A stretch of 64,000 nt of DNA from an uncultured Eubacteriales bacterium (lineage in GTDB: Bacteria > Bacillota > Clostridia > Oscillospirales > CAG-272), in assembly GCA_934462825.1 (NCBI GenBank), contig CAKSIP010000003.1, forward strand, positions 477 to 64,476. Reading direction: 5' to 3'. Position 1 is the stretch's first letter, and every line of letters begins with the position of its first letter. The translations under genes were made by a program, and so were the position numbers. The notes below the pieces were generated by a model. The model was not told the DNA's origin. It worked only from the letters and a program-made list of their open reading frames with translations, and did no database searches. This document shows positions 1-64,000 of the stretch, piece by piece.

Positions 1-672
1 ATCACGTTGACAGCTCACGTAAGAGAACCGGATTATCGGTTTGTCGGCTGGTACCATGCCTCCGATCAGAACGAAACGCTGATCGCCACGACCGCGACCT
101 GTACCTTTACGGTCAACGAAGACATGTCCGTTTACGCGAGGTTTGAGGAAAAAGAAAAGTTTACCTTCCACGCGTATGCGATGGGAGAGGGCTTGATCCT
201 TGAAAACGGAGAGGCAGTGGACTTCGGCAACGGTCGGAGAGTGGAAAAAGGCACGAAGATCACGCTGACTGCCGTAGCAAGCGAAACGTATAACTTCGTC
301 GGATGGTACACCGCCTCCGATCAGAACGAAACGCTTATATCCCCGAACGCGACATATACCTTTACGGTCAACGAAGACATGTACGTTTACGCGAAATTCG
401 TCGAAAAGGAAATGTATACCTTTATCGTTTACGGGTCCGATTTCGGCTACTTCACGGAAAACGGACAGCCGGTTACCTTCGGCAACGGCCGAAGGGTTGA
501 AAAAGGCACAAAGATCACGTTGACGGCTCACGCGAGAGAACAAGGCTATCGGTTTGTCGGCTGGTACCATGCCTCCGATCAGAACGAAACGCTTATATCC
601 TCCAATGCGACATATACCTTTACGGTCAACGAAGACATGTACATTTACGCTTCCTTTGAGAGAACCAACTAA
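1..672 (+). CDS. C-terminal part of a surface protein built from Listeria-Bacteroides-type (Flg_new / InlB B-repeat-like) repeats; the 5' end lies outside the window
   Basis: Frame 1 is open from base 1 (ITLTAHVREPDYRFVGWYH...). It has three near-identical units of about 84 aa, each with KGTKITLTA...Y.FVGWY.ASDQNETLI...TYTFTVNEDMYVYA.F. The units are also near-identical at DNA level. Stop at 670-672. Confidence 0.7.
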   Translation: MTLTAHVREPDYRFVGWYHASDQNETLIATTATCTFTVNEDMSVYARFEEKEKFTFHAYAMGEGLILENGEAVDFGNGRRVEKGTKITLTAVASETYNFVGWYTASDQNETLISPNATYTFTVNEDMYVYAKFVEKEMYTFIVYGSDFGYFTENGQPVTFGNGRRVEKGTKITLTAHAREQGYRFVGWYHASDQNETLISSNATYTFTVNEDMYIYASFERTN

Positions 673-687
673 CTCTTTCCGTTAAAA

Positions 688-723
688 CCGAAGCGGGCCG
701 GCGAAATTCACAGCCCGCTTCGG
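688..723 (+). terminator. GC-rich stem-loop downstream of the repeat-protein stop
   Basis: Inverted repeat ccgaagcgggc / gcccgcttcgg (11 bp) around a 14-nt loop. No clean T-run follows, so terminator activity is uncertain. Confidence 0.35.
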
Positions 724-791
724 ACGGAAATTAAAGGCAAGTGCCTGACGGCGCAGTCGCCGGAAATCTAACTAAAAAAACACAAAGCAAA

Positions 792-830
792 GGGGAGTTA
801 AAAAACTCATTTTGAGTTTTTTAACTCCCC
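792..830. repeat. Palindromic A-run/T-run element, copy a
   Basis: ggggagttaaaaaactca-ttt-tgagttttttaactcccc, a perfect 18-bp inverted repeat. It is flanked by an A-rich left side and a T-rich right side. It lies between convergent genes. Confidence 0.8.
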
Positions 831-880
831 TTTGTTTGCATTTCTATCGACACCGACACTTGAAGCCGGGGAATGACAGG

Positions 881-1738
881 TCAACCGATTTCGTTTTTTG
901 AGGAAGGGATTTGCGAGATCCAACCGTTTTCGATCATCCAATTGCTCAAAAGCTCCGGCCACTGCCAAACATTGTGATAATCGGCGGCCAGCCCCACGCC
1001 ATGATGTCCATGCTGAAAAATGTGAAGCTCACAAGGGATGTTGTGCGACCGAAGGGCCAGCGCATAGTTCAGGGAATTGCGCGCGTCTACGCCCTCGTCG
1101 TCCATCGTGTGCCAAAGGAAAACGGGGGGCGTGTCCTCCCGAACGCTCAGCTCCGGGGACAGGCGAACGGCCAGCTGCGCCTCGTCCGGCAGTCCGCCGA
1201 TCAGACGGATGCGGGAATTTGCGTGCATATATTTGTCAAAGCTGATGACCGCATAGCACAGCACGGCAAAATCAGGCCGGGAGCTTTCCTTTTCAATGGG
1301 ATCCGCATCGTCCTGCTTGCCGTAGTCAAAGCAGCAAAGGGAGGAAGCGGCCAGGTGCCCGCCCGAGGAAAAGCCGAGCACACCGATTTTTTTCGGATCC
1401 AATCCGTAATCGGCCGCATGATGGCGCAGAAACCGAATGGTGCGCAAAAGATCCTCCGTGATAAAGGGGTATTTGTAGGGGAATACGCGGTAGTTGAGGA
1501 CAACGGCGCTGACGCCCTTTTCGTTCAGCATGCGCGCAATCGGTTCCCCCTCATGGTACGCGCGCCCGGAGTAGGCGCCGCCGGGGCATACGATGACGCA
1601 GGCGTTGTCCTTCGCGCCGTTTTCTAAAAAGTAAGGGGTAAAGGTGGTTTCCGGCTGTCCGTATTCGGGCAAAAATCCGGGGGTGCCGTTTTCCCACAGC
1701 TTGATGTCCGCACAGCCTGTCTTATTTTCTGTTTTCAT
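881..1738 (-). CDS. Alpha/beta-hydrolase fold esterase/lipase (Aes / acetyl-esterase-like)
   Basis: 285-aa ORF with an oxyanion-hole-type CPGGAY segment, the nucleophile elbow GFSSGG (GxSxG), and late acidic and His residues (DDEGVD, HGHHG). Confidence 0.7.
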   Translation of the reverse strand: MKTENKTGCADIKLWENGTPGFLPEYGQPETTFTPYFLENGAKDNACVIVCPGGAYSGRAYHEGEPIARMLNEKGVSAVVLNYRVFPYKYPFITEDLLRTIRFLRHHAADYGLDPKKIGVLGFSSGGHLAASSLCCFDYGKQDDADPIEKESSRPDFAVLCYAVISFDKYMHANSRIRLIGGLPDEAQLAVRLSPELSVREDTPPVFLWHTMDDEGVDARNSLNYALALRSHNIPCELHIFQHGHHGVGLAADYHNVWQWPELLSNWMIENGWISQIPSSKNEIG

Positions 1739-1931
1739 GATGATTTCTCCTTATTTTTCCGTTGCCTCAGCCTTCAAAACAGCCGTAGGCCTCCAGCGTA
1801 TATTTTCCAATTTGATAAAGCAGCTTTTCGGCTTCGATTTTCAATATAAACTAAAAAAATTATAGCATTCCGCTAAAAGAAAGTCAAGAGATGTGCAACA
1901 ATTCCGAAAGAATCTGTCGGAGAGCGCTTTT

Positions 1932-1968
1932 GAGGGGCTGTTAAAAACGTCGAGTTTTTAACAGCCCC
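1932..1968. repeat. Palindromic A-run/T-run element, copy b (3' of lysA)
   Basis: aggggctgttaaaaac-gtcgag-tttttaacagcccct, located immediately downstream of the lysA stop on the minus strand. Confidence 0.75.
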
Positions 1969-1990
1969 TTTGGCAAGCGTCGGCGATGCT

Positions 1991-3313
1991 TTACACATCC
2001 AGCCGGCAAAGGTCTTCAAACGTCTCCCGACGTACCGCGACACGATCCTGTCCCCCGTAAAGCAAGACAATCGGAGGGCGGGGAAGGCGGTTGTAGTTGG
2101 AAGCCATGGTGTAATTGTAAGCGCCGGTGACGGCCACGGCGAGAATATCTCCCCGCGAGGGGCGGGCGATACATACGTTTTCGGCAATCAGGTCGCCGCT
2201 TTCACAGCAGCGTCCCGCAATTGTGCAGGGAAAGCTGCACGGCTCCGTCATCCGATTGGCGGTCATGACGGTGTAGGCCGATTGATACAGCGCATAGCGC
2301 GGGTTGTCGGTCATGCCGCCGTCAATGGAAACATAATTTTTGTAGCCGCGAATGGTTTTGACGCTTCCCACGGTATATAGCGTCAGCCCGGCATCGGCCA
2401 CGATGCTCCGTCCCGGCTCCATCAAAATCGTAGGGCGGCGCACGCCGGTTTCGGCACAGCGGGCATCGATGTGTTCGGCAATCCGACGCAGATTGTCTTC
2501 GTAGTCTATGATCGGATCGCTTTCCACATAGCGGACGCCAAAGCCGCCGCCGAGATTGAGCATTTCCGCCTCATAGCCATAGACGCTCTTTATGTGCGCG
2601 ATAAATTGGAGCATAATATCGGCCGCATCGCAAAACGGGGCGACGTCAAAAATTTGAGATCCGATGTGGCAGTGAAATCCGCACAGCGAAAGATGCCGAC
2701 AGGTAAGAATGTGCCGACAAAGCTCCTCGGCCTGCCCGGTTTCAATGGCACTGCCGAATTTGGAATCCACGCGCCCGGTGTTGATCTTGACATGGGTGTG
2801 CGGATCAATGCCGGGTGTGACGCGCAAAAGGATTTTTTGCCGGATGCCCCGCTGTCCGGCCGCCTCGTTCAGCCGGTCGATTTCCTCCCGGTTGTCCGCA
2901 ATGAAGTACCCGATTCCGTTATCCATGGCGTAGGCAATGTCGGCATCGGTTTTGTTGTTGCCGTGGAAAAAGGCATTTTCCATCGGAAATCCGGCTCGGA
3001 TGGCGGTGTAAAGCTCGCCGGGCGAAACAATATCGGTTCGCATTCCCTCCGAGGCAATAATGCGGTACATTTCGGTAAAGCAGAGAGCCTTGCTGGCAAA
3101 CAGCGGCCCGCTGTCTCCCCCGAAGTATTTTTTCATGCCGCGGAGGTAGAGACGCGCATTTTTTCGGATCCGATCCTCGTCAAGCAAATACAGCGCCGTG
3201 CCGTATTTTTGCGCAAGCGTTACGGTGTCAACCCCGGCAAAGCAAAGATGTCCCTCCGGGTTGACGGTGAGATTGTCGTGCAGCAGATTGCTTTTTACGT
3301 CCGTTCCCGTCAT
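1991..3313 (-). CDS. lysA: Diaminopimelate decarboxylase
   Basis: 440-aa ORF with the fold-III PLP decarboxylase motifs HCHIGSQ and CESGD. Its ATG overlaps the dapL stop (ATGA), indicating translational coupling. Confidence 0.9.
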   Translation of the reverse strand: MTGTDVKSNLLHDNLTVNPEGHLCFAGVDTVTLAQKYGTALYLLDEDRIRKNARLYLRGMKKYFGGDSGPLFASKALCFTEMYRIIASEGMRTDIVSPGELYTAIRAGFPMENAFFHGNNKTDADIAYAMDNGIGYFIADNREEIDRLNEAAGQRGIRQKILLRVTPGIDPHTHVKINTGRVDSKFGSAIETGQAEELCRHILTCRHLSLCGFHCHIGSQIFDVAPFCDAADIMLQFIAHIKSVYGYEAEMLNLGGGFGVRYVESDPIIDYEDNLRRIAEHIDARCAETGVRRPTILMEPGRSIVADAGLTLYTVGSVKTIRGYKNYVSIDGGMTDNPRYALYQSAYTVMTANRMTEPCSFPCTIAGRCCESGDLIAENVCIARPSRGDILAVAVTGAYNYTMASNYNRLPRPPIVLLYGGQDRVAVRRETFEDLCRLDV

Positions 3314-4497
3314 GAAAGAATTTCCTCCAATCGATCGATGGCTTCTGCCGTGGCGTCGTGGCTTCCGAAGGAAGTCAGGCGGAAAAAGCCCTCGCCGGCA
3401 TGGCCGAATCCGGCGCCCGGCGTTCCGACTACATGGGCGCGCGTCAGCAGAAAATCAAAGAAGCGCCAGGAGTCCATGTTGTCGGGGCATTGCAGCCAAA
3501 TGTAAGGGGAATTGATACCGCCGGTAAAACGGATGCTCTTGCGATTCATCAAATCGGCGATCCGGCGCGCGTTCTCTTTGTAATAATCAATGGCAAGGCG
3601 GCACTGTTTCTTTCCCTCGTCGGAGAGCGCGGCCTCGGCGGCCCGCTGAATCACATAGGGGACGCCGTTGAACTTGGTGGACTGTCGGCGCTCCCACAAA
3701 GCATTGAGAGACACGCCGCCTTCCCCGGTCAGTTCGGTGGGAACAATCGTCCAGGCACAGCGCGTGCCTGTAAAGCCGGCGGTTTTGGAGAGGGAGCAGA
3801 TTTCAATCGCGCAGGAGCGTGCGCCTTCAATCGCAAAAATGGAGTGCGGATAGTCGCCTTCGATAAAGGCCTCGTAGGCCGAGTCAAACAGGATCAGCGA
3901 GCCGGTGCGATTGGCAAAGTCCACCCATGCCGAAAGCCCCTCGCGGTCATAGACCGCACCGGTCGGATTGTTGGGAGAGCAGATATAAATGACGTACCCT
4001 TCGCCCGAAAGTCCGTCCGGGGTGGGGAGAAAGCCGTTTTCCATGTTGCCTTCCAGCAGCGTTATACGACGCCCGGCCATGATGTTGGAATCCATGTACA
4101 CCGGGTAGACCGGATCGGGAATCAGAATCGGGTTATCTCCGAGAATATCCACAATGTTTCCGACGTCGCTTTTGGCGCCGTCCGAAACGAACACCTCCGA
4201 GGGGGAGAGAGTCACGCCGAAATCGGCGTAATGGCGGACAATGGCTTCCCGCAGAAAGTCGTAGCCCGCTTCGGGGGCATAGCCGCGGAAGGTTTCCTTG
4301 CGCCCCATTTCATCGGCGGCCTTTTTCATGGCCTCCACCACGCACCCGGCTAGAGGCAAAGTCACATCCCCGATGCCGAGGCGAATGATTTTCGCATCGG
4401 GATGCTCACTGCTGTAGGCGCGGACTTTTTTGGCTATATCCGAAAACAAATAGTTTTGTTTCAGCTGGTTGAAATTTTCATTGGTCTTGAACTTCAT
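3310..4497 (-). CDS. dapL: LL-diaminopimelate aminotransferase
   Basis: The N-terminus MKFKTNENFNQLKQNYLFSDIAKKV is typical of DapL, and a PLP-lysine segment SLSKTAGFTGTRCAW is present. Start chosen at M7 of the tracked ORF, with GGGAG about 9 nt upstream. The ORF is open to 4515. Confidence 0.85.
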   Translation of the reverse strand: MKFKTNENFNQLKQNYLFSDIAKKVRAYSSEHPDAKIIRLGIGDVTLPLAGCVVEAMKKAADEMGRKETFRGYAPEAGYDFLREAIVRHYADFGVTLSPSEVFVSDGAKSDVGNIVDILGDNPILIPDPVYPVYMDSNIMAGRRITLLEGNMENGFLPTPDGLSGEGYVIYICSPNNPTGAVYDREGLSAWVDFANRTGSLILFDSAYEAFIEGDYPHSIFAIEGARSCAIEICSLSKTAGFTGTRCAWTIVPTELTGEGGVSLNALWERRQSTKFNGVPYVIQRAAEAALSDEGKKQCRLAIDYYKENARRIADLMNRKSIRFTGGINSPYIWLQCPDNMDSWRFFDFLLTRAHVVGTPGAGFGHAGEGFFRLTSFGSHDATAEAIDRLEEILS

Positions 4498-5335
4498 AAT
4501 CATATTCTCCCTCATAAACTTTGGTACAGGGGCCGGTCATTTGCACCGACAGGTCGGTACCGACGCGGATTTTCAGCGCGCCGCCGATCAAATGGACAGT
4601 AATATCGGTGTCGGGCCGGCAGTAGCCGTTGACTACGGCCGCCACGGCCGCGGCGCAGGCGCCGGTGCCGCAGGCGTAGGTTTCGCCGCTTCCGCGCTCC
4701 CAGACGCGCATCGAAAGGGTACCGTCGGGGAGAAGCCGAACGAACTCTGTGTTGACACGTTCGGGGAAAAGCGGATGGTTTTCAAAATGCGGCCCGATCG
4801 TTTCCAACGCAAGCGTGTCGATCGCATCCAAAAAAAGGACGGCATGGGGATTTCCCATGGAAACGGCGGTGAAGGTGTAGTCCCGGTCGAGCACCCGAAT
4901 CGGCTCCCGGATGGCTTGCGGCTTGTCAAGCAGAACGGGAATGGACGGGCAGGTCAGAACCGCCTGCCCCATGTCCACGCACACCTCTTTTACCTTTCCG
5001 TTTTCAACCAACAGAGAAAGCGTTTTGATGCCGCTGAGCGTTTCAATCGTCAGTGTCGTTTTGTCGGTCAGCCCTCGGTCGTACAGATATTTTCCCACGC
5101 ATCGGATGGCGTTGCCGCACATTTTGCCCTCGCTTCCGTCCGCGTTGAACATGCGCATTTTCGCATCGGCCACGGCGGAACGCCCAATCATAACGATTCC
5201 GTCCGCCCCCACGGAAAAATGACGGGGGGACATGGCGATGGCAACGCCGGACGGATCGGCCAGCTCTTGCTCTAAGCAGTTAAAGTAAATGTAGTCGTTT
5301 CCGATGCCGTGCATTTTGGTGAAAGAGAGCTTCAT
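4478..5335 (-). CDS. dapF: Diaminopimelate epimerase
   Basis: MKLSFTKMHGIGNDYIYF, with the two catalytic Cys segments MCGNAIRC and YACGTGA. AAGGAGG lies 8 nt upstream of the ATG. Confidence 0.9.
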   Translation of the reverse strand: MKLSFTKMHGIGNDYIYFNCLEQELADPSGVAIAMSPRHFSVGADGIVMIGRSAVADAKMRMFNADGSEGKMCGNAIRCVGKYLYDRGLTDKTTLTIETLSGIKTLSLLVENGKVKEVCVDMGQAVLTCPSIPVLLDKPQAIREPIRVLDRDYTFTAVSMGNPHAVLFLDAIDTLALETIGPHFENHPLFPERVNTEFVRLLPDGTLSMRVWERGSGETYACGTGACAAAVAAVVNGYCRPDTDITVHLIGGALKIRVGTDLSVQMTGPCTKVYEGEYDYEVQDQ

Positions 5336-5338
5336 CGG

Positions 5339-6088
5339 TTATGCCTCCTTTGCGTCCTCGCCGGCCAGCTCCGCCATCGTATACAAGCCGGGCTTTTGCC
5401 GGATCAAAAAGGCGGCGGCGCTCAAAGCGCCCTCGGCGAAAAGCGAGCGGGACAGTGCTTGGTGCGTCAGGGTGAGGATTTGCGAGTCGGTGGCGATGAG
5501 AACCTCATGCTCTCCGACAATATTGCCGGCGCGAACGGCATGAATGCCGATTTCCCCCGGCTGACGCTTTTGCTGACCGCAACGGCCATAGACAAACGAC
5601 GTTTGCTCGCGCACCTCGGCCAGGCCCTTGGCGATCATCAGCGCGGTGCCGCTGGGCGCATCCAGCTTGCGGTTGTGATGCTTTTCGATAATTTCAATAT
5701 CCGCGTCGGGGAAAACGCGGGCGGCTCGCTTGGCCAAATCGACCAACAGCGCCACACCGAGGGACATATTGGCCGAGAAAAAGACGGGAATGGTTTCGGC
5801 GGCCTTTCGGATCAGGTCGATTTGCGGTTCGGTGTGCCCGGTCGTGGCAACCACCAAGGGGATCCCTTGTGCCACGGCATAGGCCGTCAGCGCGTCGGTG
5901 GCGTCGTGATGAGAAAAGTCAATAATCACATCCGCGCCAGACGGGCAATCGGCCAGCGACGTCCGAATCTCCGGCCCGCCGGCTCGGTCTGCCATGGCAA
6001 ACAGGGAAGCGCCGCTTTTGCCTTCCGCGGCCAGCCGGCAGACCTCGCCCCCCATTTTTCCGGCGGCTCCATTTACGATCACTTTCAT
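5339..6088 (-). CDS. dapB: 4-hydroxy-tetrahydrodipicolinate reductase
   Basis: N-terminal dinucleotide fold VNGAAGKMG and the signature EKHHNRKLDAPSGTA. Confidence 0.9.
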   Translation of the reverse strand: MKVIVNGAAGKMGGEVCRLAAEGKSGASLFAMADRAGGPEIRTSLADCPSGADVIIDFSHHDATDALTAYAVAQGIPLVVATTGHTEPQIDLIRKAAETIPVFFSANMSLGVALLVDLAKRAARVFPDADIEIIEKHHNRKLDAPSGTALMIAKGLAEVREQTSFVYGRCGQQKRQPGEIGIHAVRAGNIVGEHEVLIATDSQILTLTHQALSRSLFAEGALSAAAFLIRQKPGLYTMAELAGEDAKEA

Positions 6089-6121
6089 GCTTTTGCAGTT
6101 CCTTTCTGTTGGATTTTTGAA

Positions 6122-7027
6122 TCAGATCAGCTTTTCTGCTCGCATCAGTGCGAGAAGCTGAGCGCGGTGTGCCTCCTCCATAGGAGTCAGAGGCAAGCGG
6201 AGATAGTCCCGGCAAAAGCCCATGGCGGACATGGCGGCCTTTACGGGAATCGGATTCACTTCCGAAAACAGCGCCGAGATCAGCGCATGGTAGTGGCATT
6301 GCATGTCGGCGCTTTTCTCGATGTCTCCGTCAAAGAAGCAGTTGCACATTTCTACGGTTTCGGCGGGAAGCAGGTTGGACAGAACCGAGATCACGCCTTT
6401 GCCGCCCAGCGAAAGCAGGGGAACAATCTGATCATCGTTGCCGGAATAGAGATCTAACCGTCCGCGCACACGCGCCATCGTTTCTACGATTTTGGAAAGG
6501 TTTCCGTTGGCTTCCTTGATGGCAACGATGTTTTCGTGATCGGCCAGCGCCTCGTAGGTGGCCGGCTCGATGTTGATGCCGGTGCGCGAGGGGACGTTGT
6601 AAAGAATAATAGGCTTCGGGCTGTAGTCAGCCAGATCCGTGAACATACGGATCAGTCCGTTTTGCGTGGCTTTGTTGTAATAGGGAGTTACCACCAGCAT
6701 CGCGTCGGCGCCCGACGCGGCGGCGCAACGGATCAGATCCTTCGCATAGGCGGTGTCGTTGCTGCCGGCGCCCGCAATGACCGGAACGCGTCCGGCGGCG
6801 CGCTTTACGGCGTATTCAATGACATTCCGATGCTCGTCGTCGGTCATGGTGGACGATTCTCCGGTCGTGCCGCAGATGACAAGGGCATTGATCCCTTTTT
6901 CAATTTGCCAATCAATCAACCGCCCCAGCTGTTCATAGTTGACGCCGTTTTCATCCATCGGAGTAATCAATGCCGTGGCTACCCCGCGGAAAATTGTTTT
7001 TTTCGTGTTCTTTTCTGTGTTTGCCAT
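6122..7027 (-). CDS. dapA: 4-hydroxy-tetrahydrodipicolinate synthase
   Basis: GTTGES motif and the Schiff-base lysine segment VAIKEA. Start set to the internal ATG (MANTEKN...) preceded by GGAGGT. The 32 codons upstream in the tracked ORF overlap the riboswitch expression platform. Confidence 0.88.
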   Translation of the reverse strand: MANTEKNTKKTIFRGVATALITPMDENGVNYEQLGRLIDWQIEKGINALVICGTTGESSTMTDDEHRNVIEYAVKRAAGRVPVIAGAGSNDTAYAKDLIRCAAASGADAMLVVTPYYNKATQNGLIRMFTDLADYSPKPIILYNVPSRTGINIEPATYEALADHENIVAIKEANGNLSKIVETMARVRGRLDLYSGNDDQIVPLLSLGGKGVISVLSNLLPAETVEMCNCFFDGDIEKSADMQCHYHALISALFSEVNPIPVKAAMSAMGFCRDYLRLPLTPMEEAHRAQLLALMRAEKLI

Positions 7028-7169
7028 TTCGTTACCTCCGTGGTTTTCTGTATTTTTCACATTTGTTTTATGGGGCATGGCGGTGCATAAAACAAAAAAG
7101 CAGCTGACGGAACAATCAGCCACTCAATCTATAAAACAATCGCAAGGGGGAAAAGCCCCTCGGCTTTCG

Positions 7170-7348
7170 CTTACAAATATAAGATAGCGCTCCGTCAAGA
7201 AAATGACGACAGTTCGGCGGATCTTATTCCGGGGAACCAGCGGGCTTGTTGCCTGTCAAGCCTACTTCGGCGTCCGCACCTTTCGCGGAACGGCCGGGCG
7301 GCCTTTGAAAAGTTCCGTTACTGATTGCAAAACGCACCTCTATCAATT
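7170..7348 (-). promoter_or_regulatory. Lysine riboswitch (L-box) leader of the dapA-dapB-dapF-dapL-lysA operon
   Basis: The minus-strand transcript reads ...GATAGAGGTGCG...CAGTAAC...GAAAGGTGCGGACGCCGAAG...CTGGTTCCCC...GAACTGTCGTCA...GAGCGCTATC. This matches the conserved L-box blocks as remembered from B. subtilis lysC (AGAGGTGCG, AGTA, GAAAGG..GTCGCCGAAG, CTGG, CTGTCA). A stem plus T-run (gctga..tcagc tgcttttttg) follows at about 7090-7125 before the dapA RBS. Confidence 0.8.
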
Positions 7349-7354
7349 TTTTGT

Positions 7355-7383
7355 ATTGTATCACAGATATTTCCGTTTGTCAA
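7355..7383 (-). promoter_or_regulatory. Sigma-A-type promoter for the L-box/dap operon
   Basis: On the minus strand: TTGACA, a 17-nt spacer, then TGaTACAAT (extended -10). It lies a few nt upstream of the riboswitch 5' block. Confidence 0.6.
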
Positions 7384-7496
7384 CTGCTTTTTTTCATTAT
7401 TTACCGAAAGTTGCGGAAAGTATGTCTAAGGAGAGGGATTTTCTTCCCGCGGCCTTGGCGAAAGGCGGGGCGAGAGGGGATTTTCTTGCGAAAAAC

Positions 7497-7525
7497 TTGC
7501 AAAAGCCGGAATATTATGATAAAAT
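7497..7525 (+). promoter_or_regulatory. Sigma-A-type promoter upstream of dut
   Basis: TTGCAA, a 17-nt spacer, then TGaTAAAAT. It is followed by a leader of about 140 nt that ends in a purine-rich tract before the dut ATG. Confidence 0.5.
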
Positions 7526-7668
7526 AAAGATTATATATGATACAAGCGTCAGGGGCGTTGCGACACCCATGCGATGCCGCGGCCAAACGCGCAGCGCGGT
7601 AAGCAGACTGCGCGAATCCCAGAACACAGGAAACAGGAAAAAGAAAAGCAAAGGAAGAAAAGAAAAGC

Positions 7669-8124
7669 ATGAACATGAAAAAGAATGTAAAAATTCGGAT
7701 GACACGAGGCATGCCTTTGCCGATGTATGCCACCCCCGGCTCGGCGGCGTTGGATTTGCGCGCCGCGCTGGACGAGGGGGGCGTTTTGACCTTGCAGCCG
7801 GGCGAGAGAGCCGTAGTGCCGACGGGGGTACAAATTGCCCCGGAGGAAAGCGATACGGTAGCGATTGTGGCGGCGCGAAGCGGTCTTGCCATCCGGCACG
7901 GCATCACACTTTCCAACGGGATCGGAGTGATTGATTCGGATTACCGGGGAGAAATTTGTGTTGGACTTGTCAATCACGGACAAGAGAGCTTTACGATTGA
8001 ACGGGGCGACCGCATCGCGCAATTGATGTTTCTGCCGGTGTATGCAGCGGCGCTGCTGCCGACAGAGGATTTGGACGCAACGGATCGCGGCGCCGGGGGC
8101 TTTGGCTCCACGGGCGTGAAGTAA
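7669..8124 (+). CDS. dut: dUTP diphosphatase
   Basis: 151 aa with PGSAALDLRA, GVIDSDYRGEI and a C-terminal GGFGSTG motif. Confidence 0.9.
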   Translation: MNMKKNVKIRMTRGMPLPMYATPGSAALDLRAALDEGGVLTLQPGERAVVPTGVQIAPEESDTVAIVAARSGLAIRHGITLSNGIGVIDSDYRGEICVGLVNHGQESFTIERGDRIAQLMFLPVYAAALLPTEDLDATDRGAGGFGSTGVK

Positions 8125-8175
8125 GCTCTCAAAACCGCCGGTCGCGGGTTCAACCAATCAAGGGAGGAAGAATCC

Positions 8176-9009
8176 GTGATGATTGGCGAATATGGGAAGG
8201 GAATCCTTCTCGGAATCATCCAGGGCGTGACCGAATGGCTGCCCATCAGTTCCACAGCGCATATGCTGATTTTTAACCGCCTTTGCCCGCTTGCGGTTCC
8301 GCCGGGCTTTTTCGCCTTGTTCACTTCGGTGATTCAGCTGGCCTCGGCTTTGGCGGTGCTTTGCCTGTATGCAGGACGACTGTTTCCGCCGCGGAGCCAA
8401 CGCCGTGAGGGAAGGCGCCTTTGGGGGCGGCTGCTGATTTCCTGCCTGCCGCTGGTCTTGATCGGATTGCCGGCGGATCGCCTGTTGGAGCGTTTGTTTT
8501 ATTCCTCCTCGGGCGTGACACGCGCCGGATTTGTCGTCATTTGCATCACACTGATTTTTTATGGCCTGCTTTTCGTTGTATGGGAGGCGTTTTGGCATCG
8601 CCCGGCCCGGTATTCCGACGGAAAGGAGCTTTCGCTGACGGGAGCCTTTGGGGTGGGTTGCGCACAAATTCTGGCGGTTTTGCCCGGCACCTCCCGTTCG
8701 GGCGCCACGGTGCTCGGCGGCCGTTTGGCGGGGCTGGGACGACCGGAGGCGGCCGAATATTCCTTTTTGCTGGCGCTTCCCGTGATGCTCGGAGCCGGCG
8801 GCCTGCAAACGGTCAAGGCGGTGCTTGCGCCGGCCTTTGCGTTTACGTGGGAGCTTGGCGGGATTTTGGCGGTCGGATGCCTTACGGCCTTCGGCATGTC
8901 CCTGCTTACGGTGCGCGGCCTTGTCCGATTTGTCCGCAGTCACAGCTTTCTTCCGTTTGGCCTTTATCGGATTGCCCTCGGCCTTCTGCTGGCCCTGTTT
9001 TTTACGTAA
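8176..9009 (+). CDS. uppP: Undecaprenyl-diphosphate phosphatase
   Basis: GIIQGVTEWLPISSTAHM and PGTSRSGATV motifs in a polytopic membrane protein of 277 aa. Confidence 0.88.
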   Translation: MMIGEYGKGILLGIIQGVTEWLPISSTAHMLIFNRLCPLAVPPGFFALFTSVIQLASALAVLCLYAGRLFPPRSQRREGRRLWGRLLISCLPLVLIGLPADRLLERLFYSSSGVTRAGFVVICITLIFYGLLFVVWEAFWHRPARYSDGKELSLTGAFGVGCAQILAVLPGTSRSGATVLGGRLAGLGRPEAAEYSFLLALPVMLGAGGLQTVKAVLAPAFAFTWELGGILAVGCLTAFGMSLLTVRGLVRFVRSHSFLPFGLYRIALGLLLALFFT

Positions 9010-9039
9010 AATTCAAATCAAAGATCGGGATAAAATCGG

Positions 9040-9067
9040 GATGAAAGATGAAAGATGAAAGATGAAA
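9040..9067 (+). repeat. Heptanucleotide tandem repeat (GATGAAA)x4 overlapping the Toprim gene start
   Basis: Four perfect copies run directly into ATGAAAATGG. Each copy carries an ATG. Only the ATGs at 9062 and 9068 open the long frame. Confidence 0.85.
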
Positions 9068-9700
9068 ATGGAAAAGAATGAGCAAACTTCAAAGGAAAAA
9101 ATCAAGATTTCGTATCCTATCATCGTGGAAGGAAAATACGATCGGCTTCGTTTGCTGGATGTTGCGGATGCGTGGATCCTCACCACCGATGGTTTTGGAA
9201 TTTTCAATCAAAAAGAAAAAAGAGCCTTGCTGCAGGCTTTGGCGGCGAAAACGCCGGTGATCCTTTTGACCGACAGCGACGGAGCCGGCAAGCTGATTCG
9301 TTCCCACCTGACCGGTTGCTTGCCGCGGGATCGCGTGATTCAGCTGTATATACCGAAAATCCCCGGCAAGGAGAAGCGCAAGGCAACGCTCTCCGCCGAG
9401 GGGACGTTGGGCGTGGAGGGAATGGAAAAGGCCCTGCTGACGACGCTGTTGGCTCCCTATGCGGACGGCGCCGCGCCGCGCCCGGAAAATACGCTTTGCA
9501 AGGCCGATTTTTATCGGGACGGACTTTCGGGGCACCCGGATTGCGCGGAACGGCGCAATGCGCTGGCGGCACAGTTTCGCTTGCCGCCCGATATGACGGC
9601 CAATGCGTTGCTTGCGGCGCTTCGGATGATCGGCACGTATGAGGAATATCAAAAGGCCGTGGCCGCATTGGATGAAAAAAAGGAGGACATGCCTCGATGA
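9062..9700 (+). CDS. Toprim-domain protein (RNase M5-like / DUF4093 type)
   Basis: IIVEGKYD near the N-terminus and LLTDSDGAGKLIR (the acidic Toprim DxD cluster). 212 aa. The stop overlaps the next gene's start. Confidence 0.6.
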   Translation: MKMEKNEQTSKEKIKISYPIIVEGKYDRLRLLDVADAWILTTDGFGIFNQKEKRALLQALAAKTPVILLTDSDGAGKLIRSHLTGCLPRDRVIQLYIPKIPGKEKRKATLSAEGTLGVEGMEKALLTTLLAPYADGAAPRPENTLCKADFYRDGLSGHPDCAERRNALAAQFRLPPDMTANALLAALRMIGTYEEYQKAVAALDEKKEDMPR

Positions 9701-10884
9701 GAGAAAAACGAAAACAAAACGGAGCCATAAGCGATTGGCTGTATCGGCGATTGTGCGGGCGCTATGCGCCGGAAAGCCGTGCGGCCCGCGAACGCTGTGG
9801 CTTGGTTGTCAGCGTGATGGGGATTCTGCTCAACCTGCTGTTGTTTGCCGGCAAATTTTTGGTCGGTGTTCTGATCGGCTCGGTTTCCATTCGCGCCGAT
9901 GCGATCAACAACCTTTCCGATGCCGGTTCCTCCGTGATTTCCTGCGTCAGCTTTCGCATTTCCGCCAAGCCGGCTGACCGCAAGCATCCCTACGGGCATG
10001 CGAGAATTGAATATGTGGCCTCGATGATAGTTTCCTTTTTTGTCATGCTCATCGGTGTGGAGATATTTAAGGAGTCGGTCGGCAAATTGATAACGCCGTA
10101 TCAGACGGTGTTCAGCACCGTTTCCATGATCGTTCTTGCCCTGTCGGTGCTGGTAAAGCTCCTTTTGGCGCTTTTGAACCGGGGCATTGGAAAGCGGATT
10201 CAATCGGACGTGATGAAGGCAACCGCTGTGGACAGCCTGTCCGATGCCGCCGCCACATCGGGCGTTTTGCTTTGCGCCGTGATAGCGCGGGCCACGGGCT
10301 TTGACGCCGATGCCTACATGGGAATCTTGGTGGCCGTTATCATTTTGATTGCCGGCGTTAAGATTCTCGCCGAAACCAAGGATCACATTCTCGGAACCCA
10401 GCCGGATTCCGCTCTGGTGGAGTCCATCAAGGCGATTGTCCATCAGTATCCCGGCGCGCTGGGGATTCATGATCTGTACATTCACAATTACGGCCCCGGC
10501 CGCACCGTGGCCTCGATGCACATTGAGGTGGATGGCTCGGCCGACGTTTATGAATCGCATGATATGATCGACAACATTGAAAAGAAAATTGCGGCTGAGC
10601 TGGGAATGATTTGCACCATCCACATGGATCCCATTGTCACCGATGACGGACGCGTGAATGCGTTGCGCTGTATGGTGTTGGATCAGGTGCGCTTGATTGA
10701 TCCGCGCCTCAACATTCATGACTTCCGCGTGGTGGAGGGGCAGACGCATAGCAATTTGATCTTCGATGTGGAGGCTCCGTTTGAAATGAAAATGAGCAAC
10801 GAGGAGCTGGAAGAGGCGGTCAAGACGGCGGTGGCCGAATTGTCGCCCTCCTACTATGCCGTCACACAGATTGACCGAAAATAA
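9697..10884 (+). CDS. Cation diffusion facilitator family transporter
   Basis: Six predicted TM segments with ADAINNLSDAGSS and HPYGHARIE, plus a C-terminal cytoplasmic domain (HDLYIHNYGPG..., HMDP). Confidence 0.8.
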   Translation: MREKRKQNGAISDWLYRRLCGRYAPESRAARERCGLVVSVMGILLNLLLFAGKFLVGVLIGSVSIRADAINNLSDAGSSVISCVSFRISAKPADRKHPYGHARIEYVASMIVSFFVMLIGVEIFKESVGKLITPYQTVFSTVSMIVLALSVLVKLLLALLNRGIGKRIQSDVMKATAVDSLSDAAATSGVLLCAVIARATGFDADAYMGILVAVIILIAGVKILAETKDHILGTQPDSALVESIKAIVHQYPGALGIHDLYIHNYGPGRTVASMHIEVDGSADVYESHDMIDNIEKKIAAELGMICTIHMDPIVTDDGRVNALRCMVLDQVRLIDPRLNIHDFRVVEGQTHSNLIFDVEAPFEMKMSNEELEEAVKTAVAELSPSYYAVTQIDRK

Positions 10885-10893
10885 AAAAGCAAA

Positions 10894-10926
10894 GAGGCTG
10901 TTAAAAACACAAGGTTTTTAACAGCC
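10894..10926. repeat. Palindromic A-run/T-run element, copy c
   Basis: aggctgttaaaaac-acaag-gtttttaacagcct, 10 nt after the CDF stop. Confidence 0.75.
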
Positions 10927-10930
10927 TTTC

Positions 10931-10959
10931 AAAAAAAGGCCGGGATCCCGGCCTTTTTT
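10931..10959. terminator. Bidirectional rho-independent terminator
   Basis: aaaaaaa-ggccggga/tcccggcc-tttttt, a GC stem flanked by an A-run and a T-run. It lies between the convergent CDF and murI genes. Confidence 0.8.
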
Positions 10960-11047
10960 AGCGATTCTTGATCGGTTTTGCCTTCCGTATTTTTTTGGGG
11001 AATTGGTGGCAAAACGGCGGCGCTTTGCCGCATTCACGGCCGTTGCG

Positions 11048-11890
11048 CTAAGAGATGGCTTCCATTTGTTCAAGCCGTTGTAACAGCCGGAAAAACCGCG
11101 CCTGCTCGGCATCGTCGGACAAAGAGCCGGAGGAAAGAAACGTGACATGTTCCCGAAGCTCCTTTGGGGTGAGACACCGTGCGTCGCCGGGGTCTGCAGA
11201 GGCGGTACGGCCGATGCGCTGTAAAAGGCGGCTTATCGTGCCCGCAATGCCGTCAATCAGTGCGGTTTCGGGCGGGAAAAACGCGCGGAAGGTGTCTTTG
11301 AAGTAATTGAAGTGCGTGCATCCGAGTACAAAAGCCGAATAGGAGGAAAAGGAAGGGGCAAAAGGCGCCAGCGCTTCTCGGACATAGGCGCGCACCTCGT
11401 CGGTGTCAAAACACTCGGCTTCGGCCAATCGGACAAGGCCGGGCAAGGGGACAAGATCCGTTTGCTTTTCCCCATGGTAGAGGTCAATCAGACGGCGCAG
11501 CTTTTCGCCGCGAACGGTCACCGGTGTGGCGGCCGTCAAAATGCGCCTGTGACCGGCTCGGGTCAGGGCCGGCTTGACGGCCGGCTCCATGCCGATGATC
11601 GGCAGAGACGGCTCAAATTGTGCGCGCAGGCACGTGATGGCGGCGCTGGTCGCCGTATTGCAGGCGATGACAACGGAATCCGCGCCCATGGCGCGCAGGG
11701 TTTCCACAGCAACGGCAGAAAAGGCACATATTTCTTCCCGGCTTTTTTCGCCGTAGGGAACATGCGCCGTGTCGGCATAATAGAGAAAACGAGCGCTCGG
11801 CAGAGCGCGCAGGGCGGCCAGGAGAACCGAAAGGCCTCCGATGCCCGAATCAAAAATTCCGATGACAGGTTCCGAATCCATGGAGCGCAT
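11048..11890 (-). CDS. murI: Glutamate racemase
   Basis: IGIFDSGIGGLSV, ACNTAT and LGCTHF motifs. Start set at MRSMDSEP (internal to the 402-aa tracked ORF), because the upstream 122 codons have no MurI-like content. Confidence 0.85.
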   Translation of the reverse strand: MRSMDSEPVIGIFDSGIGGLSVLLAALRALPSARFLYYADTAHVPYGEKSREEICAFSAVAVETLRAMGADSVVIACNTATSAAITCLRAQFEPSLPIIGMEPAVKPALTRAGHRRILTAATPVTVRGEKLRRLIDLYHGEKQTDLVPLPGLVRLAEAECFDTDEVRAYVREALAPFAPSFSSYSAFVLGCTHFNYFKDTFRAFFPPETALIDGIAGTISRLLQRIGRTASADPGDARCLTPKELREHVTFLSSGSLSDDAEQARFFRLLQRLEQMEAIS

Positions 11891-12093
11891 TTGCCTTCTT
11901 TCTTTTGGCTTTGGGAAAATCCATCGCAGTTTATCACTATCCCTATCATTATACACGATTTCCCCCGAAATTTCAACGGCGGCGGTATTTTTCTTTTCGG
12001 AAAAGTGCGTCTTGACAGCCGCACGGAAAGGGAATATAATAAATACAATCAGAAAAAACCGCCAAACGGCGGGATAAAAAAGGAGGGCGGCTC

Positions 12094-13197
12094 GTGGAAA
12101 ACAGGAGCATAGACGAACGCACAAGCCCAAGGAGCAGTGCCGGGCAGAACAGCGCCGGTCGCTCGTCCGGCGTGCTGCCATGGCTGCGAGGCACGGCCTT
12201 TTTTTTGATTTTGACGATGGGGCTGATGTTCGGCGTCGGGTGCCGGAGGTTTGCACAGAAGCAACGCTTTGCGGTGACGGTCGTAGACCTTTTCGACACG
12301 GTGACGGAATTGATTGGTTATGCCGACAGTCGAGCCGAGTTTGACGCGCAATGGGAGCCGGTGTACGACACCTTGCATCGCCTGCATCGGTTGTACGATG
12401 CCTATTTCGTTTATGAAAACGTGGTCAACGTGGCGACTATCAACCAAAGCGTCGGGCAGGAGGAGCGGCATTTTCGCGTGGAGGAGGAGCTTTTTGCTCT
12501 GCTTCTGTTCGGGAAAAATGCTTATGCGTGGACAGAGGGAAAAGTCAATGCGGCCATGGGCTGTGTGACGTCGCTTTGGAAAGAGGCCGCCGAAACGGGC
12601 GTGCTGCCGTCCGAGACGGCGCTTGCCTCGGCGGCGACGCATAGCTCCTACGATTCCATCGTCCTGGAGGCGTCGGAGCGCACGGTAACCATCCGGGATT
12701 CACAGCTGAAGCTGGACGTGGGCGCCATCGCCAAAGGCTTTGCTCTGCGCAAAGCACGGGAGCTTTTGATCCGTGCCGGAGCTTTCGGCTATTGCTTGAA
12801 TCTCGGAGGGACGGTGTGCGCGTTCGGAACAAAACCGGATGGCAATGCTTTTGTGACGGGGATTCGCGGGCCGAGCGGGGATTCCTATGTTCGCACGCTG
12901 GCGTTGACCGGACAAACGGTTACAACCAGCGGTAACGCGTATCGTTCTTTTACAGTGGACGGACATCGCTATTCTCACTTGATTGATCCTTTTACGTGCT
13001 TCCCGGCCGAAACCTTTTATTCGGTGACGGTGACCTCGGAAGATCCGGCCGAGGGCGATGTTTTTTCGACGGCGCTGTTTTGCATGAGCGAGGCGGAGGG
13101 ACGCGCTCTTTTGGCCAAGTATCCGATGATTCGGGCGCTGTGGATAGATGCCAATGGGAAAATCACCGAAACGGAGGGCTTTGACGATACAAAGTAA
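12094..13197 (+). CDS. apbE: FAD:protein FMN transferase (ApbE family), probable lipoprotein
   Basis: GTG start 7 nt after AGGAGGG. The N-terminal hydrophobic segment ends in the lipobox-like FGVGC. ApbE signature segments AIAKGFA and YSHLIDP are present. Confidence 0.8.
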   Translation: MENRSIDERTSPRSSAGQNSAGRSSGVLPWLRGTAFFLILTMGLMFGVGCRRFAQKQRFAVTVVDLFDTVTELIGYADSRAEFDAQWEPVYDTLHRLHRLYDAYFVYENVVNVATINQSVGQEERHFRVEEELFALLLFGKNAYAWTEGKVNAAMGCVTSLWKEAAETGVLPSETALASAATHSSYDSIVLEASERTVTIRDSQLKLDVGAIAKGFALRKARELLIRAGAFGYCLNLGGTVCAFGTKPDGNAFVTGIRGPSGDSYVRTLALTGQTVTTSGNAYRSFTVDGHRYSHLIDPFTCFPAETFYSVTVTSEDPAEGDVFSTALFCMSEAEGRALLAKYPMIRALWIDANGKITETEGFDDTK

Positions 13198-13212
13198 AGA
13201 ATACGAAACAGA

Positions 13213-13253
13213 GGGGGTGTTAAAAAACTCAGGATGAGTTTTTTAACACCCCC
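13213..13253. repeat. Palindromic A-run/T-run element, copy d
   Basis: gggggtgttaaaaaactc-aggat-gagttttttaacaccccc, between convergent apbE and ftsH. It is nearly identical, including the right flank ccaacga..ttgg, to copy f at 57829. Confidence 0.85.
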
Positions 13254-13274
13254 AACGATGTTGGTTTCGGTAGT

Positions 13275-15296
13275 TTACAGGTGAGATGATTCGTGACGGT
13301 CGTTCGACGCTTCGTCGGAAGCGCTTTCGTCCGTGTTGTCCGAAGCCTGTTCTTTGGCCGCATCGCTCGCGCGTTTGGCATTGGCTTCGCGGCTTTGACG
13401 GGACTTTTTCTCCGCAATCGCTTCCAGCGTAGCGGTATCGGCTCCGTCATCCATGGCCGCTTTGAATTGATCGCCGTCCATCGTTTCATGGGTAAACAGA
13501 TATTCAGCCACAAAATGAAGCTTATCTATATTTTCGCTCAGAATCCGTTTGGCGGTTTCGTGCGCTTCGGTAATGATCTTATGCACTTCATCGTCGATCA
13601 AAGCGGAAATCTTTTCGGAGTGATCGGGCGAGGCCGAAAAGTCACGTCCCAAAAACACTTCACTGCTTTCACTGCCGTAGTGAACCGGGCCAAGCAGGTC
13701 GCTCATGCCAAGCTCTGTCACCATGCGGCGAGCCAGGCGCGTGGCTCTCTGAATATCATTGGAAGCACCGCCGGAGAAATCCTTGTTGATCAGTTCTTCC
13801 GCGGCACGTCCGCCGAGCATCATAGCGATTTTTTGCTTAATTTCTTCACGGTAGATGCTGAATTTATCTTCCACCGGCGGATTCAGTGTGTAGCCGAGGG
13901 CGTTGCCGCTTGGAACAATGGAGATAAGCTGTACGGGATCGTTGTAAGGCAGCACATGCGCCACAATGGCATGGCCAGCTTCGTGATACGCCGTGTTTCG
14001 CAGCTCGGATTCTTTGATCTTGCGCGTTTTCTTTTTCGGGCCGGCCACGATTTTCAGATAAGCATCCTCAATGTCCTGCCGACCGATCAGGGATTTGCCG
14101 CGGCGGGCGGCCAGCAAAGCGGCTTCGTTCAAAAGGTTGGCCAGATCGGCGCCGGTGAAGCCCACCGTTGTTTTGGCAATGTCAAAAAGATTGACGGAAT
14201 CCTCCAGGGGCTTGTTGCGCGCGTGCACCTTCAAAATGTCGGCGCGCCCCTGCAAATCGGGGTAGTTGACGGTAATCTGACGGTCAAAGCGTCCGGGGCG
14301 GAGCAGAGCGGGATCGAGGATGTCGGGGCGGTTGGTGGCCGCAATGACGATGATGCCATCGTGCGAGCCGAAGCCGTCCATTTCCACAAGAAGCTGGTTG
14401 AGCGTTTGCTCACGCTCATCGTGGCCGCCGCCGAGGCCTGCGCCTCTGTGACGTCCCACGGCGTCGATTTCATCAATAAATACGATAGAAGCCGGGGCTT
14501 TGCGCGCGGTTTCAAACAGATCGCGGACGCGAGAGGCACCCACGCCAACGTACATTTCCACAAAATCCGATCCGGAGATGGAGAAGAAAGGAACACCTGC
14601 TTCGCCGGCTACCGCTTTCGCCAACAGCGTTTTACCGGTACCGGGAGGGCCTACAAGAAGGACGCCGTGCGGGATTTTAGCGCCGAGCTTTGTGAATTTG
14701 GGCGGGTTTTTCAGAAATTCCACCACTTCCTCCAGCTCGGCCTTTTCCTCATCGGCACCGGCGACATCGGCAAAGGTGACGCGGTTTTTATCCGAGGAAG
14801 GCACTTTGACGCGGGCCTTGCCAAAGGAGGCAATTTTTCCGCCGGGGTTGTTGGCGCGTCCGACGAAGAAGATCCAGAACACGATGAACAGGACAATCAG
14901 AACGATATAGGGCAAAAAGGACACCCAGAAGGGGATGGTGGCCTCCGGCTCATAATGATACGATGTGATGATGCCGCGATCCACCTGGTTTACCACGAAT
15001 TTTTCATAAATGTCCTCGTGGAAAAAGCTCAGGCTGCGAAGCTTGAAGGAGACCGTTTGCTTTTCGGCTTCCCCGTAGTTGATGGTGCCGTCTGCATTTT
15101 TCTTGTACAGTGTCAACGTCAGAACATTGTCATTGCTGACGACGAACTCTTTGACACGCTCCTCCTTGAAGTAGGTATAGACCTCAAAGGTGGTAAGCTC
15201 TTTCTGCTTAAAAGAACCGCTTACATAGACGACGATCAGGATGACCGTGCCGATCAGAAGCAGGTAGAGCAATAGCGTTTTCAGACCTTTTTTCAT
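13275..15296 (-). CDS. ftsH: ATP-dependent zinc metalloprotease FtsH
   Basis: N-terminal TM segment, Walker [14 protein letters not shown], the AAA second region of homology, and the zinc site HEAGHA. Confidence 0.95.
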
Positions 15297-15355
15297 TATT
15301 TTGATTCCTTTCCGGTTTTGTGTACGATTTTAGCTGTTGAGCCGCGCGGGTTTTG

Positions 15356-15901
15356 TCAGCAATAGGCTTCTTTTTTCAGAACGCCCACATAGGGAAGGTT
15401 GCGATATTTTTCATCGAAGTCGAGGCCAAAGCCGACCACAAAGGCATCGGGAATGACCTTGCCTACATAATCGGGGGTGAAATCCACCTCGCGGCGGCAG
15501 GGCTTGTCGAGCAGCGTGCAGGTTTTTACGCTGTGCGCCCCCTTCAATTCCAGGTATTTGGTAAGGTGGGACAAGGTATGACCGCTGTCTACAATGTCCT
15601 CAATGATGATAATATCGGTTTGATCCATGTCGTGGCGGCACAGATCCAAAAGAATATTGATCCGGCCGGAGGAGGTGGTGCCGGCTCCGTAAGAGGAAAC
15701 CTTCATAAAGTCGATTTCCACGGGCAGGGAGATTTTTTTCATCAACTCGCCCATAAATACGACCGAGCCTTTCAAAATGCAAAGCAAAAGCAGCTTTTTG
15801 CCCGAATCGGTGTAATCTTCATCAATTTGACGGGCAATCCGCGTGGTAATCTCGTCAATTTCTTTTTCATCTACCAGAATTTTTTCAATGTCCTTATTCA
15901 T
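15356..15901 (-). CDS. hpt: Hypoxanthine phosphoribosyltransferase
   Basis: 181 aa with the PRPP-binding segment IIIIEDIVDSGHTL. Sits in the conserved tilS-hpt-ftsH order. Confidence 0.9.
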   Translation of the reverse strand: MNKDIEKILVDEKEIDEITTRIARQIDEDYTDSGKKLLLLCILKGSVVFMGELMKKISLPVEIDFMKVSSYGAGTTSSGRINILLDLCRHDMDQTDIIIIEDIVDSGHTLSHLTKYLELKGAHSVKTCTLLDKPCRREVDFTPDYVGKVIPDAFVVGFGLDFDEKYRNLPYVGVLKKEAYC

Positions 15902-16014
15902 GCTTTTTTCGTGGCTTTCGTGGGTACGAAAGGATCCTTTCCCGGGAAATGGACGTGCCCGTCGGACGCGCTTTCCCCATTTTCCTTAAATTATATTGTA
16001 GGATTTTGTTTTTC

Positions 16015-17562
16015 TCAAAGGAACAGTGCATAGTGTATCGCATGGATTCCCCGGCGGGCGCCGTCGGCCGTCGCAAGGCCGGGAAGGCAAAGGATTTCGC
16101 CGCTTTCGGCATCGCAGATTAAGGGAAACCGATTGCGAAGGGGAGGCGGAAGCTTTTTTTCGTTCATCAGCTTTCGCACACTTTTGTGCATGCCGCCGCA
16201 AAGAATGACGTCGCCCGGTTTACGGCAACGTAAAAGAAGCGACTTGTTTATTGTATCAAATTTCATACAACCCTTTGTAGCGAATTTGTAAATATTTGTG
16301 CTTGCCGGATTTTTTGAAGCTTCTCCGTCGGAAAAGGCGGGGGAACGCTTTCCGCCGTTGTCGTCCGTCCGACCGAGGTCGGTGGGCAGGGATGTTTCGT
16401 CCATGGCGTCGGGGGCAAGCATCAGACAGCCCCCGGTCGGCAACGCATTGGGGCCGATCACAGCCGGGAAGGCATAGTCTTCTTCGGCGGGGGCGCCGCT
16501 TTTTTGCCGCGAATCGGGAACCACGCGCCAATACCCGCTTTGCAATACGGCTTTGGCTTTGCCGGGCAAGGAAAGGCAGGCGCCGTCTTTGCTTTGCCGG
16601 CTCATGCGTGCAAACGCGTCGATATGGCATTGCTCGGGCATGGCGTCAAAGCCGCCGCGGCGCATCAATTCGGTAAGGACAAAGGGAAAAGCCGCGGCAG
16701 AAAGCGCAGGCTCGCGCAATCGTGCGGCCGGAATTTGATTGCCCTCAAATAAGGAAAGCGCTTCGGTGCGCAACGGGGCACAAAGCTGACGCATCGCGTC
16801 GGACAAGCGGAGCGCCGCGCGGCGAAGCGAGGGATTGATCGTTTCCAGCAGGGGAATGACCTCCAGCCGGATTTTGTTTCGGGTATAGGCAGTGTCGTTG
16901 TTGGTGCTGTCGCTGACAAAAGCGAGGCTGTGCGTCTGGCAATAGGCTAAGATGTCGGCCTTGGACACGCCGAGCAACGGACGGACAAGCCGACCGCCGG
17001 CAAAATCCCTGACCGGGGGAATGCCGCACATCCCGCCCACACCGCAGCCGCGCACCAAATGAAACAGCAAGGTTTCCAAATTGTCATCGGCGTTGTGCGC
17101 CGTGCAGAGAATGGGAATATGATGCTGTCGCATCAGTTTTTCAAAAAAAGCGTATCGGACGCGCCGCGCCTCCGTTTCTAAGCTTTGCCCGGAACGCGCG
17201 GCCAACGCCGGCACATCGGTTTCGCAAAGAAAAATGTCACGGCACGACGGACAGGACTTGGCCAACGACAGACAAAAGTCGCGGTCGCGTAGCGATTCCT
17301 CTCCGCGGATCCCGTGCTGCACATGGCAGGCGTAGAAATAGGTGTGATTTCTCTCACATTCATGCGCGATCTGATCAAAAAGGACGCGGGAATCGGCGCC
17401 GCCCGAAAGGGCGACCAGCACCGGCCCTGTGACACCGTCCGGCCGCTCGGCCAGCCGCGCCGGCGAAATATATCCGGCAAGGGCAGGGAAAGCGCCCTTG
17501 TCGGCTTCGGAATCCGATGGGCGTGAGGGCGGACAGGTGGCTTTCCATGTATGTTTATCCAT
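16015..17562 (-). CDS. tilS: tRNA(Ile)-lysidine synthase
   Basis: PP-loop VALSGGADS and a TilS C-terminal segment (RKPGDVI...KLMNEKKLPP). Start set at MDKHTW, which overlaps the dnaB stop by 8 nt and leaves about 45 residues before the PP-loop. The exact start is uncertain. Confidence 0.8.
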   Translation of the reverse strand: MDKHTWKATCPPSRPSDSEADKGAFPALAGYISPARLAERPDGVTGPVLVALSGGADSRVLFDQIAHECERNHTYFYACHVQHGIRGEESLRDRDFCLSLAKSCPSCRDIFLCETDVPALAARSGQSLETEARRVRYAFFEKLMRQHHIPILCTAHNADDNLETLLFHLVRGCGVGGMCGIPPVRDFAGGRLVRPLLGVSKADILAYCQTHSLAFVSDSTNNDTAYTRNKIRLEVIPLLETINPSLRRAALRLSDAMRQLCAPLRTEALSLFEGNQIPAARLREPALSAAAFPFVLTELMRRGGFDAMPEQCHIDAFARMSRQSKDGACLSLPGKAKAVLQSGYWRVVPDSRQKSGAPAEEDYAFPAVIGPNALPTGGCLMLAPDAMDETSLPTDLGRTDDNGGKRSPAFSDGEASKNPASTNIYKFATKGCMKFDTINKSLLLRCRKPGDVILCGGMHKSVRKLMNEKKLPPPLRNRFPLICDAESGEILCLPGLATADGARRGIHAIHYALFL

Positions 17563-18928
17563 GGCCCGGCGTTTCCTCGCTGGCCAAGGAACGGAACTTG
17601 GTGTAACGGCCAATCCATCCCATTTTCACCGTCCCGGTGGAGCCGTGACGGTTTTTGGCGATAATGACTTCACAGATGTTGCCGTCATTTTCCACCGGCG
17701 CTTCATCCGTCTTATAATATTCATCGCGGTAGAGGAACATGACGACATCGGCGTCCTGCTCAATCGCGCCCGAATCACGCAAATCGGAAAGCATGGGCTT
17801 TTTGCTGGTTCTGGCCTCCGGGCCGCGGGAAAGCTGCGCGCAGCAGATGACGGGAACCATCAATTCCTTGGCCATGATTTTCATGGCGCGGGAAATGTCG
17901 CCCACCTCCTGCACCCGGTTGTCGGTGTGGCGCTCGCCTTGCATGAGCTGAAGATAGTCCACAATGACAAGGCCGAGGTTGTCCACCCGGCGAAGCTTGG
18001 CTTTCATTTCGGTTACATTGATACCGGAGGTATCGTCAATAAGAATATCACTGCCGGCCAGACGGGAAGCCGCCTCGGCCAGCCGATCCCATTCTTCGGG
18101 CTTGAGATTGCCCGAACGCATGGAGTAGCTGTCGATCATGGCTTCGCTGGAAAGGATACGGGAAACCAGCTGTTCCGAAGACATTTCCAGCGAAAAGATG
18201 CAGACTTTTTTCTTGGTTTGAATGGCGACGTTTGTGCCGATGTTGAGCGCAAAGCTGGTTTTTCCCATACCGGGGCGGGCGCCCACCAAAAGCAGGTCGC
18301 TTTTTCCCATGCCGGCCAGCACGGTGTCAAGTCCCGAAAAGCCGGTCTTGGTGCCGCGCACCGATTCGGCATCGGTGCTGAGTGCCTGCAAATTGGCATA
18401 CACATCCCCTAAAACCTCCCGGATGTGCTGGAAGTTGCGTGTGTCGCGCCCCTGCGCAATTTCAAAAATTTTGCTTTCGGCGTAATCCACAATGGCGGCC
18501 GTGGAGCTTTGCTCGCTGTACGCGGTGTCGGAAATTTCGCCGCATACGGTAATCAAGCTGCGCAGCACGCTCTTTTCTTTTACAATGCGCGCATAGTCCT
18601 TGACATTGAGCGCGTTGGGCACAACTTGCGACAGCGTGCGGATGTAGTCCTCTCCGCCCGATTTGTCATAGATCCCCTTGCGTACCAACACGTCAATCAG
18701 GGTAACAATATCAATCTCGCTGTTCGTCAAAAACAGCTCGTGCATGGCAAGATAGATCTGTGTATGCTCCGAAATATAAAAGTCGGAGGCGCTGACGCGG
18801 TCGGCAATTTCATTAAAGGCATCAGGATCTATCAAAACGGAGCCGAGAAGCGATTGCTCTGCAATCAGCGAGAAGGGCATTTTTCGGATGATTTCCTCAT
18901 TCATGGTGCAAATATCGTCCTTTTCCAA
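17555..18928 (-). CDS. dnaB: Replicative DNA helicase
   Basis: 457 aa with a DnaB N-terminal domain (PFSLIAEQSLLGSVL) and Walker A GARPGMGKTSFAL. No intein-sized insertion. Confidence 0.95.
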   Translation of the reverse strand: MEKDDICTMNEEIIRKMPFSLIAEQSLLGSVLIDPDAFNEIADRVSASDFYISEHTQIYLAMHELFLTNSEIDIVTLIDVLVRKGIYDKSGGEDYIRTLSQVVPNALNVKDYARIVKEKSVLRSLITVCGEISDTAYSEQSSTAAIVDYAESKIFEIAQGRDTRNFQHIREVLGDVYANLQALSTDAESVRGTKTGFSGLDTVLAGMGKSDLLLVGARPGMGKTSFALNIGTNVAIQTKKKVCIFSLEMSSEQLVSRILSSEAMIDSYSMRSGNLKPEEWDRLAEAASRLAGSDILIDDTSGINVTEMKAKLRRVDNLGLVIVDYLQLMQGERHTDNRVQEVGDISRAMKIMAKELMVPVICCAQLSRGPEARTSKKPMLSDLRDSGAIEQDADVVMFLYRDEYYKTDEAPVENDGNICEVIIAKNRHGSTGTVKMGWIGRYTKFRSLASEETPGHG

Positions 18929-18996
18929 TCAATAAAATAAGAATCAACGGGTGGCGGTGGAATGGCTCCCCTCCAAAGCGATGGTTTCCTTATGCC

Positions 18997-19443
18997 TTAT
19001 TTGTCGGAAACAACGACTTTGACCTTGCCGGCAATGTCGGTGTACAGCTTGACTTCGGCCAGATAGGTTCCGAAAGCCTTGATGTTTTCTGCTAACGTGA
19101 GCTTGCGGCGGTCAATGACAATTCCGTGTTGCTTTTCCAAGGCTTCGGCAATGTCTTTGGCTGTGACGGAACCGTACAGCTTGCCGTCCGCGCCGGCCTG
19201 TCCGACAATTTTGACCGTGACCTTGCCGAGCTTTTCGGCTGTTTCACGGGCGGCGGCTTTTTCCGTTTCGATTTTATACAGGCGCGATTCCTCACGGTTT
19301 TTCACTTCGTTGATCGCCTTGGCGTCAGCCGGGACAGCCAGCCCGCGAGGCAAAAGAAAGTTGCGGGCGTATCCGTCCGAAACTTCAATAATCTGATCTT
19401 TTTTTCCTTGTCCTTTCACATCTTGCGTAAGTATAAGTTTCAT
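18997..19443 (-). CDS. rplI: 50S ribosomal protein L9
   Basis: [36 protein letters not shown], 148 aa. Confidence 0.95.
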
Positions 19444-19491
19444 GTGATTTGTCCTCCTAATATGCTATATCCGTATGCGAAAATGAGACGA

Positions 19492-21672
19492 TCAGTCGTC
19501 AAGATAATGGTTGATGGCGCTCTTGAGAAGCACCAAAACCTCGTTCATGGTGCGTCCGGTCACTTGCGCGCCGGCCGCGTCGAAATGTCCGCCGCCTCGC
19601 AGCTTTTCCAGAATCAGCTGGACGTTGATGGTGCCGGTCGAGCGGGCGGAAATGTGAATGGTTTCTCCGATTTTGACTAACGTGAAGGCCGCGCTGACCT
19701 GCCGCACGGTGATCAGGCGCTCCGCCGCCTTGGAGGCGGCCACGCGGTCGTACTTTTCATCGGTGCCGAGGCTGACGGCAATGGCCATGTTGTCTCGGTA
19801 GATGGTGACGTTTTCCGGCATGAAAAATTTCGCTTCCGCCAAATGCTCGGTAATATCGTCCTCAAAAAACAGCCGTGCTTTTTCGCTGGTAGCGCCGGCG
19901 CCGCGCAGGAAATAGGCGGCGGCAAACGTGCGCATGCCGGTGGAGCGCGTAAAGTTCATGGTGTCAAGCATAATGCCGGAGAGCATTACGTTGGCTTCTT
20001 CTTTCAAAAGAGAGCCTTCCGGCAGCTCGCTTTCAATCATTTCCGCAATCAGCTCGCTGGCGGAGGAAGCGGAGGGGATAATGTACTCCAAAAGCAACGG
20101 GCGGCTGAATTCTGAAACCTTTCGGTGGTGATCCACAACCACAAGATCGGCTACACTTTTGGCGACATCGGGCGATTCGATGATGTTGAAGTTGTTGGCG
20201 TCCACAACGATCAAAAGCGTGTCGGACGTGATCTGATCCAGCGCGGAGGCGCCGTTCAAAAACATATTTTTGTATTCCGGTAATTGGACGATTTCATTCG
20301 TGCAAGCAAGGAAGGTATCGCTTTCGGTGTCCACAATGATTCGCACATTGGTGTAAGGAGCGCCGACCGTCCGGGCAAAGCGCGCCATGCCGAGGCAGGC
20401 GCCGATGGAGTCGCAGTCGGGGTTCTTGTGTCCCATGACCATAATCCGGTTGTGAGAACGAATCAGCTCGGCGAGGAACTTGGCATTGACTCTGGCGTCA
20501 ATCATTTCTCGCTTCTGCGTGCTCTTGGAGCGGCCGCCGAAGATTTCAAAGCTTTCGGCGCGACGGATGACCACCTGATCGCCGCCGCGGCGCAGGGCCG
20601 TGTCCAGCGCAAGCTGGGCGTTGTGCTCCCGATCGGCAATGGTGGCGCCGACGCCGGAAATGCCCATGGAAACGGTGACCGACATGGAGCTGTCACCAAG
20701 CTCCTCGGCACGGATCATATCGAGAATGGGGAAGTTTTGCGCGATGGTTTCCTCCAGCTTTTCCTGGGAAAAGAGCATCATGTATTTGTCGCGGTCATAC
20801 TCGCACAAAATGCCGCCGAGATCTGCGCCCCACTGCTTGATGTGCATTTCAATGTTGTTGGCGGCTTGGCGGTAATTGATCCGCACATACTGCGCCAGCT
20901 CCTCTAAGTTGTCAAGCACGATGTAGGCAACGATGAGGTTGTCCTTGATCATGCGATCCTTCAGATCAAACAGCTCCGTGCATTCGTCAAATAACGTCAG
21001 GTTGTAGTTGCGAAGGCCGTCCTTGACGTTTTCGGCCGGAACCTTGACCGAATAGGCCTTGGCCAAAAAGCGGCGGTCGCCAATGCGGTATTCCACGCCG
21101 CCGCTGCCGTTGGCGGTGCGGCTTTCGGCCGTGTCGGCCGTGGTTGCCGAGACAGACGCTTCTTTTTTGCTTTTGTCTTCACCCTCGCCCTCGCCCTTTT
21201 CGGCCAGCGCACGGGCTTTGCCGATGCGATCCGCATCCGAGGGAGAACGTGTAGCGGCGCGGAGCGCTTCTACATCAAAGGGAAAGAATTTCCCGAGGTT
21301 TTTGCCGAACAGCGAGCTTCCGTCCGGCACCAACAGTTCACGCATCGCGGCGTTGTACCAGATCACCGTGCCGTCGTCATGCGTAATGACGGCCGGGATG
21401 TCCGATTGTTCAATCAGATCGGTCATGGCGGCTCCGTTGAGCGTGACCTCGTTCCGCATTTCGGTATATTGATGCAGCGTCAGCCGGCATTTGATGAGAA
21501 TGGCGGCGGAGGCCGCTATAAAAACAGCCAAAAGCGTCAGGCCGGAATATAGAGGCGGAACGGCGGAAATCGAGAGAAGAAGCTGGAGGGCGAGACAGAT
21601 CACGCCGGTCAGCAAGCAAATCCAAATCAGCATTTCAGGCTCCAGATGAAAGCCCTTTCGCTTGTTTTTCAT
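19492..21672 (-). CDS. gdpP: GdpP/YybT-type DHH-DHHA1 phosphodiesterase (probable c-di-AMP phosphodiesterase)
   Basis: Two N-terminal TM helices, PAS-like and degenerate GGDEF-like regions, the DHH motifs GHKNPDCDSIGA and VVVDHHR, and the DHHA1 motif GGGH. Sits in the conserved yybS-yybT-rplI-dnaB order. Confidence 0.85.
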   Translation of the reverse strand: MKNKRKGFHLEPEMLIWICLLTGVICLALQLLLSISAVPPLYSGLTLLAVFIAASAAILIKCRLTLHQYTEMRNEVTLNGAAMTDLIEQSDIPAVITHDDGTVIWYNAAMRELLVPDGSSLFGKNLGKFFPFDVEALRAATRSPSDADRIGKARALAEKGEGEGEDKSKKEASVSATTADTAESRTANGSGGVEYRIGDRRFLAKAYSVKVPAENVKDGLRNYNLTLFDECTELFDLKDRMIKDNLIVAYIVLDNLEELAQYVRINYRQAANNIEMHIKQWGADLGGILCEYDRDKYMMLFSQEKLEETIAQNFPILDMIRAEELGDSSMSVTVSMGISGVGATIADREHNAQLALDTALRRGGDQVVIRRAESFEIFGGRSKSTQKREMIDARVNAKFLAELIRSHNRIMVMGHKNPDCDSIGACLGMARFARTVGAPYTNVRIIVDTESDTFLACTNEIVQLPEYKNMFLNGASALDQITSDTLLIVVDANNFNIIESPDVAKSVADLVVVDHHRKVSEFSRPLLLEYIIPSASSASELIAEMIESELPEGSLLKEEANVMLSGIMLDTMNFTRSTGMRTFAAAYFLRGAGATSEKARLFFEDDITEHLAEAKFFMPENVTIYRDNMAIAVSLGTDEKYDRVAASKAAERLITVRQVSAAFTLVKIGETIHISARSTGTINVQLILEKLRGGGHFDAAGAQVTGRTMNEVLVLLKSAINHYLDD

Positions 21673-21735
21673 AAAAAGTCACACCTTTCTTTAGCGTTTG
21701 GAACAGGCAAAATGGTACGTTTGACGGTGAGGCAC

Positions 21736-22908
21736 TCAATTTCCTCCCCACTTGTCTTGCAGGTAGTTTCGCAAAGGGAACATCACCGAGGCATAGGCGC
21801 CGAGGCAGGCGGCCAGGGTGACGGCAAGGGAAACATTGAAAAAAGCCAAAATGACGAGAAGAAGGAAGAACCATGTCCCGGTGCCCCGGCGGTTGTCGTC
21901 CGACAGACGACCGGAAAGCCATGCAAAGCACATGATTACAAGGCCGGGGAGAAGAATCCAATACAGGTTGGTGCAGACGGTAAAAGCGGCCGCCGTGCTG
22001 TAAGAATTGCCGATGATGGACATGATGATAAAGGACAAAAGAAAAGTAACGCCCGAAAAAGGGCTGACAAAAAAGCGCTCCATTTTTTCGGTGATATAGG
22101 ACTTTCCGCCCGAACGACGGATCATGAGAAAGTGGATCTTCTGTGCGAAGAAGGAGGCGGTATTGCTCAAAAAGACAAGAATGGCAGGCGTCAGGGCGAT
22201 GATTTGCGCCGAGATGGTTTCGGCCTGATCGGACGAGAAAAACGGCTCGGAGCTTCCGTTTACCAAGGAAACGTCCAGCGAAGCAAAGACCTTGGCGAGA
22301 CTTTGACGAAGATTGTCAAAGAAGTTGCGGAAATAGTCCAGATTGCACTCTCCCGTGAAATAAAGCATCGAAAGGAAAGCGGCTATCAGTAAAAAGCCGA
22401 TAAACGCCGTGCTCGTGACGCACAGCGCGCCAACGCGGGACGTTTCCGCCGCCAGCGCATAGGCTAACAGCAGGGCGGGGATCAGCAGGGAAAGCGTGAG
22501 CAGCGAGCCGAACCAGCTTCGCGTGACCACGGTGGAGATGGCGTAGGACAATACGGGGATAATCGCAAGATACGGAGACGCCGTATAGTTGATCAGCCAG
22601 GCAAAAGCCCCGGTGCCGACGGTGAAGATCAGGCAGAGCGCGATCATCGGCATGCCCGACGAAAGGCCGAACATTCCGCCGAGAAAAACCAAAATCAGCA
22701 ACGTGGGGATCTTTTTCTCGGAAAAAATCAGAAGGAACAAAGCACAGAGAACGGCCGCGATAATGTCCACAAACAAGTACATAATAAAGGGAATGGCCAG
22801 CGTGCAGGCAAAGACCACCAGCACGGCAAAAGCTACGGCACCCCGCGACCGCTTGAGCAAGTCATTGCTGGCGATGGGGGCAAAAATACCGCCTCCCGTT
22901 TCACTCAT
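21736..22908 (-). CDS. YybS-like polytopic membrane protein (DUF2232-type)
   Basis: Highly hydrophobic multi-TM protein immediately upstream of gdpP, as in Bacillus yybS-yybT. Start set at MSETGGG with GGAGG 9 nt upstream. Confidence 0.6.
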   Translation of the reverse strand: MSETGGGIFAPIASNDLLKRSRGAVAFAVLVVFACTLAIPFIMYLFVDIIAAVLCALFLLIFSEKKIPTLLILVFLGGMFGLSSGMPMIALCLIFTVGTGAFAWLINYTASPYLAIIPVLSYAISTVVTRSWFGSLLTLSLLIPALLLAYALAAETSRVGALCVTSTAFIGFLLIAAFLSMLYFTGECNLDYFRNFFDNLRQSLAKVFASLDVSLVNGSSEPFFSSDQAETISAQIIALTPAILVFLSNTASFFAQKIHFLMIRRSGGKSYITEKMERFFVSPFSGVTFLLSFIIMSIIGNSYSTAAAFTVCTNLYWILLPGLVIMCFAWLSGRLSDDNRRGTGTWFFLLLVILAFFNVSLAVTLAACLGAYASVMFPLRNYLQDKWGGN

Positions 22909-22970
22909 GTGTTTCGCCTCCTTTCCGATTTTTTGTCCCATCAGGGCAAATTTCAATTATTCATTATAAT

Positions 22971-22999
22971 AGTATAGCATATTTCCCCTCGCTTGTAAA
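22971..22999 (-). promoter_or_regulatory. Sigma-A-type promoter for the yybS-gdpP-rplI-dnaB unit
   Basis: On the minus strand: TTTACA, a 17-nt spacer, then TGcTATACT. Confidence 0.5.
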
Positions 23000-23112
23000 C
23001 ATTTTTTCTGTGTAGATTGGCTGAAAATTGCATGTTTTTTTTCGCAAATCTTTTTCGGAACAGGTAAAAAAGAAAAAAGAATTGAAAAAAACGAAAAAAA
23101 TCACAAAAACTC

Positions 23113-23141
23113 TTGCAAATCGAAATAAAGTGTGGTATAAT
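23113..23141 (+). promoter_or_regulatory. Sigma-A-type promoter of the rimP-nusA-infB operon
   Basis: TTGCAA, a 17-nt spacer, then TGgTATAAT (extended -10 with a perfect TATAAT). Confidence 0.65.
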
Positions 23142-23160
23142 CAGTTGAAACTATGATGAG

Positions 23161-23189
23161 GGAGCGGGCGTAAGTCCGCTCCTAATTTT
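23161..23189 (+). promoter_or_regulatory. Terminator-like hairpin in the rimP-nusA leader (candidate attenuator)
   Basis: ggagcgg-gcgtaagt-ccgctcc followed by taatttt. It lies about 20 nt downstream of the predicted -10 and about 170 nt upstream of the rimP start. Confidence 0.4.
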
Positions 23190-23358
23190 GACGCACACAA
23201 AATTTTTGCTCCCCGGAAGGGAGCTGCAGAACGTGCGACGGTGGCGAAAGAGCGAAACAAATCGCAAGTGGCAAAGTGGCAAAGGGCCAATTGCAAACCG
23301 TAAATCGAAAAAAAGGAAGGCGGCCGGAGCCGCCGGAAGGGAAAGGAGAAAGTGGAAA

Positions 23359-23874
23359 GTGGCAAAAACAGCAGCAGAAGCAGAAAAAAATCGTCGTTCG
23401 GGCGGTAAATCCGGCGGCGTGGCCGCTACCGTGCGCGCTTGGATTGAGCCGACGGTGGCATCGCTCGGCTACTCTCTTTGGGACGTGGAGTTTGTCAAAG
23501 AGGGCGTAAGGCAGATCCTTCGCGTGACAATCGACTCCGAAAGCGGTGTTACGATTGAGGACTGCGAAAAAGTGCATCGCGCCATTGATCCGATTCTGGA
23601 TGAAGCCGATCCCATTGAAACCCAATATTATTTGGAGGTCAGCTCCCCCGGCGTGGAGCGGGAGCTGAAAAACGCCGACCACCTGGCGGCCTGCGAGGGC
23701 CTTGCCGTGGAGGTGCGATTGTATGCCCCCGTGGAGGGAAGCAAGGTGTTCCGCGGAACCCTTGGCGAATGCCCCGCCGGGCAGATTGTGATTTTTTGCG
23801 ACGGCAAGGAGAGACGCTTTGACGCGTCGGCAGTGGCAAAAATTCATACCGTATATGATTTTGACGCGGACTGA
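23359..23874 (+). CDS. rimP: Ribosome maturation factor RimP
   Basis: WIEPTVASLGYSLWDVEFVKEG...LRVTID is typical of RimP. An in-frame GTG at 23359 lies 8 nt after AAGGAGAA. The longer tracked ORF (from 23188) adds only a basic, low-complexity segment. Confidence 0.8.
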   Translation: MAKTAAEAEKNRRSGGKSGGVAATVRAWIEPTVASLGYSLWDVEFVKEGVRQILRVTIDSESGVTIEDCEKVHRAIDPILDEADPIETQYYLEVSSPGVERELKNADHLAACEGLAVEVRLYAPVEGSKVFRGTLGECPAGQIVIFCDGKERRFDASAVAKIHTVYDFDAD

Positions 23875-23910
23875 GGCGTTCCGTGAGAGAATTTTGAAAG
23901 GATATTCATT

Positions 23911-24939
23911 ATGAACAAGGAGTTTTTCGCAGCGCTTGAACTGCTGGCCAAGGAGAAAGGCATTCCTGCCGAATATATGCTGGAAAAGGTGGAGGCCGCT
24001 CTCGTTTCCGCGTATAAAAAAGAATACGGAAACAATACCAATGTCCGCGTGGCCATTGATCCCGTCAAGGAGGACATTCGGGTGTACCAGCAAAAGACCG
24101 TGGTGGAGGAAGTGGAAAATCCACAGATCGAAATTTCGCTGGACGATGCGAAAAAACTCAGCAAGCGGTATGCCGTTGGCAAGATTGTGGAAACGGAGGT
24201 CAAGCCGAAAAGCTTTCGCCGTTTGAGCGCCATGCAGGCAAAATCCGTCATTATTCAGGCGATTCGTGAGGCCGAGCGCCGGGTAGCGCAGGAGGCCTAC
24301 GAAAGCAAGCGCGAGGAGATTATTACCGCCACGGTGGTTCGGATTGATCCCCTCAACGGAAATGTCATTCTCGATACCGGAACGGGACGCAATGCCGTTT
24401 TGCTCCGCTCCGAGCAAATCCCCGGCGAAACCTTTACCGTAGATGAAAAGGTCAAGGTTTTTGTTACCGAGGTCAATAAAGAAGCCAAAGGCCCCCTGGT
24501 TACGCTGTCCCGCGTCCACCCCGGCCTTGTCCGTCGTATGTTTGAATTGGAGGTTCCCGAAATTCAGGACGGCGTGGTGCTGGTCAAGGGCGTGTCCCGC
24601 GAGGCCGGCTCCCGGACAAAAATTGCCGTATGCTCCCGCGATCCCGATGTGGATCCCGTGGGCGCTTGTATCGGAAACCACGGTATGCGTATTTCCGCTA
24701 TCGTGGACGAGTTGCGCGGCGAGAAAATTGATATTATCAAATACAGCGAGACGCCGGAGGAATACATTGCCTCGGCCTTGGCGCCCGCTACTGTCAAACG
24801 CGTTATCATGACAGGGGAGCGCGCCTGCCTTGTCAATGTGGACGCCGACCAGCTCTCGCTTGCCATCGGCAAGGAGGGGCAGAACGCCCGCTTGGCCGCT
24901 CGCCTGACCGGCTACAAAATCGACATTAAAGCCGAATAA
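23911..24939 (+). CDS. nusA: Transcription termination/antitermination factor NusA
   Basis: 342 aa with N-terminal NusA domain, S1 and two KH regions (e.g. GACIGNHGMRI, AIGKEGQNARLA). Confidence 0.95.
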   Translation: MNKEFFAALELLAKEKGIPAEYMLEKVEAALVSAYKKEYGNNTNVRVAIDPVKEDIRVYQQKTVVEEVENPQIEISLDDAKKLSKRYAVGKIVETEVKPKSFRRLSAMQAKSVIIQAIREAERRVAQEAYESKREEIITATVVRIDPLNGNVILDTGTGRNAVLLRSEQIPGETFTVDEKVKVFVTEVNKEAKGPLVTLSRVHPGLVRRMFELEVPEIQDGVVLVKGVSREAGSRTKIAVCSRDPDVDPVGACIGNHGMRISAIVDELRGEKIDIIKYSETPEEYIASALAPATVKRVIMTGERACLVNVDADQLSLAIGKEGQNARLAARLTGYKIDIKAE

Positions 24940-24986
24940 TCGCGTCGATCCGAACATTCCGAAGGAGGACGGGAGGGAAACCTACA

Positions 24987-25280
24987 ATGAAAAACAAAAA
25001 TGAAGCCCCGAAACAAAAGAAAATGCCCGTCCGTCAGTGCCTCGGATGCGGCGAACATAAACTGAAAAGCGAATTGATTCGCGTGGTCAGAGATCCGCAG
25101 GGAGAAATTTCGCTGGACTTGCGCGGGAAGAAGTCGGGACGGGGCGCCTATGTGTGCCACGACGTCCGGTGTTTGAATAAGGCGCGCAAGAGCAAGCGGA
25201 TTGAGCGAGCGCTAGATTGCACAATCCCCGAAGAAATTTACGATCGTATGATCGAGGAGCTTTCGGAGGACGAAGCATGA
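24987..25280 (+). CDS. ylxR: YlxR/RnpM-family RNA-binding protein (DUF448)
   Basis: RQCLGCGEHKLKSELIRVV...GRGAYVC. 97 aa, in the conserved position after nusA. Confidence 0.85.
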   Translation: MKNKNEAPKQKKMPVRQCLGCGEHKLKSELIRVVRDPQGEISLDLRGKKSGRGAYVCHDVRCLNKARKSKRIERALDCTIPEEIYDRMIEELSEDEA

Positions 25281-25687
25281 CGGCCAACAATGACAAGCTG
25301 CTTTTTGCCCTTGGCTTGTGCCGCCGTTCCGGCGCTTTGACGTGCGGAACGCCGCTGATTTGCACGGCTCTGCGTCAAAAGGGCAAGGAAAAACCTCTTT
25401 TGGTGCTGGTGGCCTCCGACGCATCGGAAGCTACGCGGAAAAAGCTCACAGATAAGTGCGCTTTTTACGAGGTGCCGCTTTGGCCGCTTGCGTTTTCGGG
25501 AGAAACGCTGGCGTCCGCCGTCGGAAAAAAAGGCATGCTGGCCGCCGTGGCGATTGCCGGAGAGAATCCGGCGGCGCTGGTTCGCAAGCACTACGGCAAG
25601 GATGCCGATGCATCGGTGCCGGAAAACAAGGCCGAGCAGGGGCAACCGAGCCGGAAAAATGCGGATTCCGCGTCCGCTGAGGAATAA
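25277..25687 (+). CDS. L7Ae-family RNA-binding protein (YlxQ-like) with a C-terminal extension
   Basis: The start ATG overlaps the ylxR stop (ATGA). LGLCRRSGALTCG is typical of this family. About 35 extra C-terminal residues compared with the short YlxQ form as I remember it. Confidence 0.7.
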   Translation: MTANNDKLLFALGLCRRSGALTCGTPLICTALRQKGKEKPLLVLVASDASEATRKKLTDKCAFYEVPLWPLAFSGETLASAVGKKGMLAAVAIAGENPAALVRKHYGKDADASVPENKAEQGQPSRKNADSASAEE

Positions 25688-25766
25688 TTTGTATAAACAA
25701 TACTAAACATATCTTATCAAGGGAAAGGATGCTTCGCTTATCTCTTCAACGAAGCAAGGAGTGAAT

Positions 25767-28730
25767 ATGGCGCTTACCCAAAATTTTAAAGTCAATCAAT
25801 TGTCCAAGGATCTTGGCCTGAAAAGCAAGGATTTGGTGGAGCTGCTTGCGTCCCACGGGGTGGAAGTGCGCTCGCAGTCTGCTTTGGAGCCGGATCAGTT
25901 TGGTCTTTTGTTGCACACACTGACAAAGGAATATCAGATTTCGGGCATCGAGGATTATTTGGACGGTGTTACGGTCATTCCGTCGAAGAAGAAAGCGGAG
26001 GCTCCGAAAGCCGAAGCTCCGAAGACGGAGGCTCCGAAAACCGAAGCACCGAAAGCCGAGGCTCCGAAGGCGGAGGCTCCGAAGGCAGAAGCACCGAAGA
26101 CGGAGGCACCGAAGGCGGAGGCTTCTAAGCCCGTGGACACCGCCAAGGCTCCGGCGAAGGAACCCGTGACGCCCAAAGCAGAGAAGGCCGAGGCGCCCGC
26201 CGCATCTGTAGCGGCGGAAAAAGCAACGCCTGCCGAAAAGCCGTCTGCTCCGGATTCGTCGGCCGAAACCGAGAAGCCTTCTGCCGAAAGCGTATCGGCG
26301 CATACCGCGGCCAAGCCGACCGCGCCTGCGGCCTCCACGCGCCCGCAGGGGGATCGCCCGCAGAGAGACTTTCGCTCCCAGGGGGATCGTCGGGATTCTT
26401 ATGCTCCTTCCAACCATTCTGCTCCCTATAACGCAAACCGTCCTGCCTCGCCGGAGAAGAGAACGGCCTATGATGGCAGCGGCAATAATAATAATGGTAA
26501 CAATCATTCGGGCTTTGCCCCCCGCGGGGATCGTCCGCAGAGAGATTTTCGCGCCCCCGGCTCGGATCGCTTTGCCCCGAATACCGGTGCTCGCCCGACA
26601 GACAACCGTCGCCCCTTCGGGCAGAACGATCGCCCGCAGCGCAGCGGAAATACGTTCGGCGGCTTCCGTGATAAGGACGATGGCAACGCACGCGTTCCGA
26701 GAGAGCAGTTCCGCCCGCAGGCTATCGTGCGCGCCCAAACACCCAAGGGCGGCGATCCGAACGCCAAGCAGCGCGGCGCTACCCGTGTGGTAGATACCCG
26801 TACCAGCAATGTCGATCTTTCCAAATACGACGAGAGATTGGACAATTTTGTGCCCGATGCGGTCAAGGATGTCCGCGGCGGCAACCAAAAGGTGAAAAAG
26901 CAGCCCGGCAGTATGCGCGAGGGACAGAACAACCGTGCAGGAAACAACCGGAATTTCAAAAAGGCGGAGCCGGTGAAAAAGCAACCGCTGAACATTACCA
27001 TCCCCGATGAAATCACAGTGCGCGAGCTGGCAATTCGTCTGAAAGTGACGGCCGGCGAGGTCGTTAAGCGCCTGATGCTGATGGGTATGATGGTAAACGT
27101 CAACCAATCCATTGATTTCGACACGGCGTACCTGATTGCTGATGAGATGGGGGCTGTCGCAACCCGCGAGGTCGTTGTGACCATCGAAGAAAAGCTGTTT
27201 GACGAGAAAGAGGATTCGGCAGACGTTCTTAAGGAACGCGCTCCCGTTGTTTGCGTCATGGGACACGTTGACCACGGAAAGACCTCTCTGCTGGACGCTA
27301 TCCGCCATACGCACGTGACCTCCGGCGAGGCCGGCGGTATCACGCAGCATATCGGCGCCTACCGCGTCAAGATCAACGGCCGCGATATTACGTTCCTGGA
27401 TACCCCCGGACATGAGGCGTTTACCGCCATGCGGGCCAGAGGGGCACAGGCCACCGATATTGCCATCCTCGTCGTGGCAGCCGATGACGGCATTATGCCG
27501 CAAACCATCGAAGCGATCAACCACGCAAAAGCAGCCGGTATTGATATTATTGTAGCAATCAACAAAATGGATAAACCCGCCGCCAACCCCGACGCCATTA
27601 AGCAGGAGCTTACCAAGTACGACCTTGTGCCCGAAGAATGGGGCGGCGACGTGATGTGCGTTCCCGTTTCGGCACTGACCGGCAAGGGTATTGACGACCT
27701 TTTGGAAAGCGTTTTGCTGGTGGCGGATGTCAAGGAGCTGAAAGCCAACCCCGACCGCCGCGCCAAGGGTATCGTTATCGAGGCAAGGCTGGATAAAGGC
27801 CGCGGCCCCGTGGCAACGGTGCTGGTGCAAAACGGTACGCTCCATTCGGGCGACATTATTATTGCCGGAACCGCCGTCGGTCGCGTCCGCGCTATGACCG
27901 ATGATACCGGCCGTACCATTAAGGCCGCCGGCCCCTCCGTGCCCGTGGAAATCACAGGACTTGCCGAGGTGCCGCTGTCCGGCGACGAGTTCGGCGCCGT
28001 GGAAGATGAGAGAATGGCACGCACCCTGGCCGACCAGCGCCGCGCTACCGCCAAGGAAGCGGAATTTAAGGCCAATGCAAGAGCCAGCCTGAACGATTTG
28101 TTCAATCAGATTTCCGAGGGCGTCAAGAACCTGAACATCATCGTAAAAGCGGACGTGGGCGGATCGGCCGAGGCCGTCAAGGCTTCGCTGGAAAAGCTGT
28201 CCAATGAAGAAGTCAAAGTCAAGGTCATCCACTCGGCGGCCGGCGCCATTAACGAAGGGGACGTCATGCTCGCTTCGGCTTCCAACGCCATCATCGTCGG
28301 CTTCAACGTGCGCCCGGATAAGGCCGCTTCGGATTCGGCCGAGCGCCAGGAGGTGGAAATCCGCACATACCGCGTAATTTACGACTGCATTGAGGAAATC
28401 ACCGCCGCTATGAAGGGTATGCTGGCGCCGAAGTACACCGAGTCGATTCAGGGACATGCCGAAGTCCGTCAGCTGATTCGCGTGCCGAATGTCGGCATGA
28501 TCGCCGGATCCTACGTGCAGGACGGCAAGGTGGCCCGCAACAACCAGGTGCGTGTGCTGCGTGACGGCATTGTGGTGTTTGAGGATAAGATCGCCTCTCT
28601 GCGCCGCTTTAAGGACGACGTGCGCGAGGTAGCCGCAGGCTACGAGTGCGGTATCGGCCTGGAACGCTTCAACGACATGAAACCCGGCGATATTTTGGAG
28701 TTCTATACCATGGTAGAAGTGGAACGGTAA
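25767..28730 (+). CDS. infB: Translation initiation factor IF-2
   Basis: G-domain motifs [20 protein letters not shown] and NKMD. The long N-terminal region is low-complexity. ATG at 25767 lies 5 nt after AAGGAG (the tracked ORF starts at the GTG at 25761). Confidence 0.95.
25995..26129 (+). repeat. 15-bp in-frame tandem repeat, nine units, inside infB
   Basis: Encodes (A/T)EAPK nine times: [45 protein letters not shown]. Confidence 0.9.
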
Positions 28731-28746
28731 ATCGCCGATAAAGTAA

Positions 28747-28786
28747 GGGCGTGTGAAAAAGCTCATTCTGAGTTTTTCGCACGCCC
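28747..28786. repeat. Palindromic A-run/T-run element, variant copy g (3' of infB)
   Basis: gggcgtgtgaaaaagctca-ttc-tgagtttttcgcacgccc, an imperfect GTGAAAAA / TTTTTCGCAC variant 17 nt after the infB stop. Confidence 0.7.
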
Positions 28787-28934
28787 GATTGCTTTTGCCC
28801 TTTGCCGCAACTCTGCGGCAAAGCTGCGGCAAAGCGCCTCCGCTCTGCTGCAACAGAAAAACGAAAAACAAAGCACGGAAGATAACCCGCCAAGGATCGC
28901 GTCCGGTGGCCGAAATCCCGACCGACATGCTTGA

Positions 28935-28974
28935 GGGGCTGTGAAAAACATCGCGTTTTTTCACAGCCCCTTTT
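28935..28974. repeat. Palindromic A-run/T-run element, variant copy h, followed by a T-run
   Basis: ggggctgtgaaaaa-catcgcg-tttttcacagcccc, then tttt. Confidence 0.75.
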
Positions 28975-29112
28975 CCTGCGCTTTCGGATGCCGAAAAAGC
29001 GTAAACGCCCAAGTGCCGAAAAGAAGCATTTTTCTATAGTTAATGTGCATAAAATATGAACGAAAAGTGTGTGCATTTTGTGAAAACATTGTGCAGGACG
29101 TGAAGTAGTATA

Positions 29113-29141
29113 TTGACAAATAAGCAATGGTGTGCTACAAT
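29113..29141 (+). promoter_or_regulatory. Sigma-A-type promoter upstream of the CBM9-like lipoprotein gene
   Basis: TTGACA, a 17-nt spacer, then TGcTACAAT. Confidence 0.55.
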
Positions 29142-29206
29142 AACGCTGTGTCAACGGATTGTTCAATAACAATCGACAAAAAATACACATACAAAGGAGA
29201 AATATC

Positions 29207-32200
29207 ATGAAAAAGACATGGACCAAGCTGATTTTGGCGATTTTGACGCTGGCGATGATCCTGTCGCTTACGGGGTGCCCTAAGAAGAATCCCGATCCGA
29301 CACCCACGCCTTCGACTTCTTCCCAGCAGCCCACCCCCACTCCCTCGCAGGGTGGAGGAACACCCACACCCACTTCCAACCCTACACCCACACCCACACC
29401 CACTTCCAACCCTACACCCACACCCACTTCCAACCCTACACCCACACCCACTTCCAACCCTACACCTACACCCACTCCCGAACCTACCCCCACACCTCCT
29501 GTGGATCCCGGTAAAGTCAACGAGTTCCTGAAGGCATTCCTGCCTGAAAGCGCTCTGTTGAAGGGCGATGTTGTATGGACAAACGGCGAAGATTATGAAG
29601 ACTACATCGGTTGGGTAGCTTATACCGAGCTGGATGGCTTCTTCGCAGCCAGCAACAATGCCGGCAAGGACAAAACCGCTTCCGAAATGAAGCTGAACTT
29701 TGGTCTTGCAAAGAAATCCGACCTTACCTTTAAGGTAAAAGTAGACGTCGGAACCGAAAGCGGTTGGGACGGCTTCTACATGATCGTTGACGGCGTTGTT
29801 TACACCGGCGACGGCACAATCATTTGGGCTGAAGGCGCACACAACTTCGGACATGTGTACGAAGGCTGGTCGCTGAACCAGACCGTTAAGGGCATGGCGG
29901 ACGACGCATTCCTCCATGTTTTCAAAGACGGTGAGCACACGGTAACCCTTTGCCTGGACGAAGGTAACCATGAAATCCGTTTCGGCTTCCTGAAAGACTG
30001 GGCCGGCGGCAACAGGACAGAGAGAGCTTACCTTTCTACCGCTACATTGGCAGAGCACAAAGAAGAAGAGCCTCCGACACCTCCGGTACCGAAGAACTAT
30101 GAAGTCGGCTTCAACGCAGCAGGTCTGCGCGTGGACGCCTACAAAGACGAAATTTACAACCACGGCGAACCCATCGAAATCAACTCTGCTCTCGGCTTTG
30201 CTAACAACAACTACAACGCAGATAACTACGATGGCAAATTTGCCAAGGCATGGGTAGCCCATGACGGCACCGGCCTTTACATCTATGCAGAAGTTTCCGA
30301 TAACAGCATTCATTCGGATGAGTACTATGCAAACGGTAACGAGTCGAACGACTGCTTGCAGGTTTATCTCGACTTCGTAAGAGACTTTGAAGAAAAAGGC
30401 GTGACAACTAGCGCCTACAAAGCCACCGGAACAGCCGGCTCCAGAAGACTTGGCTTCGTGGCCATTGCTCCTTCCGGCCGTGTGTTCCAGAACTGGGGCT
30501 TTAGCGGCGTACCGGAAGTTGCCGGTGCTGCAAGAAAAATTGACGGCGGTTACGCTGTTGAATTGTACGTTCCTTTCCCGGAATCCAAGGTTAGCACCAT
30601 CGGTATCGGCTTTGAGGTTCATGATGACATTACCGGAACGGGCAACCAAAAGGACGTATACTACTACAGCGCTCCTAACGGAACCAGCTGGTGGAACTCC
30701 TACGAGACATTGACTCTCTATGATCTCGCAGAAGAAACCAAGTACGAGGGCCGCGTGGCAGCTTACACGGACAAAATCAACCTGGATGGCTACCTGGATG
30801 AAGTTTATAAGAACGGCACAGAGCTGATCCTCGACAAGAGCACCTATTGGTCGAGCAACCCCGCTGACTATAACGGCAGCGGCAAAGCATACTTTGCCTT
30901 TACCGACGACGCACTTTATCTGTACGTTACAGTAAATGATACGACAATCATTTCCGCAGACAAAGACGATAAGGTTGCAGAAACCGGCGATAAGGTTTGC
31001 TTGTACCTCGACTTCAAAGGCTCGATGGAAGCAGAAGGCCTTGACAGCGGTGCTTATAAGAGCAAATATGCCAACAACTCCGAATCCGCTATCAACAAAA
31101 AGACGCTGGGCTGGATCTGCGTGGATCCCACCGGCAATATCCAAGGAAACTTCGGCTTCCGTTCGGAAGCTAACGATGGCACCCCTGTAGCAGGTACGGA
31201 CTATAAGTTCGTCGTTACCTCTGAGGGTTATGCAGTCGAGCTGAGAGTTCCGCTGGCTGACCACCTGATGGCATCGCTCAAGAGAAATGCAATCACGACC
31301 ATCGGCGCGGGCTTTGAAGTTCATGACGACACCAACGGCGATAACAACAGAGATGCCATTTTCGGTGACAGCGCAAATGCTGTTAACTATTGGGCTATGT
31401 ACGGCCTGTTCCCGACCTTGAAGCTTGACAAGAGCACGTTCCAGGCAAACACCGAAACCTCCAAATTCTACGAAGCCGCTCATGTAGCAGCCGGCCTTAT
31501 CGTGGATGGCAAGAAAGATGCCGCTTACGATGATTCCAAGGCAATTCTTTTCAACAACGCTATGGAAGGCGCAAATTCCGACGCTAAGGGCTTCGGTAAA
31601 GCTTGGGTTGCCAACGATGCAAAGGGTATCTACGTTTACGCAGAAATTATGGATGACACGCTCGGCGAAACTCCTTCCAAGGGCGACAAGTTCACCATTT
31701 ACCTTGACTACATCAACAACCATGGCCAGGAAGGCGTGGAATCCGGTGTAAGATACCGCAACCAGTACCAAAAGCATTCGGGTAACTGGTATATGTCCAT
31801 CGGTTCGATGACCGTTTTTGCAGACGGCACTTACGATTTTGCTTACGGTATGCTGGCTCGCTTCAACGGCAACGCCGACAATAGCGAAATGCCTATCGCA
31901 ACCAGCCGCATCGAAGGCGGTTGGGCTGTTGAGTGCTACATCGCATTTGACGTTATGACCACCGATACATTCGGCCTTGGCTTTGAAGCCTATGACGACA
32001 TTACCGGTGACGGCGAAAGCGATGCCGTTTACATGGATCAGAACCTCGGTCAGTCCTATGACAAGTACTATGAAGGTCTGAAGGACATTATGGTTGACAG
32101 AACCGGCTTGATCGGTGTTGGCACGGCTGTTGTGGATGCAGAGTATGACGAAGCTTATGCAGCAGGCCAGAAGATTTCCACCAGAAACTTCCTCGGCAAA

Positions 32201-32737
32201 CCGTACTTTGAGAAAGGTCAGCCCAATGTTGACGCAACGATCATTCATGACGACAAGGGACTTTACATCTACGCAACGGTAGAAGACACCACGATTTATG
32301 ATCATGAGTTCTACAAAGAAGGCAATGAAGGCAACGATAACGTACAGTTCTACATTGACTTTGCAAGAGACTATGAAGAAAAAGGCGTGACGGGCGGCGA
32401 CTATAAAGCCACCGGAACAGCCGGTTCCAGAAGACTTGGCTTCGTGTGCGTAGGCCCGACAGGCGTGGTTTACAGCAACTGGGGCTTCAAGGCCGCCGAC
32501 GGCACGGTGGATCCCGAAATCAAGGCAGCGGCTAAGCGGATTGATGGCGGTTATGTTATCGAAGTCTTTATCCCGTTTGCCGGTGAAGACATTATGGGTG
32601 ACATCGTATCTATCGGTATGCAGTTGAATAACGATACTAACCAAGACCATGCGGTAGATATTAACAGATGGGACATCTACTACGGTTGGGGCTACTACTA
32701 CATGTACGAAAATCTCCCGATGTACAAACTCGCTTAA
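29207..32737 (+). CDS. Large cell-surface lipoprotein: signal/lipobox, Pro-Thr linker, N-terminal beta-sandwich-like domain and four CBM9-like (carbohydrate-binding family 9 / DOMON-like) modules
   Basis: AAGGAGA RBS. MKKTWTKLILAILTLAMILSLTGC is a lipobox signal. A (TPTPTSNP)n linker follows. Four modules of about 200 aa share the CBM9-style pattern (V/L)D(G/A).(K/L)DE.Y ... A(K)AWVA.D..G(L/I)Y(I/V)YA.V.D ... D.(L/V/F).(V/I/F)Y(L/I)DF ... GGY.(V/I)E(L/V)..P ... G.GFE..DD. Modules 1 and 4 also share long DNA identity (EEKGVT..YKATGTAGSRRLGFV). Confidence 0.7.
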   Translation: MKKTWTKLILAILTLAMILSLTGCPKKNPDPTPTPSTSSQQPTPTPSQGGGTPTPTSNPTPTPTPTSNPTPTPTSNPTPTPTSNPTPTPTPEPTPTPPVDPGKVNEFLKAFLPESALLKGDVVWTNGEDYEDYIGWVAYTELDGFFAASNNAGKDKTASEMKLNFGLAKKSDLTFKVKVDVGTESGWDGFYMIVDGVVYTGDGTIIWAEGAHNFGHVYEGWSLNQTVKGMADDAFLHVFKDGEHTVTLCLDEGNHEIRFGFLKDWAGGNRTERAYLSTATLAEHKEEEPPTPPVPKNYEVGFNAAGLRVDAYKDEIYNHGEPIEINSALGFANNNYNADNYDGKFAKAWVAHDGTGLYIYAEVSDNSIHSDEYYANGNESNDCLQVYLDFVRDFEEKGVTTSAYKATGTAGSRRLGFVAIAPSGRVFQNWGFSGVPEVAGAARKIDGGYAVELYVPFPESKVSTIGIGFEVHDDITGTGNQKDVYYYSAPNGTSWWNSYETLTLYDLAEETKYEGRVAAYTDKINLDGYLDEVYKNGTELILDKSTYWSSNPADYNGSGKAYFAFTDDALYLYVTVNDTTIISADKDDKVAETGDKVCLYLDFKGSMEAEGLDSGAYKSKYANNSESAINKKTLGWICVDPTGNIQGNFGFRSEANDGTPVAGTDYKFVVTSEGYAVELRVPLADHLMASLKRNAITTIGAGFEVHDDTNGDNNRDAIFGDSANAVNYWAMYGLFPTLKLDKSTFQANTETSKFYEAAHVAAGLIVDGKKDAAYDDSKAILFNNAMEGANSDAKGFGKAWVANDAKGIYVYAEIMDDTLGETPSKGDKFTIYLDYINNHGQEGVESGVRYRNQYQKHSGNWYMSIGSMTVFADGTYDFAYGMLARFNGNADNSEMPIATSRIEGGWAVECYIAFDVMTTDTFGLGFEAYDDITGDGESDAVYMDQNLGQSYDKYYEGLKDIMVDRTGLIGVGTAVVDAEYDEAYAAGQKISTRNFLGKPYFEKGQPNVDATIIHDDKGLYIYATVEDTTIYDHEFYKEGNEGNDNVQFYIDFARDYEEKGVTGGDYKATGTAGSRRLGFVCVGPTGVVYSNWGFKAADGTVDPEIKAAAKRIDGGYVIEVFIPFAGEDIMGDIVSIGMQLNNDTNQDHAVDINRWDIYYGWGYYYMYENLPMYKLA
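29360..29500 (+). repeat. 24/30-bp in-frame tandem repeats encoding the Pro-Thr linker
   Basis: The unit acacccacacccacttccaaccct (TPTPTSNP) is repeated four times, with one 30-bp variant, then a degenerate TPTPTPEPTPTPP tail. Confidence 0.9.
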
Positions 32738-32989
32738 CTTTTTAAGAAAGCATTCTTCTGCCAAGGCGAAAGAGGCGCGGCCTGACCGCCCTCCTTCGCC
32801 CGCACAGATGCTTGATTATACTTGACAGATCCGCAAGGCACGGAGGAGGGCTTTTCACTACTCACCTCCTGCGATGCCGAGCGGAACCCTGTAAAGCTTT
32901 TGAAATTGATCGAAACCGCCCGCCCCGATAAGGGGCGGATGGAATGGATCGGATTTCATAATATTTCTCTTTTTCAAGGGGCTTCGAGC

Positions 32990-33535
32990 AATCGGGCCCC
33001 TGCTTTTTTGTTGCGGCCACACCGCCCCGCCCACCGTCTACCATTACTCGTCGCGCCGCCCCGCCCGGCCGCGTGCCGCAGATTTTTGAGGGCTTTTTTG
33101 TTGCCGCCGCCGCTACCCCGCGCGAAAAAAGCTCACCCGCCCGCCGTTCGTGCGAAAAAATGCTCACCCGGCCGCCCGTCAACCCGCCCGCTGCATGTCG
33201 TAGGTTTGGGCGTTTTTTTGTTGCGGCCACCGCCGCCACGTGTCGCCCGCCGTTCGCACAAAAAAGGCTCACCCGGCCACGCGCCCCCGCTCCCGCCCAC
33301 CGTTCGTGCGAAAAAACGGCCGTGCGGCCACCCGTCAACCCGCCCGCTGCATGTCGTAGGTTTTGGCGGTTTTTTGTTGCCGCCGCCGCTAACCTGCGAG
33401 GAAAAACGGCTCACTCGGCCGCCCGACACCACGCGCCGCCCGCGCGCCGCGTGTCGTAGGTTGGGGTGTTTTTTTGTTGCGCCCACGTGCCCCGCCGTTC
33501 GCGCGGAAAAACGGCCGCTTTTTCACCCCTGTGCA
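32990..33535. repeat. Degenerate GC-rich non-coding tandem-repeat array (about 5 units of roughly 90-155 bp)
   Basis: Each unit begins with a T6-7 run followed by GTTGC(C/G)GCC (33003, 33094, 33213, 33368, 33468). Units share blocks such as cccgccgttcg(t/c)gc(g)aaaaaa.g(g)c, gtcaacccgcccgctgcatgtcgtaggtt(t)gg and ctcacccggcc. The ORFs crossing it are Pro/Arg/Ala-rich repeats in several frames. Confidence 0.8.
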
Positions 33536-33594
33536 GGGAAATTTGCTTTTTGGGCGGCTTTGGAAGGGCCAAATTGATTTTTTGCGGGAACTTC

Positions 33595-33623
33595 TTGACA
33601 GGCCGCAGGGGGTATGGTATCAT
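33595..33623 (+). promoter_or_regulatory. Sigma-A-type promoter upstream of the EEP gene
   Basis: TTGACA, a 17-nt spacer, then TGgTATCAT. It lies about 45 nt upstream of the ATG at 33667. Confidence 0.5.
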
Positions 33624-33666
33624 AATATCAAAATTTGCGAATGGCTTGACACGAAAGGAAAAAATT

Positions 33667-34371
33667 ATGGCAACTTTCATTGACGGAAAACTGACGCTGA
33701 CTGTGGCAACCTACAATATTGCGGGCGGTTCTTACTGCGACGTCGCCCTGAAGGAGCTGGCCGCCGATGTGATCGCTTCGGGCGCCGACATCGTTGGCTT
33801 GCAGGAGGTGGATCGCTTTGTGCCGCGCTCCGGCCATCGTGATATGCTGGCCATTCTCGCCGGAGAGGCCGGATTTCCCTATTCGTTTTTTGTCCGCGCC
33901 ATTGACTTGAAGGGCGGGGAATACGGTACCTCCATCCTCAGCAAGTACCCCATAGAAGCCTCCGAGGTGATTCCGCTGGATTCGCCCCATGTCGAGGGGC
34001 GGTCGGTCGGCCGAACCGTGATCAATGTCTGCGGGATCAAGGTCAACTATTTCAACACCCACCTCGCTTTTGAAAACGACGAGGCGATCCTGTATCACTT
34101 CGATCAGGTCGCTGAAATTTTGAAAAAATACGATTCTTATATCATCACGGCCGACTACAACACCAACAATTATGCTCTGTTCAACCGCTTTCACGGTCAT
34201 CGGCTGGTCAACAACGAGGAGCATCCGTGGACAACCTTTCCTTCCTCCGGCGTCGGTATTGACAACATTGTTATGACCGAGGATTGGAGCTTTGGCAACG
34301 TACAGATAGGCCCGCAGGGGCATTCCGACCATTGCCTGCTTTCCGCTACGCTGGAAAAGCAGGTGGGATAA
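33667..34371 (+). CDS. Endonuclease/exonuclease/phosphatase (EEP) family protein
   Basis: MATFIDGKLTLTVATYNIAGG, GLQEVD and a C-terminal SDHCLL motif are typical of the EEP fold. No signal peptide. Start set at the ATG after GAAAGGA (the tracked ORF starts inside the repeat array). Confidence 0.75.
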   Translation: MATFIDGKLTLTVATYNIAGGSYCDVALKELAADVIASGADIVGLQEVDRFVPRSGHRDMLAILAGEAGFPYSFFVRAIDLKGGEYGTSILSKYPIEASEVIPLDSPHVEGRSVGRTVINVCGIKVNYFNTHLAFENDEAILYHFDQVAEILKKYDSYIITADYNTNNYALFNRFHGHRLVNNEEHPWTTFPSSGVGIDNIVMTEDWSFGNVQIGPQGHSDHCLLSATLEKQVG

Positions 34372-34402
34372 AAAGATTAAGGACAAAGAATAAAGCGTTA
34401 AG

Positions 34403-34473
34403 GCTGAAAGGCAAAGGCTGAAGGACAAAGGCTAAAGGCTAAAGGCTAAAGGGCAAAGGACAAAGGACAAAAA
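34403..34473 (+). repeat. Array of about ten heptamers (C/T)(A/G)AAGG(C/A) ending 3 nt before the flavin-reductase ATG
   Basis: ...gctgaaaggcaaaggctgaaggacaaaggctaaaggctaaaggctaaagggcaaaggacaaaggacaaaaagcaATG. Every unit contains a Shine-Dalgarno-like AAAGG. Confidence 0.85.
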
Positions 34474-34476
34474 GCA

Positions 34477-35289
34477 ATGGGGAAAATACAATGGGCGGGC
34501 GGCGCGCTTCTTGCGCCCATTCCCGCCGTGCTTGTGACTTGCGGTTCTGCGGAAAAGAGCAATGTTTTTACCGTCGCGTGGACGGGCATTGTCAACACGC
34601 ACCCGCCTATGACGTATATATCGGTGCGCCCCTCGCGGTATTCCTACGATCTGATTCGGGAAAGCGGTGAGTTTATCATCCACCTGACAACCGCGGAGCA
34701 AATCCGCAAGGTCGATTTTTGCGGGATTTATACCGGGCGCAAGGTCAATAAATGGGAAAAATGCGGGCTGGCTACGGAGCCGGCCAAGGTCGTGAAGTGC
34801 CCGCTTTTGTCGGACGCCCCGCTGGCGTTGGAGTGCCGCGTTACGCAGGTGCTTCCCTTGGGAACGCATGATATGTTTTTAGCCGAGATCGTGGCGACCG
34901 ATGTTGAGGAATCGCTTTTGGACGAAAACGGCAAGCTCTGCCTGGAGCGGGCGCATCTGGTCGCCTTTGGGCATGGGACGTACTTCGCGCTTGGAGAACC
35001 GATCGGCACTTTTGGCTTTTCCACGGAAAAGCCGAAGAAAAAGGAAAGCAGAGGGGCAAATCAGCGGCCGGCGGCCGGGCAACCGACGGCCGAGCGGCTC
35101 AGTGCCCCCACGCCCTCATCGGAAAGTGAAAGGGGAAAGCGCAAGACGAGTGCACCTTCTATGGCGAAAAGCGAAAATGCGGTGCGGGCGAAAAAAGGGC
35201 CGGAGGCTTCCGCCAAGAGGACGGCCAAGCCGACGCGCCGGGCGAACAAGCCGAGGGCCAAACGCCCGAAGCCGAAACGATTCGATTAG
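34477..35289 (+). CDS. Flavin reductase-like (FMN-binding split-barrel) protein with a basic low-complexity C-terminal tail
   Basis: The first roughly 180 aa resemble the Flavin_Reduct domain (PIPAVLVTCG...NVFTVAWTGIVNTHPPMTYISVRP...). The last roughly 85 aa are rich in K, R, P, A and S (KKKESRGANQRPAAGQ...RANKPRAKRPKPKRFD). Confidence 0.65.
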   Translation: MGKIQWAGGALLAPIPAVLVTCGSAEKSNVFTVAWTGIVNTHPPMTYISVRPSRYSYDLIRESGEFIIHLTTAEQIRKVDFCGIYTGRKVNKWEKCGLATEPAKVVKCPLLSDAPLALECRVTQVLPLGTHDMFLAEIVATDVEESLLDENGKLCLERAHLVAFGHGTYFALGEPIGTFGFSTEKPKKKESRGANQRPAAGQPTAERLSAPTPSSESERGKRKTSAPSMAKSENAVRAKKGPEASAKRTAKPTRRANKPRAKRPKPKRFD

Positions 35290-35312
35290 ACCGTGCCGCT
35301 GTCACGTGGGCG

Positions 35313-35410
35313 AGCGAACGGACAAACGGACGAGTGAACAACCGGACAAACGGACGAGTGAACAACCGGACGGACGAACGAGCGGGCAAACGAGCGGGCA
35401 AACGGGCAAG
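35313..35410. repeat. Short tandem repeats (24-bp unit x2, then 12-bp-like units) 3' of the flavin-reductase gene
   Basis: ggacaaacggacgagtgaacaacc occurs twice in tandem, followed by ggacggacgaacgagcgggcaaacgagcgggcaaacgggcaagc. Confidence 0.8.
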
Positions 35411-35542
35411 CGCCCCCCAATCGCCCGATTCTTCGCCCGAACAAGCATCCCGACGAACGGTCGCTCCGCCCCAAACAGGGCGCTTGGCTTCGGCCGAACC
35501 GCGCGGAAAAAGTTCCAAAACAAGCTCCCTTGGGGGAGAATA

Positions 35543-35586
35543 AGCGACGCATGAAAGGCAATGAGCCACGATGCGTCGCTTTTTTA
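35543..35586 (+). terminator. Rho-independent terminator
   Basis: agcgacgcat / atgcgtcgct, a 10-bp stem followed by TTTTT. Confidence 0.75.
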
Positions 35587-35835
35587 ATGCCCCAAACAAG
35601 CAATTATAGGAACATTGCACAAAATGGCAAACGCCGAATTGTGCAGATTTCACGACGAAAAAGGCTCCGGGCTTTATGAAATTTTCCCATATATTCCTTC
35701 GCGTCTTTTTGCTTTATTATAAAAAATTTACAATTTTTCAGTAGAAGCTTTGGCGGAAAAATGATATTATATACTAAACTATTATGCCTATTTTCGTTCC
35801 CTTCAAAAAATAAAGAGAGAAGAAAGGTGACTTTT

Positions 35836-37926
35836 ATGAAAAATTGGACGAGATTTTTCAGCTTGCTTTTGGCGCTGGTTTGCGTGGCAGGCACTTTGAT
35901 CGCTTGTCAGCCCAAGCAGCCCGACGAAACGCCGAGCGCAACGCCAACCACAACCCCCTCCGAAACGCCCAAGCCGGAGGATCCGGAGCGCTTCCTTACG
36001 CTGGTGGATGGCGTGGCGACTTCCTACACCATCATCCGCCCTTCCGAGACGACCACGGCCGTGAAGAACGCGGGTAAAAAAATGCGGGAAGGCCTGCGTG
36101 CGTACGTGAAGGATGTGACGCTGACCGAGGACTTTCTGATGAAGGATCAACAGCCGGGAACCTATGAAATTTTGATCGGTCAAACCAACCGCGAGGAATC
36201 CATCGAGGCGCTCAAGGGCGCCAACTACGATGACGTGATTGTGGCCGTGACCGGTGACAAGCTGGTGATTAACTCTTATAACGACGAAAAGCTGCTGCCG
36301 GCCGTGGAAAAGGTGCTGGCCTCGCTGAAAAGCGAGAACGGCAAGGTGCTGCTGAGCAGCAAGGCGGCCTTTGAGGAAAGGGCGACCTATCCGTTCCCCG
36401 ACCTTGCGTTGAACGGCCATTTGCTGAAGGATTACCGTATCGTGGTGCCGGCGGCTCCGCATGCCCTGGTGAAAAACGCAGCGGAGCGGCTTCAGAAAGC
36501 CATTATTGCGGCTTGCGGAACTTGCCTTCCGATTGTGAACGATCATTCCGAAGCGACGGAAAAAGAAATTGTGATCGGGAAAAATGAGCGCCCCGCTTCT
36601 TCCATCATAGATTTGGACAATCTGTCCGACTATACTTGCGTGATCAAAAACAGCGGCGCCGCCCTTGTTGTGGGCGCGACCGATAACAGCTTTGCTTTGA
36701 GCCAGGCGCTGGACGCCCTGACAAAAATGGTGGCGGCCGGCAAAATCGAGGAAAAGACGATTACGCTGGACAACTGCATCACGCCGATGCTGACGGCGTT
36801 CTGCTTTACCGATGTGCATAACTGCTTCGCCATGCTGGAGCCGCCTTACGTTTTCCGCAAAACCGCCACGCTGGCCATTGACACACTGCTGGCAACGACC
36901 GGTCAGGTGGATATTGTTCTGGACGGCGGCGACCTTATGAGCGACTATCCGTCATGGACAACCTCCGGCCACTTGCCGTATGAATACTTTCTCGGCTTCA
37001 AGGAGCTTACGGTGAAAACGTATGCCGCGCTGGCCAAGGACGGCAAGGTGATGTACGTGGCTGGAAACCACGACTATGCCCAGGGCGAGGAAGCGACCGA
37101 CGGCCCCGGCAAGAACGGCTCCTATAACTCGGCGGATTTCTACTTCTCCGGCCCGATGAAAGACACGCTTGGCGAGCTGCCCGACAGCGAAAAGCATGAG
37201 ATCGTCGGCAGACATACCGGCGAAAAATATCTGTTGGCGTTCCATTACGTGGTGAACGGCGTGGACTTTATCGGTTTGGCGCCCGATCCCGACCTGATTT
37301 GGTCAAATCAACAGTGGGCGTTCAACCAGGATTCGATGCGATGGCTGAAAAACAAGCTGAACGAAATTGATCCCGACGGCATCAAGCCGATCTTTATGGT
37401 TTGCCATTACGCAACGGATCAGAGAGACGCAAGATATGAGGACGTGAATCAAGGCATCCATCATGACTCCTCCGTGGTGCTGTCCCTTTTGCCTGTGCTG
37501 AAGGGGCACCGCAATCTGTTCTATTTGTACGGCCATTGGACGTGTGCGCACAGCTTCCACACCGACTATACGGTTAAAAACGTATTGCACTACAATGATA
37601 AAGGCAACGTGATTGACATTCGGGGCAACGAAACGCAATCGACCGAGGTGGTGCCCGTGGAAAAGCGGTTTTTCAACGCGGTTTGGATGGGCGGCTTCCG
37701 TCTCGACTACAACAAAGAGGACTTCAATAATGACGCGCTGTTTGGCTATGGCGGCTACACGAAAAAGCAGTTTTTCCCCACCACCGCAACGCCGAAGCTT
37801 TCGCAGGGCATGTATATTGAAGTGTTCCCGGATCGCGTGGTGTTTACCATGAAGAACTTTGGTACAAAGAAAGGCTTTGAAACCGGAACCCAGCTGGAGC
37901 CTTACACCGTGTACTTGTATCGATAA
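35836..37926 (+). CDS. Metallophosphoesterase lipoprotein, array member P1 (696 aa)
   Basis: Lipobox signal MKNWTRFFSLLLALVCVAGTLIAC, then a Pro/Thr/Glu linker. Two modules of about 130 aa match the pattern seen in glycosidase N-terminal accessory domains (YEILIGQTNREES..., EIVIGKNERP...). Calcineurin-like motifs follow: FTDVHN, GGDLMSD, AGNHDY, VCHYA, YGHW. A conserved C-terminal domain ends the protein (FPTTATPKLSQGMYIEVFPDRVVFTMKNFG...EPYTVYLYR). Confidence 0.75.
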   Translation: MKNWTRFFSLLLALVCVAGTLIACQPKQPDETPSATPTTTPSETPKPEDPERFLTLVDGVATSYTIIRPSETTTAVKNAGKKMREGLRAYVKDVTLTEDFLMKDQQPGTYEILIGQTNREESIEALKGANYDDVIVAVTGDKLVINSYNDEKLLPAVEKVLASLKSENGKVLLSSKAAFEERATYPFPDLALNGHLLKDYRIVVPAAPHALVKNAAERLQKAIIAACGTCLPIVNDHSEATEKEIVIGKNERPASSIIDLDNLSDYTCVIKNSGAALVVGATDNSFALSQALDALTKMVAAGKIEEKTITLDNCITPMLTAFCFTDVHNCFAMLEPPYVFRKTATLAIDTLLATTGQVDIVLDGGDLMSDYPSWTTSGHLPYEYFLGFKELTVKTYAALAKDGKVMYVAGNHDYAQGEEATDGPGKNGSYNSADFYFSGPMKDTLGELPDSEKHEIVGRHTGEKYLLAFHYVVNGVDFIGLAPDPDLIWSNQQWAFNQDSMRWLKNKLNEIDPDGIKPIFMVCHYATDQRDARYEDVNQGIHHDSSVVLSLLPVLKGHRNLFYLYGHWTCAHSFHTDYTVKNVLHYNDKGNVIDIRGNETQSTEVVPVEKRFFNAVWMGGFRLDYNKEDFNNDALFGYGGYTKKQFFPTTATPKLSQGMYIEVFPDRVVFTMKNFGTKKGFETGTQLEPYTVYLYR

Positions 37927-37933
37927 AAAAGGC

Positions 37934-37954
37934 AGGGCCGTGAAAAACGGCCCT
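37934..37954 (+). other. Intergenic hairpin cassette between P1 and P2
   Basis: agggccg-tgaaaaa-cggccct followed by aataactcccaaaaaaggaggcaa and the ATG. The same cassette recurs between P2 and P3. No T-run follows, so it is more likely an mRNA processing or stability element than a terminator. Confidence 0.5.
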
Positions 37955-37982
37955 AATAACTCCCAAAAAAGGAGGCAAATCT

Positions 37983-40061
37983 ATGAGATTTTGGACGAGA
38001 TTTTTCAGCTTGCTTTTGGCGCTGGTTTGCGTGGCGGGCACTTTGACCGCTTGCCGGCCCAAACAGCCCGACGAAACGCCGACCGCAACCCCATCCGAAA
38101 CGCCAAAGCCGGAGGAGCCGGAGCGCTTCCTTACGCTGGTGGATGGCGAGGCTACTTCCTATACCATCATTCGTCCCTCCAAGACGACGACCGATGTGAA
38201 GAACGCGGGCAAAAAAATGCGGGAAGGTCTGCGTGCGTACGTGAAGGATGTGACGCTGGCCGAGGACTTTCTGATGCAGGATCAAAAGCCAGGCAACTAT
38301 GAGATTCTGATTGGCCAAACCAACCGGGAAGAATCCATCGAGGCGCTTAAGGGCGCTAAGTACGATGACGTGATTGTGGCCGTTGTCGGTGACAAACTGG
38401 TGATTAACTCTTACAACGACGAAAAGCTGCAACCGGCGGTCGAAAAGGTGCTGGCCGCGCTGAAAAACGAGAACGGAAAGGTGCTGCTTAGCAGCAAGGC
38501 TTCGTTTGAAGAAAGAGCGACCTATCCCTTTGACGATGTTACGCTGAACGGAAAATCGCTGAAGGATTACCGTATTGTAGTGTCGGCAACTCCGCATGCC
38601 CTGGTGAAAAGCGCGGTGGAGCGGCTTCAAAAAGCCATTATTGCGGCTTGCGGCACTTGCCTGCCGATTGTGAACGATCATTCCGAAGCGACGGAAAAAG
38701 AAATTGTGGTCGGGAAAAATGATCGTCCCGCCTCCTCTACCGTAACATTTGACGACCTGACAAAGTATACATATACCATCAAAAATACCGGTGAAACGCT
38801 GGTTGTGGGCGCAACCGATAACGGCTTTGCTCTGAGCCAAGCCTTGGACGCGCTGGCAAAAATGGCGGCAACCGGAAAAATCGAGGAAAAAACCATGACG
38901 CTGGACAACTGTATTACTCCGATCCTGACTTCCTTCTGCTTTACCGATACCCATAACTGCTTTTCCATGCTGGAGCCTCCCTACATTTTCCGCAAAAATG
39001 CGCAGGAAGCCATTGACTACCTGCTGAAAACGACCGGACAGGTGGATGTCGTTTTGGAGGGCGGCGACTTTATGAGCGACTACCCGTCATGGACAAGCTC
39101 CGGCCACTTGCCGTATGAATACTACCTCGGCTTCAAGAAAATGGCCACCGAACGATATGCCGCGCTGGCCAAGGGCGGCAAGGTGATGTACGTAGCCGGA
39201 AACCACGACTATGCGCAGGGCGAAGAATCCACCGACGGCCCCGGCAAAAACGGTTCTTACAACTCCTCGGAATTTTACTACACCGGCCCGATGAAGGAAA
39301 CCCTTGGCGAATTGGCCGATGACGAAAAGTTTGAAATTGTCGGAACACACACCGGGGAAAAGTATCTTTTGGCGTACCACTATGTCATCAACGGCGTTGA
39401 TTTCGTCGGTCTGTCGCCCGATCCCGATCTGATCTGGTCGGCACAGTCATACGGCTTCAATATCGCCTCGTTGAATTGGCTGAAAAACAAGCTGAATGAA
39501 ATTGATCCCGATGGCATCAAGCCGATTTTTATGCTCTGCCACTACGCCATTTCCCAGCGCGTAACATCCTCGAATCTGAACGCGCCTTATATTGACAGGA
39601 CCATTACGGCTACCATGCTTCCGATTCTCAAGGGGCATCACAACCTGTTTTACCTGTTCGGTCACTGGACAGTCAAGCACTCGTTCCACACCGATTTTAC
39701 CGTGAAAAACGTGATGCATTATGATGTTACGGGAAAGATTATCAATATTCAAGGCGATGAAACGGACTCCACCGCGGTGGCCTCGTTTGAAAAGCGGTAT
39801 TTTACGGCCGTTTGGATGGGCGGCTTCCGTTTGGATCGTGACGGTGATCATACGTATTTCAACAATGACATACCGTATGGATACGGCGGCTATAGCTATA
39901 AGCAACCCTTCCCCTCTGCGGCCACACCGAAATTGGCGCAGGGTATGTACATTGAAGTGTTCCCGGATCGCGTGGTGTTTACCATGAAGAACTTCGGCAC
40001 GTGGGAAGGCTATAAAACCGGAACCCAGCTGGAGCCTTACACCGTGTACTTGTATCGATAA
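37983..40061 (+). CDS. Metallophosphoesterase lipoprotein, array member P2 (692 aa)
   Basis: Same architecture as P1. Signal MRFWTRFFSLLLALVCVAGTLTAC. Motifs FTDTHN, GGDFMSD, AGNHDY, LCHYA, FGHWTVKHSFH. AGGAGG RBS. Confidence 0.75.
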   Translation: MRFWTRFFSLLLALVCVAGTLTACRPKQPDETPTATPSETPKPEEPERFLTLVDGEATSYTIIRPSKTTTDVKNAGKKMREGLRAYVKDVTLAEDFLMQDQKPGNYEILIGQTNREESIEALKGAKYDDVIVAVVGDKLVINSYNDEKLQPAVEKVLAALKNENGKVLLSSKASFEERATYPFDDVTLNGKSLKDYRIVVSATPHALVKSAVERLQKAIIAACGTCLPIVNDHSEATEKEIVVGKNDRPASSTVTFDDLTKYTYTIKNTGETLVVGATDNGFALSQALDALAKMAATGKIEEKTMTLDNCITPILTSFCFTDTHNCFSMLEPPYIFRKNAQEAIDYLLKTTGQVDVVLEGGDFMSDYPSWTSSGHLPYEYYLGFKKMATERYAALAKGGKVMYVAGNHDYAQGEESTDGPGKNGSYNSSEFYYTGPMKETLGELADDEKFEIVGTHTGEKYLLAYHYVINGVDFVGLSPDPDLIWSAQSYGFNIASLNWLKNKLNEIDPDGIKPIFMLCHYAISQRVTSSNLNAPYIDRTITATMLPILKGHHNLFYLFGHWTVKHSFHTDFTVKNVMHYDVTGKIINIQGDETDSTAVASFEKRYFTAVWMGGFRLDRDGDHTYFNNDIPYGYGGYSYKQPFPSAATPKLAQGMYIEVFPDRVVFTMKNFGTWEGYKTGTQLEPYTVYLYR

Positions 40062-40071
40062 AGAAACAGGC

Positions 40072-40092
40072 AGGGCCGTGAAAAACGGCCCT
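40072..40092 (+). other. Intergenic hairpin cassette between P2 and P3
   Basis: Identical agggccgtgaaaaacggccct plus aataactcccaaaaaaggaggcaa, as at 37934. Confidence 0.5.
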
Positions 40093-40120
40093 AATAACTC
40101 CCAAAAAAGGAGGCAATTTT

Positions 40121-42196
40121 ATGAGATTTTTGACGAGATTTTTCAGCTTGCTTTTGGCGCTGATTTGCGTGGCAGGTGCTTTGACCGCTTGCCGGCCCAA
40201 ACAACCCGACGAAACGCCGACCGCAACCCCATCCGAAACGCCAAAGCCGGAGGAGCCGGAGCGCTTCCTCACGCTGGCGGATGGCACATCCAGCCAATAT
40301 AAGGTGATTCGTCCTACAGAAACGACACAGGCGGTGAAAGACGCCGCGGTAAAGATGCGCGAGGGGTTGCGCACCTATGCGCCGGCTCTTTGGCTGGAGG
40401 AGGATTTCCTTATAAAAGGCCAAACGCCGGGCAACTATGAAATCTTGATCGGTCAAACCAACCGCGAGGAATCGGATCAGGCACTGAAAGGCGCGAAATA
40501 CGACGATGTGGTGGTAACGATGATCGGTGAAAAATTGGTTATCAATTCCTACAACGACGAAAAGCTGGAGGGCGCTGTCGAAAAGGTGCTGGCCGCGCTG
40601 AAAAACGAGAACGGCAAGGTGCTTTTGAGCAACAAATCGACCTTTGCCGAAAGAGCCACCTACCCGCTGTCCGACATCACGCTGAACGGCACTTCGCTGA
40701 AGGATTACCGTATCGTGACAAAGGCAAAGCCTCACGCCTTTGTGAAAAACGGAGTGGAACGGTTGCAGAAAGCCATTATTGCAGCCAGCGGCTTTTATCT
40801 GCCGATTATCACCGATAGCACCGAGGCCACGGGAAAAGAAATTGTCGTCGGAGAAAGCAAACGCCCTGCATCGACCGGGACGGATGTTAGCGAAATCGGC
40901 GCCTATACGTACATTATCAAAGACAGCGACGGCAATGTGGTCGTTTGTGCATCGGATAATGATTATACCTTAAGTCAGGCGTTGGACGCACTGACAAAAA
41001 TGGTAGGAAGCGGAAAGGTCGAGGAAACGAAAATGACGCTGGACAATTGCATCACACCGATGCTGACCTCCTTCTGCTTTACCGATACGCACAACTGCTT
41101 TTCCATGCTGGAGCCTCCCTACATTTTCCGCAAAAATGCGCAGGCCGCCATTGACTACCTGCTGAAAACGACCGGACAGGTGGATGTCGTTCTGGAGGGC
41201 GGCGACTTTATGAGCGATTACCCGACATGGCAAAGCTCCGGCCACTTGCCGTATGAATATTACCTCGGCTTCAAGAAAATGGCCACCGAGCGATATGCAA
41301 AGCTTGCGAAGGGTGGCAAGGTGATGTACGTAGCCGGAAACCACGACTACGCGCAGGGCGAAGAATCCACCGACGGCCCCGGCAAAAACGGTTCTTACAA
41401 CTCCTCGGAATTTTATTTTACCGGCCCGATGAAGGAAACCCTTGGCGAATTGGCCGATGACGAAAAATTTGAGATCGTCGGCACGCACACCGGGGAAAAG
41501 TATCTTTTGGCCTATCACTATGTCATCAACGGCGTTGATTTTGTCGGTCTGTCGCCCGATCCCGATCGGGTCTGGTCGGCACAGTCATACGGCTTCAATA
41601 CCGCCTCGCTGAATTGGCTGAAAAACAAGCTGAATGAAATTGATCCCGAAGGCATCAAGCCGATCTTTATGCTTTGCCATTACGCCATGTCTCAGCGTGG
41701 GACCGACGTAGAGCTGAACACGCCTTATAGTGACCACATCATTACGGATGCCATGATGCCGGTTCTCAAGGGGCATCACAACCTGTTTTACATGTTCGGA
41801 CATTGGGCCAGCTATGTGTCCTTCCACACCGATTTTACTGTAAAAAACGTGATGCATTACAATGTCATGGGAAATATTTTCAATATTAAAGGCGATGAAA
41901 CAGACTCTACCGCGGTGGCCTCGTATGACAAACGGTACTTTACGGCCGTTTGGATGGGCGGCTTCCGTTTGGATCACGACACTCATATGTATTTCAACAA
42001 TGACATTCCGTATGGATACGGCGGCTATACCCAACAGCAATCTTTCCCCTCCGCCGCTACGCCGAAATTGGCGCAGGGCATGTACATTGAAGTGTTCCCG
42101 GATCGCGTGGTGTTTACCATGAAGAACTTCGGCACGTGGGAAGGCTTTAAAACCGGAACCCAGCTGGAGCCTTATACGGTCTATCTTTACAAATAA
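40121..42196 (+). CDS. Metallophosphoesterase lipoprotein, array member P3 (691 aa)
   Basis: Signal MRFLTRFFSLLLALICVAGALTAC. Same domain order as P1 and P2. The catalytic half is almost identical to P2 over long stretches. Confidence 0.75.
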   Translation: MRFLTRFFSLLLALICVAGALTACRPKQPDETPTATPSETPKPEEPERFLTLADGTSSQYKVIRPTETTQAVKDAAVKMREGLRTYAPALWLEEDFLIKGQTPGNYEILIGQTNREESDQALKGAKYDDVVVTMIGEKLVINSYNDEKLEGAVEKVLAALKNENGKVLLSNKSTFAERATYPLSDITLNGTSLKDYRIVTKAKPHAFVKNGVERLQKAIIAASGFYLPIITDSTEATGKEIVVGESKRPASTGTDVSEIGAYTYIIKDSDGNVVVCASDNDYTLSQALDALTKMVGSGKVEETKMTLDNCITPMLTSFCFTDTHNCFSMLEPPYIFRKNAQAAIDYLLKTTGQVDVVLEGGDFMSDYPTWQSSGHLPYEYYLGFKKMATERYAKLAKGGKVMYVAGNHDYAQGEESTDGPGKNGSYNSSEFYFTGPMKETLGELADDEKFEIVGTHTGEKYLLAYHYVINGVDFVGLSPDPDRVWSAQSYGFNTASLNWLKNKLNEIDPEGIKPIFMLCHYAMSQRGTDVELNTPYSDHIITDAMMPVLKGHHNLFYMFGHWASYVSFHTDFTVKNVMHYNVMGNIFNIKGDETDSTAVASYDKRYFTAVWMGGFRLDHDTHMYFNNDIPYGYGGYTQQQSFPSAATPKLAQGMYIEVFPDRVVFTMKNFGTWEGFKTGTQLEPYTVYLYK

Positions 42197-42220
42197 TTTG
42201 CGGACAAATGAGGTGCATTT

Positions 42221-43387
42221 ATGAACTGTAACAAACAAGAACCAAAATTGACAGCCTTTTGCTTTACCGATACGCACAACTGCTTTTCCATGCTGGAGCC
42301 TCCGTATGTTCTTCGGAAAACGGTTTCGATGGCTGTGGATGCCCTGCTGAAAACCAAAGGGCAGGTGGATGTGGTGCTGGAGGGCGGGGATTGCATGAGC
42401 GATTACCCGACATGGACCAGCTCCGGCCACTTGCCGTATGCGTACTACAAAGACTTCAAAGCCCTTGTGGTGGAAAATTACGCAAAGCTGGCCAAGGGCG
42501 GCAAGGTGATGTATGTGACCGGCAACCATGACTACGCGCAGGGCGAAGAAGCCACCGACGGCCCCGGCAAAAACGGCTCTTATAATTCCTATGACTTTTA
42601 CTATACCGGCCCGATGAAGGAAACGCTTGGCGAGTTGGCCGATAACGAAAAGTTTGAGATCATCGGCACGCATACCGGCGAAAAGTATCTTTTGGCGTAC
42701 CACTATGTTATCAACGGCATTGATTTTGTCGGCCTGTCGCCCGATCCCGATTTGATCTGGTCGGAACAGGCGTACGGCTTCAATGTTTCCTCGCTGGATT
42801 GGCTGAAAAACAAGCTGGAGGAGATGGATCCCGACGGCACCAAACCGATCTTTATGCTCTGCCACTACGCCATTTCCCAGCGCGCGACAATCAAGGATTT
42901 GAATGACCCTTATGAGGACGACACGATTACAACAACGCTCGCTCCGATTCTCAAGGGACATCGCAATCTGTTTTATTTGTTTGGCCATTGGGCGAACTAT
43001 GTGTCCTTTTACACCGACAACACGGTGAAAAGCGTGATGCACTATACGCCCGAAGGTAAAATCATTCCCATTCGCGGGGATGAAACGGAATCGACGGCTT
43101 TGGCGCCCCTTCAAGAGCGCTCGTTCAACGCAGTGTGGATGGGAGGCTTCCGCTTGGATCATGACGGTCAAACACAATATTTTGAGGACGACGCGGTAGA
43201 AGGCTGGGGCGGCTATACCGACCATAAGCGGGTTTTCCCCTCCACCGCTACACCAAAGCTGGCACAGGGCATGTACATCGAAGTGTTCCCGGATCGCGTG
43301 GTGTTTACCATGAAGAACTTCGGCACGTGGGAAGGAATAAAAACGGGAACGGAATTGAAGCCCTATACCGTGTACTTGAACCAATAA
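42221..43387 (+). CDS. Leaderless metallophosphoesterase, array member P4 (388 aa; catalytic and C-terminal domains only)
   Basis: Starts MNCNKQEPKLTAFCFTDTHNCF, exactly at the catalytic-domain boundary. GAGGTG lies 6 nt upstream. No signal peptide and no N-terminal modules. Motifs GGDCMSD, TGNHDY, LCHYA, FGHWANYVSFY. Confidence 0.7.
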   Translation: MNCNKQEPKLTAFCFTDTHNCFSMLEPPYVLRKTVSMAVDALLKTKGQVDVVLEGGDCMSDYPTWTSSGHLPYAYYKDFKALVVENYAKLAKGGKVMYVTGNHDYAQGEEATDGPGKNGSYNSYDFYYTGPMKETLGELADNEKFEIIGTHTGEKYLLAYHYVINGIDFVGLSPDPDLIWSEQAYGFNVSSLDWLKNKLEEMDPDGTKPIFMLCHYAISQRATIKDLNDPYEDDTITTTLAPILKGHRNLFYLFGHWANYVSFYTDNTVKSVMHYTPEGKIIPIRGDETESTALAPLQERSFNAVWMGGFRLDHDGQTQYFEDDAVEGWGGYTDHKRVFPSTATPKLAQGMYIEVFPDRVVFTMKNFGTWEGIKTGTELKPYTVYLNQ

Positions 43388-43413
43388 AACAAAAGATAAC
43401 AAGAGGATAGAGT

Positions 43414-44610
43414 ATGAATCCCAAAATCGAAAGTCAAGAAAATCCGCAGGCAAAACCGATTTTGACATCCTTTTGCTTTTCGGATGTGCACAACTGCTTT
43501 TCCATGTTGGAGCCGCCGTATGTGCTGAGAAAATCGGCCACGCTGGCCATTGATACACTGCTTGCGACCAAAGGTCAGGTCGATGTGGTGATGATGGGCG
43601 GCGATTATATGAGCGATTACCCCGGCTGGCTCAACTGCTCCAACACCCTGCCGTACGCATACTATCTCGGCTATAAGGCGGCTACCGTGAAGGAATACGC
43701 CCGGTTGGCCAAGGACGGCAAGGTGCTCTACTGTGCCGGCAACCACGATTTTGCCCAAGGCGAGGCGGCTACCGACGGCCCCGGCAAGAACGGCTCCTAC
43801 AATTCCTTTGAATTTTATTATACCGGCCCGATGAATCAAACGCCCGGCCCGCTTCCCGACAGCGAGCGTTTTGAAATCGTGGGCGAGCATACCGGGGAGA
43901 AATATCTGCTTTGTTACCATTACGAAATCCGGGGCGTGCACTTTTTGGCGCTGTCCCCCGATCCCGATCAAATCTGGAACACGCAGTGCGTCGGCTTCCA
44001 TCCGGATTCCTTGACCTGGCTGAAAAACAAGCTGGAGGAGATCGACCCGGACGGCAAGGAAGTGATTTTCCTGAGCTGCCACTATGCTATGGATCAGAGA
44101 GACGCTCGCTCGGAAAATGTGAATGAAGGCTTCCACCACGATGATTTCATTGCCGGTACCATCGGCTCGTTGTTGCTCGGACATCGCAATCTGTTCTATA
44201 TGTACGGCCATTGGACGTGTGCGCACAGCTTCCATAAGGGAACAACGGTAAAAAATGTGATCCACTATTACAAGGATCAATCCATTATCCCGATTGAGGG
44301 CGACGAGCTTTCCTCGCGTGAGGTGAAGGATGCGGAAAAGCGCGCCTTCAGCTCCGTGTGGATGGGCGGCTTCCGTTTGGATCATAACGGAAATCAGGAG
44401 TATTTTGAGGATGATCCCGTCGAAGGGTGGGGCGGCTATACCGATAAAAAGCGGAAATTCCCCTCCACGGCAACGCCCAAAATGTCGCAGGGCATGTATA
44501 TAGATGTGTTTCCCGACCGCGTTGTGTTTACCATGATGAACTTCGGAAACTATCCCGGTTATGAAACCGAAACGCCCATTGCGCCTTACACGGTGTATCG
44601 GAACGATTAA
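43414..44610 (+). CDS. Leaderless metallophosphoesterase, array member P5 (398 aa; catalytic and C-terminal domains only)
   Basis: Starts MNPKIESQENPQAKPILTSFCFSDVHNCF. AAGAGGA RBS. No signal peptide. Motifs GGDYMSD, AGNHDF, SCHYA, YGHWTCAHSFH. Confidence 0.7.
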   Translation: MNPKIESQENPQAKPILTSFCFSDVHNCFSMLEPPYVLRKSATLAIDTLLATKGQVDVVMMGGDYMSDYPGWLNCSNTLPYAYYLGYKAATVKEYARLAKDGKVLYCAGNHDFAQGEAATDGPGKNGSYNSFEFYYTGPMNQTPGPLPDSERFEIVGEHTGEKYLLCYHYEIRGVHFLALSPDPDQIWNTQCVGFHPDSLTWLKNKLEEIDPDGKEVIFLSCHYAMDQRDARSENVNEGFHHDDFIAGTIGSLLLGHRNLFYMYGHWTCAHSFHKGTTVKNVIHYYKDQSIIPIEGDELSSREVKDAEKRAFSSVWMGGFRLDHNGNQEYFEDDPVEGWGGYTDKKRKFPSTATPKMSQGMYIDVFPDRVVFTMMNFGNYPGYETETPIAPYTVYRND

Positions 44611-44683
44611 ATTCAAGCTCTTTCCGCAAAAGCGTCATTGCTTTTGCAGAAAGGCAGAAAAATAGAAAGGTAGAAAAACTTAA

Positions 44684-46750
44684 ATGAAAAAAATACGCGT
44701 ACTTTCCCTATTCTTAACACTGTTGATGCTGTTGTCGGCGCTCACCGCGTGCCGGCCGTCCCCCAACCCGGATCCGACGCCGACGCCGACACCCACACCG
44801 ACGCCGGCCCCGATCTATACGACCACGATCCTTGAAAACGGCGTGTGCAATTATACCGTTGTCCGTCCGACCGACTGTGACAGCGAAACCAACGCGGCCG
44901 CCATGCAGTTGAGAGCGGCGTTGGCGACCATGACCGAAAAAGGATATATTCCGATGGATGAAGACTTTATCGCGCCTACTCACCAGCCGAAAGAGTTGGA
45001 AATCCTGGTGGGCTCTACCAACCGCGACGAAAGCACGGAAGTGCTTAGCGGCCTGAAATATCAGGACTATAAAATCACGGTAGTGGGCAAAAAGGTCGTT
45101 ATTGCGGCACATTCGCCGCAGGCCATCACAGCGGCCGTGACTTACTTTATTGAAAATTACATCGGAGACAAAAAAGACAACAAGAACGCTACGTTGTCCT
45201 TGTCCAGCGAAAACGCCTATACGTATCAAGGCACGTATGAGCTGAACGATGTAAAGATCGGCGATACGCCGCTGGAGGAATATCAGTTTGTCCTTCCCGC
45301 ATCGCGGACGTATGCCCTCAATCGCTCGTATCAATATTTCCTTTCCGAGGTTCGCCAAAAAACCGGTATTTATCTGAAAACGGTGGAGGATACGCAGGAA
45401 GCCTCCGAGCATGAAATTCTGTTTGGAAACACCAACCGCGCGGAATCGAAAAAATACTATGATGCCGGCATGGCGGATAATACCTATGCCTTTGAATTGG
45501 CCGGCCAAAAGCTCGTCATAGCGGCCTCCTTGGATTACTTTGCCTTTAAGAAAGCCACCGAGGATTTCATCGCCATGCTGACCGCCAAGAATCTCAGCAA
45601 CAAGCAATTGACAATTGACGTCAGCAAGCCGATTTTGACATCGTTTGGTATGTCGGATATTCATAACAATTTCGCCATGCTGGAACCGCCGTATGTGTTC
45701 CGCAAAAATGCGGCGGCGGCCGTGGATCAGATTTTGTCAACGCGCGGCCAGGTCGATGTGTTGATGATCGGCGGTGACTTTATGAGCGACTATCCGTCAT
45801 GGAATTCGTCCGGCCATCTGCCGTATGCCTACTTTGTGGGATTCCGCGACCATGCCTCCGAGATCCTTTCCAAGCTGGCTAAGGACGGCAAGGTGATGTA
45901 TATCGCCGGAAACCATGACTATGCGCAGGGCGAGAAATCCACCGACGGCCCCGGTAAGAACGGATCTTATAACTCGGCCGACTTCTATTACAACGGCCCC
46001 ATGAAGGATACGCTTGGGGAACTGCCCGAAAGCGAAAAGTTTGAGATTGTGGGTACGCATACCGGCGAGAAATATTTGCTGGCGTACCATTATGAGGTCA
46101 ACGGCGTGCACTTTATCGGCTTTTCGCCGGATCCGGATAAAATCTGGTCAGAGCAGGGATATGGCTTCAATACCGAAAGCCTGAAGTGGCTGGATAATAA
46201 GCTGAAAGAAATTGATCCCAACGGAGACGCCGTTATTTTCATGAACTGCCATTACGATGTGGCTTATCGGCAGAACGGAGAGCTTTACAGCGTCGGTTCG
46301 GCCAGCAACGACCTGGTTCCCATTCTCAAGAGCCATAAAAACCTTTTCTACTTGTTTGGACACATTCATCATGCCGACGGCAGAGATTATGCCAAGAAGA
46401 AAACGGCCGAAGTCGTGGTTCATTACTCGGCGAGTGGTACAGCCGTCAATACCAGCCCGGAAGCGACCTCCTATGCCAACAGCGTATCGCGCGGCTTTAC
46501 CGCTGTGTACATGGGCGCATACCGCATAGACTATCAGGCGGATCGCTTTGGCTTGGATAAGGTGTACGGCTATGGAGGATATTCGTATAAGCAGTCCTTC
46601 CCGTCCACCGCAACGCCCAAGCTGTCGCAGGGACTTTACATTGCCGTGTATGAGGATCGGGTGGAGTTTCAGTGCGTCAACACCGGTACGTTGAACGGAT
46701 TTAAAACGTCCGATATTATCGAACCCTATACGGTTTATCTGTACAAATAA
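44684..46750 (+). CDS. Metallophosphoesterase lipoprotein, array member P6 (688 aa; most divergent)
   Basis: Signal MKKIRVLSLFLTLLMLLSALTAC, then a (PT)n linker. Same two N-terminal modules (ELEILVGSTNRDES, EILFGNTNRAES). Motifs MSDIHN, GGDFMSD, AGNHDY, NCHYD and a canonical GHIHH. Confidence 0.75.
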   Translation: MKKIRVLSLFLTLLMLLSALTACRPSPNPDPTPTPTPTPTPAPIYTTTILENGVCNYTVVRPTDCDSETNAAAMQLRAALATMTEKGYIPMDEDFIAPTHQPKELEILVGSTNRDESTEVLSGLKYQDYKITVVGKKVVIAAHSPQAITAAVTYFIENYIGDKKDNKNATLSLSSENAYTYQGTYELNDVKIGDTPLEEYQFVLPASRTYALNRSYQYFLSEVRQKTGIYLKTVEDTQEASEHEILFGNTNRAESKKYYDAGMADNTYAFELAGQKLVIAASLDYFAFKKATEDFIAMLTAKNLSNKQLTIDVSKPILTSFGMSDIHNNFAMLEPPYVFRKNAAAAVDQILSTRGQVDVLMIGGDFMSDYPSWNSSGHLPYAYFVGFRDHASEILSKLAKDGKVMYIAGNHDYAQGEKSTDGPGKNGSYNSADFYYNGPMKDTLGELPESEKFEIVGTHTGEKYLLAYHYEVNGVHFIGFSPDPDKIWSEQGYGFNTESLKWLDNKLKEIDPNGDAVIFMNCHYDVAYRQNGELYSVGSASNDLVPILKSHKNLFYLFGHIHHADGRDYAKKKTAEVVVHYSASGTAVNTSPEATSYANSVSRGFTAVYMGAYRIDYQADRFGLDKVYGYGGYSYKQSFPSTATPKLSQGLYIAVYEDRVEFQCVNTGTLNGFKTSDIIEPYTVYLYK

Positions 46751-46768
46751 GACGATCAAAATGTCGTC

Positions 46769-46807
46769 GGGGAGTTAAAAAACGCAAAATGCGTTTTTTA
46801 ACTCCCC
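46769..46807. repeat. Palindromic A-run/T-run element, copy e (3' of the array)
   Basis: ggggagttaaaaaacgca-aaa-tgcgttttttaactcccc, followed by ctttttgtttttt. Confidence 0.8.
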
Positions 46808-46874
46808 CTTTTTGTTTTTTGCGCAAGCGGCCATGGGATCGGCGCGTAAGGGAAAACAAATTTCGCCGGAAATG

Positions 46875-46903
46875 GAATTTCCGCGAAAAAAACTCACATA
46901 CTA
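46875..46903 (+). promoter_or_regulatory. Candidate forespore (sigma-G/F-type) promoter upstream of the germinant-receptor genes
   Basis: GAATT, a 17-nt spacer, then CATACTA. The -10 matches the remembered sigma-G/F consensus CATNNTA. The -35 is only a partial match. Confidence 0.4.
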
Positions 46904-46943
46904 AAATACAGAAAGTAAAATCCAAGCAAAAAGGGGAAGCAAT

Positions 46944-48482
46944 ATGGGAGGACAGCCGGCCGATTATGAAAATGTGCGACTGACGGGGCAGCTTTCACGG
47001 GATTTGTCTATGGTGCGCCGGATTTTTCTGCGGGACAGTATTTTGCGGATTCGCCCCTTGTACTGCGTGGCGATTGGGCAAAAATGCGCGGCAGTTTATT
47101 TTGACGGGATGGTAAATTCCGATTTGCTGGTGGAAGGCATTTTTCGGCCCATGACGCAAAGCGCCCCGATTCATTGCCCCCACGGAAATCGTGCGGGCGA
47201 TACCGATGCGGCCGTTGCATTGCTGGCCGAGCGCGTGCTGGCGGCGGACGATGTGAAGGTTGTGCAAACGCTTGGGGAGATGCTGCGGGCGGTTATGTAC
47301 GGCGACACTTTGCTTTTGGTGGACGGAAGCACGAGCGCTCTGACGGTGAACAGCAAAGGCTGGAAAACGCGCGGCATTGACGAGCCGGAAGATGAACGTG
47401 TGCTGGAAGGCCCGCGGGAAGGCTTTAACGAGTCCGCTATGATCTCTACGGCACTGTTGCGGCGCAAGCTGCAAACGCCCGATTTTTCGGTGGAGCTTTT
47501 GCGAGTGGGACGTCGCACCGATACAAAGGTTTACCTGTGCTATCTTGGCAGCCTTGCGCCGCGCCGCCTGGTGAAAGCCTTGCGCCAACGCATTGCGTCC
47601 ATTGATATTGACGGCATTTTGGATGTCAATTATCTCAGTGAGCTGATGAGCGACCGTCCGAGGCAGCTGTTTCGGACATCGGGTACGACCGAGCGTCCTG
47701 ACGTGGTGGCCGCTCGCCTGCTGGAAGGACGCATTGCCATTTTGTGTGACGGCAGTCCCATGGCTCTGACGGTGCCCTATCTCTTTTCGGAAAATTTCCA
47801 ATCGGACGAGGACTATTATCAGCCGGCTCCGGTGGCTTGTGTCGGTCGGTTTTTGCGCTACCTGAGCTTTTTCCTGTCGATCAGCGTCCCCGCTGTGTAT
47901 GTGGCGTTGACCGTGTTTCACCGCCGCCTTTTGCCTACCGCCTTCCTTTTGTCGGTGTCGGCGGCCCGTCAGGGCGTTCCGATTGCATCGGTGACGGAAT
48001 GCTTGCTTCTGATCCTGATTTTTGAGATCCTGAAGGAAGCGGGCCTGCGGACTTCGCAAAGCCTTGGCAATGCTTTAAGCATTGTCGGCGGACTTGTCGT
48101 GGGGCAAGCGGCGGTGGAAGCCAAATTTGTCAGCGCCCCCATGCTGATTATCGTGGCTCTCAGCGGCATTGCCGGCTTGATGGTGCCGCGCTTGCGCGCC
48201 CCGGTGTTTTATTTGCGGCTTTTGCTGGTGATAGCGGCCGCTACCCTTGGACTTTTCGGATATATGGCGGTGATGGCCGCCGTGATCGTTCGGATTTTGT
48301 CCCTTCGCTCGTATGGCTTTGACGAAACGCCGGCGCTGTCTTCGCCGTCTTACCAAAGCTTCAAAGACACAATTCTTCGCGCCCCGATTGGGAAAATGCG
48401 GTTGCGCCCGCCTTTGACCGGAAACCGGATTCGCCTGAAAATGCAGAAAGGGCGCCGGGCGGAGAGGGACAGGGGTGTTTGA
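46944..48482 (+). CDS. Spore germination protein, GerA (A-subunit) family
   Basis: 512 aa with typical GerAA-family segments (LLVDGSTSALTVNSKGWKTRGIDEPEDERVLEGPREGFNES...TALLRRKL) and a C-terminal multi-TM region. Confidence 0.85.
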   Translation: MGGQPADYENVRLTGQLSRDLSMVRRIFLRDSILRIRPLYCVAIGQKCAAVYFDGMVNSDLLVEGIFRPMTQSAPIHCPHGNRAGDTDAAVALLAERVLAADDVKVVQTLGEMLRAVMYGDTLLLVDGSTSALTVNSKGWKTRGIDEPEDERVLEGPREGFNESAMISTALLRRKLQTPDFSVELLRVGRRTDTKVYLCYLGSLAPRRLVKALRQRIASIDIDGILDVNYLSELMSDRPRQLFRTSGTTERPDVVAARLLEGRIAILCDGSPMALTVPYLFSENFQSDEDYYQPAPVACVGRFLRYLSFFLSISVPAVYVALTVFHRRLLPTAFLLSVSAARQGVPIASVTECLLLILIFEILKEAGLRTSQSLGNALSIVGGLVVGQAAVEAKFVSAPMLIIVALSGIAGLMVPRLRAPVFYLRLLLVIAAATLGLFGYMAVMAAVIVRILSLRSYGFDETPALSSPSYQSFKDTILRAPIGKMRLRPPLTGNRIRLKMQKGRRAERDRGV

Positions 48483-48519
48483 AATCGAAATTTTGCATAA
48501 ATCAAAGGAGAGAGAAAAC

Positions 48520-49902
48520 ATGAAACTGACGGTACAGATGGAATGCAGGGGGATTCCGAAGCAATACGGACTGCCGAAAAAGCTTCGGGGCAAAAAAACA
48601 TGGAAGATCGGGGACGGGTGCCCTTCGGGCTTGGCCGTCTGGGGAGGACTTCTCGCCTTGCATATGGCCAAAAAGGTGTGCAAGGGCTGTCTTGGCTTGC
48701 GGAAAAAGCAAAAAGGATGCAGCGGCCACGCAAAAAGGCAGAAAAAAGATAAAGATAAAGATAAAGATAAAAACAAAACCAAAACCAAAAAGGAAAAAGT
48801 CCCAAAGCCTGCCCTCAAAGCCGGTCACTCCGGCGGGAAACGCGACGCAACCGGCCGTAAAGGCCGGTGCTTCGCGGTGTCGGTTTCCTTGGGGGGAATG
48901 GCGCTTGCTCTTTTTTTGTCGGGATGCTCGGCCATTCCCGGTTACACGGAGCCGGAAGATCAGTACATTGTATCGGCGCTGGGGTTTGATGTCCGGGATG
49001 GATTTTTGTCGGTGACCGCGCGGGTGGATCGTGCGGACGGGGCAAAGCCGCTCGTCTTTGAAGGGCAAGGAAAAAATGTGGAATATGCCATCAGTCATCT
49101 GGGTGGGAGCGACGAAAAGCGCCTGGAAACGGGACACTGCGCTTTGCTCGTCATCGGTGCCGGCGTAACGCCTTCCTATCTTGCGGAAATTCTCTCCTAT
49201 TGCGGCCGGAACGATAATATTACGGTGGCGGCTCATGTGGCGGCGGCCTTTGACGCCGGGGCGCTGTTGCGAACCGAGAGCGGGAGCGGCTACCGCTTGA
49301 TTGGCGCTTTGCGGGCCAAGGGCGACGGCACCGGGCTGGGCGAAGAAAGCCGTTTTTATGAGATCGAGGAGGCGCGTGCCACAAAGGGGAGCTTTGCGCT
49401 TCCGTATTTTTATATTTCGGAGGAAGAAACGGGCTTGTTTGGCCTAAAGGTGTATGCGGACGATGCGGAAACGTGTATTCTTGACCGACGGGAAAGCGCG
49501 TTTTTTCGGATTCTCTGCGGAAAATTTCGCCAAGGGCGGATTGACTACGATACGAAACACGGCATCGGAAGCGCGCATGTGCTTTTTTGCCATACACAGT
49601 TTTCCGCCGAACCGGGTGACAACGGGATTTTGCGAATCGGGGTGTGGTGCGACCTTTGGCTGGACGGAAAACAACCGATGACAGGGGAGGAAGATGTCGA
49701 AACGCTTTCCGCGACCTTGGCCGGGGAAATGCAGACCTTGTATCAGCAGCTTGCGTCCCGATATGGGGATGTGTTCGGCTTGGCTGCACACGTGGAGCGT
49801 GCGCTCCCCCATGCGGCGGATCGTTGGACACTATCCCCGGAGCAGGGGACGGAGCCGGTGGAGGTGTTTTTCGTTTGCCGCTTGGAGAAAAAGCCGGCAT
49901 AA
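48520..49902 (+). CDS. Ger(x)C-family germination lipoprotein with an unusual basic N-terminal extension
   Basis: The mature part LFLSGCSAIPGYTEPEDQYIVSALGFD... is typical of GerAC-type lipoproteins. The only well-supported start (ATG at 48520, AAAGGAGAG 8 nt upstream) lies about 125 codons before the lipobox. The extension contains KKDKDKDKDKNKTKTKKEK. The start is uncertain. Confidence 0.65.
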   Translation: MKLTVQMECRGIPKQYGLPKKLRGKKTWKIGDGCPSGLAVWGGLLALHMAKKVCKGCLGLRKKQKGCSGHAKRQKKDKDKDKDKNKTKTKKEKVPKPALKAGHSGGKRDATGRKGRCFAVSVSLGGMALALFLSGCSAIPGYTEPEDQYIVSALGFDVRDGFLSVTARVDRADGAKPLVFEGQGKNVEYAISHLGGSDEKRLETGHCALLVIGAGVTPSYLAEILSYCGRNDNITVAAHVAAAFDAGALLRTESGSGYRLIGALRAKGDGTGLGEESRFYEIEEARATKGSFALPYFYISEEETGLFGLKVYADDAETCILDRRESAFFRILCGKFRQGRIDYDTKHGIGSAHVLFCHTQFSAEPGDNGILRIGVWCDLWLDGKQPMTGEEDVETLSATLAGEMQTLYQQLASRYGDVFGLAAHVERALPHAADRWTLSPEQGTEPVEVFFVCRLEKKPA

Positions 49903-49986
49903 TCCGGGCATGGGAAAGGCAAAGCAGCAGAAACGGGAAAGGGAAAGAGAAAGAGAAAGAAAAAGAGAAAAGAAAGGAACGTCAAG

Positions 49987-51240
49987 ATGGGAAAATGGGA
50001 CAACTTTTCGGCAGTGCGGCCGGGGAAAACAGAGAGGGCGCCAAGACGCGCCAAAGTGAAAAAAGAAGCGGGAGCCGCCGGCGGCGGTGGCGACAGTCGG
50101 GGCGGTTTTCCTCGCACGGTCAAGAGCCAATCGGCGCACGCGCTTCCTTTCAACCGGCTTTCCGGTTCTTTTTCGCTGGCTTTGTTCCTTTCCGCCGGGT
50201 GTATGCTGACCGCAGGACGGCAGGACGGCGCCACGTTAGCGGAGCTTTTGCTGGCGGCGCTGGCGGCTTTTTTGCTCTTTCCTCCGGTTGCGGCGGGACT
50301 GTGCCGCCTCTTTCGTTGGGCTGACGACACCGCACGCCGCGAGACGGAGTTTCGTGCTACGGACGCTTCGCTTGGGACGGGACGCATCCGGCTCCGGCGG
50401 CTGTGTCGGGACGTTTTCGCGCTGCTGTTGGCCGTGGCCGCGCTGGTGGTGGCGCTGGCTTCGGTGCACGAATTTACGGATTTTGCCGCCAACGTGATGT
50501 TTTTGCATATGCCAATCGCCGCCGTGGCGGCGGCATTTCTGGCTTTTTGCGCCTACCTTGCCTCTTGCGGCCTGCGAACGGTGGAAAAATTTGCTTTTGT
50601 CGCCTTTCTTTTTGTGTTTCTGTGTGCCGTGTGCCTGTTTTTCTTTTCGTTTCCGCAGTTGGATCGGGAACGGATGATCGCGCAAAGCGCCGCGACGCTT
50701 AGCGTTTCCAGCGTTTTTAAGGCCTTTGTGCGTATATATTTGCCGGGAAGCGTTGCTTTGGCCTTTTTGGCGCTTTCCGGGACGCAAAAACCGAGAAAAA
50801 GGAGCGAAGCGCCGGGCAAGGTGCGCCGCGGTAGGGGAGAAGGCCGTCGCTCCGGCATCGGTGGCGATGCGTCCGAGAAAAAGAGCGGTTGGCCCTGCGC
50901 CGGCGCGGTTTTGTACGGCGTGACCGGGGGAACCACACTGCTGTTGGTTTGCTTTTTGCATGTCCTTTTGCTTTTCGGCAATGATTTCGGCGGCCGTCAG
51001 ACCTACCCCTATGCGGCGGCGGTCAGCACGATCACCGCCGGCAAGCTCTTTTTTCGCATGGAAGGCTTTGCTTATATGATGTATTTTTCCGCGTGCGCCC
51101 TTCGCGTGGCGCTTTGCATCTCTCTGCTTTGCCTGCTTTGCGCGCGTGTGGCGGAGCGCTACCTGCCGAAATCCTTCTTTTCCCGCTCGCTTTCCTTTCT
51201 GTTTGGCGGTCTTTTGTTTCTCGGACAGCTTTTTCTGTGA
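49987..51240 (+). CDS. Polytopic membrane protein, possibly a divergent GerAB-type subunit
   Basis: Several hydrophobic helices, and the position completes a gerA-type operon. The C-terminal segment (YPYAAAVSTITAGKLFFRMEGFAYMMYF) is reminiscent of GerAB proteins. The N-terminus is basic and atypical, and there is an internal basic loop. The start is uncertain. Confidence 0.35.
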   Translation: MGKWDNFSAVRPGKTERAPRRAKVKKEAGAAGGGGDSRGGFPRTVKSQSAHALPFNRLSGSFSLALFLSAGCMLTAGRQDGATLAELLLAALAAFLLFPPVAAGLCRLFRWADDTARRETEFRATDASLGTGRIRLRRLCRDVFALLLAVAALVVALASVHEFTDFAANVMFLHMPIAAVAAAFLAFCAYLASCGLRTVEKFAFVAFLFVFLCAVCLFFFSFPQLDRERMIAQSAATLSVSSVFKAFVRIYLPGSVALAFLALSGTQKPRKRSEAPGKVRRGRGEGRRSGIGGDASEKKSGWPCAGAVLYGVTGGTTLLLVCFLHVLLLFGNDFGGRQTYPYAAAVSTITAGKLFFRMEGFAYMMYFSACALRVALCISLLCLLCARVAERYLPKSFFSRSLSFLFGGLLFLGQLFL

Positions 51241-51375
51241 AACCATGCTGTAAAGTGTCACCTCCGGCGCTTTCGCTTCATACACTGACGTTGCGTCCTG
51301 TTCCGCTTCCGCAGGGAGCGGGCGAAGGAAAAGAAGGAGAAAGAAAAGACATAAAGAGAAAGAAAGGACGATTGT

Positions 51376-52416
51376 ATGGCAACGAAAATTTATATTGACC
51401 AAGGGCACAACCCGGTCAACCCGAATGCCGGGGCCGAAGGCTCCGGGTACCGGGAACAGGATCTGGTTTTTCGGATCGGAATTTTGCTCTCGCAAATTTT
51501 AGAAAGCGACGGATATGAAACGCGTCTGTCTCGTCCGACGGCGCAAACGCAGTTGGGCACCAGCAATCTCAGCTCTTTGCAAAGGCGAGTGAACGAAGCC
51601 AACCGTTGGGGGGCAGACTATTTTATCACCCTGCATACCAATGCGGCCGAAAATTCGGCGGCGACCGGATCGGAAGCCTTGGTTTATTCGATTCCTTCCC
51701 GCGCGTCTCGGCTGGGCGAATCCATTTTGCGAGAGCTGACCGAGCTTACGGGACTGCGAAACCGCGGCGTGATCGCCCGGCCGGGACTGTATGTACTGCG
51801 CAAAACTACCATGCCGGCGGTGCTTTTGGAGCTTGGATTTATCAGCAACCCCTCCGATGCGGCGCAGATGGCCAATGAGCCGGAGCTGTTTGCCGAGGGC
51901 ATTGCCAAGGGAATCGTTGCTTATCTTGACACAGTGCCGGCCGGAAAGCCCGCCGGGGAAGCGGTAGCGGCCGCGGCTTTGCCGGAGGTGCGGTATGAGC
52001 CGCTCTCGGATTCCCCTCCGGCCAACGACGAGGAGGAGAGGGAAAAGCAGGCGCTGCTCCCGGACTACGAACAGTTCCTCTTGGAAAATCCGTGCTTCGG
52101 AGAGCTGAAGGTGCAGGCGTATCGCAGCTTTCAGGCCCTCCCCGTACCCGATGTGAATATCACGGTGTATAAGGTTTTCCGCGACGGCCATCGGGTTTTG
52201 TTTTCGGGGAAAACCGATCCCAGCGGATTGATTGAAAGCATTCGCTTGCCGGCGCCGCCGCGCGGAAATTCGCTCACCCCGGCGGAGAATGTCAAGGCGG
52301 CTGTGGTACAGCTTCATGCCGAGGCGACGGGGTACGTGTCGCAGGAGCAAACGGTGGAGATCTTTGAAAACATGCGGACGATCCAGCCGTTGCAGATGAT
52401 GCTGAAAGAGGAATAA
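51376..52416 (+). CDS. N-acetylmuramoyl-L-alanine amidase (Amidase_3) with a C-terminal beta-rich domain
   Basis: KIYIDQGHNP...GYREQD...ADYFITLHTNA...GSEALVY...LRKTTMPAVLLELGFISNPSDA is the Amidase_3 pattern. The C-terminal roughly 110 aa (VNITVYKVF...SGLIESIRLPAPP...) form a separate domain. Confidence 0.85.
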   Translation: MATKIYIDQGHNPVNPNAGAEGSGYREQDLVFRIGILLSQILESDGYETRLSRPTAQTQLGTSNLSSLQRRVNEANRWGADYFITLHTNAAENSAATGSEALVYSIPSRASRLGESILRELTELTGLRNRGVIARPGLYVLRKTTMPAVLLELGFISNPSDAAQMANEPELFAEGIAKGIVAYLDTVPAGKPAGEAVAAAALPEVRYEPLSDSPPANDEEEREKQALLPDYEQFLLENPCFGELKVQAYRSFQALPVPDVNITVYKVFRDGHRVLFSGKTDPSGLIESIRLPAPPRGNSLTPAENVKAAVVQLHAEATGYVSQEQTVEIFENMRTIQPLQMMLKEE

Positions 52417-52473
52417 CCCGCCTGTGACCGAAAGAAAAGTGCATTTTTCCCTGAAAGAAAGGAGGCCATGCCA

Positions 52474-53820
52474 ATGGCGCGTTTTACCGTTCCGCAATAC
52501 ATAACGGTGCATTTGGGTGCTCCGGATGCACCGGCTGAAAATGTTCGGGTTCCCTTTATTGATTATGTAAAAAATGTGGCTTCCAGCGAGATCTATCCGA
52601 CATGGCCGGAAAATGCGTTGCGCGCCAATATGTATGCGCAGATTTCCTTTGCTTTGAATCGGGTGTACAGTGAATGGTACCGGAGCCGCGGCTACGATTT
52701 TGATATTACGTCCAGCACACGATACGATCAGAAATTCGTCAAAGGGCGGGACATCTTTGACAGCGTTTCCAAAATTGCGGACGAGATTTTTAACGATTAC
52801 ATCGTTCGCCAGGGCATGGTACAGCCGCTGTTTGCGCAATATTGCAACGGAACGACCGTTACCTGCCGGGGACTTTCCCAATGGGGGACGGTCAGCTTAG
52901 CCGAGGAGGGACTGACGCCGTATGAAATTCTGCAATATTATTACGGGGATGACATCACGATTGTGTTCAATGCGCCCACGGCACCCACACTGCCGTCCTA
53001 TCCCGGCTTCCCGCTGAAAAGAGGGAGCATCGGGGAGGATGTGCGTACCCTGCAACGACAGCTGAACCGCGTGAGCCGAAATTACCCCTCTATCCGACCG
53101 GAGTTGGCGCTGGACGGATATTTCGGCGCCAACACGGAGCAGACGGTGAAAAAATTTCAGACGACTTTTAATTTGGACGTGGACGGCGTGGTCGGAAAGG
53201 CAACGTGGTATAAGGTGAAGGCAATTTTCAACGCCGTCAAGCGCATTGCCGACATTCAAAGCGAGGGACTTACGCTCAGCGAGGTGGATCGGATTTTCCG
53301 CGAGCTTCTCCGCCTCGGAGACACCGGAATTGACGTGCAAAACCTGCAATATTATTTGGCGGTCGTGGCGTATTTTGACAATTCCATTCCGGCTCCGGTG
53401 GAAAACGGCGTGTTTGATCCTCAAACGGAGGCGGCCGTGCGCGCCTTTCAGGCGAGCGAGGGGCTTCGGGCGGATGGAATTGTCGGTCGGGACACATGGG
53501 GCGCTTTGATCCGGCGGTATGACGCCCTGCTCGCCTCGTTGCCGGATCTTCTCGGCGATGACGCGGCTTATGTGTACCCCGGACGGTTTCTCTCTCTCGG
53601 AAGCACGGGGGAACCGGTGCTGGAGCTGCAAAAGCTGATCAATCGGGCGGCGGCGTCGGATCCGTCCATTCCTTCCGTCGCAGAGGACGGCGTGTATGGA
53701 GAGGAAACCGAAAAGGCCATCCGCGTCATTCAGCAGAAAAATGGTTTGGATGTTACCGGCGTGACGGGACTGACCACATGGGAGACGGTGGTGCGGCTGG
53801 CCACAGGAAAAGGAACATGA
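52474..53820 (+). CDS. SleC-like spore cortex-lytic enzyme with three PG_binding_1 repeats
   Basis: YITVHLGAPDAPAENVRVPFIDYVKNVASSEIYPTWPENALRANMYAQISFALNRVYSEWYRSRGYDFDITSSTRYDQKF closely parallels the catalytic core of clostridial SleC as I remember it. Three peptidoglycan-binding repeats follow (G..G.DV..LQ..LN...DG.FG..T). Start at the second ATG, 8 nt after AGGAGG. Confidence 0.75.
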   Translation: MARFTVPQYITVHLGAPDAPAENVRVPFIDYVKNVASSEIYPTWPENALRANMYAQISFALNRVYSEWYRSRGYDFDITSSTRYDQKFVKGRDIFDSVSKIADEIFNDYIVRQGMVQPLFAQYCNGTTVTCRGLSQWGTVSLAEEGLTPYEILQYYYGDDITIVFNAPTAPTLPSYPGFPLKRGSIGEDVRTLQRQLNRVSRNYPSIRPELALDGYFGANTEQTVKKFQTTFNLDVDGVVGKATWYKVKAIFNAVKRIADIQSEGLTLSEVDRIFRELLRLGDTGIDVQNLQYYLAVVAYFDNSIPAPVENGVFDPQTEAAVRAFQASEGLRADGIVGRDTWGALIRRYDALLASLPDLLGDDAAYVYPGRFLSLGSTGEPVLELQKLINRAAASDPSIPSVAEDGVYGEETEKAIRVIQQKNGLDVTGVTGLTTWETVVRLATGKGT

Positions 53821-53830
53821 ATTTTTATGC

Positions 53831-53867
53831 AAAATGCCCGGTTTGTCCGAAAACCGGGCATTTTTTG
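53831..53867. terminator. Bidirectional rho-independent terminator
   Basis: aaaatgcccggttt-gtccg-aaaccgggcatttttt. Confidence 0.8.
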
Positions 53868-54004
53868 CATTTTAAATGTTTTCTTTTTTAAAAGGAACGA
53901 TATAATGTAATATGACGGATTTTGCCATCGCCCGGCAAGGCGCAAAGCCGTAAAGCCGGTTATGTATGGAGTCAAAATAAATACGGAAAGAATGGAAAAA
54001 AAAG

Positions 54005-54277
54005 ATGAACGCAACGGTAAACTGTGAAAAAACGCTTTTGAAAATTAAACATGCTTGTTGTGAGGCCGTGCCCGATTTGAATGTGTCTGCGATTGATACG
54101 CAAACTCGTTTGCGGGAGGACTTGGCTTTAAATTCGCTGACCATGATGATGCTGGCCGTGGCCGTGGAGGAGGAATTTGATTTCCGCTTTGACGAGCTGC
54201 CCGAATTTCAGACCGTAGGAGATATTTGCCATTACATAGAAGAACATGCCGATGGCACAGCGAATGCCCGTCCCTGA
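54005..54277 (+). CDS. Divergent acyl carrier protein
   Basis: 90 aa. The segment LREDLALNSLTMMMLAVAVEEEFDFRF has the ACP helix-II layout, with the phosphopantetheine Ser in an NSL context rather than the housekeeping DSL context. Confidence 0.65.
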   Translation: MNATVNCEKTLLKIKHACCEAVPDLNVSAIDTQTRLREDLALNSLTMMMLAVAVEEEFDFRFDELPEFQTVGDICHYIEEHADGTANARP

Positions 54278-54414
54278 GATCGGATTGCGGCGAAACGATT
54301 ACATTTTTTAGAAGATAAAAGAAAGGAGGGTTCGCTTCGGCGCGGCTTTGACTCAACGATGCTTGGACAATCCATAGGACGCCCCCGAAACGAAACCGAT
54401 TGTAATTTTCGAGA

Positions 54415-55047
54415 ATGAAAAGGTTGGATATTGTAAAAGAGGCCAAGTATATGCACGTGGCCGCATCGGCCCTTTTGGTGGCGGTCGGTATTCTTCTGAT
54501 GATATGGGACTATGAGCTGATTTTAGCGGTGCGCTATATGGTGGGAGGCGGCTTGATTGTGGCCGGACTGTCGAAAGTGTTTGGCTATTTTGCCAACGAC
54601 TTGTACCGTTTGGCTTTTCAGTTTGATTTGGCCTTTGGGCTGCTGACCGCAATTCTCGGCTTGTTTGTCCTTTTCACGCAATTCAAAAATCCGACCTTTT
54701 TGGTGGGCGTGGTGGTTTTGTTCCTGTTGATCGACGGACTTTTGAAATTGCAGATCTCGGTGGACGCGCGACGCTTCGGGATGAAGCGGTGGGCGCTTTT
54801 GATGGTGTCGGCGGGGCTGGTTGTGGTGCTGAGTGGACTTTTGTTTTACGCCCTTTTGGACAGCCGGATTCTGAACCCCGTCAAGACCGTGGGGCTTGCG
54901 CTGATTGTGGATGGAGCAGAAAACATTTGGAACACGATGTACACGGTTCGTGTTCGCGCCCGCAAGAAAAACGCAACCGAAATGCTGGATCGGCTGGATT
55001 CGGCTTCGGGCAAACGAAAAGATGATGCAAACGGAACGAAAGAGTAA
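54415..55047 (+). CDS. Small multi-TM membrane protein (HdeD/DUF308-like)
   Basis: Six hydrophobic segments in a repeated G..L...G......F pattern. An alternative start at 54451 (MHVAAS) has a better RBS. Confidence 0.45.
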   Translation: MKRLDIVKEAKYMHVAASALLVAVGILLMIWDYELILAVRYMVGGGLIVAGLSKVFGYFANDLYRLAFQFDLAFGLLTAILGLFVLFTQFKNPTFLVGVVVLFLLIDGLLKLQISVDARRFGMKRWALLMVSAGLVVVLSGLLFYALLDSRILNPVKTVGLALIVDGAENIWNTMYTVRVRARKKNATEMLDRLDSASGKRKDDANGTKE

Positions 55048-55051
55048 GACC

Positions 55052-56251
55052 ATGGAAACGGAAGTGCGTCAAATGCGTGAAATGCGTGAAAAGAAAATTG
55101 TATTGGATGTGTTCGGGAGCGATGCCCCGGAACGATTGATAGAAGGTCTGGCGGATGCGTCGGACTTTTTGAAAGAGAACCGCCTGACCGTTGTTTTGCC
55201 GGGGGATCCGTCTTTGTTAGAGACATGGCTGGAGCAATACGGCGTGGCACGGGAGGTAACGGAAATTTTGCCGGCTTCTCAAATGATCACCAACGATGAC
55301 AGCCCGGCGATGGCCGTGCTTCGTAAAAAAGATGCTTCGCTGACGCGGGGCATTCGCTATTTGAAGGAGCAGGAACCGGCCATCGGCATGATCTCGGCCG
55401 GCAATACCGGGGCGCTTTTGGCCGGAAGCGTTTTGATTTTGGGACGGTTGCCCGGCGTGATTCTGCCGGCCTTGGCCACCTTTTTGCCGACCTTGGGGGA
55501 TCACTACCCCTGTATGCTGGATTGCGGCGCTAACGTGGATTGCACACCGGTTCAGCTGACGCAGTTTGCCCTGATGGGAAGCGCGTTGGTGCAGTCTATG
55601 TACGGCCTAAAGGAGCCGACCTGTGCGCTCCTTTCCATCGGAACGGAGGATAAAAAGGGAAATGCTTTGAGCAAGGAAGCATTTGCCCGGCTCAAGGAGC
55701 TTCCCATCCGCTTTGTGGGCAACATGGAGGCGCGGGATGCGCTGAGCGGCGCGTACGACGTGATCGTGTGCGACGGCTTTGCGGGCAATATCCTTTTGAA
55801 AACCATTGAAGGAACCGCTCACTTCATGATGGACATGATGGATCGCTATCTGGATATTTATTCCGGGGCCGCCTGCCACACGCAGACCTTTGCCGCAACC
55901 GATTCTGCCGAATATTCGGTGGAGAATTTTATGACGCCCAAGGCGAAAGCGCTGATTGACGGAAAAACCTATGACAATCGCTTTGCGCACCGCGCGGTGC
56001 AGGGACTGTCGATTGACATGGACTTGGGGGCGCGCGGCGGCGCGTTTCTTCTCGGCACCCACAAGATCGTGATGAAGATTCATGGAAGCTCGCAAAAGCA
56101 CTCTGTGCTTTGCGCGTTGCGGCAGATTTTGGACGTGGAGCGCGGTGGCTTTATCGAACGGCAGCAAGACCTTTTGGAAAAGGCGCTGGCGGAAGAAATG
56201 CTGGAAAAGGCCGAGCAAAAAGAAAAACAAGACGCATCCGGCGAGCGATAA
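55052..56251 (+). CDS. plsX: Phosphate acyltransferase PlsX family, divergent, with an internal insertion and acidic tail
   Basis: ISAGNTGALLA, DCGANVDC, IGTEDKKGN, GNMEARD, VCDGFAGNILLKTIEG and KIHGSS align with PlsX. The N-terminal motif is VFGSDAP rather than the usual MGGD.AP. An extra segment of about 60 aa lies between the LKT.EG and HGSS regions. Confidence 0.75.
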   Translation: METEVRQMREMREKKIVLDVFGSDAPERLIEGLADASDFLKENRLTVVLPGDPSLLETWLEQYGVAREVTEILPASQMITNDDSPAMAVLRKKDASLTRGIRYLKEQEPAIGMISAGNTGALLAGSVLILGRLPGVILPALATFLPTLGDHYPCMLDCGANVDCTPVQLTQFALMGSALVQSMYGLKEPTCALLSIGTEDKKGNALSKEAFARLKELPIRFVGNMEARDALSGAYDVIVCDGFAGNILLKTIEGTAHFMMDMMDRYLDIYSGAACHTQTFAATDSAEYSVENFMTPKAKALIDGKTYDNRFAHRAVQGLSIDMDLGARGGAFLLGTHKIVMKIHGSSQKHSVLCALRQILDVERGGFIERQQDLLEKALAEEMLEKAEQKEKQDASGER

Positions 56252-56278
56252 AGCTTGGAACCGCAGAGAGGAGATCGC

Positions 56279-57397
56279 ATGATTGAAATTCGTAAAGTGA
56301 GAACCCCGGCCGAGATTCGGGCGTATTTGAATTTGCCGTTGCAAATGTATAAAAATTGTCCGTATTTTGTTCCTCCGCTGTATGCGGACGAAAAGAAAAT
56401 GTTCCGGGCTGACTACTATCAATATAAAACCTGCGAGGCGGAGCATTTTCTCGCCTTGCGCGACGGCCGCCCGGTGGGACGAATCACGGCCATTATTCAG
56501 CATGTTTCCAATGAAAAAACAGGCGAAAAACGGCTGCGCTTTACCCATTTCGATGCGCCGGATGACCTGGAGGTGGCACGCGCGCTGTTTGACGCGGCCG
56601 AGGCTTTTGGACGAGAAAAGGGCATGGAAAAGGTGTGCGGCCCGCTCAGCTTCAGCGATCTGGAGCGCGAGGGCCTGCTGATCGACGGGTTTGATCAGCT
56701 TTCCACGTTTGAGGAACAATACAATTATGACTACTATGCCCGGTTGATTGAGGCCTGCGGGTACAGCAAAGAAGTGGATTGGTACGAATATTACCTGACA
56801 TGCCCCGAAACCATTCCCGACATCTATCGCAAGACCGCCGAGCGGATGCTGGAAATGAACGGACTGCACGTCGCCACCGAGCGCAACAAACGCAAATTCA
56901 TTGAAAAATACAAGGACGGAATTTTTCATTGCCTGGACGCCTGCTATGCACCGCTGTACGGAACGGTGCCGATGACGGAGGAAATGAAAAAGCAGATTGT
57001 CGATCAGTTTATGCTGATAATCCGTATTGATTTTGTGTCGGTGATTTGCGACAAGGACGAAAACGTGGTCGCCTTTGGCCTTTGCTTTCCGTCCATGGGA
57101 GAGGCGCTGGCCGGAACCAACGGAAAGCTCACGCCGCGCAATCTTTGCAGGCTTTTGCGTGCCGTGCGGAATCCGAAGGTGCTGGATCTCGGCTTGATCG
57201 CCGTTTTGCCGGAATACCGTTTGCGCGGCGTGAACGCATATTTCCTGTACGGCCTGATGAAGTGGATGAAGGAGCATGACATTGAGCATTTGGAGACGAA
57301 TTTGTGCCTGGAATACAATCAAGCGGTGCAGTCGCAGTGGGACGTGTTCCCCCATCGGATTCATAAAAAAAGACGTTCGTATATTAAGACACTTTGA
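56279..57397 (+). CDS. GNAT-fold acyltransferase-like protein (function unknown)
   Basis: 372 aa with GAGGAGA RBS. The N-terminal MIEIRKV...YKNCPYFVPPLY and the central and C-terminal acyl-CoA N-acyltransferase-like segments (LGLIAVLPEYRLRGVNAYFLYGL) suggest a tandem GNAT fold. The family assignment is from memory only. Confidence 0.4.
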   Translation: MIEIRKVRTPAEIRAYLNLPLQMYKNCPYFVPPLYADEKKMFRADYYQYKTCEAEHFLALRDGRPVGRITAIIQHVSNEKTGEKRLRFTHFDAPDDLEVARALFDAAEAFGREKGMEKVCGPLSFSDLEREGLLIDGFDQLSTFEEQYNYDYYARLIEACGYSKEVDWYEYYLTCPETIPDIYRKTAERMLEMNGLHVATERNKRKFIEKYKDGIFHCLDACYAPLYGTVPMTEEMKKQIVDQFMLIIRIDFVSVICDKDENVVAFGLCFPSMGEALAGTNGKLTPRNLCRLLRAVRNPKVLDLGLIAVLPEYRLRGVNAYFLYGLMKWMKEHDIEHLETNLCLEYNQAVQSQWDVFPHRIHKKRRSYIKTL

Positions 57398-57492
57398 GTC
57401 ACAGCCGGGAAAGGAACTGCATAGAATGATACTGTGACAGCAATGGCGGCGGCCGCAAAAATCGGGCCAATGCCGGGAAGGATGGTAGAACG

Positions 57493-57651
57493 ATGTGCAG
57501 ATCCGTACTGAAAAAACTGATTGGCTTTTGCGCGGTCAGCTTCGGCGCCGGGATTCTTCTTTCGTATATTTTGCCGGGGTTTTTATTGGCGTTTATTGAA
57601 GCGGCCGCTCTCATTACGGCCGGATACCTTTTGTTGGTACACCCTTCTTAA
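57493..57651 (+). CDS. Small hydrophobic protein (52 aa), not in the ORF track
   Basis: ATG 57493 ... TAA 57649-57651 encodes MCRSVLKKLIGFCAVSFGAGILLSYILPGFLLAFIEAAALITAGYLLLVHPS, with two predicted TM helices. GGAAGGATGG lies upstream. Confidence 0.35.
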   Translation: MCRSVLKKLIGFCAVSFGAGILLSYILPGFLLAFIEAAALITAGYLLLVHPS

Positions 57652-57711
57652 GAGGCTTTTCCATAAAAATATTGTGCAAACGGTATCGTACCGAAAACGA
57701 GGTGATGCGAA

Positions 57712-57819
57712 ATGAAAATTGTCATCATGAAGTCTCCCGGATTTCTCTCTCCCTTTCTCAGAAAAATTTTCGGCGTGAAAAAGACAGCAAAAGACAGAAG
57801 AAAGAAAAAAGAATTTTAA
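57712..57819 (+). CDS. spoVM: Stage V sporulation protein M-like micropeptide (35 aa), not in the ORF track
   Basis: GAGGTGA lies 6 nt before the ATG. The product MKIVIMKSPGFLSPFLRKIFGVKKTAKDRRKKKEF matches the SpoVM pattern MK(F/I)..IK.PKFL....R...G (B. subtilis MKFYTIKLPKFLGGIVRAMLGSFRKD). Confidence 0.6.
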   Translation: MKIVIMKSPGFLSPFLRKIFGVKKTAKDRRKKKEF

Positions 57820-57828
57820 ATAGCAAAA

Positions 57829-57872
57829 GGGGGAGTGTTAAAAAACTCAGGATGAGTTTTTTAACACTCCCC
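57829..57872. repeat. Palindromic A-run/T-run element, copy f
   Basis: gggggagtgttaaaaaactc-aggat-gagttttttaacactcccc, between convergent genes. The core and the right flank are nearly identical to copy d. Confidence 0.85.
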
Positions 57873-57908
57873 AACGACATTGGTCTCAGCGGCGAAGGCG
57901 CCTTTGCG

Positions 57909-58451
57909 TCAGCCGCCGTGATTTTGCTGCAAGGCCGCCGCATTGTAGAGGCGGAAGGAGCAAAGCGCCTTGTCGATCAGCTGCAGGTACACGACGCAGT
58001 TGTCTCCGTTTTCATCCGAGCAAAAAACAGCATAGGCCTCGGCGCTGTCGAGCGAGGACACAAAATAAAATTCATGTTGAGGATCAAATTCATCCACGGC
58101 GCGTGCCGTGGCTTTTTCGTCAGCGGGAAGAACGCGCAAAACGTCGCGCATATCCAAAGTCAGAACCGTTTTGCGGGAGCGCCCCCCGTAAATCCGCGAA
58201 ATGGTAAGAATACCGGCCTCGGCCACATATTCGTATTCCACATTGACGTACCGCCAGGTGAAGAAGACTAACATCCATGTTGTCAAAGGAATCAGGGCAA
58301 GCAGCGGCACCAAAATCCGGGTAAGCAGGCCAAACACCAACCATAAAAGAACAAAAAGAACATAGCTCGCAAGCAACAGTCCGCGCCGAAGCTGCAACTT
58401 TGCGTTCTTTTTCGGTTGAATGACATATTCATATCTTTCAAAAGCGTCCAT
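57909..58451 (-). CDS. Two-TM membrane protein of unknown function
   Basis: Start set at MDAFERYEYVIQP. It has two adjacent hydrophobic helices and then a soluble domain of about 110 aa. No family recognised. Confidence 0.5.
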   Translation of the reverse strand: MDAFERYEYVIQPKKNAKLQLRRGLLLASYVLFVLLWLVFGLLTRILVPLLALIPLTTWMLVFFTWRYVNVEYEYVAEAGILTISRIYGGRSRKTVLTLDMRDVLRVLPADEKATARAVDEFDPQHEFYFVSSLDSAEAYAVFCSDENGDNCVVYLQLIDKALCSFRLYNAAALQQNHGG

Positions 58452-58633
58452 GACAAGGAGAACCTCTCTTTTTGATAAAAAGGGAAACGTCCCGAAGGCC
58501 GTTTCGCTTATAATTGCACCTCTTATTATACACGCTTTTGCTTTCCTTTGCAAGACGTGCCTGCGCAATTTTTATTATGGACTTGATTTTTTGAGGGGAA
58601 TCGTGTAAAATAGTATGCGATAACACATATCGC

Positions 58634-59428
58634 ATGAAAGGATACCGTCCAATGAATGATCCGATGAAAAATCAAGAAGCTACCGTCCCATCGACCGATA
58701 CGGACACACAACGCGGCCTTTTTCCCGAACTGACGGAATTGATGCGGGCGGCCGTGGCGGATGCCGATTTGCACAGCTTTGAAATCCCCTCGCTGGATCT
58801 CTATATTGATCAGATCCTTACGCTGGTTTCGGAAAAAAACGAAACGGCCGGCGCCCGGTACCGGGAAAATGTTTTGACGAAAACCATGGTGAACAACTAT
58901 TCCAAAGAAGGCCTGATCAGCTCGATTAAGGGAAAAAAATACACCAAGGAGCAAATTCTGCAAATTTTGTTGATTTGTTCGCTGAAAAATACCGTTTCCA
59001 TCTCGGATGTCAAACGGATTTTGCAGGGCGTTTACGGAGAGGGCTTCAACGGCTCCGCGCTGGAGGAGAGCTATGAGCGTTATCTGGCTATCAAGGCGAA
59101 AAATCGGGATCGCGCCATGCTGGCGGCCGAGACGCTGATGCAGAAAGAAGAGCTGACGCTGACGGACAGCCGGGATTATTTTGTCGGCTTGCTTGGCCTT
59201 TTATCGCTTTCGGTTTATTTGAAAAATATCGCTCTCGTCATGATGGAAGCGCGCTACCCGGATCCCGCCGCCCGCGAGGAGGAAAAGGCGCGCACGGCGA
59301 AGGAAGCGCGCGAGCGCGAGAAGGAAGATAAAGAAAAGGACAAAGATAAAGATAAAGATAAAGAAAAAGACAAAGATAAAAAAGGAAAGGCAGGGGAATC
59401 GGGCAATGTTCGTAAGCAATCCAAGTAA
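58634..59428 (+). CDS. DUF1836-like protein with a C-terminal (D/E)K repeat tail
   Basis: IPSLDLYIDQILTLVSEK...LTKTMVNNYSKEGLISSIKGKKYTKEQILQILLICSLK resembles DUF1836. The tail EDKEKDKDKDKDKEKDKDKKGK is encoded by GA(T/C/A)AA(A/G) hexamer repeats. Confidence 0.6.
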   Translation: MKGYRPMNDPMKNQEATVPSTDTDTQRGLFPELTELMRAAVADADLHSFEIPSLDLYIDQILTLVSEKNETAGARYRENVLTKTMVNNYSKEGLISSIKGKKYTKEQILQILLICSLKNTVSISDVKRILQGVYGEGFNGSALEESYERYLAIKAKNRDRAMLAAETLMQKEELTLTDSRDYFVGLLGLLSLSVYLKNIALVMMEARYPDPAAREEEKARTAKEAREREKEDKEKDKDKDKDKEKDKDKKGKAGESGNVRKQSK

Positions 59429-61061
59429 AAAAGCACGGAGCGGCCGGCTGGCGGTGCTGTTGCTTGCGGGCGTTCTTTTTGTCGCTTGCCTTGTGGGATG
59501 CGCGCAACAAGAGCCTTTTGTGTTTGAAGAACGCAACGGGGAAGCCGTGCTTGTCAATTACCGCGGCAAGGGAATCCAAAGCGTTACGGTTCCGGCCGAT
59601 TGGAACGGGCTTCCCGTGACGGCCATTGGCAATTTTGCCTTTGCGCATACTGTTTCTCTGAAAACGGTGATCTTGCCGGACACCGTGCAGTCCGTGGGGG
59701 ACTATGCCTTTTTGAACTGTGCCGGCCTTGAAACGATGGCCTTGCCGACCGCGTGTCGCTCGGTTGGCGCGTATGCGTTTTCGGGCTGTTCTTCGCTGAC
59801 GGAGGCTTCCATGCCCGGCGTGACCGAGCTGCCCGAGGGACTTTTCCGAAACTGCTTTGCCCTGCATCGCTTGTCCGCAGGGAAGGCGGTGACTATCGGA
59901 GACTATGCCTTTGCGGGCTGCGTGTCTTTGGAGACTTACGATACCGGAAAGGAAATGGAAAAGCTCGGTTCTCATGTGTTTGACGGCTGTACAGCCCTGC
60001 GCCGGATTGATCTCGGCCCTGCCGTCAAGGAAATAGGAGCGTATTGCTTTTTCGGAAGCGAAGCCTCGGTTTACTTTAATGAAAACAACCGAATGGACAG
60101 GCTTCCGGCGCAATGCTTTGCCGGGTGCTTGGGGGAAGAAATCCGATTGCCGGCAGACCTGTTTTATATCGGCTCCGATTGCTTTTCGGCGTGTACGGCC
60201 AAGGTGATTTTTTCGGGCGACCGGCTCACGGAGCTGTCGGACGGCGCTTTCCGTGATTATCTCGGCGAGACGTTGTCACTGCCGTCCTCTTTGACGCGAT
60301 TGGGACAGGAGGCGTTTGCCGGGTGTGTCCGTCTGTCCTCCTTGACTTTGCCGACGAATGTGACATATATGGGGGAAAAGCTATTCTACGATATGACGGG
60401 GGAGATTCTGTTTGCCCCCGATGCGGCGCTTACCGCCCTTTCGGAGAAGGCGTTTTCCGGCTATCAAGGGGCAACGCTTCGCCTCCCCAACTCCCTCTGC
60501 CGTCTTGACAAAAATGCTTTTGACGGTTGCCGGGCCGATGTGGACTTGACCGATTGCACCAATCTGACCGAGATCGGCACCTACGCTTTTCAAAATTATC
60601 GCGGGCGGAAAATTCTGCTGCCCGACACCCTGACTAAGGTGGAGACGGAGGCCTTCAGCAGCTGTTCGCAGCTGAAAGAAATCCGCCTGCCTGACAGTGT
60701 GACCGAACTGCCGGATATGCTGTTTGCCAACTGCTTTGAGTTGACTAAAGTTACGCTGGGCAAGCACGTGGAGCGGATCGGCAAGTATACCTTTTATGCT
60801 TGTTGGGAGCTGACCGAGATGACAACCCCCGAAAGCCTGACGGAAATTGGAGAAAAAGCCTTTTTTGAATGTAACAAGCTCGTTACCGTGCGGCTCAATC
60901 GAGGTCTTAAGACGATCGGATCGGAGGCCTTTCAGAATTGCCCGGCGCTTTTGACAATCTTTTATGCCGGGACGGAGCAGGAATGGAAGGACGTTGTGCT
61001 GGTCGGCGGCAAAAGCGCTATCGGATACACGACCGTTCTTTGCGCCGATTCCGCATCCTGA
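59406..61061 (+). CDS. BspA-type leucine-rich-repeat (LRR_5) lipoprotein
   Basis: Signal and lipobox LLAGVLFVACLVGC. Repeats of about 23 aa follow, of the type IG.YAF..C..L..I.LP..V..I. The start overlaps the preceding gene by 23 nt. Confidence 0.8.
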   Translation: MFVSNPSKKARSGRLAVLLLAGVLFVACLVGCAQQEPFVFEERNGEAVLVNYRGKGIQSVTVPADWNGLPVTAIGNFAFAHTVSLKTVILPDTVQSVGDYAFLNCAGLETMALPTACRSVGAYAFSGCSSLTEASMPGVTELPEGLFRNCFALHRLSAGKAVTIGDYAFAGCVSLETYDTGKEMEKLGSHVFDGCTALRRIDLGPAVKEIGAYCFFGSEASVYFNENNRMDRLPAQCFAGCLGEEIRLPADLFYIGSDCFSACTAKVIFSGDRLTELSDGAFRDYLGETLSLPSSLTRLGQEAFAGCVRLSSLTLPTNVTYMGEKLFYDMTGEILFAPDAALTALSEKAFSGYQGATLRLPNSLCRLDKNAFDGCRADVDLTDCTNLTEIGTYAFQNYRGRKILLPDTLTKVETEAFSSCSQLKEIRLPDSVTELPDMLFANCFELTKVTLGKHVERIGKYTFYACWELTEMTTPESLTEIGEKAFFECNKLVTVRLNRGLKTIGSEAFQNCPALLTIFYAGTEQEWKDVVLVGGKSAIGYTTVLCADSAS

Positions 61062-61128
61062 CGGCGAAAAAGAAAGAGAGAGCACACGCGAAATCGCAAG
61101 CCAATAAGGGCAAAGCCAAGCGCAAAGG

Positions 61129-61794
61129 CTACTGTTTCGCCGTACCGTCCGGCGGCAGGGGAGCACCGGCCTGTGTCGGCGTGAAATCGGTCAGAGTGAT
61201 TTCGCAAGGGGTGTCGGTGCGCGTGATGGCGATGGGAGCTTGCGTTTTTGGATGGATGAAAACCCGACAGGGGCCAACGGTGACGGCCGTGACGCGTATT
61301 CCGTCTTTTTGACAGCTTTCCACGCGATCTATCGACTCTTTGAGAAACAACACCTGCGCGAGAGCGTCGAGAAAGGGCGGTGCCGCGCCGTCCGGCAGAA
61401 AATCATCTACGGCTCCGAGCTTCAACCGAAAACGGCCGTTGCTTTCGGCCCGGATGAATAGCCCGGCTATCGTTTCGGGCGAGGTAAACGTCAGAGAAAA
61501 AACACGCTCGTTTTCGCTTGGGCTTTCCGCTTCCAAGCGCCCCGACGCGGTGATTTTGTCGGTTTTCAGAATAAACCCGGCGGAAAAGCGGCCTTGCAGT
61601 CCCAAAAGAGGATTTTGGGAGCGCGGTTGCATGTGGCAGGAAGAAAAAAGAAGCCCGAAGAAAAGCGGAAAGCACAGCAAGGCAGCCCCGATACGCCGGA
61701 TTTCGGCCGTTCGGAACAGGCGGTGCGTTGTCCGCCCCTTCGGATACGGAGGCTTGGGGGCAGATGAGAACGAGAAAACGGGACTTTGATTCAT
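61129..61794 (-). CDS. Putative lipoprotein of unknown function
   Basis: Start at MNQSPVF with GAAAGGA upstream. The hydrophobic segment ends in the lipobox-like LFSSC. No family recognised. Confidence 0.5.
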   Translation of the reverse strand: MNQSPVFSFSSAPKPPYPKGRTTHRLFRTAEIRRIGAALLCFPLFFGLLFSSCHMQPRSQNPLLGLQGRFSAGFILKTDKITASGRLEAESPSENERVFSLTFTSPETIAGLFIRAESNGRFRLKLGAVDDFLPDGAAPPFLDALAQVLFLKESIDRVESCQKDGIRVTAVTVGPCRVFIHPKTQAPIAITRTDTPCEITLTDFTPTQAGAPLPPDGTAKQ

Positions 61795-61995
61795 AAAAAA
61801 TCCTTTCTGTGCCGAAATCGGCGCCAACGGGAAAAGCCGGCCGTGCTTTTCCGGCACCCTGACGGTTCCATAACACTCTTTTTCATTTTTCTTTTGATTT
61901 TTTGACTTTCCTTTTATCCTATGAAAAAACAAAACCTTTCATGCAAAGAAAGCGAGACGCTGCCGTGGAAATCCATGCCGCGGTTCGCTTTTCTC

Positions 61996-62024
61996 TTGCA
62001 AAATACCGAGAAATGTAGTATAAT
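61996..62024 (+). promoter_or_regulatory. Sigma-A-type promoter upstream of the terminal lipoprotein gene
   Basis: TTGCAA, a 17-nt spacer, then TATAAT. Confidence 0.55.
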
Positions 62025-62097
62025 GTAACATGCAGTTTATAAGGACGCTGTGCGAATCCGATAGCGGTTGCGCAGTACCAAGCAGGAGGGAAAAAAC

Positions 62098-64000
62098 ATG
62101 CAGAAAACGAAGAAAAAGAAAAGCAGTGGCACAGGTAAATTTATGCAGCGCCTACTTGCACTTTGTTGTGCCGTTTTGATGATCTCCTCGATACCGGCGC
62201 TGTTTTCCTCCTGCGCGAAAGGCGGAAAAAAATCGGACGCCAACTTTGTCAGCATTTCCAAAGACGGAAAAAAGATCTCTGTGAAAGCGCCGGTGGAAAA
62301 CGGAGCCTCCGAGGTGTATTTGATGGCGGCCGATTTGTGGCAAACATCGGCGCTGGATGCGCTTGAAATTGCCCCGGCCAAAGTGAAGGGAGGCGAAGCG
62401 AGCGCTTCCTTCCGTCCCGACGGAAATCTGTCGTCGGTGCTTTGCAAGGGCTACTTTTTTGCGGAAAAGACCGGGGACGGCATTTATCGGGCCGTTTCCT
62501 CCACCTTTTATGCCACCGATCCCAAGGCCGTGCATCGCAACGGCGCCGACGTCCGTGAAGATCGTCGTCCGGGGCCGATTAAGGGCGCGGTAGGCAATGT
62601 TTCGGGCCTTGTGGAGCTTGGGGCGAAATATACCTCTGTCACGGTGGACATCGGAAAAATGATGCGCCAAAACGGCGGCATCGGCACCATGGCTTATACA
62701 TGGAACGGCTTGACGTATTATCTTTCGCGGGACGCGGTAGAGGCGCTGGACAAGGAAATTCGCGCTTATACCGACGCGGGGATTTATGTAAGCCTTTCGC
62801 TGGTGCAGACCGTGCATTATAACGATTTGCCGGCCGGTGTGCGCGACATTGCGTTTGTCAGCAGCGCCAAGGCGAATGGCTATGCCTGGAACATGACCAC
62901 CCGCGAGGGCGCCGGCCGCCTGTGCGGATTTTTGGACTTTTTGGCGGCGCGTTACGGCAATGGCGGGGAGTACGGCAAGGCCTGTTCCTTCGTTATCGGA
63001 CACAACGTCAATACGTTCTCTGACAACTATGCGAGCAATTTGGCCGTGGATGCTGCCGTGCAGAATTACGTCAATGCCGTGCGTATGGCGTATAATATTC
63101 TTTTGTCCCATACGGCGGAGGGGAAGGTTTACATATCCCTCGGCAACAATTGGAATGTGGCTTCGGCCGGTGGCTGGAACAGCCGTGAGTTTTTGTCGGC
63201 CTTTAACAATATGGCTTCGGCCGGCGGGGACTTTTTCTGGCAGGTGGCGGTTTCGGCCAACGCCTCGGATCTTTCCAACAGCGCCATTTGGGAGGACAGT
63301 CTGGTTGCGGAAAATCCGAGCTTCCTTTCGCCTGCCAATATTGAAATTTTGCAAAATCTATTGGCAACCGACACTTTTATCTGTCGCGGCAGACAGCGGC
63401 ACCTGCTCCTGACCGATTTTGTCGTGGGGGGCGGTGATGCGGAAAAGCAGGCGGCTTCCTATGCGTTTGCTTATTATAAATGTCTCGACGTCAATACGGT
63501 GGATGCTTTGATTTACGGCCAATTGCGCGACAGCGCGAAAAGCACCCTGCAGAGCGGCCTTTATACCGCCGGAGGAGAAAACAGCTTCTCCGAAAGAAAA
63601 AAGATCGCGGACGTGTTTGCTTCGATTGATAACGTCAATCAGGGGGATCTGTCCTTTGTCAAAACCTTGATTGGAGAAAAATGGACGCTTCTTTATAAGA
63701 GCCACACCAAACAGGCGATTGTCCGCAAGGTCACGCACGGCTCGGAATGTCATACTACCAGCGGACTTGACCGAAAGCTTTTAACCGACTTTACCGGACG
63801 CAACAGCGTGGGTATGTACGGGGGCGATCTGTACGGTTTTTCGCCTGCGTTTAACGCCGACTTTGTCGAGCTGCGGTATTCGGCCGCCTATGAGCGCCCG
63901 GCCCTGTACGCGGCGCTGTCGGCCGTCCATGCTTCGGATAAAGCCGGGGTGGTGACCGGGAGAATTTCCATAAAAGAGTTGAAAAAAGTGGGCTTTTTGG
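62098..64000 (+). CDS. Large lipoprotein, possibly glycoside-hydrolase-like (TIM-barrel type); the 3' end lies outside the window
   Basis: Not in the ORF track because no stop is reached. AGGAGGG lies 8 nt before the ATG at 62098. The product starts MQKTKKKKSSGTGKFMQRLLALCCAVLMISSIPALFSSC (lipobox). The frame stays open to base 63999. Segments such as WNGLTYYLSRDAVEALDKEIRAYTDAGIYVSLSLV and FVIGHNVN are reminiscent of GH-like domains. The family call is weak. Confidence 0.6.
   Translation, partial: MQKTKKKKSSGTGKFMQRLLALCCAVLMISSIPALFSSCAKGGKKSDANFVSISKDGKKISVKAPVENGASEVYLMAADLWQTSALDALEIAPAKVKGGEASASFRPDGNLSSVLCKGYFFAEKTGDGIYRAVSSTFYATDPKAVHRNGADVREDRRPGPIKGAVGNVSGLVELGAKYTSVTVDIGKMMRQNGGIGTMAYTWNGLTYYLSRDAVEALDKEIRAYTDAGIYVSLSLVQTVHYNDLPAGVRDIAFVSSAKANGYAWNMTTREGAGRLCGFLDFLAARYGNGGEYGKACSFVIGHNVNTFSDNYASNLAVDAAVQNYVNAVRMAYNILLSHTAEGKVYISLGNNWNVASAGGWNSREFLSAFNNMASAGGDFFWQVAVSANASDLSNSAIWEDSLVAENPSFLSPANIEILQNLLATDTFICRGRQRHLLLTDFVVGGGDAEKQAASYAFAYYKCLDVNTVDALIYGQLRDSAKSTLQSGLYTAGGENSFSERKKIADVFASIDNVNQGDLSFVKTLIGEKWTLLYKSHTKQAIVRKVTHGSECHTTSGLDRKLLTDFTGRNSVGMYGGDLYGFSPAFNADFVELRYSAAYERPALYAALSAVHASDKAGVVTGRISIKELKKVGFL

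Follow-up and report, generated by a model that had tools for sequence, protein, structure and literature searches.

An array of six metallophosphoesterase paralogues, four with GH20b/GH67N-type N-terminal modules, in an uncultured gut bacterium

Introduction

Purple acid phosphatases, which include plant phytases, are among the best fold matches of the proteins analysed here. Further points of reference come from other settings: BT3783 removes phosphate from phosphorylated high-mannose N-glycan (PMC4978465), a gut metallophosphoesterase acting on phospholipids is on record (PMC12808494), and in B. subtilis the phosphodiesterases GlpQ and PhoD are reported to act on the wall teichoic acid of the cell itself (PMC7086022, PMC6232261).

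Here we describe six same-strand paralogous genes (P1 to P6) at 35836-46750 of a 64-kb window, the whole stretch of DNA analysed (64,000 nucleotides), from an uncultured spore-forming gut bacterium. Their family is small, is found only in gut and rumen MAGs, and carries "metallophosphoesterase" as its sole annotation. NCBIfam profile and PDB sequence searches gave no match, and full-text literature searches found no characterised member. This agrees with the sequence-only reading from which we started, which had not recognised a characterised family; nor did we find a well-characterised family with known tandem amplification.

Gene organisation

The six open reading frames follow one another with spacers of 24-73 nt, exactly at the coordinates first given for them.

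35836..37926, +: P1, long form, 696 aa, lipobox Cys24, Pro/Thr linker
35995-36360, +: P1 N-module 1
36406-36768, +: P1 N-module 2
36772-37923, +: P1 metallophosphoesterase domain
37983..40061, +: P2, long form, 692 aa, lipobox Cys24, linker
38130-38495, +: P2 N-module 1
38538-38906, +: P2 N-module 2
38907-40058, +: P2 metallophosphoesterase domain
40121..42196, +: P3, long form, 691 aa, lipobox Cys24, linker
40268-40633, +: P3 N-module 1
40676-41041, +: P3 N-module 2
41045-42193, +: P3 metallophosphoesterase domain
42221..43387, +: P4, short form, 388 aa, catalytic domain only, without signal peptide, predicted cytoplasmic
43414..44610, +: P5, short form, 398 aa, catalytic domain only, without signal peptide, predicted cytoplasmic
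44684..46750, +: P6, long form, 688 aa, divergent older paralogue
44684-44752, +: P6 signal and lipobox
44753-44812, +: P6 Pro/Thr linker
44813-45211, +: P6 N-module 1
45251-45619, +: P6 N-module 2
45620-46747, +: P6 metallophosphoesterase domain

An alternative start for P1 lies at 35761. Judged from the sequence, 35836 is the better one: the resulting MKNWTRFFSLLLALVCVAGTLIAC parallels P2 and P3, and a ribosome-binding site (GAAAGGTGA) lies 6 nt 5' of the ATG, whereas 35761 sits in an AT-rich promoter-like stretch. Long ORFs opposite P1-P6 were rejected as genes, being shadows of P1-P6. Over their full length P2 to P6 are 78, 70, 68, 65 and 46% identical to P1 and all six pass PF00149, which bears out the claim of six paralogues with one shared core; the block indeed contains no regulator, transporter or kinase gene.

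The following transcription signals frame and punctuate the array.

35544..35585, +: intrinsic-terminator-like hairpin, GCGACGCAT...ATGCGTCGC then TTTTTT, identified by inspection of the sequence
35590..35835, +: AT-rich leader with the array's putative promoter region, inferred from the sequence
37933..37955, +: intergenic hairpin GGGCCGTGAAAAACGGCCC in the P1-P2 spacer (terminator scan, minus-strand match)
40071..40093, +: second copy of the intergenic hairpin, in the P2-P3 spacer (terminator scan)
46769..46817, +: strong intrinsic terminator, 18-bp stem then T-run (terminator scan)

The first hairpin, which the consensus terminator scan missed because its loop is longer than 8 nt, closes the flavin-reductase gene upstream, which makes the array look like a separate transcription unit. 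Within the leader a promoter consensus scan gave no match and no Rfam element was found. The intergenic hairpin is identical in the P1-P2 and P2-P3 spacers, so the duplicated unit took in the spacer. The last terminator ends the array ahead of the gerA operon. Together, the short spacers, the upstream terminator and the 18-bp-stem terminator 3' of P6 suggest that the block is one operon reaching from its own leader to the strong terminator.

The catalytic domain

All six proteins score 28-39 bits for PF00149 Metallophos, above the Pfam gathering threshold of 21.5, in agreement with the fold search and with the calcineurin-like core originally proposed. Every motif quoted in that proposal was found: F.(T/S)D.HN, GGD.MSD, GNHD(Y/F), CHY and GH(W/I), together with the insert AQGE..TDGPGKNGSYNS and the C-terminal FP(S/T).ATPK..QG.YI.V..DRV.F, occur in all six, invariant or nearly so. 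The C-terminal motif had been taken to mark a conserved domain. Its conservation stands, but the region probably belongs to the catalytic fold itself, as an integral part or an extension, since the 388-aa short form is predicted as a single compact unit (AlphaFold2 model of P4: pLDDT 93.4, pTM 0.93) and alignments to 300-aa phosphatases span about 400 columns.

A fold search with the P4 model matched purple acid phosphatases, GpdQ, 5'-nucleotidase and Mre11/SbcD folds. The best matches, purple acid phosphatases (E 2e-9) and GpdQ, are remote (TM 0.5-0.6, 11-14% identity), and fold and PDB sequence searches alike leave the catalytic domain without a close solved relative. Pfam and NCBIfam profiles detected no 5'-nucleotidase C-terminal domain or capping domain in P1-P6, and Pfam profiles no saposin or C-terminal ASMase domain.

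Of the seven canonical metal ligands, six are kept in 87-88 of the 88 family catalytic domains (D17, H19, D57, N102 and H215 in 88/88, H256 in 87/88), the GNH His is kept in 86/88, and many Arg/Lys residues are invariant. Loss of metal ligands in most copies, which would have indicated binding proteins, is not seen: only the second His/Glu of GHx[H/E] is altered, to Thr/Ala in P1-P5, leaving P6 as the only copy with a complete GHxH, and this substitution might weaken one metal site. Every P1-P6 pair has a dN/dS of 0.17-0.25, a sign of purifying selection on all copies. Given the retained ligands and these ratios, P1-P6 are probably active enzymes.

N-terminal modules and cellular location

P1, P2, P3 and P6 alone carry a lipobox (L-[IT]-A-C at Cys23/24) and a Pro/Thr linker, disordered in the model (pLDDT about 40, residues 20-40). 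Two modules of about 125 aa each complete these proteins and are mutually homologous (hhalign probability 99%, E 4e-18), so that sequence and hhalign confirm the architecture first read from the DNA. N-module and catalytic-domain profiles match only P1-P6 among the ORFs of the window. In searches of family members against Pfam (E<=0.01), PF02838 was detected in 8/47 and PF03648 in 3/47, and P6 gave a weak NAGLU_N match; a fold search with the N-module returned the N-terminal domains of GH20, GH67, GH84 and GH138 enzymes. The modules thus match GH20/GH67/GH84 N-domains by fold and weakly by sequence, which upholds their assignment to the GH20b/GH67N type. We know of no function for GH20b-type domains, even within glycosidases.

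P4 and P5 leave no room for a signal peptide, as their stop-to-stop frames open 3-9 nt before the ATG. Lipoboxes occur in most long homologues, a signal peptide is absent from all short ones, and such signal-less short forms recur across the family. The idea of a cell-surface battery therefore survives for P1, P2, P3 and P6 and fails for P4 and P5, which limits surface exposure to four of the six proteins.

Family distribution and evolution of the array

P1-P5 form a lineage-specific clade, with P6 as an older paralogue, and mixed long/short arrays recur. Two other contigs, L012 (L-L-S-L-S-L) and L014, carry collinear orthologous arrays whose orthologues are 71-84% identical, against 44-60% for paralogues within one array. 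Judged from such comparisons, the array in other organisms is ancient and ordered, with 6-8 distinct paralogues. Diversification by duplication therefore holds, but not as a single recent burst. Because the arrays are collinear and orthologues are closer than paralogues, the paralogues may represent old, individually conserved specificities and not redundant copies, a tentative proposal that shares the probability given below for the whole preferred explanation.

Domain partners and gene neighbourhoods

The double N-module is widespread. Among 81 proteins sampled from the best-scoring hits of the full-length family profile, of which 79 matched through the N-module pair, it mostly precedes other phosphoesterase folds, chiefly EEP (EEP 53, alkaline phosphatase 12, GDPD 4, MBL 1, PI-PLC-X 1). 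Carboxyl-esterases, SGNH hydrolases and glycosidase-like domains also follow the N-module. The partner EEP domains are closest to 3g6s and the mannosyl-6-phosphatase BT3783 (profile E 1e-48 and 2e-42; the single EEP protein P0125 gave 5e-28 in the same comparison), compared with 1e-10 to 1e-8 for S. aureus beta-hemolysin and sphingomyelinase C and 1e-4 or weaker for DNase I/ExoIII types.

The array-type catalytic domain is elsewhere fused to CBM9, LRR and dockerin, and more distant relatives have ricin-B lectin, Big_2 or dockerin as fusion partners. Dockerin forms of the family are followed by a dockerin-EEP gene, with a common 640-aa N-terminal scaffold (41.6% identity). Neighbours in other genomes include GxDLY/GDSL esterases, a BNR_2 propeller, GH2, heparinase II/III-like proteins and AraC regulators. 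In the window, two genes lie 1.5-6.6 kb upstream of the array.

29207..32737, +: surface lipoprotein, 1176 aa, long Pro/Thr linker, four CBM9-like modules; link to the array uncertain
33667..34371, +: EEP-family phosphoesterase, small (234 aa) and lacking a signal; link to the array uncertain

Synteny between the CBM9 lipoprotein and the array is kept only within the species. Its CBM9 module type is the one fused to the array-type catalytic domain in other organisms, and EEP genes also adjoin dockerin forms of the family in other genomes. Within the window the array is surrounded by housekeeping and spore-germination genes and not by carbohydrate-active enzymes, with GerA/GerC/GerB, Amidase_3 and a PG_binding/SpoIID-like protein downstream; near the array there is no Pho-type regulator or phosphate transporter.

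Possible substrates

The explanation we favour, with a probability of roughly 0.4, is that P1-P6 are active binuclear metallophosphoesterases of one operon acting on phosphate-ester glycoconjugates. A phosphorylated-glycan substrate is plausible, and the indirect evidence leans to glycan-associated substrates over nucleic acids. It comprises the likeness of the N-modules to glycosidase N-domains, the CBM9, ricin-B and dockerin fusions, the predominance of BT3783-type EEP partners, the dockerin-EEP genes, the neighbours in other genomes, and the four-CBM9 lipoprotein and small EEP gene upstream.

By analogy with the superfamily, D-x-H, GD, GNHD, H and GH would hold two metal ions that activate water to attack the phosphate ester, with the GNHD His steadying the transition state; the family-specific insert AQGE..TDGPGKNGSYNS and other invariant polar, aromatic and Arg residues would form the substrate pocket. 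P1, P2, P3 and P6 would be exported and lipid-anchored at Cys23/24, spaced off the membrane by the flexible linker, and P4 and P5, with the same catalytic domain, would remain cytoplasmic. Candidate targets are phosphoglycans, teichoic-acid-like or capsule-like polymers, and phosphorylated N-glycans or mannans. Surface paralogues would cut differing linkages outside the cell and cytoplasmic ones finish imported fragments, possibly partnered by BT3783-like EEP phosphatases; as no transporter is linked to the array, this two-compartment scheme is conjecture. Against a glycan substrate, the N-module may be a general-purpose scaffold for surface display or for spanning the wall that says nothing about the substrate, since it also precedes esterases, SGNH hydrolases and glycosidase-like domains. 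The window neighbours are not carbohydrate-active, and the best fold matches are remote and not glycan enzymes.

Nucleic-acid or nucleotide scavenging is an unlikely alternative, in which surface nucleases, 2',3'-cyclic-nucleotide phosphodiesterases or nucleotidases harvest extracellular DNA/RNA and the cytoplasmic copies process nucleotides that are either imported or endogenous. Firmicutes commonly have lipoprotein nucleotidases, Mre11/SbcD nucleases and 5'-nucleotidases are among the fold matches (ranks 12-50), and the EEP, MBL and alkaline-phosphatase/NPP partners also include nucleases. However, the EEP partners are nearest the sugar phosphatase BT3783 (E 1e-42; DNase I/ExoIII 1e-4 or weaker), the GDPD and PI-PLC-X partners do not act on nucleic acids, and P1-P6 have no 5'-nucleotidase C-terminal or capping domain; carbohydrate-binding CBM9 and ricin-B modules on relatives and esterases and glycan-related genes as neighbours elsewhere also disagree with it.

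Somewhat less likely, P1-P6 are broad phosphomonoesterases of purple-acid-phosphatase type that scavenge phosphate, for example from phytate or sugar phosphates of a plant-rich diet, the paralogues covering differing positions or pH ranges. The top fold matches, the invariant Arg/Lys residues suited to polyanionic substrates, the monoesterase activity of alkaline-phosphatase partners and the gut and rumen hosts would fit, but sequence-level matching to purple acid phosphatases fails (E 0.29), the metal-binding motifs differ as set out below, neither Pho-type regulation nor phosphate transport is encoded nearby, and an ancient ordered array of 6-8 distinct paralogues exceeds the needs of Pi release.

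Doubtful, too, is a role as phosphodiesterases for the head groups of dietary or host complex lipids (sphingomyelin, plant glycosyl-inositol-phosphoceramides, GPI, phospholipids). All folds linked to the N-module (EEP, metallophosphoesterase, alkaline-phosphatase/NPP, GDPD, PI-PLC-X, MBL) include head-group cutters, such as neutral, acid and alkaline sphingomyelinases, sphingomyelinase D, PI-PLC and NAPE-PLD; the beta-hemolysin and sphingomyelinase C matches and the gut phospholipid precedent count in the same direction. Yet BT3783 is a far closer match to the EEP partners than sphingomyelinases are, acid-sphingomyelinase-like structures are absent from the top 50 fold matches, P1-P6 lack a saposin or C-terminal ASMase domain, and the gene context holds no lipid-metabolism genes.

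Improbable in our view is remodelling of the cell's own envelope, that is, turnover of teichoic-acid-like or secondary wall polymers, possibly tied to sporulation or germination: although the linker is long enough to enter the wall, germination and peptidoglycan-related genes lie downstream and GlpQ and PhoD offer a precedent, the array is cut off from gerA by a strong terminator, other organisms do not keep the germination context, dockerin and CBM9 forms point to external substrates, and cytoplasmic short forms are ill-suited to wall turnover. That P1-P6 are pseudo-enzymes merely binding phosphorylated ligands, as the Thr/Ala replacement in P1-P5 might suggest, is very improbable given the other six ligands (87-88/88), the GNH His (86/88), purifying selection on all copies and PPP-type phosphatases that work without the seventh metal ligand.

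Comparison with purple acid phosphatases

Motif I of the purple acid phosphatases reads D-x-G, whereas the P1-P6 family has D-x-H. Similarly, the Tyr ligand motif of these phosphatases, GDxxY, is out of register in the family, which has GD-x-x-S-D-Y in its place.

Six paralogous genes in a putative operon

The sequence-only reading had placed six consecutive genes on one strand, and the ORF listing bears out their positions exactly. Four of them (P1, P2, P3 and P6) are of a long form with a lipobox, a linker, two N-modules (tandem GH20b/GH67N-like accessory domains) and a catalytic domain, and two (P4 and P5) consist of the catalytic domain alone.

Features of the array (window coordinates; genes from the ORF listing)
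35544-35585, hairpin and T-run, closing the upstream flavin-reductase-like gene
35836-37926, + strand, P1, long form
37983-40061, + strand, P2, long form
40121-42196, + strand, P3, long form
42221-43387, + strand, P4, short form
43414-44610, + strand, P5, short form
44684-46750, + strand, P6, long form
46769-46807, terminator with an 18-bp stem, 3' of P6

The genes are separated by spacers of 24-73 nt, and the long ORFs read from the other strand are shadows. Identity to P1 falls from 78% (P2) through 70% (P3), 68% (P4) and 65% (P5) to 46% (P6), and profiles of the N-module and the catalytic domain match only the P1-P6 ORFs in the 64-kb window. A start at 35761, used by metagenome gene callers, is also possible for P1; we dropped it for the ATG at 35836 because a ribosome-binding site (GAAAGGTGA) lies ahead of the latter and the resulting signal peptide parallels those of P2 and P3. 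Spacing and terminators suggest that P1-P6 form one operon. An Rfam scan of the whole window found no regulatory RNA in front of P1-P6; its sole match is a lysine riboswitch (RF00168, 88.8 bits) far upstream, on the minus strand at 7177-7350.

The history of the block is written in part in its spacers. Identical copies of a hairpin, GGGCCGTGAAAAACGGCCC, occur between P1 and P2 and between P2 and P3, so the duplicated unit took in the spacer. Synonymous distances are mosaic, amounting to 0.44 in the N-terminal and 0.90 in the catalytic part for P1-P2, and to 1.08 and 0.31 for P2-P3, which points to recombination between copies. All six copies are under purifying selection, with pairwise dN/dS values of 0.17-0.25 in the catalytic region in 15 of 15 pairs. 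A mobile element or island was rejected because the block shows no shift in base composition.

The catalytic domain

The calcineurin-like core proposed from sequence holds up in profile searches: all six proteins score 28.3-38.9 bits against PF00149 (Metallophos; cutoff 21.5), 38 of 47 long homologues match it at E<=0.01, and the motifs quoted for the family are all present in P1-P6, invariant or nearly so. The NCBIfam scan matched no family model in P1-P6, and PDB sequence searches with P6, a six-protein profile and a 42-sequence profile returned nothing significant.

An AlphaFold2 model of P4 (pLDDT 93.4, pTM 0.93) matches purple acid phosphatase, GpdQ, Mre11 and SbcD at a Foldseek probability of 1.0, with their two-sheet beta-sandwich fold. 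Mammalian purple acid phosphatases match best (E 2e-9, TM 0.56-0.59 by target length); GpdQ reaches a TM of 0.60, and a Dbr1-type chain, 5'-nucleotidase and SbcD/Mre11 follow. Identity is 11-14% with large rmsd in all of these, which, together with the missing PDB sequence match, argues that the domain is a remote branch of the superfamily. At about 385 aa it is some 100 residues larger than its solved fold relatives. The sequence-only reading had split off a separate conserved C-terminal domain; on the P4 model and the fold alignments this part most likely belongs to the same compact catalytic fold, and we gave up the division in favour of one predicted catalytic unit.

Loss of metal ligands in most copies would have pointed to binding proteins instead of enzymes, and it is not seen. 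In P4 numbering, D17, H19, D57, N102 and H215 are kept in 88 of 88 family catalytic domains, H256 in 87 and H103, the GNH histidine, in 86. The seventh canonical ligand, the second His of GHxH, varies among family members (His in 39, Glu in 34, Ala in 5, Thr in 5). P6 keeps it (motif V is GHIH), and Thr or Ala occurs in exactly P1-P5 and their near-identical homologues. PPP-type protein phosphatases are active without this ligand, so P1-P5 are read as probably active too. Judged by its motifs, the catalytic machinery of the six proteins is intact, the one variable ligand excepted, and we infer that P1-P6 hydrolyse phosphate esters by binuclear chemistry.

Predicted surface and cytoplasmic paralogues

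The long forms carry a lipobox at Cys23/24 (LIAC in P1, LTAC in P2, P3 and P6; test pattern [LVI][ASTVI][GAS]C), followed by a Pro/Thr/Glu linker that is disordered in the model (pLDDT ~40). P1, P2, P3 and P6 are therefore predicted lipoproteins, putative substrates of signal peptidase II, displaying tandem GH20b-like modules. P4 and P5 lack a lipobox, and their catalytic domain starts at once; their stop-to-stop frames open just 3-9 nt ahead of the ATG and so leave no space for an overlooked signal peptide. The same pattern holds among homologues: all short ones in the databases are without a signal peptide, and the long ones carry a lipobox in most cases and a signal peptide plus dockerin in a few. 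The paralogues would divide their labour between surface and cytoplasm, and the repeated rise and retention of signal-less copies beside lipoprotein ones suggests a need for enzymes in both places.

The N-modules and their partners

The two N-modules, of ~125 aa each, are mutually homologous (hhalign probability 99%, E 4e-18). In a full-length model of P6 (pLDDT 85.7, pTM 0.73) the N-terminal part matches structures from GH20, GH67, GH84 and GH138 enzymes at E 5e-7 to 1e-5. Sequence matches are weak: NAGLU_N (PF12971) in P6 at E 0.08, the sole accessory-domain profile match among P1-P6; Glyco_hydro_20b (PF02838) in 8 of 47 homologues (best 1.8e-5) and Glyco_hydro_67N (PF03648) in 3 of 47 (best 1.3e-5), both at E<=0.01, the matches in these 11 of 47 members being sub-threshold to threshold; and, with an N-module protein profile, the N-domain of BT_4395, a GH84 enzyme, at E 0.07. 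The fold matches, with these weak sequence matches beside them, bear out the first impression of a GH20b/GH67N-like module.

What stands behind the module pair is variable. We took a census of 81 proteins sampled from the top profile matches, 79 of which match via the double N-module. Of these, 53 carry EEP (a second phosphoesterase fold), 12 alkaline phosphatase, 4 GDPD and one each MBL, PI-PLC-X and GDSL, and longer N-module proteins carry DUF4838 or GH-type domains. A second word-indexed search, with a profile of the N-module only, found 24 mostly short proteins with carboxyl-esterase and SGNH partners. The motif E-I-L-(V/I)-G-x-T-N-R-x-E-S is kept when the catalytic partner changes. The double N-module apparently serves phosphoesterases of several folds as a shared scaffold; it is common to thousands of other surface phosphoesterases, with partners censused in the 81 sampled. 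The swap can be seen directly in two genomes, where a dockerin-bearing family member is followed by a dockerin-EEP gene (L017 1002-6586, L018 3100-8700): the first ~640 residues of the pair are common at 41.6% identity and the catalytic domain is exchanged. The catalytic domain in turn is also fused to LRR, CBM9 and dockerin, and fusions with ricin-B lectin, Big_2 and dockerin are seen in more distant relatives.

The nearest solved structures to the EEP partner are 3g6s and the mannosyl-6-phosphatase BT3783, with E 1e-48 and 2e-42 for a profile and E 5e-28 for a single protein. In the mannan system of Bacteroides, BT3783 removes phosphate from phosphorylated high-mannose N-glycans (PMC4978465).

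Distribution and age of the array

A word-indexed homology search gave 72 close relatives, all from metagenomes or MAGs and named, if at all, "metallophosphoesterase". An exhaustive profile search gave 5977 matches; most of the best 150 cover only the signal and the double N-module, and the full architecture occurs in only ~6 clusters at 50% identity and the catalytic domain in ~25. Among 185,579 species-representative genomes (GTDB) there are only 5 loci, single copies within the available flanks, in Oscillospiraceae MAGs, Eubacteriales MAGs and one MAG labelled Candidatus Colimorpha enterica; no cultured organism with the family is found among these representatives. Human gut metagenomes, Hadza samples among them, contain the window's array in almost the same form. 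The family is restricted to uncultured Clostridia of gut and rumen, where it is amplified into conserved arrays.

The Colimorpha MAG (E3_60; loci L008 and L011) is placed in Bacteroidales by NCBI taxonomy and the naming paper, and one source labels its proteins 'Firmicutes bacterium'; its lipoproteins are Gram-positive in style, and the family otherwise occurs in Clostridia MAGs.

Two further arrays, of six members (L012, long-long-short-long-short-long) and eight members (L014), are collinear, with orthologues 71-84% identical and paralogues within an array 44-60%. Such an array must be old, with each position kept. Relative to these, P1-P5 group in a single clade whose closest counterpart is the fourth-position type, and P6 lies closest to the type in the last position, which implies that the short forms P4 and P5 arose inside the window's own expansion. 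Short forms are polyphyletic in a neighbour-joining tree (no bootstrap). Each paralogue probably has a distinct specificity. In another strain (L005 1-4064) two long copies are each split by frameshifts, either as pseudogenes or through assembly errors in a repeat region, and several metagenome contigs break within the array.

Genomic surroundings

Upstream of the array lie a gene for a lipoprotein with four CBM9-like modules and a small EEP gene, for which no solved homologue was found at E<=1e-3. The lipoprotein (29207-32737, 1176 aa) has a ~90-aa Pro/Thr linker and a ~200-aa stretch without assignment, and is probably a surface glycan-binding protein. Between the two genes, at 32800-33550, runs a non-coding GC-rich segment with 3-5 imperfect dispersed repeats of 37-98 nt, in which an A-run and a GC-rich segment are followed by TTTTTTTGTTGC; a 21-nt core occurs exactly twice here and nowhere else in the window. 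The flavin-reductase-like protein (PF01613, 34477-35289) ends in a strongly basic, low-complexity tail of ~110 aa, and its gene is flanked by tandem repeats, just upstream at 34379-34477 (units of 7/14/21/42 nt, AAGGACA/AAGGCTA) and just downstream at 35319-35404 (units of 24 and 12 nt).

Directly downstream of the array come a gerA operon and then wall hydrolases. This stretch (46944-53820) holds a germination operon of the gerA/gerC/gerB type, an Amidase_3 gene and a PG_binding_1/SpoIID-like gene, from which the organism can be taken as a spore-forming Firmicute. The GerAC-like ORF, read from 48475, has a Lys/Asp-rich low-complexity N-terminal extension.

In other genomes the family's neighbours are GxDLY/GDSL esterases, BNR_2 propellers, GH2, heparinase II/III-like proteins and AraC regulators. 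Searched against the PDB, the BNR_2 and GDSL neighbours of the L012 array gave uncharacterised proteins and very weak sialidase matches, and no substrate clue.

What the array may do

Our explanation is that the array is an operon of active surface and cytoplasmic enzymes working on phosphate-linked glycoconjugates. We give the whole of it a probability of about 0.4; its enzyme-and-localisation part, taken alone, is very probably right. The substrates are conjectured. The module repertoire, the BT3783-like partners and the neighbourhoods favour glycoconjugates over nucleic acids. This has limits: the N-module may serve as a scaffold for surface proteins in general, the structures that match the catalytic domain in fold are not glycan enzymes, and the array block contains no transporter or carbohydrate-active enzyme gene.

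A wider proposal, which we consider rather doubtful, is that the tandem GH20b-like pair is a targeting or positioning module marking an unrecognised system of gut and rumen Clostridia that dismantles phosphate-linked glycoconjugates. Its targets would be phosphoglycans, teichoic-type polymers or glyco-phospholipids such as plant GIPCs. Phosphoesterases of six or more unrelated folds (metallophosphoesterase, BT3783-like EEP, alkaline phosphatase, GDPD, PI-PLC and MBL) would be mounted on one scaffold, and ordered arrays of surface and cytoplasmic paralogues would carry out successive steps. Such a system would be a Gram-positive, phosphate-ester counterpart of the polysaccharide-utilisation locus.

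Phosphate-ester links are found in teichoic acids, capsules, yeast and protozoan phosphoglycans and plant sphingolipids, and they block ordinary glycosidases. Very few gut enzymes are known to remove them. If the substrate of the array is a phosphoglycan, the enzymes would fill a gap in the processing of such polymers by Gram-positive gut bacteria and explain what the GH20b-type domain, long an enigma, is for. If they are plain phosphate or nucleotide scavengers, the array would be an ordinary paralogue expansion.

Comparison with known systems

Both the superfamily and the accessory fold are already known. Apparently new, by the libraries and literature searched, are the domain combination, the remote, insert-bearing catalytic branch, the conserved arrays of long and short forms and the N-module scaffold serving several folds. 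We know of no PF00149 superfamily member with tandem GH20b-like modules, and literature searches on phosphorylated-glycan metallophosphoesterases, dockerin-calcineurin-like fusions and Glyco_hydro_20b-Exo_endo_phos did not find the architecture described. Akkermansia AMUC-1901, described in a paper that the searches did find, is a different, small metallophosphoesterase. Among PADLOC defence models there was no match of note: P2, P4 and P5 have none, and the sole match, of P6 to the candidate PDC-S10, is weak and generic (E 1e-6, over the H...GH region).

The N-module resembles the alpha/beta domains of GH20 (3gh4, 8pxt), GH67 (1gqi), GH84 (6pwi, 2cbj) and GH138 (6hze). In the glycosidases of GH20, GH67, GH84 and GH89 the counterpart precedes a TIM-barrel, whereas in the window it is doubled in tandem behind a lipobox and linker, precedes a phosphoesterase and has its own invariant motif.

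With the PF00149 superfamily the catalytic domain shares the motif series D-x-H / GD / GNHD / H / GH and the beta-sandwich fold, and its chemistry is presumably the same. Among solved structures, the closest in fold are mammalian purple acid phosphatase (1ute, 1war) and the Enterobacter glycerophosphodiesterase GpdQ (2zo9, 3d03), spanning E 2e-9 to 1e-6 and TM 0.56-0.60 normalised by target length. The ~100 residues by which the window's family exceeds both include an invariant insert downstream of GNHD, AQGE..TDGPGKNGSYNS, and an extended C-terminal part. Purple acid phosphatases have D-x-G in motif I and G-D-x-x-Y with a Tyr ligand in motif II. P1-P6 instead have (T/S)-D-x-H-N, the D-x-H of GpdQ and Mre11, and G-G-D-x-x-S-D-Y, with Tyr at +5, not +3; a profile search of the PDB reaches these phosphatases at E 0.29 only. 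GpdQ gives no sequence match and 12% identity in structural alignment, and it and the other class III phosphodiesterases are compact, with ~270 aa.

In Bacillus subtilis, GlpQ (GDPD) and PhoD are exported phosphodiesterases that depolymerise phosphate-linked glycopolymers (teichoic acid). GDPD domains also occur behind the N-module; P1-P6, however, have no GDPD match, and at E<=1 in Pfam or NCBIfam they match none of PhoD (PF09423), 5_nucleotid_C and ASMase_C, the companion domains that mark PhoD-like, 5'-nucleotidase/UshA-like and acid-sphingomyelinase-like metallophosphoesterases. The window's array has no Pho-regulon context, and the GlpQ/PhoD systems show no tandem amplification.

BT3783 and BT2630 (PDB 4c1r, 3mpr), mannosyl-6-phosphatases from the yeast-mannan loci of B. 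thetaiotaomicron, have the EEP fold, not the metallophosphoesterase fold of P1-P6. BT3783 lacks N-modules and is part of a polysaccharide-utilisation locus of Bacteroidetes; its link to the window's genes runs through common scaffold and neighbourhood only. The likeness is that a gut bacterium employs these phosphoesterases to take phosphate off a glycan (PMC4978465), that the commonest partner of the double N-module is an EEP homologue of BT3783, and that a gene for such an EEP protein adjoins dockerin forms of the window's family.

Follow-up and report, generated by a model that had tools for sequence, protein, structure and literature searches.

The 64-kb window, by which we mean the whole stretch of DNA analyzed, carries an array of 6 tandem phosphoesterase genes (P1 to P6) on the plus strand, in which P4 and P5 are intact short copies lacking an export signal and the other 4 are long forms (Table 1). 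The open reading frame (ORF) of P1 opens at position 35761, and the start homologous to those of the other paralogs corresponds to M26. The only convincing plus-strand terminator of the array follows P6, and the spacers preceding P4 and P5 are just 24 to 26 nt long and free of hairpins, which points to an operon in which P1 to P6 are probably transcribed as one unit. Long antisense ORFs over P3 to P5 had no Pfam match and were taken as spurious, and no transporter gene adjoining the array was found within the window.

Table 1. Features of the phosphoesterase array, with positions as counted in the window.
Feature	Position	Strand	Basis or remarks
P1, long lipoprotein metallophosphoesterase	35836..37926	+	ORF search, Pfam, paralog alignment
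P2, long form, 692 aa	37983..40061	+	Recombinant gene
P3, long form, 691 aa	40121..42196	+	Lipobox LTAC, Pro/Thr linker, two GH20b-like accessory modules, then metallophosphoesterase domain
P3-P4 spacer, 24 nt	42197..42220	+	Shine-Dalgarno sequence GAGGTG, in-frame TGA; no hairpin
P4, short leaderless metallophosphoesterase, 388 aa	42221..43387	+	
P4-P5 spacer, 26 nt	43388..43413	+	Shine-Dalgarno sequence AAGAGGA, in-frame TAG
P5, short leaderless metallophosphoesterase, 398 aa	43414..44610	+	
P6, long form, 688 aa	44684..46750	+	Belongs to a subclade other than that of P1 to P5
Intrinsic terminator	46769..46807	+	18-bp stem followed by a T-run; the only convincing plus-strand terminator of the array

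The long proteins P1 to P3 and P6 are best explained as Sec-exported surface lipoproteins bearing two GH20b-like accessory modules. They carry predicted Sec-type lipoprotein signal peptides without a twin-arginine motif, and in their N-terminal modules they resemble accessory domains found at the N termini of glycosidases from families GH20, GH84, GH67, and GH115. P1 to P5 form one well-supported clade, within which P2 is a mosaic, its N-terminal modules pairing with those of P1 (85% identity) and its catalytic part with that of P3 (88%). In the tree, the subclade of P6 also holds the terminal long genes of 4 other arrays.

In the alignment with the long paralogs, P4 and P5 have no counterpart to approximately 305 N-terminal residues, which comprise both N-terminal modules together with the signal peptide and the Pro/Thr linker. 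Alignment with the 4 long proteins opens at ..PKLTAFCFTDTHN in P4 (residue 8) and at ..KPILTSFCFSDVHN in P5 (residue 14), and the first metal-binding motif follows the protein start by 9 and 16 residues, respectively. Each short gene is preceded by its own Shine-Dalgarno sequence (positions 42210-42215 for P4 and 43401-43407 for P5), and in-frame stop codons, a TGA at 42209-42211 (3 codons before the ATG of P4) and a TAG at 43408-43410 (1 codon before the ATG of P5), make an N-terminal extension of either protein impossible. Upstream matches picked out by eye as possible remnants ("NC" and "KIE") were dismissed, and local alignment against 1000 shuffles gave p = 0.11-0.88, with no detectable trace of linker or module sequence upstream of P4 and P5. 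The highest Kyte-Doolittle hydrophobicity within the first 40 residues is 0.61 in P4 and 0.83 in P5, compared with 2.8 to 2.9 in P1 to P3 and P6, and a simple hydrophobicity and pattern test, as opposed to a trained predictor, found neither a lipobox nor an N-terminal hydrophobic segment in the short proteins. Thus, the ORFs, spacers, and alignments bear out the preliminary description of P4 and P5 as leaderless genes that start a few residues before the first catalytic motif behind their own ribosome-binding sites.

Both short proteins match the Pfam Metallophos profile (PF00149), with 35.0 bits for P4 and 31.4 bits for P5 against a gathering cut-off of 21.5. Motifs I to V (DxH, GDxxD, GNH[DE], H, and GH) are invariant columns of the family alignment, and all invariant residues are present in P4 and P5; in P4, the motifs read FTDTH (at residue 15), GGDCMSD (55), GNHD (101), CHY (214), and GHRN (246), with intact equivalents in P5. 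Motif VI, GHxH, is without its second His in P1 to P5, where it reads GHW[T/A], whereas P6 has GHIH and a seventh paralog of the same genome has GHVH. Being absent from all of P1 to P5, this His is not a peculiarity of the short forms. Metallophosphoesterases of the PPP type likewise lack the second His of GHxH, so its absence excludes neither superfamily membership nor activity of P1 to P5. A further downstream His, kept in P1 to P3 and P5, has been lost from P4 (SFH to SFY). The AlphaFold model of P4 is a single compact fold (pTM 0.92, pLDDT 91.5) with no separate C-terminal domain. Accordingly, the earlier proposal that the short genes retain complete catalytic and C-terminal domains in open frames holds for the frames and motifs I to V but not for the division into 2 domains. 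On the best reading, both genes would be translated into working metallophosphoesterases of the dinuclear (two-metal-ion) type.

The succession of motifs I to V (DxH, GD, GNHD, H, and GH), together with the typical sandwich fold, is shared with the calcineurin-like superfamily. Foldseek searches with the P4 model gave a probability of 1.0 for purple acid phosphatase, Rv0805, SMPDL3A, GpdQ, and Mre11, and the nearest solved folds are those of pig purple acid phosphatase (1ute), Rv0805, SMPDL3A/B, and GpdQ (E from 1e-10 to 1e-6), although the identity is only 10% to 14%, the TM-score is approximately 0.5, and P4 is approximately 100 residues longer. For 1ute, the identity with P4 is 13% and the profile match has an E-value of 5e-4 over 84 residues; unlike purple acid phosphatases, P4 lacks the Fe(III)-binding Tyr of GDxxY, its motif II having a Ser 3 residues after the Asp. 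The surface or periplasmic nucleotide phosphoesterases UshA, CpdB, and NadN are likewise exported bacterial metallophosphoesterases, but no 5'-nucleotidase C-terminal domain was found in P4 or P5 (Pfam, E up to 0.1), and the UshA structure 2ush matches the P4 model weakly (Foldseek TM-score 0.36). A related array, L108, lies near a gene for a PnuC-like transporter. Phmmer searches of the PDB returned no match for the P4/P5 family, with marginal profile matches, NCBIfam holds no model for it, and no description of it was found in the literature.

The family is present in at least 104 species-representative genomes. At 74 of 80 species-representative loci, its state is a single leaderless gene of approximately 370 aa, at which the N-terminal modules are not encodable, and most homologs are leaderless proteins of 367 to 400 aa that start 3 to 12 residues before the first motif. 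The seventh paralog, located elsewhere in the same genome (contig C25), is also leaderless; it is a stand-alone gene of 382 aa with its own TTGACA-17-TATAAT promoter. A scan of metagenome contigs for the family yielded only 4 contigs, all of them short. Of 60 related genomes searched, just 1 contained it at high similarity, and the search gave no orthologous locus from a sister species. No conserved gene partner was found around the 80 species loci, the commonest neighbor occurring in 6 of them. Long lipoprotein and short leaderless genes are interleaved in 7 other metagenomic arrays (L096, L097, L099, L106, L107, L110, and L111), one of which, L106, is complete and has the order L-L-S-L-S-L. 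Judging from these sequences, the leaderless form of approximately 370 to 400 aa is the default architecture of the family, basal and by far the commonest, and mixed arrays are common among its gut relatives, so that the short genes are not the oddity that they had first been taken for.

All pairwise comparisons that include P4 or P5 gave dN/dS ratios of 0.17 to 0.25, with dS of 0.87 to 0.92 for P4 versus P2 and P3 and of 1.26 to 1.82 for P5 versus the other paralogs. Metagenome contigs from 3 other samples retain the order P3-P4-P5-P6 and an identical P3-P4 spacer; the P4 and P5 junctions in this other strain allele are identical or near-identical, and the Shine-Dalgarno sites and start codons are conserved. 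The other strain contigs thus carry the same short genes. Between strains, P4 has a pN/pS of 0.19 and P5 one of 0.04, compared with 0.13 to 0.15 for P3, in what is effectively one comparison, since the 3 contigs share a single P4/P5 allele. A view of P4 and P5 as truncation remnants on the way to decay, untranslated or non-functional, might be argued from the absence of the N-terminal residues of their closest relatives and from the SFH to SFY change in P4, but is hardly credible given frames open at dS of approximately 0.9 to 1.8 under a dN/dS of approximately 0.2, the low between-strain pN/pS, the conserved initiation sites, the retention of every invariant family residue, and the maintenance of equivalent short genes in the 7 other arrays. 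The initial view that this is not random pseudogene decay is well supported by the old divergence, the other strain allele, and the recurrence in other arrays, all of which argue against P4 and P5 being decaying truncations.

As to their history, the likeliest origin of P4 and P5 is an old tandem duplication of long neighbors in which the 5' 0.9 kb was lost, with some gene conversion thereafter. The tree contains 2 pure short clades, conserved over 4 and 6 arrays; the other short forms, including P4 and P5, sit next to their own long neighbors, and at least 8 changes on the tree are required to explain the short state. Array position and the C-terminal tails (YLNQ versus YLNK, YRND versus YRNK) had hinted at orthology of P4 and P5 with the conserved short lineages; approximately unbiased (AU) topology tests reject such an assignment for either (p = 5e-7 and 2e-5). 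A single shared origin of P4 and P5 is weakly rejected (AU p = 0.026), although their last 85 residues group the two together; the array genes have mosaic histories, so that trees and AU tests, which assume one history, are only approximate. The best reading is that each arose separately by its own long neighbor, with loss of the N-terminal part as the probable direction of change. Within the array-forming clade, short forms emerged or persisted repeatedly.

The reverse course would make an ancestral short gene the source of P4 and P5, the N-terminal part of the long forms having been acquired through recombination with an adjacent gene. It would fit the short state of all basal clades, the missing linker remnant upstream of P4 and P5, and the structure of P2, from which it is evident that array members pass N-terminal parts to one another through recombination close to the domain boundary. 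We regard this course as rather unlikely: P4 is nested as P1,(P4,(P2,P3)), strongly in full-length trees and more weakly in 3 of the 4 regional trees, and the N-terminal modules of P1 to P3 form one clade, so that the gains would need repeating. In any case, it concerns history only and leaves the functional reading unchanged. Sequence exchange also bears on the idea that the short genes serve chiefly as donor cassettes for gene conversion, diversifying or repairing the surface lipoprotein genes. P4 is 85% to 91% identical to P2 and P3 over codons 80 to 200 (approximately 90% over codons 120 to 180) and 57% to 76% elsewhere, and P2 is itself a P1-like and P3-like recombinant. Such a role is nonetheless very improbable, considering that Shine-Dalgarno sequences, start codons, and stop codons are present and conserved, none of which silent cassettes of the pilS type need, that purifying selection acts over the whole gene length, and that 2 short lineages are orthologous across arrays instead of being homogenized with their neighbors.

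Without any export signal, P4 and P5 would be expected to stay in the cytoplasm. No TatC was found in the genome, which is 96% complete, and the lack of a Tat system argues against export of folded short forms. The short forms contain on average 4.9 Cys residues, compared with 3.4 in the long forms, and the basal short forms 6.6; the excess is modest, occurring in 5 of 7 matched pairs, and is based on raw counts that ignore phylogeny. It is consistent with the finding that Cys is excluded from proteins exported by Firmicutes (PMC2823432). The best-supported location for P4 and P5 is therefore cytoplasmic, as the preliminary description had proposed, with the missing export signal, the absence of TatC, the leaderless family norm, and the somewhat higher Cys content as the grounds from which this location is inferred.

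The same description had allowed for short forms that act outside the cell, as subunits pairing with the lipoproteins or released non-classically or by lysis. Many metallophosphoesterases are oligomeric, for example, GpdQ and Rv0805, the short genes lie close beside the long ones and probably share a transcript with them, and the catalytic parts of short and long array members are still 64% to 77% identical, with sequence exchange among them, all of which would suit such a partnership. An extracellular role is improbable, however: P4 and P5 carry no export signal; a signal-bearing partner could not carry a folded one out without TatC, and the lipoprotein signals are of the Sec type; across the family, most loci with the leaderless form hold just that one gene, unaccompanied by a long one; and most of the other genomes with a long form (3 of 4) have no short form to pair with it.

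Taken as a whole, P4 and P5 are probably functional, co-transcribed, cytoplasmic short paralogs of surface lipoprotein enzymes. One transcription unit would then supply the catalytic fold to the cell surface and the cytoplasm at once, and a division of labor between 2 compartments would be the likely logic of the array. The surface forms may cleave phosphate (di)ester bonds of an extracellular and, as far as the substrate class can be predicted, probably glycan-linked polymer, and imported fragments with this type of bond would be the substrates of the leaderless forms. Glycan-utilization loci of gut bacteria pair surface with cytoplasmic enzymes of the same family. The array resembles these loci in having signal-bearing and signal-free paralogs side by side, probably co-expressed, with glycosidase-type modules on the surface forms, but differs from them in encoding phosphoesterases instead of glycosidases, in the number of paralogs (6), and in the absence of an adjacent transporter or regulator. 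More tentatively, interleaved long and short arrays might constitute a conserved locus type of gut Clostridia in which leaderless copies were made or kept independently at least 5 times; in that case, surface and cytoplasmic enzymes would be obligatorily paired to break down an unrecognized class of phosphorylated polymers, possibly phosphodiester-bridged glycans, with each pair specialized for a substrate of its own.

The short genes should be annotated as intact enzymes and not as fragments or odd truncations. The family to which they belong occurs widely among uncultured Clostridia from human and ruminant guts and has no characterized member, and the leaderless and lipoprotein copies that have repeatedly evolved side by side offer a testable handle on its function.

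The plus strand between 35.8 and 46.8 kb carries six paralogous genes, P1 to P6, arranged head-to-tail, and all 6 products match Pfam Metallophos (PF00149) above threshold. In the long forms, P1-P3 and P6, the signal peptide is of the lipoprotein type (lipobox L[TI]AC); it leads into a linker rich in Pro and Thr, approximately 265 residues comprising two modules and, last, the catalytic part. In an AlphaFold model (pLDDT 81), the two modules match accessory domains that lie N-terminally in GH20, GH84, GH67 and GH115 glycosidases and are non-catalytic. P4 and P5 become alignable to the long forms only at ..PKLTAF and ..KPILTSF, respectively, and their first 40 residues contain neither a hydrophobic stretch nor a lipobox, whereas metallophosphoesterase superfamily motifs I-V are intact. 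The structure model of P4 is one compact fold (pLDDT 91.5, pTM 0.92). In motif VI (GHxH), all of P1-P5 have Thr or Ala in place of the second His (e.g., FGHWAN, P4 residues 254-259), and the replacement is therefore not peculiar to the short genes; P6 (GHIH) and a paralogue outside the array (GHVH) keep this His, and Glu occupies the position in many relatives from the array-forming clade (GHWE, GHYE).

Both short genes have their own Shine-Dalgarno sites, and in-frame stops 3 codons (P4) and 1 codon (P5) upstream of the ATG make a hidden N-terminal extension or a frameshifted signal peptide impossible, confirming the preliminary description of P4 and P5 as leaderless short forms. No linker or module remnants were found upstream of either gene (p = 0.11-0.88 versus shuffles). 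The P3 stop and the P4 start share a reading frame, 27 nt apart (42194-42223), with TAA and TGA between them; a P3-P4 fusion is unlikely, as it would need read-through of both stops. The array has a single convincing plus-strand terminator, 3' of P6, and hairpins are absent between the short genes and their upstream neighbours. Both the P1-P2 and the P2-P3 spacer contain the hairpin GGGCCGTGAAAAACGGCCC, with AAAGGAGG after it; the hairpin scans as a terminator on the minus strand and is absent from the spacers flanking the short genes. Two long antisense ORFs over P3-P5 match no Pfam family and are in all likelihood spurious. Inside P5, at about 44449, two independent metagenome contigs stop, exactly where one scaffold has an N gap; this break is probably an assembly artefact arising from repetition among the paralogues' 3' ends.

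Features of the array region, and arrangements of homologous arrays on other contigs (L, long; S, short; brackets, gene cut by contig end)
Feature	Position	Strand	Length	Remark
CBM9-like protein	29159-32737		1192 aa	four CBM9-like stretches; upstream of array
EEP-family protein	33466-34371		301 aa	endonuclease/exonuclease/phosphatase family; upstream of array
P1	35761-37926	+	721 aa	ORF opens at 35761 (length counted from here); homologous start 35836
P1-P2 spacer	37927-37982			shared hairpin
P2	37983-40061	+	692 aa
P2-P3 spacer	40062-40120			shared hairpin
P3	40121-42196	+	691 aa
P3-P4 spacer		+	24 nt	Shine-Dalgarno GAGGTG at 42210-42215
P4	42221-43387	+	388 aa
P4-P5 spacer		+	26 nt	Shine-Dalgarno AAGAGGA at 43401-43407
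P5	43414-44610	+	398 aa
P6	44684-46750	+	688 aa
Terminator	46769-46807	+
Antisense ORF	41585-43558	-	657 aa
Antisense ORF	43363-44616	-	417 aa
L096				(L)-L-S-S-(L)
L097				(L)-S-S-L-(L)
L099				(L)-S-(L)
L106				L-L-S-L-S-L; complete
L107				(L)-S-L-S-L-S
L110				(L)-L-S-L-S-(L)
L111				S-L
L108/L109				L-L only

The view that the short genes do not reflect random pseudogene decay is well supported. Over the shared 380 codons (Nei-Gojobori), dN/dS is 0.17-0.25 in all 15 pairs, with dS of 0.87-0.92 for P4 versus P2/P3 and 1.26-1.82 for P5 versus the others. In three further human-gut samples, strain contigs (L013-L015; 96-98% DNA identity) repeat the order P3-P4-P5(-P6), with open frames, an identical P3-P4 spacer and two base differences in the P4-P5 spacer. 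P4 has a strain pN/pS of 0.19 and P5 one of 0.04, versus 0.13-0.15 for P3, the three contigs carrying one common P4/P5 allele and hence representing one independent comparison. Together, the low dN/dS at dS of at least 0.87 and the strain conservation argue strongly against P4 and P5 being decaying truncations.

The short forms might also be taken for an oddity, a view that the family distribution contradicts. Word-based and exhaustive HMMER searches reveal a compact family, with proteins mostly of 367-400 aa starting 3-12 residues before the first motif. With one genome per species, 104 stretches encode a relative; among the best 80 of these loci, 74 are single short genes and 6 are long, making the leaderless form the family norm. 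In the 74 short loci, the frame stays open for no more than 77 codons ahead of the motif (no more than 23 in 65 of them). No conserved gene neighbourhood was found among the best 80 species loci. Among the other architectures, some proteins of 404-407 aa have a signal peptide abutting the catalytic part, and others, very long at 920-1244 aa, carry CBM9-like modules; in all of them the junction lies at one border, 2-4 residues ahead of LT[AS]F. The window's genome (a MAG of 1.82 Mb, 96% complete, from a spore-forming gut Clostridia) encodes a seventh, leaderless paralogue outside the array (contig C25:10670-11791, about 6662-7813 of locus L011; 382 aa, MEKQPRLTALCFSDIHN), which is 47% identical to P4, has a near-perfect promoter (TTGACA-17-TATAAT) and a Shine-Dalgarno site (GGAG), and falls in a clade of short forms only, separate from the array-forming one. 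Among the genomes of 60 relatives, only 1 encodes a close homologue, a single long gene, and no sister-species counterpart of the locus was found.

On contigs encoding close homologues, short and long forms co-occur in seven cases (L096, L097, L099, L106, L107, L110 and L111), and spacers adjoining the short genes are often 12-40 nt. One public gene call in L110 (P0012, 355 aa, MLEPPY start; 6334-6446) misses the true start; from an upstream ATG, the product begins MSEKNNPPILTAMCFSDVHN and, at about 378 aa, is a regular short form.

A maximum-likelihood tree, built from 45 catalytic parts, has an outgroup made up entirely of short forms. Two of its clades are purely short and recur across 4 and 6 arrays, both with 100/100 support. 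Other short genes branch from among long ones and adjoin their closest long relative (L107_g2/g3, L097_g2/g1 and P0015/P0022); the short state requires at least 8 changes. The window genes form the clade P5,(P1,(P4,(P2,P3))), supported at 100/98. Placement of P4 or P5 within the conserved short clades was rejected by AU tests (p 5e-7 and 2e-5), and that of P4 and P5 as one clade weakly so (p 0.026). Over codons 120-180, P4 shares approximately 90% identity with P2/P3, and in the last 85 residues it groups with P5. P2 has N-terminal modules 85% identical to those of P1 and 67% to those of P3, and a catalytic part 88% identical to that of P3 and 72% to that of P1; the N-module and catalytic trees conflict, with strong support in both, and P2 is a recombinant of a P1-like N-terminal part and a P3-like catalytic part. 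Since the genes are mosaic, single-tree inferences are approximate. In the simplest history, P4 and P5 originated in this lineage by tandem duplication of long neighbours and loss of the 5' 0.9 kb; alternatively, the change may have run the opposite way, from short to long.

The chemistry is predicted to be that of a dinuclear (two-metal-ion) phosphoesterase. The P4 model resembles purple acid phosphatase, Rv0805, SMPDL3A and GpdQ (TM-score about 0.5, identity 10-14%); neither an NCBIfam model nor a close solved structure was found for this family. Several features suggest that the substrate is a phosphate ester or diester linked to a glycan: the glycosidase-type modules of the long forms; the CBM9-like modules that very long members elsewhere carry on this catalytic domain; the neighbouring CBM9-like lipoprotein and EEP-family enzyme; and GDSL-type esterase and BNR genes next to two other arrays. 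Downstream of the latter arrays (L106:11875-16469 and L108:4029-7906) lie genes for GDSL/GxDLY esterases, BNR_2 (sialidase-like), an AraC regulator and a PnuC-like transporter, which may hint at the substrate class.

The proposal that P4 and P5 are cytoplasmic counterparts stands as the best reading of the sequences: they lack an export signal, TatC was not found in the 96%-complete genome, so that a folded short form could not hitchhike out on a signal-bearing partner, and short forms contain more Cys than long ones (mean 4.9 versus 3.4; basal short forms, 6.6; Mann-Whitney p 0.001, uncorrected for phylogeny; 5 of 7 matched pairs agree), which fits the exclusion of Cys from exported proteins in Firmicutes (PMC2823432). 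Neighbouring paralogues with and without an export signal are an already known kind of arrangement, and here the side-by-side occurrence of leaderless and signal-bearing forms is not unique but recurrent in an uncharacterised gut-Clostridia metallophosphoesterase family. Together with the lone terminator after P6 and the hairpin-free junctions before the short genes, the evidence points to surface and cytoplasmic versions of one enzyme, which would be co-expressed from the array.
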